From Raja brachyura (lineage: Eukaryota): a stretch of 64,000 bases of DNA. Position 1 is the first letter of the stretch. Each line of letters opens with the position of its first letter. The stretch is taken from contig OY740809.1 of the NCBI GenBank assembly GCA_963514005.1, positions 25,854,001-25,918,000 on the forward strand, in the 5' to 3' direction. A model generated the notes under the pieces. The model did not search any database, was not told where the DNA came from, and worked only from the letters and a program-made list of their open reading frames with translations. Positions 1 to 64,000 of the stretch are shown here, one piece after another. Made by a program: the position numbers and the translations under genes.

Positions 1-473
1 TAAGACAAATAAAAAACTCAAGTACATAAAATTATTTTAAGCTGTACAAAGTCAAATAGGTTAGATTTTTCGCAAGCATTTATATTTTCTTAGTGTACTG
101 GACAATGCTTTCATTTCTTACATAGCTCTAATTTTCTCATAGATTCAAACATGATTTTGACTTTAATTAATCTTCACTGCGCCAAGGTCATGCTGTTAAT
201 TGATTAACAGTACTGAGCAATTTTAAAGAATGTTTTTTTAATTATTGTCATAAATTATGTCAAATATTTGGAAGAGAAGCAGAGTTAATGGTGCAGATCA
301 ACAACCCTTCATCAGATTGATTTTCACTGATGCCCAATATTTGTTTTGTGAACTCGATCAACTGGTTTGAGCTTTGCTTGGCATCAGAGTATTCTTTTTT
401 TAAATTGCATCTGCACTATTATTCAAAAGGAAAAACTTTCAATTTTTGTGATACTAAATTGTAATTGTTAAAA

Positions 474-730
474 GGGGCAGCATAGTGGTGCAGCGGTAGA
501 GTTGCTGCCTTGCAGCACCTGAGACCCAGGTTTGATTTGTACATTCTCCCCGTGACCATGTGGGTTTCCTCCCACACTCCAAAGACACACAGGTTTGTAG
601 GTTAATTGGCTCCAGTAAAAACAAAATTGTAAAAAATGGAGCTTAGGATAGTTCTAGTGCATGGGGATCACTGGTCGTTGCGAATTCAGTGGCCCGAAGG
701 GCCTGTTTCTGCGCTCTATCACTAAATTAA
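474..730 (+). mobile_element. HE1-like tRNA-derived V-SINE
   Basis: A-box head GTGGTGCAGCGGTAGAG, V-domain TTCTCCCCGTGACC..GTGGGTTTCCTCCCAC, CR1-like tail. Confidence 0.8.
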
Positions 731-959
731 ACCTACAATGAATTTTGAGAATAATTTATATTAATAGCTATATTAATTTCTATTTTATACAATTTTTCCA
801 ATACTACCGTGTGACTGCACAATTCTTAACTTGATTAAGAACCGGACAATTTGTGAAATGACACAAGGAGCAGCAAAGGGAGGAAATTGTTCATAAGTGT
901 CACTGCAAATATCAATTCTTGCACAATGATTCTCAACTCTGAGGGTATGTTGCAAGGTC

Positions 960-1091
960 TGCCACATCCCGCAACCTAGCTGAGGCCTCGTGTACGTGGA
1001 GGCCACTCTTGAGCATGAAGGAGAGTTACAAAGACCTCCTACGACCTTGTGTCGACCATGCTGCGAGTATGAGTCGAGTGGGACAGGCGTT
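960..1091. mobile_element. Harbinger-type MITE, right-end remnant
   Basis: Ends ...GTGGGACAGGCGTT|TAA; CpG-rich. Confidence 0.45.
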
Positions 1092-1567
1092 TAAATATTA
1101 TGTAGCTGCAGATAGAGATGAACCTCTTTCAACTTAAACATGTTTGCAGTACAATGGGAAAATATTGCAATTTAAAAAGTGTTACTTTGCAACTTGAAAA
1201 TATAAATTATCTAATGCCTTTCTTAATCATAAAACACAGTACAATAAGAAACAAGTACAAATTGACGAGATATCGCACAAGCATAGCCCTGATCATTTGC
1301 AAGAGATTGGGGCCAGAATCCAAATGAGCCATATCTTTCAGAAACAAATGTATCAGTCAGTGTAGACAGTGAATAAATGAAGGAGGAGAAATGGGAAAAA
1401 AAGGGAGAAATGGAGAAAAGAGGAAAACAAATACAAAATAAAAAGGAATAATCTGCGGATGGAAGGAATCAAGATTAAATCTAATGCCATGAATTTAATC
1501 TATTGAATCATATATAGATAACATTATATGATACATAATATAATGTATAATATTGCATAATATTGAT

Positions 1568-1880
1568 TTTAGTTTAGTTTATAGATACAGCGGGGAAACA
1601 GGCCTTTCGGCCCACTGAGTCCACACCGACCAGCGATCCCCGCACCTTAACACTATCTGACACAGAGTAAGGACAATAGGCATTTATACCAAGTCAATTA
1701 ACCTACAGACCTGTACGTCTTTCGAGTGTGGGAGAAAACCGAAGATCTCGGAGAAAACAACGTGGTCACAGGGAGAACATACAAATTCCATACATACAGC
1801 ACCCATAGTCGAGATCGAATGTGGGTCTCTGGCGCTGCAAGCATACTGTAAGGCCGCAACTCTACCACTGCGCCACCATA
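1568..1880 (-). mobile_element. HE1-like V-SINE
   Basis: Head, V-domain and (CTAAA)n tail. Confidence 0.85.
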
Positions 1881-3165
1881 CCTCCCTGATAAAAACATTC
1901 ACATTTTTGGAAATACATTTTATTCAATTGTGTGCATAAGTAACGTGTGATTGCTCACTCTGAACAATTAGAACTTAATCAGAGTAATGTAGCATTGAAA
2001 GAGCTTTTGGCACAATGAAACCATGCCAACCCATCATACACCCATCTGCATGAATGCCATACTTAACCCATTTTATTCTCCCTAAATTCCCATTAACCCC
2101 CATCCCAGTTTCTACACGCCACATATACACTGTGGTCATTTTCCAATTCAACTATTGACCCACGCACGGTTTGGAATGCGTGGAGAAAGCCAGAGTACCT
2201 AGTGAAACCACACTGGCACAGGAAGTATGTGCAAACTCCACACAAACAGCACTGGAAATTAGCACAAACGGCACCGGAAATCAGGATCAAACCCGGGTGC
2301 TTGGAGTCAAGAGGTAGCAACTCTACTAGTTTACCACAGTGCCACCTCGAGTGGACAAACTTCACTGGAATCAAGAAATTTCATCTAAGTGTTAATATTT
2401 AATGACAGCCTTCTTCCCATGATTCAAAATTCATGGTTCATCTCTCAATGGCCAGGTCTATCAAATACTTAATATTTTCCTGCTGAGCCACAGTTCAGAG
2501 TGGCTCTCTGCAAAGCCAAGCAAACTCCAAGCTCTCATAAAAATATTTTTCTATACAAAATGTGATTAATGCTCTATCTACAGCTAAATTAATTCCATGG
2601 GATTTGATGCTGCAATGTTTCAATTTATTGCATTTATTATTGATCCCATAAATTGAACTCCTAGGTAATAAAATAAACTCCCTTTAGGTCTACATGTATT
2701 TTTAAATAACTGTGTGAAATACTTTCAAACTCAGCATGTTACCTTTTCACATTGACCGAACCATGCAGAGAATTGTCGCCAGGCAAAGCAAACTCAGAAT
2801 GAGCAAGCTATTCATGAGATTTCGCTTGAAATGCATCTAAAAAACTGCATTTAACATATTCTGTTTCTTTAAATCAGCTATTGGATCGAGTTGAACAAAA
2901 TTATCAATTAAATCTGAGATAATTAGTTTAACTGCAAAATTCCACAGAGGTTTATTAAATGATAAAAAAAAAAACTGGGAAATCAATTAAGTAGATTGCC
3001 AAATTGATTCTTGGAATTACTTTAATCATAACAATGTATTTAATTGAAAACATTACATAGACCACGTACATTCTTGGACCAGTTGAACACTCTGTTCAGA
3101 TTAACGATCTTCATCCAGATTACGAAGGGATAAATTGAATCCAACATCCTATATTATGTTGTTGG

Positions 3166-3233
3166 TGGGTAGGGAATGGGACTGGGTCGGGAATGGGAGT
3201 GGGTCGGGAATGGGAATGGAAATAGGATAAGGG
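3166..3233 (+). repeat. (GGGAAT/GGGTC)-type G-rich simple repeat
   Basis: Nine or more GGG runs separated by 2-3 nt. Confidence 0.7.
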
Positions 3234-3303
3234 ATCCTAGCCCTCTTTTTTATCCGATGTCACTCGTCTGAAGGGCACAAATTAGATTAAGTGAAAATAA
3301 GAT

Positions 3304-3483
3304 ATAGACACAAAAAGCTGGAGTAACTCAGCGGGACAGGCAGCATCTCTAGAGCGAAGGAATGGATCGAGAATTCTTCAGAATTTTTTCTCTCCATTCC
3401 TTCTCTCCAGAGATGCTGCCTGTCCCGCTGAGTTTTTGTGTCTATCTTTGGTTTAAACCAGCATCTGCAGTTCCTTCCTACAC
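3304..3483. mobile_element. Fold-back Penelope-derived short module with 15 bp TSD
   Basis: AAGTGAAAATAAGAT at 3289-3303 and 3484-3498; inverted arms inside. Confidence 0.85.
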
Positions 3484-4147
3484 AAGTGAAAATAAGATTT
3501 AGTTACATTGCAGCAGCTCAGTCAAGTAACATTTTGTTACCTGGAGGCACCAGAAGGCAACCAGCACAACATTTTACTCATCAGATCAGATCCAGACAAA
3601 ACAATTAGTGTCCCTGTTAAAAGGGAGGGGGGGAGGGGGGTGAATTAAAATTTAAAAACAAAACTACACCTAAAGTTTTAAGTAAACAAACTGTAGCGAA
3701 GAATGACTCTTTTAAATCGTGGAGCGTGACAGTGAGATACAAAAATCAACCACTTTCATCCAGAGAAACCAAGCATGCAGTTAAAATATATGATTCAACT
3801 TGCATACCATTTACTTCACGTGGAAATTATTTTTTTTATTATTGTGACAAAAGAATATCCGCTCAAAAGCAGTTATCCCCCACTGTAAATACACAGATTC
3901 AACTTTAAAGTCAACGTCCCAGAGTAATATTAATCCAAGTTTTCTTCAAGTATACTGTGGTTCATTTCTCAAAGCAAACCAGTTGGGATGATTGGTCACA
4001 TTCAAAGACCAAGAAGTGTATTTCAATTTCTTACATTAAGAGGAGCAGTGTCCCCTCCAAAACACAACAAAATTATTGTTGATCATTCAGCTCGACCCCC
4101 ATTTGCCCAATCCTACCTTCCTCAATTAATTTAATATTCAAATACCT

Positions 4148-6620
4148 TTGAATTGAATTGAATTAATTTTATTAGCCAAGTATGTATACATACAAGGAAT
4201 TTGCCTTGGATCTTTGCTCACAAGGATAACCACACAATATACTGTAGACAATTAAAAATAAAACGTTATAATTTAAACATGTGAAGAATAAAATATAATA
4301 CCAGAGCAAAAGGAGGCTACAGACTTTTGGTTATTGAGTAGAGCTATTGCTCTGTTTTTATGTCTGACTGTGGCAGCTTTGACAGACCGGATCGCCTCTC
4401 AGAGGGAAGTACTTCAAAGAGTTTGTGGCCAGGGTGAGAGGGGTCAGGGATGTTCTTACCCGCACACTTCCTGGCCCTTGCAGTGAACAGTTCATCGATG
4501 GGGGGGGGGGGGGGGGGAAGGTTGCAGCCAACAACCTTCTCTGCTGATCGAACGATGCGCTGCAGCCTCCAGATGTCGTGCTTGGTGGCTGAGCCAAACC
4601 AGACCATGATGGAGAAGGTGAGGACAGACTCTATGCTGGCAGTATAAAACTGGACCATCATTGCCTGTAGCAGATTTGTTTTCTCAGCTGCTGCAGAAAG
4701 TACATCCTCTCTTTGGCCTTTTTGACAGTGGAGTCAATGGTGGTCTTCCATTTTATGTTCCTGGAGATGATGTTTCCAAGGAGCTTAAATGACTCCACAG
4801 ATGTGACTGTGTTGTTGATGGTGAGTGGGGTGAGGGGAGGGGGCGCTCTCCTAAAGTCTACAATCAATTCCACCGTCTGAGCTCCAGGTTGTTGCGATGG
4901 CACCAGGACACCAGCTGTGTCACTTCATGTCTGTAGTCAGATTCCTCCCCATCCTGGATCAGTCCAATCAGGGTTGGGTCATCTGGAAACTTGAGAAGCC
5001 TGACAGAGGAGTCTGTGGAGGTGCAGTCATTGGTGTAGAGAGAGTAAAGGAAAGGGGAGAGTACGCAGCCTTGCCATGCTCCTATGCTGGGAGTCAGCAG
5101 GTCCGAGATGTACTTTCCCAGCCTCACATGCTGCTTCCTGTCTGTCAGGAAGTTGCTGATCCACTGACAGCGGGGTTCAGGCACAGTCAACTGGGAGAGT
5201 TTGGAGTGTAGTAGCTCAGGCACAATGGTGTTGAACGCAGAGCTAGAATCCACAAACAAAATCCTTGCATAGGTCCCCTGGCGGTCTAGGTGCTGGAGGA
5301 TGACGTGCAGGCCAGGTTGACTGTGTCATCCACAGATCTATTGGTCTAGTATGCAAACTGCAGTGGGTTCAGCAGGGGGTTTGTGATATTTTTCAGGTAG
5401 GCCAGCACAAGTCTTTCAAGGGTCTTCATGATTACAAAGGTCAGTGCGACAGGCCTGTAGTCATGAAGACCGGTAATCCTTGGGTTTTTGGGTACAATAA
5501 CAATAGTGAAGACTTTGAAGCAGGCAGGGACAGTGAGAAGGGTCTGAAGCAGGCTCTTGACCTGAAACGTCACCCATTCCTTCTCCGGAGATGCTGCCTG
5601 TCCCGCTGAGTTACTCCAGCATGTTGCGTCTACCCCAGGCAGGGAGAGTGCAGGTATGCAGGGACTGATTGAAAATGTCTGTGTAGACTGGCGCCAGTTG
5701 CTCGGCACAGAGCCTGAGGGTAGAGGGAGAAACATTGTCCGGTCCTGGAGATTTCTGACTTCTCTGTCTCCTGAATAACTTTCTATTGTTAGTGGTGGAG
5801 AAGTGGCCAGACTGATGTTGGGCAGCAACGAGGGGGTGGGTAGCGGAGGAGGGCCCAGTCTTTGCAGACTGGAGTCAGGCTGTAAGTAGGCGTGAAGTGG
5901 TGATTGGGGAGGAGTGGGTGGGGGAGGGGGTACCAGGGTTATGTTTCTGTCTATCAAACCTGCAGTAGAACTCGTGCAGGTCCTTGGTCAGCTGACGATT
6001 GTCCAAGGAGTGGGGGGTTTTCCTTTTGTAGCTGGTGATTTCTTGCAAGCCCTTCCACACTGAAGATGAGTCATTAGTTGACAACTTGCTCCTCAACTTC
6101 TCAGAGTACCTTTCCTCGGCAGCTCTGATTCCTCTTCTCAGCTTGTACTTGGCCTGCCTGTAGAGGTCTGCATCCCCGGTTCTCTAGGCCTCATCTTTAG
6201 ACTGGCAGAGCTGTCTGAGTTCTGCTGTAAACCAGGGCTTGTCATTGTTGAACCTGATCTGGGTCCTAGTGGGAATGCAACTGTCCTGACAAAAGCTGAC
6301 ATATGATGTCACATTGTCTGCATATTCATCAAGGCTTGTGGTTGCTTCCCTGAACACATTCCAATCAGTGCAATCAAAGCAGGACAGTAGGTTTTCAATG
6401 CCCTTGCTTGCCCACTTTTTCATTGTTCTTACCACAGGCTCAGCACATTTTAGTTTCTGCCTGTAGGTCAGAATAAGATGAACTAAACAATGATCAGAGA
6501 GTTCCAGAGCTGCAAGGGGAACTGAGCAATATGCTACCAAAGCAAAATATGAGGTGCTGTTCTTCCAATTAATTGTAGTATAACAATGATCGCATGTTCT
6601 CTCCCCTCTGGTGGGGCAGG
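4148..6620 (-). mobile_element. Degenerate Rex1/Babar-type LINE with (TTCAA)n tail and nested insertions
   Basis: Frameshifted RT pieces: DYRPVALT, QFAY, FVDSSSAFNTI, QGCVLSPFLYSLYT, FPDD, FYTASIESVLT; microsatellite 3' end at 4148-4164. Confidence 0.85.
5536..5635 (+). mobile_element. Penelope-derived short module inserted into the Rex LINE
   Basis: TSD CAGGCAGGGA(C/G)AGTG at 5521-5535 and 5636-5650. Confidence 0.8.
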
Positions 6621-6949
6621 TAGCGTGAAGTCTGTATTTTGTAAACCTGTCCATCTGTTTGGAACACAACCAATGACTGAGCCTCAACAGCCTTTTAAAA
6701 GACAGATTTCCAAAGATTCAGCTCATCTCAATCCTACATCGCCTACTTCGTACTTTAACATCATGACCCTTCCTTCCAGACTCCTCCACCACGGGAAATA
6801 TCCTCCCTCTAAATTAGTTTTATTCACATTCTCTAAGTTTCTAGAGATTTGAGGCTCGGTATACTAAATCTGTTCAAATGTGACAACACCATCCACATCC
6901 TGAACTGGCCGAGCCAACCTTTGCTGCACTCATTCAAAGCAAGCACCCC

Positions 6950-7777
6950 ATTGTGCTTGGCCTCATCAGCAACAACGATGAATCGGCCTACAGGGAGGAG
7001 GTCCAGCACTTAGCAGCATGGTGCGCCGACAACAACCTGGCCCTTAACTCCAAGAAGACCAAGGAGCTCATTGTAGACTTCAGGAAGTCTAGGGGCGGCA
7101 CGTACACCCCCATCCACATTAACGGTACGGAGGTGGAACGTGTTTCTAGCTTCAGGTTCCTGGGAGTCAACCTCTCCGACGACCTCTCTTGGACCCACAA
7201 TACCTCAACTCTGATCAAGAAGGCTCACCAGCGTCTCTTCTTCCTGAGGAGACTGAAGAAGGTCCATCTGTCTCCTCAGATCCTGGTGAACTTCTACCGC
7301 TGCGCCATCGAGAGCATCCTTACCAACTGCATCACAGTTTGGTATGGCAACTGCTCTGTCTCCGACCGGAAGGCATTGCAGAGGGTGGTGAAAATTGCCC
7401 AACGCATCACCGGTTCCTCGCTCTCCTCCATTGAGTCTGTCCAAAGCAAGCGTTGTCTGCGGAGGGCGCTCAGCATCTCCAAGGACCTCTCTCACCCCAA
7501 CCATGGACTGTTTACCCTCCTACCATCCGGGAGGCGCTACAGGTCTCTCTGTTGCCGAACCAGCAGGTCCAGGAACAGCTTCTTTCCGGCGGCTGTCACG
7601 CTACTCAACAACGTACCTCGGTGACTGCCAATCACCCCCCCCGGACACTTATTGTTATTTATTCAAACCATTTGCTGTGTCGCTCATCCAGGGAGATGCT
7701 AATTGCATTTCATTGTCTCTGTACTGTACACTGACAATGACAATTAAAATTGAATCTGAATCTGAATCTGAATCTGA
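6950..7777 (+). mobile_element. 5'-truncated, young Rex1/Babar-type LINE with (TCTGAA)n tail
   Basis: Uninterrupted 223 aa RT C-terminus (WCADNNLALNSKKTKELIVDFR, FLGV, FYRCAIESILT, LPSGRRYR, SFFPAAV) and a hexamer tail. Confidence 0.9.
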
Positions 7778-8522
7778 TTGAAGTAAAGACACAAAAATTA
7801 TACATATATTGTCCACTCGCCTCCATTCAGTCAAGTGTCAGAAAAAATAACTGTGGTATAACATTGTTAATGCCCTTTTCTGAGATAGAGGATTCCAGTC
7901 AATGTTTTCCCCCCTCAAGGCTAAAATCGTTCATCATTTGGAACCAGTTAACCTCAACCGCGCTATCAGTTTATTTTCTAGTCCCACGACCCTCATCTGT
8001 TATTCTGCAATAAAACCCAAATGTAGTCTTTAATTTTACAAATCACATTCCCTGTGCAGTCAAAATCTATAGCGTAGTCTCCATTTCTCAGTTAACTGCT
8101 TCCAACTAATGCTCTTCCTCTGTCATTCACAATTGTATGCATGATTCTGAGAAACTGCAGAAAAATTAGACTTCATCTTTCAGTACAATACTCCCATCTA
8201 GTGGTCAAGGTAACATTTGTCTTTTTTCACCCCACATTGGATTCTTATTAAAATAAGTTCAGCAACAGCACATACCATACAAATATTACAAAAATCAGAA
8301 ATATAGAACAATGTTTAAAGGTGGTTTTCAATAAAAACAAGTTGTGCCCACTTTGTCAAATACTTGATATCTCAAAATATTGTGTTAGGATATCTAAATA
8401 AACAACTTGTTTTATCGTTATTTTTCAAGCTTCATCAGATATTTTCCTGTTGAAAGTAAAACATTAAAGGTGGAAGTAGTGTCATTAAGTGTCAAGTAGC
8501 TACCAATGAAATGCGGAAAGTA

Positions 8523-9160
8523 CCACCCCCTCCCTCCCCAGGTACTTTCCCCTGCAACCGCAGACGCAACACCTGTCCCTATACCTCCCACCTCAACTCC
8601 ATCCAAGGACCCAGACAGTCTTTTTAGGTGAGGTAGAGGTTCACTTGCAACTCCTCCAACTTCATCTACTGTACCCGCTGTTCCAGGTGTGGATGCCTGT
8701 ATATCGGCGAGACCAAGCGCAAGCTCGGCTATTGTTTCGCTGAACACCTCCACTCAGTCTGCCTAAACCTACCTGATCTCCTGGTTGCTTAACACTTCAA
8801 CACTCCGACCCATTCCCATACTGACGTTTCTGTCCTGGGCCTCCTCCATTGTCAGAGTGAGGCCCAGCACAAATTGGAAGAACAGCACCTCATATTTTGC
8901 TTGAGTAGCTTACACCCCAGCAGTATGAACATTGACTTTTAACTTCAGGTAGCCTTTGCTTTCCCTCTCTCTCCCCATCCCCTCCCACCTTCCGTTCTCC
9001 AACCAGTCTGTCTCCAACTACATTTTATCTCTGTACCACCCACTCAACCGACATCAGTCTGAAGAATGGTCCCAACCTGAAACATCACCCATTCCTTCTC
9101 TCCAGAGATGCTGCATGTCCCGCTGAATTACTCCAGCATTTTGTGTCTATCTTCAACCAG
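8523..9160 (+). mobile_element. Penelope-like element 3' fragment (GIY-YIG endonuclease plus terminal module)
   Basis: FTCNSSNFIYCTRCSRCGCLYIGETKRKLG..FAEH in the + frame, followed by the CTGAAGA...GAAAC terminal module. Confidence 0.85.
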
Positions 9161-9164
9161 TACA

Positions 9165-9632
9165 GTGTTGCTCAGGAATGACAGCCGATATTTACAGGCA
9201 GTTACCATTCGGAGAAGGGTATCAAGTGCTAACAGATGTCAAATGCTGTTGGGAGCACCAAACTTCGGGAAAGACACCCTTTGGTCTGCCCAAAACCTAT
9301 TGATATCCCCAGCACAGCAAGCTGTCAGTCAGGGAATGTTGCCGACTAGCCCATTCCAGACTGTAGGGGTGTATGCCAACAGAGGCACTGAAGGCAACAC
9401 TTGTGCAGCCAACACAAAGGCTCTGCGGGGGAGGACCAGTCGTGTGTCCTTCGTCTGCTGGACATTGAAGGGGCAAAGTACAGAGGAACACATTCCAGCA
9501 AGGGTAGCGATTACACCCGAGGGGACCATGAGTGACAAGCATGTTTTGTTTAAAGATAGGCATGAACACAATGGAGTATGACACTTTTGAAGTTTTTGTA
9601 TTGAATATTTTATTCTGAATAAAGTTTATTTT
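9165..9632 (+). mobile_element. Tx1-like LINE 3' remnant
   Basis: KDTLWSAQNLLI resembles the Tx1 ORF2 C-terminus; T-rich 3' UTR with AATAAA near 9618. Confidence 0.55.
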
Positions 9633-10696
9633 TGAAGTAAGAGAAAACAGCCTAGATGTTGCTCAGAAGTCTGGCAGTTCCAAAAGCCAGCCCTCATGTT
9701 GGGAAAATCCATTGGGAAGCGCCTGACCAGAGCCGATCTGAAACTCAGCAACAGACCCTCAAAGCTAAAAGCTTCTTCCCAAAAGCTGCACGTGTGCAAG
9801 TCCTCCACAGCTACCTGCTAACATTCATTCCTTGTGGATTCAAAGTGTGAAGGTCCAGAAACTGTGCAGCATGTAAATCAGCGATGCACCATAAACATAC
9901 ATTACAGAAGAGGCCGTGAATAAAAATCTACAAAAAGATCCTTTAAAGGATATCAATATTTTGGTAAGTACAGAGAGGGACAAAAGTAAATATTAGCTAC
10001 TTTTTTTTAATTATTTGAGTTTAAACATTGTTGTAGAACAATGTGAACAATATACACATTTCTTATTTTTACATCTTTTATAATACCAAAGACCTAGCCA
10101 TTCGGATTCAACTATTTTGATATCATTCACAGCAAATTAATCTGGAAACATGGATTTGAGTGTTGTCAAAGACTTTCTCCAACGCATTTTGTACCTGGTT
10201 CAGGCTTTTCACATCCATGTATCAAATTTACAGCACAGAATGCTTTAAGCACCAAGGATCAAGCTGTCTTCGCCCAGAAACTGCAGGATTTCCCCAAAGG
10301 ATGGAACATTAGCAAACATGAATGGTTCATTGCAGTGAAAATTTTAACCCATTAACTCTTCAACCGGTGGAAAAGAATCACTGATAGCCGAGTACACCAG
10401 CAATAAACTTCAATTTATTTTATTGAAAATTACAGAAAATTACAGATTTATTTACAGAATTTTTAACTTCCACCTCGTGCATAGTGATTTGCTTTGCACT
10501 TTATTTTTATTAGTAATAATAATGGTGATGAACCAGCATTCATAACACAGAACACAAATGTGATCTTTATTTAATCACTTGTTTCTACTGTCTGGTCCTT
10601 CAGAACGCTTTGGGATTGAGCAATAGTAGAAAAGCAAAATCTCTCTCCCTGACTGAGTCTATAATTGTCACTCACAGAGAAAAATCTTCCGCGTTT

Positions 10697-11160
10697 AGAC
10701 AATAGACAATAGATGCAGGAGCAGCCAGTCGGCCCTTCAAGCCAGCACCGCCATTCAATGCGATCATGGCTAATCATCCCCAATCAGTACCCCGTTCCTG
10801 CCTTCTCCCCATATCCCCTGACTCCGCTATCTTTAAGAGCCCTATCCAGCTCTCTTGAAAGCATCCAGAGAACTGGCCTCCACCGACCTCCGAGGCAGAG
10901 AATTCCACAGACTCACAACTCTCTGTGAGAAAAAGTGTTTCCTTGTCTCCGTTCTAAATGGCATCCCCTTATTTTAAACTGTGACCCTGGTTCTGGTCTC
11001 CCCCAACATCAGGAAGATGTTTCCTGCCTCTAGCATGTCCAAACCCTTAACAATCTTATATGTTTCAAAAGATCCCCTCTCATCCTTCTAAACTCCACAG
11101 TGGACAAGCCCAGCCGCTCCATTCTCTCAGCATATGACAGTTCCGCCATCCTGGGAATTT
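10697..11160 (-). mobile_element. CR1 (HER1-like) LINE 3' fragment
   Basis: (ACAATAG)n tail plus characteristic CR1 3' sequence (GATCATGGCT..., CAGAGAATTCCACAGACTCACAACTCTCTG). Confidence 0.75.
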
Positions 11161-14100
11161 GCTATTTCTAAATGAAAAACATTTAAGCGACTGACATTTG
11201 GTCTATCAATCACAACTGGAGGCAAATACATCTGGGTTGAGTCAGTCCCACAATAAAGACTGCATATAAAGCAAATTTACACATTTAACTAAGACTATTA
11301 CTATTAACTGTTTCAGGATAAAACAGATAGTCTCTGTTAAGTTAATCCTACTTATTTTGTAATTAAACCATCTTCACATATAAAAAAGTATGTCTCCAAA
11401 CGATTGCCTGATTTTCCACAATAGTGAGGTCCAAGCATCCATTGGGATTGTAATTGAGTTATTTTTTAATTAAATCCGAATTGAAATAGAACTCTAAATT
11501 GTAAGTCAGTCCCCTATAATAATATTATGAAATGTTTTAGCGTTATTTTATTTTTGGCTGGAGAACATGGATGGGTGATGTTTTATGTTGGGATCCTTCT
11601 TAATCAGACTGATTAGTCTGAAGAAGGGTCCCGACCCAAAACGTTACCTATCCATGTTCTCCAGCGATGCTGCCTGACCCGCTGAGTTACTCCAGCATTT
11701 TGTGACTTTCCTTGGTAAACCAGCATCTCCGGTTCCTTGTTCCTACTTTACTTTCTGCTTCTATATTCTAATCAACGTAGTGAACATGTTCCATATTTCC
11801 AGAAGAAAGCATCGTCATTTCCCCACATACTTGGAAACATTTATAGCACATTGAGAAATGCACGGAAACCCTACTTAATATTTGTACCATACTTTTATGT
11901 GAACTTTCTACTGGGAGGCATAAAAAGAGCACTACACTGGCAAAGTCAATGAAGAATATGATACTAGGTGCTGAAATGAGACACCTGTTCAACAATAGTT
12001 AAGTTTGAAAGTGGTTGATAACTACTGGGCTATGTATTAACAACAGTTTAACAGGAAAATTCGTTTTAATTTAGATCTCCCATCTTCTTGCCATCCAAAA
12101 TCCATCATTGAAATTCACTTGGTTCTAGTCATTTAATTTTAATAAACAATTTAATTCAAGGCATGTTAACGAAAAGCTAAGTGGTCGCTATTTGAAAAGA
12201 AAGGCTTTGCTCCTTCCACAGAGACCCACCCAGAAACCAATAATTTGGTACCAATGGGTGGAAAACTCTTGAGTAGCTGACTAAACCATCGCCTCATGGG
12301 GTGATTTCATGCTACTTGCACGATAAGAAACAATGACCATGATTTGCCAATAACCATTATACAATTTGAGCTGGACACTTTTTGACAACTGGCCTGCGCA
12401 GCTTCTTTTGGAGCAGGAAGAGAAATGTCAACGCTAGAAGATGCAATTGAACGCTCATCGTGGAGAAATATATTAATTTTCAACTTCTCAATCAGAAGTT
12501 AATAAACAAAGGCAAACATTGTATATAACCCATCCTAAGATGAAGAGATGCAGTTCTTTTGCCCCAGGTGTTATTTTGATGGTAAATTAAGAATTGGGTT
12601 TCAATGTGAAAAGTGATCAAAAATAATAAAAGTATGCATCAAGAATAAATTGTTTTGATAAATTAATATACAAACTATTAAGTGTAAATTATTAAATGTA
12701 ATATAAACTATTAAATGTAAGTTTGTTTTCTATACATTTGAAGATTCTTGGATTAAAAATAAATTATGATTCAAATATATGCCTTCCACCTGGGGCTGCT
12801 GCATTTCACTTTCTCTTTTGACTTCATATTGAAAATTTTGTCTTGGAACTATTTTTTCTAATAACGTCTATATCATATAATAGTACAACACATAGTTTTA
12901 TATTTATTGGAAACCCAAGTAAACAATTTAATTGATATATCTCCTACATAGTGCCCTGCTGCACTTTCATCAAAGAAGGTTCCCGGCTCGACACATCACT
13001 TATCCATGTTCTCCAGGGATGCTGCCTGCCCCGCTGAGTTACTCCAACAATTTGTCTTTTAAAAAATATATATAAACCAGTATCTGCAGTTCCTTGCATT
13101 TCATTGCATTTGGTTTGAATCGTCACAAAACTTCAAAGCCATTTTAAGAGGGCAGAATTCACATCTCTACAGAATGTTAACCTTCAATCTTATCCAATAA
13201 CCAATTAGCTCAAGTTTCTGATCAACATTAGTGCACTTAGTACCTGTACAATGCAGCTAACTAGGAGATTCCTAGATGAAATCAATATTGATGGTGCAAA
13301 CAATGGTATTCTTTGAAAATGTAATCTCAAAATATTATTTCAAATAATGCATGCAATGGAAATGTTATCAATCTGCAAGCTGTAACCAAGCAGACTAAAC
13401 AACGTAGTGTATTAATTTTTGCCACCAAATCACATCCATATCTCATCTACGGATTTAGAATACTCACTATCGCACAGCAAAATAATATTTAAGCAAGGCT
13501 ACAATTATCTAAAAGGATGGAGAACTAATTTAGTTACTAAACAGAATAATTTGTAAAGTGGAAAAGATAAACATAGATTTATTTTTTGACAATATAATGA
13601 AACATAATTTGCTTTACCTCCTCTAAAGAACCTTTAATATGCTTCTTAAAAAAAAAAAATTATCAACATTTTCAAATATCTTTCATTGGTGTCAAGTTAT
13701 GGCCTACCATTTGCTACAAGAAATAAATAAATATACATACTTCCCACTTCACAAAATATCAGCGTCAACACTGTATTAACAACAAAAGGTCCGCTGGAAA
13801 GAGAGATTCTGAGCAAATTAAGAAATCAGCATTATCTTCCAAAATGTATAGGAAGTTAAATTGTAAACATTCCAGACCAGCAACACAAGGAGAAACAAAA
13901 TCACATCACAGTCAAAATTGAAACCGTGTTAATGTATTTAGTTTCTTTTGAACAATGGTGCAAAGTGAAAAAAAATGTTTGTCATTCTAGTACTGGGAAA
14001 GATAAATGTTTGGAACCCAAAATATGCATCCATTTTTGAAAAACTCTGTGCATCTGCAGAACATATTTGCAAGTTTCCTGCTTTATCACTTCACAGAGAT

Positions 14101-14620
14101 TTTCCCACAGTACATCATTAAGTGCCATACAGAATGACATTAATGTCAAAGTGGTACATGTACAAAAATCACACAAACAAATGTTCGTAATCAGAATTAT
14201 GTTCGTGATGCGACTTCGCAACCATTCTGACCAGCCTTGAACGTAACAACCTTGGGAAGGAGGTGAGAGGAAAGAAGTAATGGTGCCAACATTGTTAACA
14301 TTAACTTTGTGGGCATTGGGAAAAAAATCAAAGAATCAAATTATATTTTTTGATAATCCAAATACAAATATGCAATTTTAAATACAGATAATTCAAAAAA
14401 CAAACTCTCAGACAAGTCCTCAAATAAGTGAAAGTGCACAAGCAATGGAACTTCAGTCTAAAGGAGACCCTTTAGGTTAATTCCATGACTTATAAATTGC
14501 TTTCCATTTCTGCACTTTAAAAGGTTAATTTTCCCAATAAAGTAAATTTGCACTGCAACGATCTATATAATTGACAGAATATCTACAGCGTCTTACTGTC
14601 CAGTAAAATACTTAGAAATG

Positions 14621-14740
14621 CTATTCCTCTCCTGCTGGGAGATTTTCCTCAATCCTTTTAATGAATTTCATTCGAATTTCTGTCACGTTGTCACCCTTGA
14701 GTGTATCTTGGATAAATTTCACATCAATCGCCATTTGAAC
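14621..14740 (-). CDS. TRAPPC3: TRAPPC3 coding exon 5, VQMAIDVKFIQDTLKGDNVTEIRMKFIKRIEENLPAGEE*
   Basis: Acceptor tgtcag, TAG at 14621-14623. The five exons sum to 543 nt = 180 aa plus stop, the known TRAPPC3 length. Confidence 0.96.
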   Translation of the reverse strand, partial: VQMAIDVKFIQDTLKGDNVTEIRMKFIKRIEENLPAGEE

Positions 14741-15035
14741 CTGACAATACAAAAGCAAATACATGGTGGATTAATTTCTATAAACATTATTGACACAGTG
14801 GGTTAGAATAGTTTTTTTTTCCATGGCATGGTCAGTTAAACAGAGGCCATCCTGCCATTTGATGCCTACAATATTAAATACAATGGATTATGTCCCCGAC
14901 TACAATGCAAAAATAGTTGAATTTAATGGTATCTTTCTGAAATGATCAACAACATGTAATCAGATAGCCACTTCAAAACACAAAAATAGGTTCCAGGATC
15001 CTTCACAGGAGAGTACCAAAGCAGCCAAAATAGTG

Positions 15036-15330
15036 GGTGGTATGGTAGCACAGCGATAGACCTTATAGCGCCAGAGACCCGGCTTAATCCTAACTATGGG
15101 TGCATGACTGTACGGAGTTTGTACATTCTCCCCATGACCTGCGTGGGTTTTTTGAGGAAACTCCGGTTTCCATCCACAAAACGTACAGGTTTGTAGACTA
15201 ATTGGCTTTGTATAATTGTAAATTATCCCTAGTGTGTGTAGGATAGTGTTAGCGCGCGGGGATTGCTGGTCAGTGTGGACTCAGTGGGTCGAAAAGTCAA
15301 TTTCTGCATTGTACCTCTAAACTAAACAAA
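15036..15330 (+). mobile_element. HE1-like V-SINE in TRAPPC3 intron 4
   Basis: Same consensus. Confidence 0.8.
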
Positions 15331-15562
15331 CATAATTCAAACTCAAAATAATATTGGATGATAGGATAAAAAAAACTTAACTAAAAAGGCACGTTTTAAA
15401 AGATGACCTTAAAATGCAGAGAGAGGACCAAAAAGGAAAGAGCCCTGCTATAATAAGCCAGGTTGGAACAGTCCTTAAGGGATGTAAAATGTAATATGGG
15501 AAACGAAACAGCAAGTGAATAAAGACAATGGATGAAGTGTATAGAAGACCAAACAGTAATCA

Positions 15563-15805
<243 letters not shown>

Positions 15806-16589
15806 CTACAGTATCCAACACATTTCTTTAAAAACCAGTTTGTTAATAACAAGAAAGATCAGTCACCAACCTGAGCAAGCACCTGTTCAGTTATCTTCAG
15901 TCATTCGGATGCTAGATTCTCTACACTAGCACACGTTAGTAACAGCATCTCACCACAAGTCTCAGCATTAAAATGCATGCAGCAGCTAAAAGGTGCTGTA
16001 CCCACTCGTATTACTAATGAAATATGCAATATAAAAAGGCTTGTGCATTTTGCAGCAAGTTGTGTTTTAAAAGGCAGGATGCTATTATCACGACAAAATT
16101 GCGTTTCCGGCACAGAAAATCTACTGTCAGCATTGATCCTTCAGAAATTTGTTTACGTCAACAACTTTTTAAAAAATATAAATATTTTAAATGTCTCTTT
16201 ATCTCGCTCAAATTCCAGCTTTAATTTGCTCTCTGTACATTTGTTTCTTTAGATGCACTGAGATACAGTGATTTCTTCAAGCAGACCCCCTGTTCCTACT
16301 CATGTCCCTACTCATGGAGGTCACATTTTTTCTGTGGTGATATCTCCCCAATTTATAGCAAGTTTTCAATCAAAATACTGAAGTGGTTTGTGGACAGCTG
16401 TCAGTGCAATCAGCATTCCCTGTTGCTAACCAAAAATACAGGCCAATCTTTTACAAGGGCAGTTAGCAGAACACCAAGGAGGTAAGTCATATTCATCATA
16501 ACCACACTCCAAACAGCTTGCAACCATTTTACATATTATGCAGTAATCATTAGGAAGTTGCCATATAAATCAAGAAATCAAAAATGTTA

Positions 16590-17053
<464 letters not shown>

Positions 17054-18099
17054 TGAATCCTTATTTGAAAATTATTATACATACACTCCAGACATCTTGT
17101 CTTCCGAATATTGGAAGAGTTCTGAAATAAGATAACATTCACCGTGCACTTGGGAACAAGCAGCAAAGTATTCAGAATGGTTTATAGGATTGCTTTAAAA
17201 TAAACTGAATACAGTTCCTAATTATTTTCCATTCCATGCAACCTCAATCTGTTTAATTTCATCACAATTTCCCAAGTTACCTAAATTATTTTTTCTTACT
17301 CGTTTGAGGCTTATGGTTTTATATTTTGCACTTTGAAATTTCACCGTGGTTTCACAATGAAAAATGATGTGATGGGATACAACTTTTGAATTTTTTGTCA
17401 GTATGATGCGTTATTGACAGGCATTATAAATACCTCATCAATTTCAATTGCAGTCACCCAACGTTGGCAATCGTAATTCATCACATTAACATTTTAATTA
17501 GAAAAAAAGGTATGGTAGAAAAAAGTAATGTTTTAAAGCCACATGTGTGAAATTGTAGCATGCGAGTTCTTTTTTCCATTTCATCCCTTACCAGAGTTCA
17601 AATTAATTTAAAGCCACATGAAAATCAGCATCCACGCCTTTAAAACCACTTATTAGGAATAATGAATGGGATATGATGCAGTTAGGCAGCAATTCAAAGA
17701 TCGTGCTTTTTGTTATACGCTGGCAATTTGTCCCAACCACTGAAGCCATCACTGAACCACTAAAAGGCTTTCCATTCACCAACAATATGTTATATGATAC
17801 AAAAGCAATTACTTGGCTCATTGTATCACTTCCATTCAGTAAAGTAGTACCCAGTTTCATACCATCTTCCAAGTCTCAGCACTCTTTAAATGCGATGACG
17901 TTTTCTGCCTGTGCAATAATTTCCACCACTGAGTCCCAGACCCATGGTAACCGCACAGTGAAAAATAACCCCATTGTCCCTCTAATCCTTCTGCTGATTA
18001 GTTTAAATCCATATAATTTTACATCAGAAAGAGAAGACTAAGGTATTGACACCTATTACAAAATATAGAAAGTCTAAATGATGTGGAGTGAAGTACTCA

Positions 18100-18201
<102 letters not shown>

Positions 18202-19204
18202 TTAAGTGATAGAAATTCAGAAAAACATTCAGAACCTCCAAGAATTCCACATATCTTGCAAAATACTCCAAATTGGTTTGTTGACGACATAACACCAACT
18301 GCACTAAAATTAGTAACGATTTTTCTTCTCACTGACCACTGATCATTCCAATCCAATTGTACAACAAACATTAACTACAAGAATCATATCACATCAGCCC
18401 TAGCCAACCAAATAAATGCTCAGGGTGGTCGAAACCAATAGCTATTTTTTTTATATTTCAAAGAAATGTCATCTTAATTTGTAATTTGAAATTACTCCAT
18501 GGATCAAAAATATTCCCGACTCCTTTACTAAACTATTGCCCTGTATCTGTAGTTAATGTACAGCATAGGTTATGTAAAGTCAAACAAGATTGTTTTATTA
18601 AATCAGCATGCTTCTTCAATAAAACAGTATAATCACTGGGACAGCGTTTCGGAAACAAAGGCTGTGGACCCTGTGATAGTGGATGCACTGCTTTGAATTC
18701 TCTAAAATGCAAGATTTGGCCTGAGCAGGGAATGTACGGGGGGGGGGGGAGGGGGGAAGAGAGAGGTTTCACTGGATTGGAAAACTGCAAATGCAACTTC
18801 CTATTCAAAAGGAAAGTCAGAAAGTATAGTAAGTTAGCTCGGTCGACGGCACCAAACGCATTGTTACTAAATTTCCTGATGAGACAAAACTAGAAAGCTA
18901 TTAAGTTATTAACCAGAAATTGTTATTAAGAGGACGCAAAGAAGCTACAAAAGGATGTGTAGGGAGAAACTGACCACAAAGGGATTATAAATATATTAAC
19001 CGAGTGGGAAATAATGCTAAGTGAAGTATAGTGCAGGAAAATATTAATTTGACCATTTTGGCACGAAAAATAAGCTAGCAGATTACATGGCAAGAGCTCG
19101 GACAGGAGCTTAAGTGCACACATCTTCGTATTTTGAAAGTAATTGACAATAACTGAATATCAATGATTAAATACGAATACAAAAGGAAAAGATTAGACAA
19201 TCCT

Positions 19205-19568
19205 AGAGGATTGGATAGGGTAGATGCAGGAAAAATGTTCCCGATGTTGGGGGAGTCCAGACCCGGGGTCACAGTTTAAGAATAAGGGTAAGGGCATTTA
19301 GGACTGAGATGAGCAAAATCTTTTTCATCCAGAGAGTTGAGAATGCGTGGATCTCCACCACAGAAGGCACTGGAGGCCAATTCACTGCATGTTTTCAAGA
19401 GACAGTTAACTTTAGCTCTTAGGGCTAATTAAATCAATGGATATGAGGAAAAAGCCAGAACGGGGTACTGATTTTGGATAGAATTTCTGAAAAATTGTCT
19501 CTGGACCCTGCGAGATAGTTGTTGCACTGCTTTGAATTCTCTAAAATGCAAGATTTGGATGGAGTAGG

Positions 19569-19601
<33 letters not shown>

Positions 19602-19712
19602 GGAGAAAGGGGAGAGAGAGGTTTCACTGGATTCAATATGATCAGCCATGATCATATTAAATGGCGGGGCTGGCTCGAATGGCCTACTCCTGCACCTATT
19701 TTCTATGTTTCT
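19205..19712 (+). mobile_element. CR1 LINE 3' fragment interrupted by a ~158 bp insert
   Basis: Similar to the reverse complement of 10697-11160; ends TTTCTATGTTTCTA. Confidence 0.75.
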
Positions 19713-20589
19713 AATTACTTAGAGATATGATAAGATCAGAAATGGAATAACGTGCACGGCATTGGTCTCTTTTTTGAAACAAAAAGTTTAAAGTGTATTG
19801 AAGCAGAGGAGAGAGAGCTTACTGTACCTAGAATGGGACAGTTGTCTTATCAGAAAAAGTTGACGAGAGTTTACTCGAATGAAACATTCAACCTGAGAGG
19901 ACACGATAGAATGGATTGAAGATGATATTCTGAAAGTAAGAGTAACAGTCCTTGTATATATTTATTTAAAGCAGAGATACTTCAATGCCAGGCCAGTAGA
20001 GAGAAATGCAAAATTGAGGATAATCAGATCAACCGTAATCTTATTAAATGGCAGTCGAGGCTCGAGGAGTCTGTACTCCTGATTGCCTCACAAGTTTTCA
20101 CAACCAAGCCCAATTCACAGCTTAGATGTACGGGAATACAGCTTCAAAACTGAATAAACCACTACTTGTGCATTCATCTGAACAAACAAGCATTTAAATG
20201 CAGAAACCACACTCGTAACGTTCCTGTTTTATGGGCACCAATATACATCTGCAGATTTTCATCTTTTGAATAATTCCAATTGCTTTACTTTAACTTTTTA
20301 CTAATTGCAAAAACTCAAATTACTTGCAGCCCTGGAAAAGGTCAGCAACAATGATTTGACTCGAAACAGTATATTCAGGTGGCCTAACTGATGGGCACCC
20401 TTTTCTCCCTCTCAGTCCCAAGCCAGGTTTCAGATTTCAGCCCATCAAGATTATGCTGGATCAACTATTCTCATGCAGTCTGCCAAGTCACTATATGCCT
20501 CATTTCAACTCAAATATCAGAATGTAAAACCCTACACAAAACTGTTCATTATGCATATGGTTAGCCAAAGTAATTTAAGTTGTAACTTA

Positions 20590-20855
20590 AGGGCGGCACG
20601 GTGGCGCAGCGGTAGAGTTGTTGCCTTAAAGCACTTGCAGCGCCGGAGACCCGGGTTCGATCCCGACTACGGGTGCTGTCTGTACGGAGTTTGTACATTC
20701 TCCCCGTGGGATTTCTCCGAGATCTTTGGTTTCCTCCCACAATCCCAAGACGTGCAGGTCTAAAGAAGGGTCTCGACCAAAAACGTCGCCCATTCCTTCT
20801 CTCCAGAGATGCTGCCTGTCCTGCTGAGTTACTCCAGCTTTTTGTGTCTATGTTC
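20590..20855 (+). mobile_element. HE1-like V-SINE 5' part joined to a Penelope-derived module
   Basis: Intact A/B boxes (GGTTCGATCCC) and V-domain to ~20757, then CTAAAGAAGGGTCTCGACC... Confidence 0.8.
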
Positions 20856-23195
20856 AGGTATGTAGCAAATACCCATTTCTGGGGTATGCTGTGTTTGTTC
20901 ACATATTTATAATTCCCATCAGCATGAGGTATTCCCTTTACAGATAGGAGAATTCATAAAGCTACCAACTGGGCACACAATGGAACAGAAAGTGATCATC
21001 GGCCAGCATGCACCCAGAGATACATTTGAGTTGATGGAGGGTAGATAGCAAAAGGTTACCAGGGACTCTGGAAATAACCAAAGTTGGAAGAAGTGGAAAA
21101 GGGTTTCAGAAGCAAACAGTCCAAAAGGGAGTATACAATCTCGCTGAGAAATTAGCTCCAACCTAGAACTCAGCTCAGTGTCAAAGGAGGAACAGAGGAA
21201 AAGTGTCAATCATTTTGAACACCCGATTCAAATCAAAATATAGCCAAAACTGCAAATATTTTGACATGTTTCTGCAAAAGTAAGAACTGTCAAGTAACTT
21301 GATCCACCTGTGTTACCATCTTAGCATTGCCTTTCAATGAAGACCAGACGATATAGGAGATGAATTGGGCCATTCAACCCATCAAATCTACTCTGCCAAC
21401 CAATCATGGCTGATCTACTTTTCCCTCTCGACCCCATTCTCCTGCCAATGCAAGAAACAAACAACTAAAGGAAATATAATTGGCTTTTAAGGCCTAATGC
21501 ACTAGATATTTATCCTTTTAATACATTATGATGAATCAACAAGATTTTCAATTATCTTAGTTAGTTCCTAGTTGCTGAAAGTATGGTACAAATTATCCAC
21601 ATTTCACAGATAAGCAAGAGTGGTCACGAGGCAGAACATAATGCACTGAAATCTGTAAGACTAAAACTGGAAACATGATCCAATGTTTAAAGTGAACAAA
21701 TTACTCAGTACAATCTACTTTGAATGTTGATGTTCAAATGACTGCATCAAAATAAGGATCCATTATAATTGCTCTTGTTCCCTTGAGATCTCATATGAAT
21801 GCATTATGAGAACGATTATGGGTACAGTTCAGAAGATCACTACTTTCAACATGTGACCAGGAGCAAACATTATAGTACAGGTTTAAAAAGTGCAAAATAA
21901 ATGTCAAAGGGTCACTGGAATATTTCTATGGACTGCAAATGGACAAATTTGATAAACTAGCTAATTACAATCTCTTTCATCTTGCAGCATTAGTGAAACA
22001 TGTTCTTACACTTGGAAATAATTTTGTCGATTCATTTTAACCCACTTACATATCCATTAAAGAATAACTGACAAAATGAAAGACAAAAGCATTAATATAG
22101 AGCAATAAGTGTGTGACAATATTGATGTGGTCAACATTTTAATAAAATGGTTGTTTATCAAATATTTCAATGAATCTGTTTGCCAAACCACTGGGGAAAT
22201 TTCACATTTACAGATTTAAATGTTTCATTGGTAATGCATTATTTAATGAATTCATTCCGAGCAACAGCTAGAAGTTGCTTTGCAGCGCTATTTTATTTTT
22301 TCTCACTAATTTCATACCCAGTCCTTCTGCTCATTCTGGTCACTGTTCAGTTCTTTACCCAAATATTCACTATTTATGAAAGTATCAATTATATCAATTA
22401 TGGTTTTTACATGGCTGCCCAAAATTAATCTTCACAGAGTAATTATTCATTTCTTGCAAGGTCAGAACAACAACGAATGGGAAATAATACCCAAATGTTT
22501 TCCTTTTATCCCAAAGATACTAGAGACAATAGTAACACTCAACTTGAGATAAACCAGAATACTTATTCTTCAAGCTCTGCCATTTAGCTTGCAAATTCAT
22601 TGAAGCTTTTGTTTGATAGCAAACACGCGGGATAGAATACACTTGGATCCCCCAGTGCTTTTGCTTCTAGCCTTCTGTCCACAAGCTATTCTCACCATCC
22701 TCTGCCAATCCTCATCTCATCCCCACAAATAGCAAAACAAGTAAATATCAACCTTATCAATCCGCAGCACACTGCACCCACTCTCTCCCCCCCCCCCCCC
22801 CCCCAACCAGTAACATGATAGCACGTTCACCCCAACTACTAATAACTAACTTGTGGGGAAGTCAAAAATAAACCACGTCAATCTTAGAAGCAATCTGGGT
22901 AACAACTCTACAACAACATCAATAGCCTCCAATGAGCTTCCAAAGTAAAATCAAAGTGTCATGCTATATCATTAGACACAATTAATGTACTGCACATTCA
23001 TTTGACAACCCTTATTCAGTTACACTGACCAGCAGATTATGGAACTTCAGAAGAGAGATTCATAATTTCCAACCATCATTCATTATTGAAACCTCCAGAA
23101 TTCACAGGTGGAGATTGTGCTCCATCATCTTTTCTAAGACATTCTTCAGAGATGTGAACATAGATGGGAAATTTAACATAGTTTGTGTGTTTGTG

Positions 23196-23273
23196 GGTGT
23201 ATTCTTTTTGGAGTATGTTACCGGAGTTAACCATGGCCAACTCCCGTAACGTACTCCAAAAGGAATAAACACC
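23196..23273. repeat. ~78 bp near-perfect palindrome
   Basis: GGTGTATTCTTTTTGGAGTATGTTACCGGAGTTAACC / GGCCAACTCCCGTAACGTACTCCAAAAGGAATAAACACC around CCATGG. Confidence 0.85.
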
Positions 23274-25614
23274 AATTCATTCCAGAAGACGACTAACTCC
23301 GAGCGTGCACACTAGTAATTTTATTGTCCCACCACCACTGCTATCACCAGAGAGGACTTTCCATAATGGCACAACTACATCCCAGTATCTGTAGATTTAA
23401 TGCAACAAATCAATTAAAATTAACCAAAAAGGCATTTCCCTATTCACACAGCAACAATAGGTCCAATTTCCTATAATAGTCTCAACTAATTTACCATATA
23501 ATATAAACAATGTTTTGTCTTGAGATTACAGATTTCACTTTATACTTCACAAGCCAAGGCAAAACTTTTCATTGCATAAAAAATAACAATGAAGTAAATA
23601 TGATAAAGCAAAATGAAAACATGCAATGTGGCATTTAAGTAAATTAGTATTCCTAGCACCTACCATGAGATGTAGAGATGCAGAAGGTGAAATGAATGGC
23701 AAATACCAGTACTACAGAATGAGTGCGTTAGGCAGAAAAGACAGGAAAAAGACAGAATTGAGATTTAGTGACAATACATACAAACTTAATTTTGTATACA
23801 ATGGTGCACACATATAAAGGATGCAATGACAAAATATAATTAGACATGCCAAGACCTTGCAGTAATATACTGCCACTGGAATTAATTATTGATATTTTTT
23901 GTAAAGAATACACGAGGAATACTTGGAGAAGTTTATCAACAATTCCTGTACTGAAACCGCAACTAAACATTCTTGTTTTAATTACCTACCTTAAATGGAT
24001 AAAAGGCTAGAAGAAAATAAATGCGGAAACATTTTGCTATTCAATTTAAGCCATGCTGATACAGATTTTCACTAAATTGAGAAAACTGGCAGCCATTTAT
24101 TCAAGAACCTTTCCTCTGCAGGATGATGAATATTGTACAAAGACTATAAATTGCAAGTAATTTCTTGGTTTCTACAGATTTGCCTCCACTGAAAAAGAAT
24201 CAAATGTAAAATCAATGCCAAAAAACAAGTTGTCAAACAATTCCATAAAAACAGCTATTAGCTTTGGCATTAAAATCTAACCAGAACTGTTAGATTTTAA
24301 TTGTTGAAGTAATCAAATAGATCATACCTAAAGGTATAGTACTATCAAAATATGTAATTCAATACTGAAGATTCAAACCCGGACGATTTTCTCTTCATAA
24401 AGAAAAATAGAAGGGAACTGTGTGTGATACTGGCACCATCTGATTAAAACTAATATTGTTTCTTGCCTATACTAACAAAAAGGTTGTGATATAAAATCAC
24501 CGATAAGTAAAGAAAATACAAAAATCACAGAAAACTGGATTTTTTCTATGGCTGTATCATCACTGTCGGTAAAGGTGTAACAGTTCCATATAGTCCTGTT
24601 TTAATCACAAATTCAAGTATAAATTAGAATTCAGCAGCAGCACTTATTATTTCACTTCTGCAAACCGCACGAAGCGTTGCCAGCCGTAAAGATTAACAAA
24701 CTGTTAATTGGCAATTAGTGTTCTTGCAATTCTTATTTTTCTTGAAGAGAGGTTTGAAGAAGATTTATCAATAAAAGACAACCTCTGCAAAATCTACTGG
24801 CCTTTATACAATAGTCACTGGGTCGCATGTTCCACAGGGTCAATAATAACCATATTATATTCAAAGATTCAAATTTTCAATGAATTATTTTTAAAACTGG
24901 ATTTTGTAGCTAGATTATGTTGTGCATAGAATACAAGAACATAGTTTAAAGGTAAACTCCAAAAAGAAATTACAGAATACTACTTAATGAAGTATCAGTC
25001 TAGTAACATATGTAATAGATAGGTTCAGATAATACAAAAAATAATGAAACTACAAGGAATCCAATTTCCCCATAGCAAAAAGGCTGGATAAAATGTGTGC
25101 TTAAGCTAAACCTTAGATCTGGCTTATTTTCAAACAACACACCCACAAAATACAATTCAATGGCAGATATGACAGCATTTCAAAGTTTTTCGTTGCTTTA
25201 TAAATACACAAAATGAAAACTGTAAATGCTCCAAAAAGCATTTGAACACTTATTTTGTACATTATATTCCAAATAGGTCAGAAAGACTCCCAGCACACTG
25301 ATTTAAAATATATTATTTGGGAATGTTAGGTAGATCTTATATTTTAACAAATAAGATATTCTGTATTACATTATTTTGCTCCAAATCAAAAATATTGTAT
25401 TGATGAAAAATAAGCATAGGTTTAAGGGAAAATAAACAACTAATTATTCATACAGCATGAAATTAGTCTAAGGAAATAGCTCAGTGAATATCAGATATAC
25501 TAAAAGGTACCCAAATCATACTTTGCAGACCAAAATTACATTAGCTTGATCTTTCACTATACGTCTAGCCATTAACGAAATAGCAAGGCAGAGCAGATTA
25601 CTAAAGTGTTAGGT

Positions 25615-25846
25615 AGACACAAAATGCTGGAGTAACTCGGCGGGTGAGGTAGCATCTCTGGAGAGAAGGCATGATTGGGCGACGTTTGGGGTCGAGACCC
25701 TTCTTCAGACCGAGACTCTCAGTCTGAAGAAGGGTCTCGACCCGAAACACCATCTATTTCCTTTTCTCCAGACATGCTGCCTAACCCGCTGAGTTATTTT
25801 GTGTCTATCTTCGACGTAGACCAGCATCTGCAGTTCCTCCCTACAC
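25615..25846. mobile_element. Fold-back Penelope-derived module in TRAPPC3 intron 1
   Basis: Two inverted copies meeting at TCTTCAGAC...GTCTGAAGA. Confidence 0.8.
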
Positions 25847-26011
25847 TTACTAAAATCCAATCTTGTGACCCCCCCCTCTCCTCCCCAACTTTTCATAATA
25901 TCAGGTTTCCACTTCCTAATGGAGAACAATGGACCACTGATTGAGCAGTAAATGAGGATCATTATAATACCAGCCAGTACATATTGTTAAACTTCTAAGC
26001 TTGTATACAGT

Positions 26012-26039
26012 CTGAAGAAGGGTCTCGACCCGAAACGTC
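26012..26039 (+). ncRNA. Minimal hammerhead ribozyme motif in a Penelope-derived short module (representative intact copy)
   Basis: CTGAAGA-A-GGGT[CTCG]ACCC-GAAA-CG-TC: CUGANGA core, helix II, GAAA, palindromic ACGU helix III and GUC triplet; activity unverified. Confidence 0.65.
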
Positions 26040-26631
26040 ACCAATACCTTTTCTCCAGAGATGTTGTCTGACCCGCTGAGTTACTCCAGTTTTTTGTGTG
26101 TATCTTCGGTTTAAACCAGTAACTGCAGTTCCTTCCTACACATACAATTCATATTCTTTCGAAATCATGCAAAGCTCAAACCGAGGGTGATAAACATTAA
26201 GCACCAGATTAAGTACGGGTCCGTCGATTGGATCAACCCTGGAGACTGCACTGTGCAGCAGGCAACAGAAACACTTTATTGAACTGGGTTGTCTTGGTAC
26301 ATTATATGCAAGAAAACCGCTGTAGCAGAATGTGAAGGTCCTGTCAGCCGTCGGGAAACCCAGGGAGTTGCGGTTCAGGGCTGTGTTGGAAGGAACTGTA
26401 GATGCTGGTTTAAATCGAAGATAGACACAAAATGCTGGAGTAAGTCAGTGAGACAGGCAGCATCTCTGGAGAGAAGGAATGGGTGAGGTTTCGGCTCGAG
26501 ACCTTTCTTCAGACCCGGTTCAGGACTAACTGGTGAAGTGGGCCCCGGGCCCGCTGCTGGAAGATGAAGCAAAACAATGTTCTTATCCCCTCCGGCCTCA
26601 ATAACTGCTTGGCTTCCAAACGGTAGATTAC

Positions 26632-26673
26632 CATTTTCTTGTTCTCGGTACCTCGGTTCGTCTGTCGTGACAT
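26632..26673 (-). CDS. TRAPPC3: TRAPPC3 (BET3) coding exon 1, MSRQTNRGTENKKM
   Basis: ATG at 26673; 42 nt; donor ATG|GTAATC; matches the known vertebrate TRAPPC3 N-terminus (MSRQANRGTESKKM). Confidence 0.95.
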
Positions 26674-26689
26674 TTTTCCTGCAAATTCG

Positions 26690-26920
26690 CGATTTCCAAC
26701 CGCCTCTTCGATCCTCACACAGAAACCTGTCCGCCGGATATCGGAACTCCAAATACGCATGCGCGTAACCTTCGCCCATGCACTGGGGGTTGTAGTCCCG
26801 TCTCCCGGAACTGGCCGCCCGCTCACCAGGGCTGTTGGGGGAGAGAGACTACAAGGACCACAATCCACCGCGACACTGTAATGGCGCCCACAGGGGACTA
26901 CAACGCCCAGAATCCCCCAC
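26690..26920. promoter_or_regulatory. TRAPPC3 proximal promoter, CpG-rich, with three ACTACA..CCCA (ZNF143/THAP11-type) motifs and NRF1-like and YY1-like sites
   Basis: ACTACAACCCCCAGTGCATG (minus, ~26777-26796), ACTACAAGGACCA (26848), ACTACAACGCCCAGAATCCCC (26897), ACGCATGCGC (~26755), AATGGCG (26880); directly upstream of the ATG. Confidence 0.7.
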
Positions 26921-27061
26921 CACACTTGGCCTTTGTAATCATGGGTCATGATTGGAGGGCACATAGATGGCTGAAAAATATAGGGAGGCTGTGAAAAAAC
27001 AAAATTGATGAACTATCAAGAAGAAAGGGCTAGAAGTGTTGAGAAGATGTTTGTAGGGAAC

Positions 27062-27520
27062 AAGATAGACACAAAGGGTTTACACAAAATGCTGGAGAAA
27101 CTCAGCGGGTGCAGCAGAATCTATGGGGCGATGGAGATAGGCAAGGGATTCGGCCCGAAACGTTGCCTATCTCCTTCGCTCCATAGATACTGCTGCACCC
27201 GCTGAGTTTCTCCAGCATTTTGTGTAAACCCTTGATTTTCCAGCATCTGCAGTTCCTTCTTTAACAAGATAGACACAAATGTGTAGGAAGGATCTACAGA
27301 TGCTTGTTTAAGTCGAAGATAGACACATAAAGCTGGAGAAAGTGGGACGGGCAGCATCTCTGGAGAGAAGGAATGGGTGATGTTTCGGGTTGAGACCCTT
27401 CTTCAGACCCAAAAAGTCACCCAATCCTTCTCTTCAGATATGCTACCTGTCCCGCTAAGTTATTCCAGCATTTTGTGTCTATCTTCGATTTAAATCAGCA
27501 TCTGCAATTCCTTCCTACAC
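27062..27520. mobile_element. Cluster of nested or fold-back Penelope-derived modules
   Basis: Repeated GACACAAAATGCTGGAG...CTCAGCGGG...GCAGCATC motifs on both strands. Confidence 0.75.
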
Positions 27521-27751
27521 ATTTTGGAGGGAGCAATGTAGGTCGAAGACAAGAGATTCAGGAGTTTTGATTTCATAAGATCATAAATGATAGGAGTAGA
27601 ATTAGGCAATTCAGCCCAATTAGTCTACTCCACCATTCAATCATGGCTGATGTATCTCTCCCTCCTAACCCCCATTCTCCTGCCTTCTCCCCATAACCTC
27701 TGACACCCATACGAATAATTTCTCATTTGTCATGAGAACTGGAACAATGGA

Positions 27752-28015
27752 AGTTTAATTTTAGAGATGGAGCATGGAAACGGGCCCCACCACCCGCCAA
27801 GTCTACTCCAACAATCGGTCACTTAGTTTACACTTAGTTTTATGGTATCCCACTTTCACGTTCACTCCCTGCACACTAGGCAATTTACAGTAACCTACAA
27901 ACCCGCACACCTTTGGCATGTGGGGGGAAACCGGAGCACATGGTCACAGGGAGAACATGCAAACACCACACAGACAGCACACAAGGGCAGGATCAAACCA
28001 AGGTCTCTGGTGCTA
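27752..28015 (-). mobile_element. HE1-like V-SINE (diverged)
   Basis: V-domain and tail motifs. Confidence 0.65.
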
Positions 28016-28114
28016 TGAGATCTTGTTAGTGTTTATAGCAAGATTGTTGTTCTGGGACCATTCGGATTATTGCTCTCACTCCTGTACTCTGACGCTTCAC
28101 TACACTCTGTTCAT

Positions 28115-28565
28115 CCTACAATGGCAGGGTCTCTGTGGTCAATTTAAAGATGGCATTGGAACTGTGTCCAGCTACACAGTCACGGGTATAAAGCAAGTCG
28201 AGCAGGAGACTGAGCACACAACCTTGAAGTGTCCCTGTGGTGATGGTCAGCGAGGAGGAGATGTTGTTGCTTATTCGGACTGACTGATGTCTGCCGATGA
28301 CGAAGTTGCAGAGGGAGGAGCAGAGACCCAGTTCTACAAGTGTGGCAATGAGATTGGAAGAGATGGTGGTGTTGAACGTTGAGCTGTAGCCGATGAACAA
28401 CAGCATGACGCATGAGATCTTGTTTCCCAAGTGGGCAGCAGCAGAGTGGTGAACCAGCGAGATCACTTCCGCTGCTGATTTATTGCAGAAGTAGGAACAT
28501 TAACGTAGGTCCCGGTCATGACTGAGACAGTTGATTTGCATAATAACCGATCTTTTGAAGCACTT
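28115..28565 (-). mobile_element. Decayed Rex1/Babar RT fragment
   Basis: LFIGYSSTFNT...TGTLQGCVLS..LYTRDC. Confidence 0.75.
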
Positions 28566-29629
28566 GAATTACTTCACAGATGTAGGTTGCGTCACATTCT
28601 GAGAAGTTGTAGATGGAATGGAACATTTAAATTAACATTTTTAAAACGCTGTTTTAACACAATGGCTCGACTTTTTTCTGCCTAGTGTACTGCCTTGGGG
28701 AACTCTTGCAATGTTGTCAAGGGTCTGAGATAATTACTCTTTATCTCCAACCTAATGCTCTGCCAATGGCTAGACCAGGAAGTTTGGGCACTAGTTCAGT
28801 CAGGTCTGAGGTCAAGCGTGGCACGTTGGAGCAGGGTATATGTGTACGTGGGAACTGCCTTGGATATTGTATGTTCAGGGAGGCAAAAATCATGAGGAGT
28901 TGACAGTGATGGAGGGGGTGTGGGGAGTGAATTGACTGGATCAGCACCAAAGTATGGGTGCTGGGAGTTGAGAAGCAGGAACAAAATGAATGTGATGAGG
29001 TGGAATTGTGGGGTGAATGTGGTGAAAATAATCATAATAATAATAATAATATCTTTTATTGTCATTACACATAAGTGCAACGAGATTTGGTTTGCAACTT
29101 CGAGATTTCAGTTTGCAACCCCCGAGAACAAGGTTTGTAAAAACGAACATTTGACTAGTAACATCAACACAGACTAAAGTGCGAGGCCGGAAGACAGTCC
29201 ATGGGGGTGGGGGAGATACTCAGCAGGGCTGGTTCACTCTTGGAATGAGCAAAGACATCAACAATTTCTTCACTCATCGGCTACCTTCCTGTTTTGGCAC
29301 CACAAGACAAGGCCAAGTTTTCCTGACAGTGCTTTTCAATTACTTCACTACCTTTCCAGAGCGACTTGAGCTCCCCTACAATGCTCTGAAAGTAGCAGTC
29401 TACATGAATAATGACACCATCTGCATCCCAGAAGCAGTGTTGTGGTGGCAAGTGTAACGGCCAGTGAAATCTGCCCAACCAAACTTCTCAGATGCAGCAA
29501 AATGATTTGGAAATGGTTGCAATATACTTTTTGCTCCGGGTGAAAGTGATTTTCAATTTTAAAGGCTCAAGGAGGAAAACAATATTGTGGCTAGAAATTT
29601 GATTAAAATGGAAGTAAAGTGCAGATTAT

Positions 29630-29850
29630 AGACACAAAATGGTGGATTAACTCAGCGGGACAGGCACCATCTCTGGAGAGAAGAAATGGGTGATGTTTCG
29701 GGTTGAGACCCTTCTTCAGACTGAAGAATGGTCTCAAACCGAAACGTCACCCATCCTTCTCTCCAGAGATGCTGCCTGCACCGCTGAGTTACTCCAGCAT
29801 TTTGTGTTTATCTTCAGTTTAAACAAGCAACTGCAGTTCCTTCCTACACA
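29630..29850. mobile_element. Fold-back Penelope-derived module
   Basis: About 90 bp inverted arms centred on TCTTCAGACTGAAGA; degenerate TSD AAGT(G/A)CAGAT(T/C)A(T/C)A. Confidence 0.8.
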
Positions 29851-30554
29851 TGAAGTACAGATCACAGGCTAATCTCTGGTTTCTTCATGTGTCGCAATGT
29901 TGTGTGGGTTGGTAAGTTAAATGGCATAAAAACTGCAGCTAATGTAATGGGGCAGTTGATAGGACTGTGGGAAGAATAAACAGGGTGAGGCTAAATGGAT
30001 GCTTGAAGCTTGGCGCAGACATTTGGGCAAAAGGCTATTTGACCCCATGCCCCATTTGGCTCCATCCATGGTGTATGACTCCATCACTTAAATTTTATTT
30101 CATGTTCCCAACAGCACTTTCAGATGACTTTTATCCCAATATCCATTTTAACAAATAAAAGCACCTGCATATCAGAAGTTTTCCACAACTTTCCCAGTTT
30201 ACACAACATATACTTTTTTGCGCCACAAATCTACCTGTTCCACCACAGCATCATGCAACAAAGTGTCAATTCACCTGTGCCAGCTGCTTAAAAAGAGCTT
30301 TCCGTTCGTCCCACACCACAGCTACCTCCTCCATAATCTTCCAAATTAATCCTAGCTATTTGCAGGTACAATTGACTTTGACTTTAACAGTTTCAGTGAA
30401 TCTACTTCCACCATCCTTTCAGACAAAGAAATCAGACCTTAACAATCCTTATTTATTGCATGAAAACATTTAATTCTGCCAACTGACCTTTTGTAAATTA
30501 TTTAAAATCTACAACATCCAGTTATCAACCCATTTGTCAGAGGAAATAGTTTAT

Positions 30555-31615
30555 TTCAAGTCGAGTCAAGTCAAGAGAATTTAATGTCATGTGTCCCAGA
30601 TTGGACAATGGAATTCTTGCTTGCTGCAGCACGACAGAATATTTTAGGCATAATTACAGATCAGATCGGATCAGTGTGACCATATACTATAGAATACATA
30701 TATACATACATAAATACCCAGATAAAGTGCAATAGGTTGTTATAGTTCATAGTTTCTTTGAAGTTGTCTTTATAGTTATAGTTCATAGTTTCTTTGAAGT
30801 TGTGGGGAAGAGCTGTTCCTGAACCTGGATATTGCAGATTTCAGGCTCCTGTACCTTCTACCTGATGACAGGTTCTCACAGGTGTGTGGCCAGGATGGTG
30901 TGGGTCCTTGATGATGCTGCCAGCCTTTTTGAGGCAGCACCTCCGATAGATGCCCTCGAAAATGGCAGCCTTTTCCGCTCTTGGACGCTCAGGTTGCCAT
31001 ACCAAGCCACGGTGCAACCGGTCAGCATGCTCTCTGTGCACCTGTAGAAGTTTGAGAGAGTCCCCCTTTACATACCAACTCTCCGTAATCTTCTCAGGAA
31101 GTAGAGGCGCTGATGTGCTTTCTTTATGATTGCATCAGTGTTTTGGGATGAGGAGCGCTCTTCGGAAATATGCACGCCCAGCGATTTGAAGTTCTTGACG
31201 CTTTCCACCATCGACCCATTGACCCATAAATGGGACTGTGGGTCCCTATCCTACCCCTTCCGAAGCCCACAGTCAGTTCCTTGGTTTTGCAGGTGTTGAG
31301 AGCCAGCTTATTGTGCTGGCACCATTTGGTCAATCTCACTTCTGTACTCTGACCCGTCACCATCAGTGATACGTCCTACAACAGTGGTGTTGTTGGCAAA
31401 ATTCAAGATGGAGTTCGCACTATGTCCGGCTACGCAGTCATGGGTATAGAGTGAGTATTGCAGGGGGCTGAGCACACAGCCTTGAGGTGCTCCCGTGCTG
31501 ATTGTTATCGAGGATGACATATTTCCTCCAATACGGACAGTCTGTGGTCTTTGAATGAAGAAGTCAAGGATCCAATTGCAGAAGGATGCACAGAGACCCA
31601 GATCTGAGAGCTTGG
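30555..31615 (-). mobile_element. Decayed Rex1/Babar LINE 3' half
   Basis: [37 protein letters not shown]; (CTTGA)n-like tail. Confidence 0.8.
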
Positions 31616-31714
31616 TTCTTTTCACTGTGCCAAAAGTCCTCATGAAATTTTGAATATTTCTCTAGGTCGCAGATAACTTCCTCTGCCCAAGAAGCACAAC
31701 TTCAAATTATGCAG

Positions 31715-31811
31715 AAGATAGACACAAAATGCTGGAGTAACTCAGTGGGACAAGCAACATCTCTGGGGAGAACGAATGGGTGACGTTTTGGGAAGAGACC
31801 CTTCTTCAGAC
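31715..31811 (-). mobile_element. Solo Penelope-derived short module with 13 bp TSD
   Basis: TCAAATTATGCAG at 31702-31714 and 31812-31824. Confidence 0.85.
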
Positions 31812-32017
31812 TCAAATTATGCAGTCCCTCTGTGGAACTGAACTCTGACAAGATCCTGTAGAAACAAGGAATTGCAGATGTTGTTTTACAAGTCTGAAGA
31901 AGGGTCCTGACCTGACAAGTCACTTATCCATATTTTCCAGAGATGCTATCTGACCTACTGAGTTGCTCCAGCACTTTGTGTCTTTTTCTCCCCCAGTAAG
32001 CTGCCTGCATTCTCTTT

Positions 32018-32208
32018 GAAGATAGACACAAAATGCTGGAGTAATCCAGCGGGACAGGCAGCATCTCTAGAGAGAAGAAATGGGTGACGTTTTGGGTCGA
32101 GACCCTTCTTCAGGATATAGAAGGAATGGATGATGTTTTTCGGGTCGAGACCCTTCTTCAGAAGATAGAAGGAATGGGTGACGTTTCAGGACGAGACCCT
32201 TCTTCAGA
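32018..32208 (-). repeat. Penelope-derived module with three tandem hammerhead-motif units (~47 bp period)
   Basis: Units at ~32073-32113, 32119-32161 and 32167-32207. Confidence 0.8.
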
Positions 32209-33420
32209 ACTAGAGAATGAAAGCATGAATTCTTTATTTTGTATTCAGTGTTCTTGTTCACATAGTCAAGTATCGCACACACTTAAACAGCTTGATCAAT
32301 TTTCCCCTCTGAACTCAAAGGTTTGTCAATGTGAACCCACACGTCCTCCTGTCCTTGCACTGGGACACCTTCACCAGTGCCAGAACCAAAATTGGCTCAC
32401 TTCCAGTTAGCTATTTTCATCATCAAGTTTCCATAGATGTATTTTGTGACTATTTTAAACTTAATTATAACGATCGCTATAAGTGCTAAATCAACTCTAC
32501 CCATCACAAATGAAAGAACAGTAACGTAATTATCAAAGACTCAAACCAATAAACTAAAAAACTATTGGTTACATGTTCCTGCAGCAGGGAATCTTCTTAT
32601 GTTTTATCCTTCAGTGAAATCTAACTTCATCACTGGACTGCACAGCAGAATCCAAGCCAGAGTAGAATTCCTCTACCTGTGGGCGTGCACCAGCACAGTG
32701 TGAGGAGACATAAATGAACCTGGTGCTCGGGGGAAGTCACTGCTTTTCCGAATGTAGTTACCCCAAGACTATTCGGGCTGGATGTTGATTTGGTGCATGC
32801 AGAGCCACAGTGGCCGGGCGCAGTCACACTGTTGCATCTTGTTCACAGAGCTCTGATTCTTTGTTACACTATCAGAATCAAATCTGTGGTTGTGCGTCAT
32901 CATGTTTATTTTCAAGTCACAGACTCAAAAATGTGTATTGTCTAGGCAGAATATAGTGCACCAGTGAGTAATACAGAAACAATCTGCACAAATAGTATAA
33001 TGTAATAAAAATGAACTGCAGATGCAGGTTTATACCAATGCTGGAGTAACTGAGCGGGTCAGGCAGCATCTCTGGAGAAAATGGATAGGTGACGTTTTGG
33101 GTCAGGACTGAAAATCTGATTTTTGCCCGAAGAAAGGTCCTGACCCGAAATGTCACCTGTCCATTTTCTCCAGAGATGCCGTCTCACCCATGGAGTTACT
33201 GCAGCATGTTGCACAAATAGTACAGTTGGTTTAGTTTTAGATGTACCAAAGTACAATGACAAGTTTTGTTTTGCATGCTATCCAATCAGATCAGATAATA
33301 TCATGCATAAATGCACTCAAGCCAAACTCAAATACAATGTATTAGGAAAGGGGAAGATACAGAGTGCAGTATATAGTTCTCAGCATTGTAGTGCATTGCA
33401 CCTACTTCATTAAAGATCTA

Positions 33421-33609
33421 TGTTTAAGAAGGAACTGCAGATGCTGGAAAATCGAAGGCAGACAAAAATGCTGGAGAAACACAGCGGGTGAGGCAGCATC
33501 TATGGAGCGAAGGAAATAGGTGACGTTTTGGGTCGAGACCCTTCTTCAGACTTGACTCAGGTCTGAAGAAGGGTCTCGACCCGATATGTCGCCTATTTCC
33601 TTCGCTCAA
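33421..33609. mobile_element. Fold-back Penelope-derived module with 10 bp TSD
   Basis: TAAAGATCTA at 33411-33420 and 33610-33619. Confidence 0.8.
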
Positions 33610-34674
33610 TAAAGATCTACATTCATTCTTGTGGCAATGTATTAACCATACCACTAGATGGAGCCTACAGCCTTCGAAGTCCAAGGTTAGTTGTGCTGTG
33701 TGTTCACAGCAAAGATACTAGAGGAGGCTCCTCTAGTATCTTTGGTTCACAGTAAGGCTCAAGTGGACACACGAGTGGGCACATATGCACACAGGAAGAA
33801 AGTAGCTGGGCCCAAAGTTCCATCCTACACACAGAGCCAGAGATAGGTGGATCCAAAATTAAATGCCCACACACACACGTACACACTTTAAGTTATCTAA
33901 TCTATACCCATACACAGTATGTAGAAGAAGGATCTCAACCCGAAATGTCACCTGTTCCTTCTCTCCAGGGATGCTGCCTGACCCGCTGAGTTACTCCAGC
34001 ATTTTGTGTCTATCTTCAGTAGAAACAAAGAACTGTAGATGCTGGTTAGTACACAAAAGGGCACATGGTGCTGGAGTAACTCAGCAGGTCAAGTAGCAGA
34101 GAACAGTCTGAAGAAGGGTCCCGACCCAAACATCACCTTTTCATGTTCTCCAGGGATGTTTCTTGACCCACAGAATTACACTTTGTGTCCTTCCCATACA
34201 CATGTCTCTGTATGTACACATGTGCCTGAGGTCAGGTGGCCCCAAGATCAAATGTGCACACACTGTCCCTAAGGTCAAGGTAACCTCACTATTGTTAAAA
34301 TTGCATTGACAAAGATCGAGGAATCACTTTGGATAAGTGCAAATTAAATTTACCAAACTCATCTGTTAAATTCCATTGCTCCCTATTTTTAAATAACTCA
34401 AACCTTCACTTCACCCCACTATTGCACTTTCTAATATATTACCCAAAAGGCTGAGGGATTCTAAACTTTCTCTATTGCCAAACAATTTTTCAGTTGTTGC
34501 CAAGATCTGATTAAATATTTTCAAAGGTCACATTACGTTGCCTGGGAGGAGGGTGTGTTACCAATTACGCAATTTGCAGATTCAAATAATGCCAGTGGCA
34601 TCTGGATAAGATTACAGCAGGAAGTTCACATAACCTCCCTCTGCTGGTGAACAATACAAGTTAAGAGCTCAAGG

Positions 34675-35055
34675 TAGACACAAAAAGCTGGAGTAATTCA
34701 GCAGGTCAAACAGCGTCACTGGAGAAAAGGAATAGGTGACGTTTCTTCAGGCCCAAACCGAAATGTCACCTATTGTTTTTCTCCAGGGATGCTGAATGAC
34801 CATTCTTCAGTCTTTCGGCCCGAAACGTTGCCTATTTCCTTCGCTCCATAGATGCTGCTGCACCCGCTGAGTTTCCCCAGCACTTTTATCTACCTTCGAT
34901 TTTCCAGCATCCGCAGTTCCTTCTTAAATTCTTCAGCCTCAACCTGAAATGTCACCTATTTATTTTCTCCAGATATGCTGTCTGACCCATTGAGTTACTC
35001 CAGCTTTTTGTATCTATCTTCATTTTACACCAGCATCTGCAGTTCCTTCCTACAC
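34675..35055. mobile_element. Cluster of Penelope-derived modules
   Basis: Several partial copies in both orientations. Confidence 0.7.
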
Positions 35056-35304
35056 AACTTAAGAGGTCCCCTTTTTTTCATTGATTCTTAGGACGTGTGT
35101 GTTAGCGGCAATGCCTGGATTTTATTGGACCGGCCTAATTTCCCTTGAACTGTTTGGTCAATTCATGATGCACTTAAGAGTAAACCATATTACTATGAGT
35201 CTAGTATCATATACAAGCCAAACTGGACATTCCCTTCCCTGGCAAAAATAAGTGAATCATGGAGGTTTATGGTATATTAGTTTTTTCATTTCTGATACCA
35301 TTTT

Positions 35305-35590
35305 TGTTTAGTTTAGTTTGAGATACAGCGTGGAAACTGCCCCTCAGCCACTGCAGATCCGCGCTCACTAACACTATCCTACACACCAGCGACAATTTAC
35401 AATTTCTACCAAGCCAATTAGCCTACAAACTTATATGTCTTTGGAGTGTGGGTGGAAACCGGAGCACCCAGAGAAACCCAGGTCATAGGGAGAACGTACA
35501 AACTCTATACAGACAGCAACCATAATCAGGATCGAACCTGGATCTCTGGCGCTGTAAGGCAGCAACTCTACTGCTGCGCCACCACGCCGC
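35305..35590 (-). mobile_element. HE1-like V-SINE
   Basis: Same consensus. Confidence 0.85.
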
Positions 35591-36099
35591 ATATTTTGTG
35601 GGTGATAGATTTTGTGGATATATCCCCAATGTCCTGCTGAATATTTATTCTTCAACTAACAAAAACAAACACATTGTTTGGCTACTAGTAGTCAGTGCAG
35701 TCTTACCATTTGTAACTTGGCTGTCATGCACACAAACCTTAGCAAAGATGAAACTTCCAACATGTTTCTTAGGCTGTAAAGCACTCTAGGACATCCTGTA
35801 CTTCAGTTTCACTAGCTTCTAACTTCTATTTTATTTTAATGAATGAACTCAAATATTGTGGTTGCACTTGAACTATTTTTTCTGTTTATCAGTCAAAGAC
35901 TGCATATGAAAACTATTACTGCCTTATGGTGTAATCTAGCAAGGAAACAATTCTGAACTTTATAACAATTTGAAATTGGGCAAGATGAATCCAGCTCTTT
36001 CAAACGCTAGAGACAGTACAGCAGCAATCCAAATGTCCTCTCCCCAAACTATATCAGATTACCAACTGTATGCTGATAACTTGCTGAAGATGTGCTCCC

Positions 36100-36722
36100 A
36101 AGGTGGTAGTTATGTGGAACAAGCTGCCAGATGAAATAATTGCATATAGACTTAAAAGTCATTTGGACAGGTACATACATGGATAGGAAAGATTAAAGAC
36201 TGAATACAGTCAGTTGGCAGTTACCATGGGTATGTATTGTGGTTAATGTTTAGTCACACTTATAATCTGAGTATAAAATTATGAGAGATATAGATAGGGT
36301 AGACAGTCAAAATGTTTTTCCAATAACTGAAAAATCAAATACTTGAGGGCATAGCTTTAAGGTGAGAGCGGTAAAATTTAAAGTGGACGTGTGTGACAGT
36401 TTTTTTACATGGAGGATGGTGAATGCCTGGGAGGCACTGTCAGTGGTGAGGCAGATACAGTAGTGGCATTTAAGAGACTTTTGGGCAGGTATATGGATAT
36501 ACGAGGGATATGGATTGTGTGCAGACAGGTAGGAGTTTAGTTTAGTTTATTGTCACAAGTACCGAGATACAGTGAAAAGCTTTTGTTGCTTTTGTTGCAT
36601 GCTAACCAGCCAGCGGAAAGACAATACATGATTATACATGAGAATACATGAGTTGGTTTTGGCATCATGTTCATTGTGGGCCAAAGGGCCTGTTCTTGTG
36701 CTGTACTGTTCTATGTTCTATG
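36100..36722 (+). mobile_element. Decayed CR1 3' fragments
   Basis: AGGGCATAGCTTTAAGGTGAGAG...GGGCCAAAGGGCCTGTT...(TTCTATG)n. Confidence 0.65.
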
Positions 36723-38844
36723 AGTTGTAGCGAAGGCCCTAGCCCAGTGGAGGTTGGCTCTACACTGTCCTAGCCTTCCTTATGACACTGTGACTTCATC
36801 ACCAGACCAAACATCATCAGAACTAATTTCAAGTCCCCGATGAAGAATCATTTTCATCTTTGTGTGCCATTTAGTTCATCGACAAGCTCTCCTTGAATAG
36901 ACACAGAGCTGGAGTAACTCAGCGGGTTAGGCAGCATCCCAGGACAAAAATAATAGTTTACGTTTTGGGCCTCCTTAAAGACTGATTAAGTTCAATTTAA
37001 TTGGAATTTGTTTATCTATTATCATAGAAACGGATAATAACCGAGGTAGAGACACGGATAGAGAAGCAAACAAAACCCAAAATGCTGGTAATTTGAAATA
37101 AAATAAAATAAATAGATAATATGTTGAGAATTCTCCATTCTCCACTGAGATACTACTAATACTGCTGAGTCTTTCTAGCTTTTCTGTTTCCTTTGGAAAC
37201 ATTGGTGATTCATTGAATTCATCACTTTAATATTTTTGATTTCAAAATTGTGTTCTGCTTTTTCAATTGATTTAAATGAAATTATCTTTTTAATGGTGGT
37301 TAACATCTACCATACTCCAAATAAGCTTTATTATTAAAGGTACAAATAATGTTTTTAGATGGCGATTTATGATAACCCTGTGGCCCATATCAACTTTTCT
37401 CTAGCTCTTGGGCTCAGCACAGTCCTTCCATAATTCTCTATCAAAGAGTGGTGTTTCTGTAATTAAAAAAATGCATTTTCCTCTGTGACAGTTTATTTGA
37501 CTCGTTTCTCTTCCAAACGCTCTTATTTCATGATGTCAGATGATAAATTAGTCCAGTAAAACCACAATGCAATGATGTGAACTAAAATAAAGTGAAATCA
37601 GATCGAACATTGTCCAAATATCTCTAGCATGTGACAATTGTGCACGAGTTCATACCACACACTATTAGTCATTGAGGCATAACATTAACGTACCATCTTC
37701 AGTCTTTCACAATTTCCATGAGTTACAAGCAAATATTTTCTCACGAAATATAGTCGTTGCATTAACAGAACTTTTTTTTTTTACAATGGGTCATGTATTT
37801 AATCCTAAATGTTAAATTTGTTAATTCTGCATTTCTTTCTACTCTTCTTAATGTACCCCAAAATACATTCAAAACCTAGAAGTTTGGACCACTGCCAATT
37901 GAAAACAAATCCTGCTATTTGATTAAATGAAAGAGTCAAGTCAAGAGTGTTTAACTGTCATATGTGCTGAGCAGAATAATGAAATTCTGACTTGCAGCAG
38001 CATAACTGGGCTGTTAGTCTGACCATTTCTGTTTCAAATCCAATCAATGCTGGACCTCTGGGTAGACCCTTCTGAGGTAGGGAGATCACAGATTCTATAA
38101 TCTCAAAGTGTGGAAATCTCTCAACATCTCAGACCGAATGACCTACCTGCTATTTTGAAATGTGGCCACCAGTTCCACGCCACTTAGCCACGGGAAATAT
38201 CCTTTCTGTCGAACCATTTTTGGAACATTTCAATGAGGTCATCTCACTTTCTTCCAAACTCCAGAGAATGGACATCCACAATTGATGCACTCTCTGTAAA
38301 ACAAGTTTATCCTTTTTTTAATTAAGACCAAAATTGTTCATATTGAATCCAAATGTACTCCCCAAGGCTCCATATAACTGTAATAAGAAAGCTCCACACT
38401 TGTACTCAAATCCCCCTGGTATATTTCAAGGTATATTTTACCTTCTTCATATCCTGCTGTACCAGATTGTTATCTTTCAGGAGGTAATAGGAAGGAACTG
38501 CAAATGCTGTTTTAAACCGGAGATAGACACAAAAAGCTAGAGTAACACAGTGGGCCAGACAACATCTGGAGAAAAGGAATATGTGATGTTGCGGGTCGAG
38601 ACCCAAGAGATGCCGTCTGACCCATTGTGTTATCTTTCAGGGCTGTGTGTACTGTGTCATCCAAGTCCCATTAAACATAACACTTCCCATTTTCCTACCA
38701 TTTAAAAAAAAGTACTCATCTGTCGGCCTGCTCCAGCATAGTGCATGACCTTGCATCTTTCTCCCAGTGTTCTCTCTTCTCAACATAGTTGCTCAGTCAT
38801 TAAGCTTGTCCATATCTCCCTGAACCCTCCTTGAACCACCCTCT

Positions 38845-39115
38845 TTGGGTGGTACAGTGGCGAGGGCAGCGCAGCTGGTAGAGCTGCTGCCTCACAGCGC
38901 CAGAGACCCCGGTTCAATCCTGAGCCTGGGTGCTGTCTGTGTGGAGTTTGCACGTTCTCCCTGTGGCCAGGTGGGTTTCCTCAGCATGCTCCAGTTTCCT
39001 CCCCACATCCCAAAGATGTGTGAGTTTGTAGGTTAATTGGCCTTTGTAAATTGTCCTCAGTGTGCAGCAGGGGATGCATGATAAAGTGAAATAACACAGA
39101 GCTAGTGTGAATGAT
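38845..39115 (+). mobile_element. HE1-like V-SINE
   Basis: Head and V-domain GTGGAGTTTGCACGTTCTCCC. Confidence 0.8.
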
Positions 39116-40980
39116 GTGACAAACTTTGAATTACAACTTTTGCCCCCCCCCCCAACAGCCAAATTATTACTTTGGATTGGGAATAGTAGGGGGCTGAACA
39201 CCTATCCCTGTGATTATCACCCAACCACTACTCCCACCCTCACCTCCACTCCCAGCTATAACCTACCAACTTGAGAAGGACCTATTGTCATCTCAGTACA
39301 CTGGTGTTCAGTATCAATTTGTTCAGTGTGACAAATTCGGGGTCAGACTAAAACACAAGATTCTGCTGGACCATGTTAAATGTAATTGTTCTGAACGCTT
39401 CAAAATTAGCAATCCACAGTCATGTAATGTCATCTATCTGTACAAGGAACTTACTCTGATATTCTGAATACAATGCTAACAGACAAGACAGCTATCTAGT
39501 GCATTACAATCGTAATATGCAGTGTGTGTTGGGCCTATTGTTTGTACATGGGAGAGTCATGTATTGTATAATTGTATTTATTGTAAATGTCAAAATGATG
39601 ACAAATTTTCGGGAGAATATACTGTGATCTAAATCAGCTGTAATATAATTACACATATAATCATGTATTGTCTTTCCCTTGGCCAGTTAGCTCACAACAA
39701 AAGTTTTTCACTGTACTTCGGTACACATGACAATAAACTACACTAAACTAATTGATGCTCTACTTTAAGTGGCATTTGGTGAGACAGCAATGTCAGCGCT
39801 CACCTTCTTAACAACACCTTGTGAATTTAGGGTGACCGAGTATTGTTCCTGAAAATATTAGCTTGGCACCAGAATCAATTTACCCGAGTTTGGCCAGGTC
39901 TCATCAGCCATGTCTGAAGAAGGGTCTCGACCCGAAACGGCGCCCATTCCTTCCCCCCAGAGATGCTGCCTGTCCCGCTGCGTTACTCCAGCTTTTTGTG
40001 TCTATCTCCTGGAAGAAAATTAATGACCTAATAACATTCAAGACAGGAGAGCTCTTCCTACAGGTGCAAGCAGATGACATCTGATCGTGTTGCAGTTCAG
40101 ATAAGGATAAACTCCACCATTCGTGGAATTTGGAAACGTGTTGACAATTTAAAATGCTAAAAAATTTGATACAATAGATATACTTGTTCTTTAAAATATG
40201 CATTGAAATGGTGATACCATTGTAATGTAATGTAGAATATACAACAAATTAAATCAAGCATAATACTCTGTTATCAATGTTTCATTTTATTTTGATCTCT
40301 TAGCGAAGGATCGTAATCTAGAAGCGTATATTTTCAGGAGAATATATTGTGAACTAAGTCAACTGTAATATAATTATATTCAGGAACAGAATGTGTGAAC
40401 AGAAATGTGGAATCACTGCCAGAGATTACCTCTGAAACATTTGGATGAAACAAAGGGATCAGCCTGAATGTTTGCCATTTACTTTGCTTATCTTCTCCCA
40501 AGGTCTACAACTAAAGTATATGTTTTCCCTGTAAAATAATTTCTAGTAAATACAATGTAGCAACTCCCAACCTATCTTTACAGCTGCATCCAATATTTAT
40601 AAATTGCTACATTTGTTTGGTTCTGCTTGTCCAACTTTTGCCTCTTAACAAAGGGCCTATTCACAATGCTATCTTACCTTTATCTATTTTTCTTCATTGT
40701 CTGTCTTAATTAGTCTTCCTCCATTTCTTGTTTTTCAATTATTCCATAGATCTCAGATTTTAACACTCAGTTTTTAAATCAGTGGAACCACTGTTGCTGA
40801 TAGACAGTGGTACAACTTACCCATTGATTTCACACCAGGTAAGGGCAACATAAAAGATTCAAATTTCTGATGTGGAAGAAGGACACAGTTGACACCAAAC
40901 ACAAAATAAACTTGCCCGATTCACCAACGCTACATTGTAACAGATATAAGTCACAGTGTCTCTCATTCAATTAGTTCTTG

Positions 40981-41120
40981 AGGGCCTGTCCCACTGTACG
41001 AGGTAATTCACAAATTCTCCCGAGATTTCCCCCGATTCCAACTCGCAGAATGTTCGTAACGAGTCCATAGGAGGCCCTAGGAGTTTGTGGATGTTTTGTA
41101 GCGTCGCGTTATGCTAACCT
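40981..41120. mobile_element. Harbinger-type MITE, left-end remnant
   Basis: AGGGCCTGTCCCACTGTACGAG terminus like the 49761 element. Confidence 0.6.
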
Positions 41121-42727
41121 TAGGCAGGGCCGGCCTTAGGAGGTGCGGGGCCCAATTGGGAACAATTTTCATAGAAATATAAATAAATAATTATAAATGA
41201 GTCACGTGTCGTGAGTAATATGACAGTCAGTCAGATTTAGAAAAATCTTAAACTGCGTATGCGCATATTGTTCTCTCCTTTAAAATAAAATCAAAAATGA
41301 ATAAAGTAACAATTCAATTTGCCCAAGGATTTCCAAATCACCTTCTTTCTGAATTACTGAATGGGTGGGGGGTGGAGGGTGACGGCAGGTGAAGAGATGT
41401 TGGGAAAAACGGGAGCACACCAGCACAACATGAATCAGGTGTCATCTTATTGAATGACAAAACTAGTTGAAGGGACCAATTGGTGGGAGAGTTCCTTTCA
41501 CTGGACAGCGGAACCGACTGCCATTTCAGCGCCATCTGCCTGCCCGCTCACCTCTGGCAGTGCTCTTCGTCTGAACAGTGAGGGGACCAGCTCAAGAGCA
41601 AAGATCATAGAGCCGAGTGGGTCAGCGGGTGAAGGATAACATCACAGCGGGCAATGGAGCTTACTTGAACAAAGGATCAATTGAGGTTACTCGCCCTGAC
41701 ATATGGAGTAAGCTCCAGCACCCGCTGTCCTGTTATCCATCGCCCGCTGACCCACTCTTGAGCTGGAGCTGGCATGATCCCCGACCGCCTCCTTGTCAAT
41801 GCTTCTGCCCTCCCTGCAGCTTTACCCCTGGACAGACTACCCACACGCTGTGAAAGGAACTCTCCCCTCCCCTCCCCCACCCCACCCCCCCCCCTCCCTT
41901 TTACAGCCACTTCCCACTTTACAGCCGCTTCCCATCAGCTGCTAGCAATGAGGGATAGACTTGGCTATCGTTCTTGATGTTGCTGTACTGAGGGATAACG
42001 AAGTCTATCTTTCTCGGCTAACAACCTAACCTTCGGCCTCCAAGATTCAGGTACATTTTCTAGCAATGTTACAAAATTTTGAGATTTAAAAAAATCAAGT
42101 CTGCAATTTATCCCATCAGATAAAGCATAAAAAGAAGTTTAATTTGACACCTAATTCACTTTCATATCTTCAGAATTAAAAAGGTTATGGCCATTTTCAT
42201 ACTAAGAAATTAGCATCTTGTTCCCTATTGCTATTCCCTATTTTCATACTCGGAAATTAGCATCGTGTTCCCTATTGCCGGGAAAGCAATAGGGAAGGAG
42301 ACGCTAATTTCCGAATATGAAAATGGTGTGATCGAGGACAGTCAAAAGCCCACAACTTTCTTAAAAATTAAGAGAACTCAATGAAATTTTCAGTTATTAT
42401 AGATTGAAACATTCTGAAACAAATATACATCTTACTTGGATGACCTGAAATTAAAGCATATAATTAGTTAACTACCTAATTGTAGCTAATTACAAAATTG
42501 ACCATTGTAACGGAAATAGTAATAAACACCCAGACTGCCTTGAAAATTAAAAAATATGATATTCTCAAGATCAGAACTTTAATATTATTGTATTATATGC
42601 TGTAAGTCCATAACAGATAGGTAAATATATTACAATTTCTAACAATAGACCAGGTCTTTATGGAGAAGATCAGTTGCTAACTGGAACATTGGCATTCCAT
42701 AATCAGTAGCATCATCATACTCCTCAG

Positions 42728-42766
42728 ATTGAATTGAATTGAATTGAATTGAATTGAATTGAATTG
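42728..42766. repeat. (GAATT)n microsatellite, probably a LINE tail
   Basis: About 7 tandem pentamers followed by CCTTTATTG. Confidence 0.8.
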
Positions 42767-43625
42767 CCTTTATTGTAAGCAATAAACAACACCTTTTTTT
42801 CCTCTCTTTTCAATTTTGGCATTGTAAACTGCAAGTGTTTGCTCTTCAAACCACGCATGGAATGCCTTTCTGACCACTACTTTCCCATTAAGAATGTCCT
42901 GTAGATTCCATTTCTTAAGAAAAGGATTATTTTTAAAAATAGCCTAAGTATCCAAATAACAAACTAATCCCATTCACACAAGAATTAAATCTCACTGTCA
43001 TGAATTCATATGTCAGATCAATGATGGAAATGGGTTTTAGAAACTAGGGGTATGTGAAGGTCCGTGGGGCTGAGTTTGGGAAGGAAGGGGGTGGGGGGTG
43101 GGGGGTGGGGGGGTAAAAGCTATAAGGCCCCCATGAGAAATTTTATCTGACTCTGAAATTGAAGATAGACAAACGCTGGAGTAGCTCAGCAGGACGGGCA
43201 GCACAGCGACTCTGGAGAGAAGACCCCTATTTAGACTGAACTGAACTCTCGTTGGTGAGAGTACTTGTGATTGTCTGAAGAAGGGTCTCAACCAGAAATG
43301 CAACCCTCTACCCAGAGCCCCTGCCCGTCCCGCTGAGCCACCACAGACAGGGAGTTGAAGGTAGACACAGGGGGGTCCACCTTCAACTTCAGAGCCAAAC
43401 AAAAAACACAGAGTGCTGGAGGAACTCAGCGGGCAAGGCAGCATCTGCGGAGGGAACATATCACTTATCAGGAGCCGCCACGGGCCAGGACTCCCCCCTC
43501 CTCCCCCCCCCTCCCCCAACAAAAAGGAACCCCAGATGCAGCCGTCACCACAAAACGTCTAAGGACCTGCAGATGCTGGAAAATCGAAGGTGGACAAAAA
43601 TGCTGGAGAAACTCAGCGGGTGTGA

Positions 43626-44270
43626 AGCCCTGGCCCACTGTGCAAGTTCACCCAAGAGCTTGTATTAAGCACGTAGAATGAACGTAGCGGGTACATCAGA
43701 GCTCGGGACGTTTCTTAGTACGTACTCAGCAGGTACTCGGGAAATGTGGTAACTCATGAAGGTTTTTCAACATGTTGAAAAATGTCCACAAGTAAAATAT
43801 ACTCGGGATTTAAAAATTTGATACTTTTTAGCCTAGTCATACCGTAGTAGCTCGCGAGTTTACCGTAGTAGGACCTGGTGTCCTATATCACTGTTGTATG
43901 TTCATGATGGAAATAAGAATACTCAGTATATTTATTACCTTTGAATTGTAGTTTTATGTAATCCTCACATAATTTCTGAGTTCCATTTCACAATATTTAT
44001 CAGACATACAGAATGTTGCAATGTAATATTTTGCCCAATCTCAATTGTATCTTTCTATCTCAATAAATATCACAAAATATGCCATTGTTTCAGCCACATT
44101 ATGACAAAATATAGAATACAGGTTATTTGTTATCAGTCACCCCATCCCAGAAACAACAGTACTTAAAGAAGAACATTTGTTTTACTAATTTACAATGGCG
44201 ACTGAGATGCTACACAGAGATTTTAAACTCGAGAGAGCTCTTGGGTGAACTCGCACAGTGGGGCAGGGTT
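43626..44270. mobile_element. Harbinger-type MITE with TGA TSD, nested in a Penelope-derived module
   Basis: TIRs AGCCCTGGCCCACTGTGC / GCACAGTGGGGCAGGGTT; TGA on both sides; internal similarity to 49761-50059. Confidence 0.8.
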
Positions 44271-45379
44271 TGAGGCAGCATCTATGGAGCGAAGGAAATA
44301 GCCAATGTTTCGGGTCTGAAGAAGGGTTTCGACCCGAAACGCTGCATATTTCCTTCGCTCCATAGATGCTGCCTCACCCGCTGAGTTTCTCCAGCATTTT
44401 TGTCTACCTATGCCGATTAGCGATCACCCATACACACTAGTTCCATGTTATCTCACTTTCCTACTCCTGCACATTCGTGGCAATTTTTACATGGGCCAAT
44501 CACCCTACATACCTGCACGTCTTTGGGATGTGGGAAGAAACTGGAGCATCCAGAGGAAACCCAGGTAATTACAGTGAGAACATGCAAACTCCACACAGGC
44601 AGCATCCGAGGTCAGGATCAAATCCAGATACTGTGCTAGTTGTGTAATATACTGAGTTTATCAAGCATTGTATTTTACACTTAACAAGCAACATTTGAGA
44701 ATTAGTTCACAACTCTCGTTCCAGTCTTCAACGAAGTGCAGTGACCTGTGTGAAACTTTCCTTATCACTCAATCCTATAACAAAGACCACTCAGGACGTA
44801 GGATGTAGGATTAAAAACTGCTCTAATTAAATTCTATATCTGGTCTTTAACAGCCCCCCAGATTTTATTGGTTGATAATGCCAACGTTTGGAGAGCACGT
44901 CGATCAGTATCCCACCACAACTTGGTCATCACTTACCATAATCTCCATTACATAAATCATTCGTTCTCCAGATATCATGGACAGTGCTGATGTCTCCACC
45001 AGATATCTTGGGTTTGGTCTTACAGGTCGTAAATCTTTCATCATAGTTGGTCCCTCAAGATGGAGAACCACTCAGTTGAACTCCAGCCCGTTGGCTCAGA
45101 GATGATTGACAAGGCCAATGTGCAACCTGCAGTCTCTGCCTTAGGTAGAACAGGAGGCGGTAGATGGGGTAGGTGAATGAGTACTTCATTGTACATTCAC
45201 TCATTTGTGGATCAATAGTGGGGATACTAACCTGCGAGAGGACACTGACATTGGTTTGCTTATCATCCCAGTGGATTTGAGGAGCAATGTTAAGGTCATC
45301 TTTCAAGTGCCTTGAAATGCCACTTAATTAATTACCACTTAATTAATGCCATTGCACAATACTGCCCTCCACCAAAAAA

Positions 45380-45590
45380 GTTATCCTACACATACTAGAG
45401 ACAATATTTACATTTACCAAGCCAATTTACCGACAAACCTGTACATCTTTGGAGTGTGGGAGGAAACCGAAGATCTCAGAGAAAACCTACGCGGTCGCGG
45501 GGAGAACATACATACTCTGTACAGACAGCCTCCGTAGTCAGGATCGAACGCAGGTCTCCGGCTCTTCAAGCGCCGTAAGGCAACAACTAT
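45380..45590 (-). mobile_element. HE1-like V-SINE (partial)
   Basis: V-domain and B-box. Confidence 0.75.
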
Positions 45591-46002
45591 AACATGTGCT
45601 GCCTTTTATATTTTACATTTATACCAAGCTAACTCCTTAATATTAACGCTATCCCAGCTTCTTTTGCAGTTTGCATATGTTTTCAAAAAGTTAAATGTCC
45701 TGGAATATTTCATTCCAAAACTTGTCAGATTGTATCCATTTATTTCTATCCGTGTCATTAATTCACCTACTCTGCCACATACGTTCCGATAAAGGACTTG
45801 TCTTTATACCTTCTTTCCAAGCTCACACTTTAATTAGATGTAATTATGTTTGTGTGAACTTCCCTGCTTAATTGATCCTGGTTATCAATAGACATTTTTC
45901 AATATTACCCTAATGCTTAACCTTTCCCATTCACTTTCTAAAAACCCCACCAGAACAATCCACTTCCACAACTGTTTAGCTTAAACCTTATCTACATCTC
46001 AA

Positions 46003-46312
46003 GTTTAGTTTTTTTTAGTTTAGTTTAGAGATTCATTGTGGAAACAGGCCCTTCGGCCCACCGAGTCCGCACCGACCTGCGATCCCCGCACATTAATACT
46101 ACCCTACACACACTAGGAACAATTTAATATTTATACCAACTCACTAATCTACCAACCTCTACGTCTTTGGAGTGTGGGAGGAAACCAAAGATCTCGAAGA
46201 AAACCCATGGGGAGGATGTACAAACTCTGTACAGACAAGCACCCATAGCCAGGATCAAACCCGGGTCCCTGACGCTGTAAGGCAGTAGCTCTACCACTAT
46301 GCCACTGTGTCA
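46003..46312 (-). mobile_element. HE1-like V-SINE
   Basis: Same consensus. Confidence 0.85.
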
Positions 46313-46369
46313 CCCCAAGTTATTCGATTCATTTTGATTCGAGTTCAGTCCCATTCAAGCCCCAATAGG

Positions 46370-47037
46370 ATCCCACTACTGGCCACATCTTCCCGTCCCC
46401 ACCCCTTTCTGCTTTCCACAGACCATTCCCTCCGCAACTCCCTTACCACCCAAACCACCCCCTACCCAGGGTACTTTCTCCTGCAACCATAGGAGATGCA
46501 ACACCTGTCCCTTTACCTCCCCCCTCGACTCCAAGCAAAGACCCCAACAGTCTTTCCAGGGGCGAGGCAGAGGTCCACTTGCACCTCCTCCACCCTCACC
46601 TACTGTATCCGCTGTTCCACGTGTCAACTCCTGTATATCAGCGAGACCAAGCACAGGCTCGGCGATCGTTTCGCTGAACACCTCCGCTCAGTCCGCCTTA
46701 ACCTATCTGATCTGTCCTGGGCCTCCTCCATTGTCAGAGTGAGGTCCAGCACAAATTGGAGGAACAGCACCTCATATTTTGCTTGGGTAGCTTACACTCC
46801 AGCGGTATGAACATTGACTTCTCTAACTTCAAATAGCCCTTGCTTTCCCTCTCTCCCTATCCTCTCCCCCTTCTCAGTTCTCCCACCAGTCTTACTGTCT
46901 CCGACTACATTCTATCTCTGTCCCGCCCACTCCCCTGGCATCAGTCTAAAGAAGGGTCTCGACCCTAAACGCCACCCATTCCTTCTCTCCAGAGATTCTG
47001 CCTGTCCCACTGAGTTACTCCAGCATTTTGTATCTAC
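46370..47037 (+). mobile_element. Penelope-like element 3' fragment (GIY-YIG plus terminal module)
   Basis: TCTSSTLTYCIRCSTCQLLYISETKHRLGDRFAEHLRSV; colinear with the copy at 8523-9160. Confidence 0.85.
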
Positions 47038-47547
47038 CTCCCATTCTAATGAAGCTCATCCTCCCATTTGGTACAACGTACAAAACTTCTAAAGCCCCAA
47101 TTCCCAAAATTTCTAGATTTTTCCTCTTGTTTGTCCAGCATTCAAGTAAGTAATAATTCTAAAGTATATATATTTGTCTTGAAGAGCATGGCAGACATGT
47201 GCTTCTGACCCCAGCCAACGTTTCAGATGTCACAGCAGTTAACTAATTGAATAACTTCTCAGACTTTGACAGTTCCAGTATCTCATGAGTGGCAACGTTT
47301 TGACTGCATGAGAATAGAAAGCAGCCTCTTTTGTTCTCACCATAATTTATTTACATATTCCTCTGTAAAGCAATCCATCATCAGAGATACGCCTAGAGAA
47401 ATGTGATGACCAGTTGCGTGACCTGAATGTGCCAATTGGAGGCTCTTCCTTTTGTGTGTAAGCTATGCAATGAGCTCTTATGTCAGATGATATGTTTAGA
47501 TTGTCGGCTACATGTGAAATGTAACATCTGGTCCTTATCGTGGAGCC

Positions 47548-47843
47548 TAGTTTAGTTTAGAGATGCAGCGTGGAAACGCTGGCCCTGCAGCCCATTGAGT
47601 GCACGGTCCCCCTAAAATAGCACTATCCTACACACTAGGGACAATTTACAATTTTACAAAAGCCAATTAACCTACAAACCTGCACGTTCTTGGAGTGTGG
47701 GAGAAAACCAGAGGACCCGGGGAAAACCCACACAGGCACTGGGAGAACCTACAAACTCGGTTCAGACAGCAGCCGTGGTCAGGATCGAACCCGGGTCCCT
47801 GGCGCTGTAAGGCAGCAACTCTACCGCTGTGCCACAGTGCCAC
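47548..47843 (-). mobile_element. HE1-like V-SINE
   Basis: Same consensus. Confidence 0.85.
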
Positions 47844-48624
47844 CCAAGCCTCACGTCATATGGCTTTACATTTCTACCTCCCAGGTTCTGCAGTGTTCTT
47901 CAATTTTGGGTGGTGCACTTATCTGCACAGACTTGCACCTTCAGTAAAACAAAGAGAAACAGCTTTCTAAAATGGGAAAAGCTCAAGGGTGTGAAGGCAG
48001 CTGATGTTTACATGATAAATTAGAATCCACGGGTGGCTTTCCAGGTGAATAAAACCCAATGAAAACCCTGTGTGGGCAAATGTAATAACCAGCCATGCCA
48101 CATAGATAACAAACTCTCCTTTAATATTAAACTACTCACTGTCAAAATTGGTCCTGGAAATAGGCACCCACCAATGAACACAAAGTGAAACATTATTATT
48201 GTGGCAATTGCACATTCTTAACTTCTGAAGGATATCTTGGACTAGGTATACGGGTGTACCTTTGTAAAGTGGAAGAGTGAGGATAAACTGCATATCTTAG
48301 CACAAAAAACAAGACAGAATAATAAATCCACACTCAACAGATATCAATTTAATGAGCAATGCCTTAGCAACCGAGACGTTCTCACGATCCTACATCCAGC
48401 CAAAGGACTTATTGTCTGTTAGCTATCTAACATCCCGATGTGTCTTTTTATTCATTTATTATGACATTGGCTCTTATTGGCAAGTCCAGCATTTATTGTT
48501 TGTCTATGATAACCCTTGATTACAGGTCGCAGGCCTTGAACTGTAGCTATCTTTACTGTCAAGCTATCTCTGGATTTGTGTTAAAAAGAAAATTTCATGA
48601 TTGCAACCCAGCAACAGTCATATA

Positions 48625-49400
48625 ATTGCAATTATAGTTCTACGTATGTTAGCAAACACTCTACCGAACGTCCTCAGGTGTATGTGGAGAGCATAAGGAT
48701 TAGATGCTTCATGCACTGATCCGGTAACTGAAACGCTCAATAACAAAGGAGGCTGCAGAAAGTGGTGGGCTTTTCCTGCTTCATCACAGGTGATGACCTC
48801 CCCACCATCAAAGGGATTTACAGGAAGCTCGGCCTCACGAAGGTGGCTATTATCATCAAAGACCCACATCACCCCAGCCACGCTCTCGTCTTACTGCTAC
48901 CATCAGGAAGAAGGTACAGGAGCCTGAGAACCATTAACTCCAGGAACAAGATCAACTTCTTCCCATCAACTCTCAGGCTCTTAAGTCACACTGCACAACC
49001 TTGACCACAACCCTACCTCAATGACAAACTACTATGAACTTCTTATAGGTAGACAAAAATGCTGGAGATACACAGCGGATGAGGCAGCATCTATGGAGAG
49101 AAGGAATAGACGACGTTTCGGGTCGAGACCCTGAAGGGGTCCGCTGGGTTTCTCCAGCATTTTTGTCTATCTTCAATTTCTCCAGCATCTGCAGTTCTTT
49201 CTCAAACATGGACTTCTTATAGGTTGCATATTGCTCTACATACTGCACCATTATGGTCTTGTGATCTAGTATAACTGATAGTGTATATTATTATTGTTTA
49301 GTGTGTGTTTATTTGTTGTGCTGTTGCATTATTGTACCTGTAAAGCTGCAACAAGTAAGAATTTAATTGTTCCATTCCTGGTGTATTTGACAATTAAGTA
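48625..49400 (+). mobile_element. Decayed Rex1/Babar LINE 3' fragment
   Basis: IIKDPHHPSHAL..LLPSGRRYRSLRT..FFPST. Confidence 0.75.
49051..49207. mobile_element. Fold-back Penelope-derived module with 17 bp TSD
   Basis: ATG(A/G)ACTTCTTATAGGT at 49034-49050 and 49208-49224. Confidence 0.8.
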
Positions 49401-49760
49401 TTCTGGACTCTTGAAGTCCAGATATCAGTGTAGCCTGGATATAATGTCCAGACAGTGTTGCCATACGCCTGCTGCCTTTGTTCTTTGGTAAAAGTTGTGA
49501 TTGTTAAGGATTGGTGATCAGACTCTTTCTTGATGAAGTTGGTTATATCTTTTAATCTGTATGGCAGAAATGCTGCTTGCCACTTATCAGGCGACATGTG
49601 TCCAAGTCTTGGTATATTTAGGGCAAAAAAGAATAGACGACTTGATTATCTGAGGAGCTTTTCCACCATGATTCCCATTGATTTCAATGCTGCCACACTG
49701 TCAAAAAGAGTCATACTCACTTTGCCCATGGAATCCAGCTCTCTATTCATTTTGGTCTAA

Positions 49761-50059
49761 AGGCCCTGTCCCATGATGCGAGTTTACCCAAGAGCTCTCC
49801 CGAGTTTAAAAAAAAATCAAACTCGTGGTAAGTGCGTAGAATGTACGTAGCGGGTATGTCAGAGCTCATGGATGTCTCGTAGCAGCTCGTAATGCTAAGG
49901 GCAGGTACTCGGGAAATACGGAAACTTGAGAAATTTTTTTCAACAGTGTGAAGAATTTCCAAGAGTAAAAAAATACTCGTAATGAAGTTCCACGAGTTTG
50001 ATTTTTTTTTTAAAACTCGAGAGAACTCTTGGGTAAACTCACATCGTGGGACAGGGGCT
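49761..50059. mobile_element. PIF/Harbinger-type MITE with TAA TSD
   Basis: About 68 bp TIRs (AGGCCCTGTCCCA... / ...TGGGACAGGGGCT); TAA at 49758-60 and 50060-62. Confidence 0.85.
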
Positions 50060-50735
50060 TAAGCCTACAATGAGTTCTAGTCCAAGACCAAATTGAGCAA
50101 TCTGTGAACAAACTAAAGACATGAGATAAGTACATCAGACTGGGAGGCAGACTCATTTACACTTTCCATCATTTTGTTGACAAATAATAAGCTGTGATTG
50201 CCAGCTTTATCATGTCAATTGTGGGCTAGATATGTCTGAACTATTGGAATATTGCCATTGTTCAGCATGAAAATCCGAAGGAGTCCTAAAAATGTATGAC
50301 TCAAGCACACGCCTTTTATCTGTAATTATCTAATTGGAGGCAACTTTAAAATGAATGCATTTTATTGCAAAATTGCTTCCTAGCCAGGAGTGAAACAAAG
50401 CAGAGAGTTAAAGATGAAATAGCGAAATAGGAAACAGAGCAAAAAACAGGTAGAGGCCATCTTTAAAGGCAATCTATCCAAATGTACTCTGTGTCCACAA
50501 GAAAATAAATGAATTAATGAATAGCAAAAATTGTCGCAAATCGATGGCTCCAAAATGTTATATTAATAGATATTTAAACGGACCATTTTAATTTGTTTTC
50601 TGTACACGTATATTTTTAAACAATGCTAGATTTTACCAAATAAAACTGGAGACTTAAAAATCTTGAACAAAAAGTCTTCATTCACAATACACTACAAACG
50701 ATAAACTCTGTAGCTCAGAGAAACCATTCACATTT

Positions 50736-50843
50736 AATAGTAAGATTAAACGAGAACTTACCAGTTTGAAGTTTGATCTTTATTTTATGAGGTGTCACGA
50801 TGAGGGATTACGTGAAGACCCCGCCAGCACGCATGCGCGACAT
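50736..50843 (-). repeat. DIRS 3' ITR with right extension (rE)
   Basis: 35 nt core shared (inverted) with the 5' ITR; 50736-50814 is the exact reverse complement of 50962-51040. Confidence 0.92.
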
Positions 50844-50961
50844 TCTTCAAAGCAGTGGTGTGAAATCACAGAACAAACAGTCACAATGACTGACATAGTA
50901 AGAGAAAAAAGAGAACTTTCATACCAGGTGATCTTTATAATAGAGGGTCGGGAGCGGAGGG

Positions 50962-51074
50962 CACGTAATCCCTCATCGTGACACCTCATAAAATAAAGAT
51001 CAAACTTCAAACTGGTAAGTTCTCGTTTAATCTTACTATTTTACTTCGGAGTCACGTGAGTGACTACGTGAAGA
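50962..51074. repeat. DIRS internal complementary region (ICR), spelling the circle junction
   Basis: A 79 bp match to the 3' end and a 37 bp match to the 5' end, overlapping at ATT (51038-51040). Confidence 0.92.
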
Positions 51075-51231
51075 TTTCAAAGCTCTGTGATTTCATGCCC
51101 TGGAAGCTCCATGCTCACACACCGCTAAAGCTGGGATAAGAGGATGGACGTGATTCAGACAAGACACTGGCTGAAAAACAAAACAGGTATTTATTCATAC
51201 CAAACACAATATTGTGTCCCATAAGGGTTAT

Positions 51232-52215
51232 TTATCTGGCAGCACTTAAAATCCTCCCTGCATAATTGTCAGGGGAGGTCACGGGTTTGTTATAAAAGCG
51301 GTGGAAGGTTTTCTCATTGTTCCAACCCGCTGTGGCCAGGATGTGATCCAATGGTACCTCCATCCTTCTAGCCGCCGAGGTGGATGCTGCCCTGGTGGAG
51401 TGAGATTTGTACACATTAGTATCCACCCCCGCCGCATCCAGTACCACCCTTAACCATCTGGAAATGGTTTGCACCGTGACCCTGTGATGAGGCTTCTTGT
51501 GACTGACAAGCAAAGCTGTTTCCGTGCCCCTTAGATCTTTAGTGACTGAAATGTATCGCAGAATCAATGTAACGATACAAAGACAGGTGTCCGCTGGGTA
51601 AGCCAGGAACTCCAAAGTATGTCCAGACACTCCGGGTCGATCTTGCTTCAATAGTCCCTGCACCTGGAATGTGATTTTCCCACTGGTAATTGCCATGGCA
51701 TCCAGACTGAGTTTGTGCAGGGACTGGACCCGTTGCGCCGTGATCAGTGCCATTATCATGACCATTTTGTAGGTTAATTTGGCCAAAGGGAGTCCCGTGT
51801 TCGGTGTCCATCCTCGCAGCATCGTCAATACCGTGCTGATGTCCCAGGTATGGCTATATCTGGGCCTGGGGGGATTAGAATTAAATATTCCCCTCATAAA
51901 TTTGGATACTAGGGGATGTGACCCAATTCCCAATTGGTCACTCCCCTTGCCCAAGTAAGACGATAGGGCACTCCTGGCACAGTTAATGGCGCTGTAGCTT
52001 AGACCCTCATCATAATGAAGGGTAGCCAGAAATTCCAGCACTTCCGTGATGGTGGCGGTTTCGTATGTTGTTTTAGTAGTCACGCAGAATCCTTCCCATT
52101 TCCTGATGTAGGTCAGGTACTGCTTCCTTGTGGACTCTCTGCAGGCTCCCGTGATGGTATCAATGGTCCTGTTGGAGAGTCCGAATCCATGAAGTGGCCG
52201 TTTTAAAATCTGCAA
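51232..52215 (-). CDS. DIRS ORF3, tyrosine recombinase (true start uncertain; no ATG until residue 107)
   Basis: Catalytic set: R (AQRVQSL), HxxR (HSTRAAS), W (AGW) and Y (TFHRFY); N-terminal helical core-binding region. Confidence 0.93.
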   Translation of the reverse strand: MQILKRPLHGFGLSNRTIDTITGACRESTRKQYLTYIRKWEGFCVTTKTTYETATITEVLEFLATLHYDEGLSYSAINCARSALSSYLGKGSDQLGIGSHPLVSKFMRGIFNSNPPRPRYSHTWDISTVLTMLRGWTPNTGLPLAKLTYKMVMIMALITAQRVQSLHKLSLDAMAITSGKITFQVQGLLKQDRPGVSGHTLEFLAYPADTCLCIVTLILRYISVTKDLRGTETALLVSHKKPHHRVTVQTISRWLRVVLDAAGVDTNVYKSHSTRAASTSAARRMEVPLDHILATAGWNNEKTFHRFYNKPVTSPDNYAGRILSAAR

Positions 52216-54137
52216 ATTAACAAATCCATGCGGTCATGACATGGATGACATTCTCCTGTAACAGGATGAACAAGCAGGCTTGGTCTTTTATTCACCCTGA
52301 TACAGGGTTCTGTGGCCATCTTCTGTACGAGAGGGAACCATGGTTGAGTAGGCCAGTCGGGCACTACCAAGATACCCGATGCGGAGTCTTGCTTGATTTT
52401 TTGCAAGACCCGACTGATGAGGCAGAAAGGGGGGAAAGCGTAGCAAAATAAATCCCCCCAGTGTAGCGAGAAAGCATCCATCGCTACTGCCCCCGGGTCT
52501 GGCTCCCAAGCAACATACGTTGGTAGTTGGTGATTTAGCCTGGACGCGAAAAGGTCGATATCTGGTGTCCCATAACGTTCTACAATATCTGAGAACACAT
52601 TCCGATCCAACATCCATTCTATGTTGTCGTTGAATTTCCGTGACCTGGTGTCTGCCACTGTGTTTAGTTTACCTGGAAGGTAAGTTGCAGAGATCCAAAT
52701 TTCTCTTTGCAGACACCAGTACCAGATATTGTTGGCCAATTCATCACACGATATCGACTTTACACCGCCCATGTGGTTAATATAGGCTACCACCGTGGTG
52801 TTGTCAATCTGTATTCTAACATGAACTTTGTGCATGTTAGTGCAGTATGCCTTAAGGCCGTGAAATGCTGCCAGCATTTCTGAATAGTTAATCCCTAAGT
52901 TTTTAAATAGGGTTAACTCTGGTGCACTCCATCTACCTCCACAGCTAGAGGTAGTGTTAGTAGCTCCCCATCCTTTGGCACTGGCATCCGTTTGTAAGGT
53001 GATCGAGGGATTGGTGATAGTTATGGGTTTGGAACAATTTTGGGCATTACCCATCCACCAATATAATTCGGCTTTTGCCTTTTCTGGAATTTTCATGGGC
53101 CTATCAAAATGTCCAGCATGTTTTTTGAGCGCCGTAATTTTGGCTCTTTGTAAGTTTTGGTAATGTAAGGGCCCATATTGTGCTGCAGGAAAAGCAGCTA
53201 CTATCTTCCCAATCACCCTGGCCACCTGCCGAATGGATGGGACCTTAATGCCAATGAGGCTCCTGCAAGCCTCTATCAGGTCTTCCACCTTGCTTGGTGG
53301 TAACGTGACAGACATTTGCACTGAGTCAATAATGAACCCCAAATATTTCATGGTGGTAGAGGGTTCCAATATTGATTTATCTGGATGTATCGTAAACCCC
53401 AGTTTCTGAAAAATATGTTTCGTGGCTGTGACTGCCAAGGTAGCCATCTCCAAATTCTCCCCCACTATGAGGATGTCATCAAGATAGGCCATAACAGTAT
53501 GATTCTGTTTCCTTAAATAGGCCAAAGCTGGTTTCAATATCTTGGTAAACAATCTGGGTGCTGACGATAACCCATTAGGCAAAGCTTTATATTGCCATAA
53601 TTGTCCCATCCAGATAAATTTTAAGTATTTCCTATGATCCTTGTGTATGGGTACTGAATAGTATGCATCTTTGAGGTCAACGCATGCCATGTAGTACCCA
53701 TTGGCTATAAGCTGAATAGCAGTGTCGAAGGTGTCCATTTTAAAATGAATATACTGGACAGAAGTATTCAGGTCGGTCAAATCTATGATGATGCGGCAAC
53801 CACCATCTTTTTTGTTTTTAGTGAATATATTAGACACGAACTCCTGAGGTTCTTTAAAGGCCTTCTCAATTACCCCTTTTTCTATCAACCTCTGTAGTTC
53901 AGCATGCCCTGCTGCCTTATCTCTATGAGAAAGGACGAATTTCCGACTAGGTGCATGCTGTACCGGGGTAGGGAGTTCGTGAATAAATTCAATTTTGTAG
54001 CCCTGAATACTCCTGAGTATATAAGGATCAGAGGTAAAAGTGAGCCAATTCTCGAGGAACATGTGCAACCTGCCCCCTATGCAAAGTGAATTTGGGTCAG
54101 TAGTGTTCTTGGGGATCCCAGACCCACCTACCTCCAT
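52203..54137 (-). CDS. DIRS ORF2: reverse transcriptase, RNase H and DNA N6-adenine methyltransferase-like domain (644 aa from ATG 54137; frame open from 54278)
   Basis: RT motifs DLKDAYY, LPNGLSSAPRLFTK, YLDD, YLG; RH motifs TDAS..GWGA, EMLA, DNTT, ADTRSR; MT motifs DLFAS, YAFPPF, WPTQPWF. Confidence 0.95.
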   Translation of the reverse strand: MEVGGSGIPKNTTDPNSLCIGGRLHMFLENWLTFTSDPYILRSIQGYKIEFIHELPTPVQHAPSRKFVLSHRDKAAGHAELQRLIEKGVIEKAFKEPQEFVSNIFTKNKKDGGCRIIIDLTDLNTSVQYIHFKMDTFDTAIQLIANGYYMACVDLKDAYYSVPIHKDHRKYLKFIWMGQLWQYKALPNGLSSAPRLFTKILKPALAYLRKQNHTVMAYLDDILIVGENLEMATLAVTATKHIFQKLGFTIHPDKSILEPSTTMKYLGFIIDSVQMSVTLPPSKVEDLIEACRSLIGIKVPSIRQVARVIGKIVAAFPAAQYGPLHYQNLQRAKITALKKHAGHFDRPMKIPEKAKAELYWWMGNAQNCSKPITITNPSITLQTDASAKGWGATNTTSSCGGRWSAPELTLFKNLGINYSEMLAAFHGLKAYCTNMHKVHVRIQIDNTTVVAYINHMGGVKSISCDELANNIWYWCLQREIWISATYLPGKLNTVADTRSRKFNDNIEWMLDRNVFSDIVERYGTPDIDLFASRLNHQLPTYVAWEPDPGAVAMDAFSLHWGDLFCYAFPPFCLISRVLQKIKQDSASGILVVPDWPTQPWFPLVQKMATEPCIRVNKRPSLLVHPVTGECHPCHDRMDLLICRF

Positions 54138-54139
54138 GG

Positions 54140-55378
54140 TTACTGCCGGTGTGGTGGTTTCTGCCCTTGCTTCCTCGGCTGGTTGTAGGTGTTCTGGGAG
54201 TGGCGCATCTTCCAAGGAGGCCGGCCTGGGCCTTGGCCTAAAAAAGACCGCTGAGCAGGTATGCCGGCCTTCGAGCTTTCACCACCGGCAGACCTGTTAG
54301 GGTAACTCTGCCCGGTGGGTGCGTAGGGGTGCGTTCTGTGTGGGTGATGAGGCTTAGTGTACCCAGGTACTTTAATAAGGCCCAAAGCCTTAGCCTCCTC
54401 GTCAAGATCTTTAACCTGTTTGGGGAGATCTTCCCCAAATAGCAGGCTTGGAGGCTGCGTCTTCCCAGGCTTACACAACCCCGCGAACTTGGGGTTAAGC
54501 GCCGGCTTTATAATGCTTTTCCTGAAATTATTTATTTCATACTGTGTGTTGCACAGTAAGGCCAAAGCATCTTGTAGTTCTTGCGGCATATCCACTCCCA
54601 CTGCTGTTCTGGCTACTGCAGTAATCCCTGCGGTAAGGAGCTTCAGGATCTTCTGAAGTTTCATCTCCTGCCCTCTACTCGAGGGGCTCATGTTTCCCCA
54701 TATCGGGTTGTTCACCGCGGGTACATTTAATGACTTGCAGTTTTCTGGCGCCATATATTTATCTGCTGTGGCATTGATGGCCTGTTCCTGAAGTTGGTTA
54801 GTGGCCATATAATCAATGCTGGCAGCCAGCTTGGGGTGGATGGGTAGGCCCTTCTGGTTGGGCATGGCATGTTTGCTCACCACATCCATATAATCTTCAC
54901 ACACCCCTGACGCTGCAGGTGCTTCAGCCAACTCCCCTTCTTCTGGGTCAGCCCAGTTCTGACCCTCAATGCTCCCCTGTATAGAAGGGGATACATTAGG
55001 CAGTCCTCGAAAGGAACTTGCCGTGGGCCTACTAGGGGTCCCACTGTGATCCTGCCCCTGCTTTAGCAGGTCACGTTGGAGCAGCTGCTCCATCATCCGC
55101 TCAATGCGGTCAAGGCGACCTCCGTCGCTGCCAGCGAGCGGGGTGCCCTCGGGACCGGACTCCGCTGAGTCGGCCCCGGCCGACTTCCGGGTAGTTTTCC
55201 CCGACCGTGGCGTACCAACGGTCTCAAAGTCCGAAAGTCGGGAGCTGCAGGTAGAACCTGTAGCTCTGGAGAGGCGGTTCTCCGTGGTCGACTCACTCCT
55301 TCGGTGAGACTTACCTGGCGTGAGCTTTTTAAACTCACGCTGGAGGAGCCCCGCTCCTCCCGACCGTCGCTTCCGCAT
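54140..55378 (-). CDS. DIRS ORF1, gag-like protein (~412 aa from the first ATG)
   Basis: Open ORF in the ORF1 position; helical core (PENCKSLNVPAVNNPIW...INNFRKSIIKPALNPKF...LLFGEDL) and basic/Pro-rich C-terminus. The gag assignment rests mainly on position. Confidence 0.8.
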   Translation of the reverse strand: MRKRRSGGAGLLQREFKKLTPGKSHRRSESTTENRLSRATGSTCSSRLSDFETVGTPRSGKTTRKSAGADSAESGPEGTPLAGSDGGRLDRIERMMEQLLQRDLLKQGQDHSGTPSRPTASSFRGLPNVSPSIQGSIEGQNWADPEEGELAEAPAASGVCEDYMDVVSKHAMPNQKGLPIHPKLAASIDYMATNQLQEQAINATADKYMAPENCKSLNVPAVNNPIWGNMSPSSRGQEMKLQKILKLLTAGITAVARTAVGVDMPQELQDALALLCNTQYEINNFRKSIIKPALNPKFAGLCKPGKTQPPSLLFGEDLPKQVKDLDEEAKALGLIKVPGYTKPHHPHRTHPYAPTGQSYPNRSAGGESSKAGIPAQRSFLGQGPGRPPWKMRHSQNTYNQPRKQGQKPPHRQ

Positions 55379-55390
55379 GCGCACGACGAT

Positions 55391-55452
55391 ATGTCGCGCA
55401 TGCGTGCTGGCGGGGTCTTCACGTAGTCACTCACGTGACTCCGAAGTAAAAT
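55391..55452 (-). repeat. DIRS 5' ITR (27 nt unique extension plus 35 nt core)
   Basis: 55391-55425 is the exact reverse complement of 50809-50843; 55416-55452 is the exact reverse complement of 51038-51074. Confidence 0.92.
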
Positions 55453-55824
55453 CTGCAGTTGGTCCTTCTGGAATTCAGCTCATCTTGATCAGCATCTGTA
55501 AACACTAAAAGTTAACAGCTGGGTTAGAAACATAGAAACATAGAAATTAGGTGCAGGAGTAGGCCATTCGGCCCTTTGAGCCTGCAGCGCCATTCAATAT
55601 GATCATGGCTGATCATCCAACTCAGTATCCCGTAGAAGAGTGAAGTGCTTACCAGAGTCACAATTTAATTTTTAACACCCCTTTTTATTGGCATTTGTTT
55701 TTATTAAAGCTTGAATCAATAACCATGCACTTAACCAACCCCAGCTACCTAATCCTGATAGCAGAACTGTGAAAGTTGGAGAAATAATTCTGCCGGAAGG
55801 AATGAAGAAACAAACAAACTGGAC

Positions 55825-56112
55825 GGTGCAGCAGTAGAGCCTTGCAGCGCTAGAGACCCAGGTTCGATCCTGACTACAGGTGCCTCTTCTGTATGTTCAC
55901 CCATGACCTGTGTGGGTTTTCTCTGATAATTTTGGTTTCCTCCCAAACTCCAAAGACTTACAGGTTTGTAGGTTAATTGGCTTGGTGTTAATGTAAAGTT
56001 GTCCCTAGTGTACGTATGGCAGTGTTAATGTGCCGGAATCGCTGCTCGACTCCGACTCGGACTCGGTGGGCCTGTTTCCGTGCTGTATTTGTAAAATTAA
56101 AACTAAACTAAA
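55825..56112 (+). mobile_element. HE1-like V-SINE
   Basis: Same consensus. Confidence 0.8.
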
Positions 56113-56179
56113 AATTCAATATTGCTTAGTAACTTTGGACAAATTCCTTACAAAATAGAGAACTTCCTGTTGCACCAAA

Positions 56180-57210
56180 CATAGAATAGTGTAGCACAGG
56201 AACAAACCCTTCAGCCCACCATGTAAATGTGAACCATAATGCCAATCTAATTTATCTCAACTGTCATCACATGTTCTGTATCTCTCCATTCCCTGCTGTT
56301 CATGTGTCTGTTTAAATATATCTTAAATCTTTCTTAAATATTTATATTGTATCTGCTTCTACCACTTCTCACAGGAGTACATCTACCAGGCATCCGCCAC
56401 TTTCAATGTACAGAATTTTCCTCGCAAATCTCCTTTAAACCTTACTCACTCTCACGTTAAACCTGTGCCCTCTGGTATTTGATATTTTAACACTGGGATA
56501 AAGACACTGACCCTCTCTGTGCAGGGTCTCATAATTTTATATACTCATCCCAGATCACCACTCAGCCTTCGATGCTCCAGGGGAAATGATCCAATTTATC
56601 CAGCCTCTCCTTACAGCTAATGTAGGCAGCCTCTATGTTATAGGCAAGGTTGCATTCCTAGAAAATGGTCCATATCACAATTTTCCATAACTCAAGGACA
56701 CATCATCTCTGCATGTGTAAAGAAACACGAGTTGAAAATAACATTTTGTGTTCATTAATTTACCTTTTTATCATTTAAATTCCATGGGAGCAAATTTTAT
56801 TCCATACCTCAAATTTTTGGGTAGTGATTTGTGAATTCTGTGAGGGTGAATTTCCTTACCTCAAACACCTGTACACCCCAATCCGGGCATCATCTTCTGC
56901 TCCCTCTCCAAACCATCCGCACCCTTCGTATACCAGGACAACCAAAACTGCACATCGTACTCCAAATGTGGCTTAACCAACGTCCACCAAAGCTGCAACA
57001 TGATTTCTTGACTCTTTCTTCCCTTGGTGGGTACAAGGTTCACTTACTCTCACAGTGTGTGTGTGTATACTGTACCAACATTTAAAACTTGTTTGGACAG
57101 CGACATGGAAAGGAAAGGTTTAGAGGGATGTGGGCCAAATGCGGGCAGGTGGGCCAAGTGTAAACGGTACCTTGGTCGGCATGGGCAAGTTGTGCTGAAG
57201 GGCCTGATTT
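56180..57210. mobile_element. Decayed CR1 fragments in both orientations
   Basis: LVKPHLEYDVQFW on the minus strand (56861-57043); CR1 3' UTR motifs. Confidence 0.65.
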
Positions 57211-57975
57211 GAGCTGTCTGTGTAACTGAAGGAAATGGGATGGTCAAATATAAAAGTTGCCTTGAGAACCCAGCAGCTGAGAACACATGAGCTTTCAACA
57301 GGTAGTGAATCTGATTGTAGGTTTGGGTCCAAATGTGTTTCTTCCATATCCAGAGGATTAGTTGGGGAGAATCTGTGTCAAGTGGGGTGTACACTGATGG
57401 CATACTATTGTTTAATTTTTATAATTTCTTTCCACATGACTAAGATAGCTCCGTAGGCAAGAGCTCTGGATTCATTCCAGTGCCTGGATGCTGCACTTGA
57501 GACACATCTGGTCATGAAAATATCTCCATTTAATTTAGTATTCTATTTCCATCAGTTGACAATGCGCCTCATTGTTCGTTTGCTGGGTGTTTTTCTGTAG
57601 TTGCGACAGAATCCTTACCGAATGGTTTTAATTAATCTTTTCATTGATTTTCAAGGTCAAGCGGTGATGGAGTTACAAAGAACTAGGCATTTCTCTGAGA
57701 ATCTGTCCTTAGAAATTCAATTACATAACATTGTTTTTTTAAATCCAGTGTTTTACAATTGAAGGCAGATTTATTTTCTCATTGCAAAACGCATCTAGTT
57801 CATTTCGCCTCATTACAACTTGCACCTCAGTGGGTTTATTCCCCATTAAATCCTGCTGTGTATTTCACTGGGGAGGGGGGATCGAAGGACAATAACCTTC
57901 TGCATGGGTGCTCCCTTTAGAGCCCTTATGGGACAACTTGGATCTTGCTCTGGACTTTGATCTGGACAACCAAGA

Positions 57976-58276
57976 GTTTAGTTTAGTTTAGCTTAGAGAT
58001 ACAGCATGGAATTAGGCCCTTCGGCCCACCGAGTCCACACCGACCAGTGATCCCCGTACATTACCTACAACACTTATACCAAGCCAATGTACCTACATAC
58101 CTGTACATCTTTGGAGTCTGGGAGGAAATCGAAGGTCTCATAGAAAACCCACGTGGTCACGGGGGGGATCATACAAACTCCCTACAGACAGCACCCATAG
58201 TCAGGATCGAACCCTAGTCTCCAGCGCTGCACGCACTGTAAGGCAACAACTCTACCGTTGCGCCACCGTGCTGCCC
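57976..58276 (-). mobile_element. HE1-like V-SINE
   Basis: Same consensus. Confidence 0.85.
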
Positions 58277-58734
58277 TTGGGCGAACCGAGTCTTTTCAGT
58301 GCTGTGCCAGGCCAGGAAGCTAGCCGGCCAAGTCTCGTAATGGCCTCTATCTCTCGCCCTTCCCTTACCAGACCCCAGGAACAACCTGTTCCCCGATCTC
58401 CTGTCCATTCCCCATGCACCCCTCCAAAGACTCCAATACACTAACTTACAACACATGCAAAAAAAGTTTATTTTTTAATGTCGTTCATTTATTGTAGGGG
58501 TACCGAACCTGAATCGGAAGTGCTTACGTAATTTTAAATTCTGCCCAATTCTGATTCCAACACCATTTCGATCATCCCAGACCTAGGCCCCAAACTGCAG
58601 CTCTGCCATTTCGCCGCCCTTATTCAAACTGGCTGTACATCGAGTCCTCATCACCAATCTCCATTCAAGCATTGCTGATTCTCAAACTACATCGTCCCCA
58701 GTATCATCATTCAAAGGATTAGAATGCACGAGAA

Positions 58735-59350
58735 CACAAAACATAAAAAAATATGAACAGGAATAAGCCACCAAGTACCTCAAACCTGCCCTGCCTTTCA
58801 ATATGATCATGGTTGATCTACCTCAAGCCTCAACTCGTCTGGGCTAGATCTTCCTAGTCCCGAATTATCAGAGTTACCGTACAAATATGTGCCCCTATTT
58901 TAAATAGTTCTAATGATTTTGCCTCCGTACACTCTGCAGTAGCATATTCCAGAGATTCATTACCGTCTGCGAGAAGAAAATCCCATGTACCTTCATTTTA
59001 AGTAACCTCCCGTTTTCTTATAACAATGTCCCTTCATTTGAGAATCTCCCATCAGTGAAAATGTGTTGCCATTTACCTTCTCATACCCCGTCTTTGGATC
59101 TTGTATGTTTCAATGTGATCACCACCTCATTCTTCTAAACTCCAGAGAAGAGAGGCAAAAGTTTAGCCTCTCTTGACGGGACAATCGTCTCTTCCTAAGG
59201 TGAATCTCCTTTTGACTGCCTCTAATGCTACTTTAACCTTTTTTATGTACAATGGCGAAAACAGTGCACGGTATTCCAGGTGTGGCCTCACCAGCATCCT
59301 GCAAAACTGTGACAATTCTTCTAACTTTGCAATATAGGTTAATATGCCAT
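58735..59350 (-). mobile_element. Decayed CR1 fragment
   Basis: LVRPHLEYRALFSP...LEAVKRRFT. Confidence 0.7.
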
Positions 59351-60689
59351 TCATTTCTTCCTCCACCATTCTGCTATCTTATTGTGATTCACGCTCAAGA
59401 GTACCCAGAGAAGCACTGTTCTTTCTGATATCTTTCCTACCCAGAGATAAGGTATCTTTGAAAGCACTGATATATGGTTTAGTTATTTAACAATTGGGCC
59501 CTTTATAGAAGAATTTCCATTGGACTGTTGCAGCTGTTTTAGCATAGATCTTGCTCATGAGAAAATATGATTCCCCAATAATATGCTTCATTCAGAACCA
59601 TCTATTCCCCATTCTCCACAGCAGCAATGGACAGCAGTTTGGGGTTACTCTCTCTCTTTGATTTAACCACACCAACAATTATATGGTGCATTATCTCACT
59701 AGAAAACGTTGCTGTATTTCACAGAATGGAAACTGTTAAAAGTGCAGTAATTAACAACCTCTGGGTAATCCAGCATCTAATCTGTCTGAAATCATCCCAT
59801 AAACATCATCCCATAATCTTTTTTGTCTGAAGACGTGCCCCGACCTAATGTTGCCTGTCTATTCCTCCACAAATATTGCTTGACCCACTGAATTACTCCA
59901 GCACTTTGTGTTTTAATCTTTTGTGTAGTAGTTTCAGTTAAATTATATTGTCCAGAACAGTGGGAATATTTGACTATATTCTTTGAATTGCACAATAGGA
60001 TTGTCAACGCCCTTCTGAATGGGCCTAAGACCCAGCCCTAAAGTGGAACGATAATCTATAGGGATTTACTTTCTTTCCTGCAGAAAAAAACTTGACTTCC
60101 ACAACATCAACAACTTCTATTTATATAGTGCCTTCCGCATAGCAACACATTCCAAGATACTTAAAAAGGAGCATTGAAAAACAAACAATGCAATCCCAGA
60201 TGAAGCGATATCAAGGTGGACGATCAAAAACCTGGTTGAAGGGTTAGATTTTAAGGAGTATTTTAAAGACGGTGTGAGAACACAATGTCCAAGTCAAAAC
60301 TGATCCCAGAGAAGCTCAGGTATTCAATGGTAAAACAATGTGTACAGGCTCACACACACTAAACCAAATATTAACATCAGTTTAGATTTTTAGAAGAGAC
60401 GCACTAATCCCTGTAGTAGCTGGAACGGGTCTGAGGCGTTTTCTAAGTTTTTAATTCTCTGTCGACCTTCTCTGTCGACTTCATGTAACATGTTGCCACT
60501 CTCCAGCAGCATCTTAAATAGTAATCAACGCAAACAGACGGAGGGACTGTTGATAGTTGACACTGTTGATGGGGATGCACCATCCACAATCCCACTATAA
60601 CTGCTTCAGAAGCAAACAATATTTGTAATTTGGAAATTAAAGCAATCAATATGTCAATTAATATGTATAAATGTTATGGAACCTTGTGA

Positions 60690-60977
60690 GGGTGGGCACG
60701 GTTGCTCAGCGGTAAAGTTGCTGCCTCACAGCGCTTGCAGCGCCGGACAACCATGTTCGATCACGACTACAGGTGCTGTCTGTACAGAGTTTGTACGTTC
60801 TCCCCGTGACCTGCGTAGGTTTTCTCCGAGATCTTCAGTTTCCTCCCACACTCCAAAGACGTACAGATTAATTGGCTTGCTATGTTAGCTATGTTAGCAA
60901 GTGAGGATCGTGAGTAGACGCAGACGTGTTGGGCCGAAGTTCCCGCACTATATCTCTAAACTAAACTAAACTAAACT
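60690..60977 (+). mobile_element. HE1-like V-SINE
   Basis: Same consensus. Confidence 0.85.
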
Positions 60978-61124
60978 TTAGTTTAGCAACAAGACTATAT
61001 AGTTCTGCAAACCAGTTCGACCAGTCCGTTTGGTCATACACGGAACAAAATCCACTTCAACCCATTTATTTTCCATAACAAATTTCAATCAATCTCTGAT
61101 TTAAAATTAAATGTTAACCTAATC

Positions 61125-61817
61125 ATAAAATTAATTATATTTGGGGTTTTAGATTCAAACCAAACTTTAACAGTAAATCAAAGAAATTTTCTGGATTACT
61201 GTTTAACAATTGGAAAAAAATTAATATTACAATTTTGGAAGGGACCATTATCCCCGACAATTAAAATGTGGACAGTGGAAATGTTGGAGACATTACAACT
61301 GGAGAGAATTAGGTTTATCCTAATGGATAAACTTGAGCTTTTTGAACAAATATGGTCTCCATTCACTGATTATATGAAGGGGTAGCTGGGCTCGGCATTG
61401 AAACTCAAGAAGTACCCGGTGGAAAGATCAAACAACATTGTTTAATTTCAGATTTATATACTTGTCTCTATATATTATATTTAGAAATTGCTCCATTCAT
61501 TGATAAGATGTATACTGTTTTCTTTTCCACAAGTATAATAACAGTTTATTTGTTATATGGTTCTTTTTTTTTTTGTTTTTTTTGTTTTTTGTTTTTTTTT
61601 AATATTAATCAAATATAATCATATTCTTTTAATCATTCACTATTCTTTCTTTATACTTTTTTCTTATTCTCTTTTTCATTCTGTATAAAAAAGTGAGGCC
61701 TATATATATGGTTTGCTAGTATTTATATAATTTTGGAAAGTTATATTAACTATATCTGAAAAAAATTGTTATATTATTTGTAATATGTATAGCCTCTAAT
61801 AAAAATATATTTTTAAA
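61125..61817 (+). mobile_element. 5'-truncated L1-clade LINE with 16 bp TSD
   Basis: LIIFG...GKKLILQFWK...PTIKMW...LERIRF...FEQIWSPF* C-terminus; AATAAA at 61798; TSD AAATGTTAACCTAATC at 61109-61124 and 61818-61833. Confidence 0.85.
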
Positions 61818-62334
61818 AAATGTTAACCTAATCTCATATCCTATTTGCAGAAAACAGTTCCAAATTTCCACACCGTCTGTATGTGTAAGGATTACCTGAC
61901 AACAGTGTTAGAAGGTCCTTCTCCAATGTTCAGATCGCGCCCCCATTCCATGTTACTACAACCAGGGAAGACAACTGTGTAAGAAGGAACTGCAGTTGCT
62001 GGTTTAAACCGAAGATAGACACAAAAATGTTTCTATGTTTTTCTAAGTACACCCACGTCAGTGTGTGTGATACCAAATTACATTTCCATAGCCCACTGAT
62101 TCTAAACTGAAAGCCCCATATAAACTATAGCCCCCTTCTACATGAACTGTACACAAAAGCAAGTTGCACTACACCACTGCATCTCTCCATATTGGCCATC
62201 TCACGCTTATACAGTAAATCCTCCCAACTACGGTCCTCTATATAATGGATTTCAGTTTGAAGTGACAGAGGATGACGGTAGGCTACTCTGGAACTGTTTA
62301 TGCTGCTTTAAACTGGACGCAAAGTGACATCAAG

Positions 62335-62660
62335 TGTTGGAGTAACTCAGCGAGTCAGGCAGCATCTGTGGAAAACATATGCAAGAAGAAACTGTATATG
62401 CTGGTTTACACCGAAGATAGACACAAAATGCTGGAGTAACTCAACGGGTCAGGCAGCATCTCTGGAGAAAAGGAATAGGTGACGTTAAGGGTCTTGGCCC
62501 TCTGAGTTACTCCAGCATTTTGTGTCTCTCCCTGGACAACATGGTTAGGTGACGTTTTGGGTTGGGACCCTTCTTCAGACCATGTTCTCGGGGATGCTGC
62601 CTAACCCACTGAGTTACTCCAACACTTTGTGTTTCTTTATTTTTGTAAACCAGCATCAAC
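62335..62660. mobile_element. Cluster of Penelope-derived modules
   Basis: Multiple inverted partial copies. Confidence 0.7.
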
Positions 62661-63220
62661 AGTTGCTCTTTCTACTCAAAGTATCATCACTGAGCTCTGT
62701 GGAGTTTACTATTTAGAACGCTGATTGGCGGCATTAGTATATCGTTTTTAGTTTTAACTTTAAACTTGTGCATGCAGATACTCACTGCATTGATTATACA
62801 GGAGTTTGAGGTCAGATGTGGAAAGATGTCAAGTTCACCCTGACCTGCACATGCCAACGCCAAAAACCGATTTGAAATTTGACTTTTAAGACAGCAACTT
62901 GGAGTTCAGAGAACGACAGGAAATATTTATCTTCTAACCACAATTCCCAAAGATAAGCTGGCCAACGGCATAACTAAAGGCAAGACTCCATCTAAATCCC
63001 TTGAGTTTTAATTATTACCAGACCAACTAAATAAAGATAAAAAGTAAGTTTAACATCTCAGAAAATATGTCGGGTTTCTTTTATAAACCTCTCCTTTTTT
63101 TAAACATATTTGACAGACTGGAGTAGTAAAAGAGCACAGCAATGTACATGCCTTCTGGGTAGGAACCAGGTAAGAGTCACATTGAATCAAAGTGAACAGA
63201 AGATCACAGGTTTAACTCCT

Positions 63221-63543
63221 GGTTTAGTTTAGTTTAGAGGTACAGCGTGGAAACAGGCCTTTCGGCCCTCCATGTCCGCAGCAACCAGCGATCCCCAGAC
63301 ATTAACACTATCCTAAACACACTAGGGACCATTGTTTTACAGTAATACCAAGCCAATTAACCTACAAACCTGTACGCCTTTGGAGTGAGGGAGGAAAACG
63401 AAGATCTCGGAGAAAACCCACGTGGTCACGGGGAGAGCGTACAAACTCCGTAGAGACAGTACCTGTAGTTGGTATCGAACCCCGGTATACAGTGCTGCAA
63501 GTACTGTGAGGCAGCAACTCTAACGCTGCACCACCATGGCCAC
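63221..63543 (-). mobile_element. HE1-like V-SINE
   Basis: Same consensus. Confidence 0.85.
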
Positions 63544-64000
63544 CATTGTTTATGGTATCAATTATGGCATCAATGCCCTTCTTTAAGAAAGGAAGTTAGA
63601 TAGTTACTGCATTGGAAGCAGTCAAGTGCCTGACCTGCAGCTGAAATGGGAATGTTTTCTTTAAGGAATGGTGGGATGGGCCAGGCTTGTATACACAGGG
63701 GTTTAGCAGAATGAGAGGTGACAATTGAAACATATAGAACCATTGTCCTCTTGTGGGAGAATCCAGAACTAGTGGGGGTGGTGTCACTAAAATAACTGGA
63801 GTTACACACTTAAGACCACAATAACGGCAAATTATTTATCTCAGAGGGTTGCAAGTCTTTGGAACACTTCCTCAACGGGAGCAGATGCCAATCTTTGAAT
63901 AAGACAGAAGTAGATATGTTCTTTGCAAGCTAGAGGGTTAATGGAATCATTGGAAAAGGGTAGGATCAAGTCCGTTCTAATTTTATTAAATGGCAGTCAG

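What the first reader, a model, noticed from the sequence alone, without database searches (positions are those of the whole stretch)
26005..26140. High-copy short retroelement family built around a minimal hammerhead ribozyme
Seen: roughly 25-30 loci in 64 kb carry a 100-130 bp module with consensus (GG)GT-CTGAAGA-A-GGGTCTCGACCC-GAAAC-GTC-ACCCATTCC...GATGCTGCCTG.CCCGCTGAGTTACTCCAGCATTTTGTGTCTA. It contains the CUGANGA core, an extra A before helix II, helix II, GAAA, a palindromic ACGU in place of helix III and a GUC site. Helix I (GGGT/ACCC) can form in some copies (5540, 26485). The same module ends both GIY-YIG fragments (9055, 46943). Established: Penelope-like elements carry minimal hammerheads in their pseudo-LTRs, proposed to act as dimers. 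Inference: extrapolated genome-wide, this is a very abundant ribozyme-motif family mobilised in trans.
Basis: partly seen in the sequence, partly recalled or inferred. Interest (0 to 1): 0.75.

Follow-up and report, generated by a model that had tools for sequence, protein, structure and literature searches.

The report
Million-copy Penelope retroelement ribozyme stubs
These repeats are 100-135-base stubs of a Penelope-like jumping gene, estimated at about a million copies in this genome; most begin just before a predicted hammerhead ribozyme rather than at its cut site, so they are likely by-products copied from the start of the element's own RNA and not a separate ribozyme-driven family.

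Summary
The module is real: 52 pieces in the window and about 1.1 million estimated genome-wide. It is the pLTR end (minimal hammerhead motif plus tail) of a Neptune-type Penelope-like element. I found its autonomous partner, including young 4.04-kb tandem arrays that are 99.6-99.9% identical.

- Native helix I is 2 bp; GGGT/ACCC comes from flanks or junctions.
- Only 25 of 210 copies keep an intact core.
- 5' ends pile up 0-5 bases before CUGA (41 of 87 young copies) and not at the cut site (1 of 87).

Head-to-head pairs are single insertions: 85 of 98 have one short and one long 3' end, inside one target-site duplication. In 8 of 17 mini-tandems, ORF positions +184 to +229 are joined to that same 5' edge.

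Likely mechanism: internal priming at two sites, copying to the RNA 5' end, then target joining, head-to-head annealing or an end-to-end jump. Cleavage and the RNA start are untested. The scan noted the same 5' edge before, in another genome (e1-7858714). Verdict: a new member of a known kind, with useful mechanistic footprints.

The parts
26008..26142 (+). The finding's copy: solo short insertion with the long 3' end (tail), starting at -4/-3 before CUGA
   Evidence: no clear TSD
26012..26039 (+). Minimal hammerhead motif: CUGAAGA, extra A, 4-bp helix II with CUCG loop, GAAA, palindromic ACGU, predicted cut after C 26039; helix I only 2 bp (26010-11 with 26040-41)
   Evidence: sequence; only intact core of 29 anchored window copies; cleavage untested
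8522..9156 (+). 5'-truncated PLE copy: linker/GIY-YIG end, 3' UTR, module (short end)
   Evidence: 74% DNA identity to the young unit
46360..47044 (+). 5'-truncated PLE copy: linker/GIY-YIG end, 3' UTR, module (short end)
25607..25848 (.). Head-to-head inverted pair (one short, one long arm); 8-bp candidate TSD
27070..27262 (.). Head-to-head pair of young-subfamily type, short plus long arm, 17-bp TSD
27282..27519 (.).
29622..29848 (.). Head-to-head pair joined through the native quasi-palindrome TCAG-T-CTGA
33425..33611 (.). Head-to-head pair, 10-bp TSD
49043..49205 (.). Head-to-head pair, short plus long arm, 13-bp TSD
11558..11738 (.). Head-to-head pair, older subfamily
44254..44412 (.). 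Head-to-head pair with helix II variant GGGU-UUCG-ACCC
32015..32208 (-). Three ribozyme cores head to tail (46- and 49-nt spacing); each core is mutated
26384..26514 (-).
5542..5638 (+).

Best explanation
The module is the hammerhead-and-tail end (pLTR) of a Neptune-type Penelope-like retroelement, and the short copies are likely by-products made when the element's own enzyme primes inside its RNA and copies back to an RNA 5' end lying 3-7 bases before the ribozyme core. Numbering: 0 = C of CUGA. Shown: the autonomous 4.04-kb unit (3' UTR, ribozyme motif, tail, ATG at +163, RT, Cys linker, GIY-YIG); two fixed 3' ends near +93 and +129; a hard 5' edge at -5..0; target-site duplications; short-plus-long arms in inverted pairs; ORF-to-edge junctions. 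Inferred steps: (1) transcription starts at about -3 to -7. (2) The endonuclease makes a staggered cut of about 9-17 bp and a dimeric RT primes at +93 on one strand and +129 on the other, from one RNA or one source locus. (3) At the RNA 5' end the cDNA joins the target (solo copy), anneals to the partner cDNA, often through TCAG-T-CTGA (inverted pair), or jumps to a 3' end at +184..+283 (mini-tandem). (4) Short copies lack +130 onward and are probably dead ends. The ribozyme motif is constrained in the masters but does not set the ends of the short copies.
For: Partner: decayed full copy; young arrays with units 99.57-99.85% identical and RT/linker/GIY-YIG motifs; Pfam RVT_1 E 2e-4 and GIY-YIG E 2e-3 on decayed frames, both below the curated cut-offs; 137 protein relatives, nearest named 63% in Chiloscyllium.
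3' ends: 158 of 354 at +83..95, 132 at +115..135, none past +139.
5' ends: 146 of 354 at -7..0 against 11 at +27..30. Young subfamily: 41 of 87 at -5..0, 1 at +28; stop rate 8.6% per base there against 0.6% on either side (n = 94 with 7 unfetched UTR-bearing copies added).
TSD of 8 bp or more: 25 of 86 solos against 0.7 shuffled; 39 of 58 pairs.
Short-plus-long arms: 85 of 98 classifiable pairs, 49 expected, p 2e-14. Arms share 13 variants against 1.4 shuffled (24 pairs).
Mini-tandems: 17 of 20 tail-to-ORF loci; 8 of 17 restart at -3..-7; TSD 11-17 bp in 8 of 15 checked.
Precedent: internal RT start at two sites, both strands extended, uncleaved RNA as dominant substrate (PMC11167929); internal promoter in the pLTR (PMC2377424).
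Against: No RNA start was measured: only contigs were on offer.
The cap-G test did not discriminate. G precedes the -3 start in 62 of 100, but also precedes the +2 control start in 55 of 100 (Fisher p 0.39).
Nine of 17 mini-tandems restart elsewhere (-317 to +29), one of them next to the cut site.
Two loci share the junction +240/-70, so small non-autonomous tandem sources may exist.
The need for ORF-side template sequence is borrowed from a Poseidon element. Shared arm variants could also come from conversion after insertion. Clade was called from the linker motif; no tree was built.
Confidence: 0.7

Rival explanations
1. The copies are ordinary 5' truncations of long templates, and the edge at -5..0 is an RT stop or fold-back point set by RNA structure or by the quasi-palindrome TCAG-T-CTGA, not an RNA end.
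For: 23 of 77 inverted copies have a perfect palindromic junction there. Palindromes at inverted junctions are described for PLEs (PMC3846280 passages). The cap-G control is not specific.
Against: Solo copies and mini-tandem junctions, which need no palindrome, share the edge. The edge lies at the far side of the ribozyme for an RT moving 3' to 5'. The -3..+135 RNA folds no better than shuffles (z -1.18).
Confidence: 0.15
2. The short module is a self-propagating SINE-like or retrozyme-like family with an internal promoter, transcribed from short copies and mobilised in trans by the PLE protein.
For: Short copies outnumber ORF-linked ones: 43,384 module, 10,281 UTR-junction and 573 tail-to-ORF exact 34-mers in the young subfamily. 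D. virilis Penelope has an internal promoter. Retrozymes derive from pLTRs (bioRxiv 10.64898/2026.07.22.740005). A 311-bp tandem unit with one junction occurs at two loci.
Against: All six downstream-defined classes include UTR-bearing members. The commonest young variants appear in short and UTR-bearing copies alike (seen, not tested formally). Copies are dispersed or inverted, not tandem. Where templates show a 3' end, it lies at +184 or beyond.
Confidence: 0.12
3. Hammerhead self-cleavage at GUC makes the RNA ends that define the short copies.
For: The core block is nearly invariant across subfamilies. One of 87 young copies starts at +28 and one mini-tandem restarts at +29.
Against: Only 11 of 354 5' ends lie at +27..+30. 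Most copies contain the whole core, which a 3' cleavage product could not. Helix I is 2 bp, with U-G in the youngest subfamily. PAc uses uncleaved RNA in vitro.
Confidence: 0.03

Closest known systems
Neptune clade of endonuclease-positive Penelope-like elements (PMC8557442)
   Same: Single ORF with RT then GIY-YIG; CX2-5CxxC linker (CNRKRCYTC); partial tandems; inverted 5'-truncated copies; 30-40-bp tail at one end only; ribozyme motif in the pLTR.
   Different: About a million copies, four in five of the anchored ones only 100-135 bp with a fixed 5' edge. Clade not checked by phylogeny.
Minimal hammerheads of metazoan PLEs (Cervera and De la Pena 2014, PMC4209133)
   Same: CUGANGA and GAAA cores, base between 9 and 10.1, G10.1-C11.1, palindromic 15.2-16.2; mostly single dispersed motifs; some opposite-strand pairs.
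   Different: Helix I is 2 bp (as in D. virilis) rather than 4-5, and helix II is 4 bp. Copy number is far above the 4,000-9,000 that the paper calls remarkable, though counted by another method. No shark or skate term in the one supplement file that could be searched.
PAc, Poseidon element of Anolis (Frangieh et al. 2024, PMC11167929)
   Same: Two internal RT start sites 30-40 nt apart that make the tail; both strands primed; ribozyme not needed for insertion.
   Different: In PAc the ribozyme overlaps the ORF start; here ATG lies 163 nt downstream. The parts read do not describe short-plus-long arm pairing, a fixed 5' edge or end-to-end junctions.
Non-LTR retrozymes (bioRxiv 10.64898/2026.07.22.740005)
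   Same: Non-coding, hammerhead-bearing derivatives of PLE pLTRs, including monomers; reported in one chondrichthyan (mean 363 bp).
   Different: Defined as tandem repeats with a complete ribozyme in each unit. Here tandems are a small minority and most copies are TSD-flanked solos or inverted pairs with decayed cores.

Membership tests
EN+ Penelope-like element | Single ORF with PLE-type RT followed by C-terminal GIY-YIG | tested here: met
   DKG, YIDD, YIGET and FAEH motifs in order across one frame break; weak Pfam hits below cut-off; relatives carry RVT_1 and GIY-YIG
EN+ Penelope-like element | Partial tandems forming pLTRs; inverted 5'-truncated copy; 30-40-bp tail at one end; TSD | tested here: met
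Neptune clade | CX2-5CxxC linker before GIY-YIG | tested here: met
   definition from PMC8557442 passages, shared with Nematis and Naiad
Neptune clade | RT groups with Neptune references in a tree | not tested
   no named reference sequences were available from the tools
Minimal type I hammerhead (PLE type) | Core bases, extra base at 9/10.1, helix II, palindromic helix III, H17 not G | tested here: met
   masters and five subfamily consensuses; decayed in 185 of 210 copies
Minimal type I hammerhead (PLE type) | Helix I of 4-5 bp with covariation | tested here: not met
   2 bp in 34 of 40 UTR-bearing copies. Relatives in metagenome contigs pair at three positions in 118, 119 and 112 of 127 matches, not de-replicated. 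D. virilis has 2 bp.
Minimal type I hammerhead (PLE type) | Self-cleavage at GUC as dimer or with protein | not testable with these tools
   needs an in vitro assay; no raw RNA reads offered
Non-LTR retrozyme | Tandem units, each with a complete ribozyme | tested here: not met
   bulk of copies are solo or inverted; met only by rare arrays such as L486
Non-LTR retrozyme | Circular RNA expression | not testable with these tools
   contigs only
SINE-like non-autonomous family | Own master copies and lineages independent of the autonomous element | tested here: inconclusive
   no short-only class among six coarse classes; no tree of copies was built

The most novel reading that the evidence does not exclude
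The genome holds a million-fold fossil record of the Penelope-like transposition cycle, with two RNA pools. Short capped RNAs from the pLTR start give the stubs, the inverted pairs (one RT dimer priming both start sites on opposite strands) and, by end-to-end jumps or small circles, new partial tandems. On full-length RNA the 5' and 3' hammerheads pair through ACGU, cut out a unit-length RNA and allow a seamless 4-kb circle, which places the ORF-side binding site behind the 3' UTR and so templates the long copies and scar-free arrays. This would give the PLE hammerhead a role and explain how pLTRs regenerate.
Probability: 0.25. Interest if true: 0.75.

Novelty: new member of a known kind. Interest (0 to 1): 0.5.

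Why it matters
PLE hammerheads, inverted pLTRs with one tail, and two RT start sites are all in print, so the element type is no surprise. What this genome adds is scale (an estimated 1.1 million pieces, 3.6% of sampled DNA), a young near-intact master family, and countable junctions. These bear on open questions: Schostak et al. 2008 state that no mechanism for pLTR regeneration is obvious, and the ribozyme's role in vivo is unknown. The 5' edge, the short-plus-long rule and the ORF-to-edge junctions give exact positions to test by 5' RACE and in vitro priming. About two in five anchored copies sit in inverted pairs, a likely large source of double-stranded RNA in host transcripts (inference).

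Tried and rejected
- Rfam: no hit at gathering thresholds.
- Helix I as GGGT/ACCC: rejected.
- Splice acceptor at CAG|T as the cause of the 5' edge. It was considered because the UTR is pyrimidine-rich and the D. virilis intron ends at helix I. It was rejected because copies usually keep A-3 and G-2, the upstream base frequencies of 88 solos are near background beyond -5, and none of the joints shown and 90 reads as an intron on the element strand (75 and 46 joints were not shown).
- Cap-derived extra G: enriched in a local sample (14 of 26 at -3, 13 of 25 at -2) and in 62 of 100 genome hits, but also in 55 of 100 controls; TSD-anchored junctions are few. Left as inconclusive.
- A stable fold of the module: z -1.18.
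- Expression: the runs found are contigs, mostly 'RNA?' guesses, and their depth mirrors copy number. They show no start, strand or level. Their loose ends at -2..-4 are confounded by other subfamilies' UTRs and were not used.
- The first partner searches led to old, broken copies before the young family was found.
- Lunse et al. on dimer cleavage is not held; I saw only its title and a review's summary.
- A sequence look-up of earlier findings gave nothing.

Full report
Numbering: 0 is the C of CUGA (window 26012); the predicted cut lies between +27 and +28.

Observation. The copy at 26008/9-26142 carries the core, extra A, 4-bp helix II, GAAA, ACGU and GUC as described. A profile built from window copies finds 52 pieces (4,404 bp) and none in 3 shuffles. 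Rfam has no hit. One exact 31-mer occurs 12,457 times in G000, control 0. In 80 stretches of 10 kb taken at round coordinates (spread over large contigs, not random) there are 339 pieces, 192 spanning the core, and none in a shuffle. That gives about 1.14 million pieces (bootstrap 0.95-1.33 million) and 3.6% of bases.

The partner. Both GIY-YIG fragments end in the module. Walking upstream through staggered copies reached a decayed full element with pLTR, ATG, RT, linker and GIY-YIG. A young subfamily seen in the sample led to tandem arrays on C2 and C3 with a 4.04-kb period. The C2 units are 99.57-99.85% identical, there is a 5'-truncated leading copy, ATG lies at +163, and the ORF runs about 1,200 codons with a frame break in each unit examined. 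The linker CNRKRCYTC fits the CX2-5CxxC motif given for Neptune and Nematis (PMC8557442); no tree was built. The nearest named proteins are from the sharks Chiloscyllium (63%) and Stegostoma, so the host is probably a cartilaginous fish (inference). Exact 34-mers in the young subfamily number 43,384 in the module, 10,281 across the UTR junction and 573 from tail into ORF.

The ribozyme. Among five subfamily consensuses drawn from 74 of 99 UTR-bearing copies, the -4..+27 block is 97-100% identical, against 38-75% upstream and 80-100% downstream. The block is constrained, but its helix II loop is invariant too, so a second constraint such as a promoter is possible. Helix I is 2 bp in 34 of 40 UTR-bearing copies; GGGT/ACCC arises only from flanks or inverted junctions. 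Relatives in metagenome contigs pair at three helix I positions in 118, 119 and 112 of 127 matches, not de-replicated, so this element is at the weak end, like D. virilis (PMC4209133). CpG decay leaves 25 of 210 copies intact, 1 of 29 in the window. In inverted pairs a long hairpin would compete with the fold (inference). Cleavage is untested.

Ends. Of 210 anchored copies (sample plus window), 80 have a head-to-head partner, 42 keep upstream sequence (2 of these are insertions in another repeat) and 88 are solo, with the edge at -2..-5. Of 354 aligned pieces, 146 start at -7..0 and 11 at +27..+30; 158 end at +83..95, 132 at +115..135, and none past +139 (one of the three references stops at +134). 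In 87 young copies, 41 start at -5..0, 27 at -19 or further up, and 1 at +28. I left 7 listed copies unfetched because one search showed them to be UTR-bearing; with them added, the stop rate is 8.6% per base at the edge and 0.6% on both sides. TSDs of 8 bp or more flank 25 of 86 solos, shuffled mean 0.7.

Inverted pairs. Of 132 pairs, 98 could be classed, and 85 have one short and one long arm (49 expected, p 2e-14). One TSD flanks the whole pair in 39 of the 58 best-kept pairs, with no shuffle for this count. Arms of 24 young pairs share 13 variants against 1.4 when shuffled, with 47 unshared. Each pair is therefore one event from one source. This fits PAc, which primes both strands at two internal sites and is modelled as a dimer (PMC11167929). 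A tail on one arm only is known qualitatively.

Mini-tandems. I fetched 20 loci from the first C1 entries of the 573 tail-to-ORF sites. One is a full tandem, one has an internal jump, one is a lone fragment, and 17 join an ORF position (+184..+283) to the start of another module. Eight restart at -3..-7; the others at +2, +29, -14, -69, -70, -70, -79, -98 and -317. Each of the eight has a different ORF end; L470 repeats one junction on both arms, and L483 and L486 repeat a unit two to three times. TSDs of 11-17 bp flank 8 of 15 checked. Contigs of another organism show like joints (-3 to +191 and -2 to +271). This is what an RT leaves when it reaches a template's 5' end and jumps to a 3' end, or runs round a small circle (inference).

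Mechanism. The likely cycle is priming at +93 and +129, copying to an RNA end at about -3..-7, then target joining, annealing with the partner cDNA, or an end-to-end jump. I give 0.7 overall. The PLE origin is near certain; the RNA start is the weaker step. The cap-G test was not specific (62 of 100 against 55 of 100), and no raw RNA reads were offered. An RT stall or fold-back at TCAG-T-CTGA gets 0.15, an independent family in trans 0.12, and cleavage-defined ends 0.03.

Literature seen. PMC4209133: parts 1-2 of 4 and a term search of supplements, one file not searchable. bioRxiv 10.64898/2026.07.22.740005: parts 1-3 of 5; its supplements are closed and may list this family. PMC11167929: parts 1-2 of 4 and passages. 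PMC2377424: parts 2-3 of 4. Passages only: PMC8557442, PMC6765202, PMC3846280, PMC4038843. Lunse et al.: title only. Nine searches gave no listing whose title or abstract start describes this family in elasmobranchs or the fixed 5' edge; Repbase and subscription journals were not searchable. An earlier scan report (e1-7858714) notes the same 5' edge in another shark-like genome. I saw it after my own end counts, and it is not independent proof.

Verdict. This is a new member of a known kind, interest 0.5.

Noticed in passing
window 50736-55452 (ORFs on the minus strand): DIRS-like element with three long open frames: tyrosine recombinase 51232-52233 (Pfam Phage_integrase E 5e-6), RT 52203-54278 (RVT_1 E 5e-21) and a gag-like frame 54140-55426 with no Pfam hit; split inverted end repeats up to 100% identical. 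It looks young. The DIRS label is recalled.
   Followed up: partly
window 32015-32208 (-): Three ribozyme cores head to tail at 46- and 49-nt spacing, a geometry in which a cis dimer could form; all three are mutated. Similar 37-38-nt tandem joints appear in other organisms' contigs.
   Followed up: partly
L486 670-1591 and L475 488-822: A 311-bp unit (-70..+240) in three tandem turns at one locus and the same junction at another; L483 has a 328-bp unit, and C2:59590115/59590443 shows the same 328-bp period. Retrozyme-like by-products.
   Followed up: partly
window 26740-26920: GC-rich stretch with several ACTACA-type motifs on both strands, resembling a ZNF143-type promoter (motif recalled, not tested).
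   Followed up: no
L244-L366 (metagenome contigs): Many related hammerheads with the same GGG...CCC helix II frame and a covarying 3-5-bp helix I; several are head-to-head pairs too (L281, L345, L356), so the inverted arrangement is not limited to this genome.
   Followed up: partly
window 4344-5987, 6184-7624, 28116-28499, 31308-31661: Several decayed LINE-type RT fragments, read by eye from the translations.
   Followed up: no
L240 6850-6881 (-), positions -4..+29: TCAGT at the 5' edge resembles an initiator, and the core overlaps positions where downstream promoter elements lie; consensus motifs recalled and not tested.
   Followed up: no
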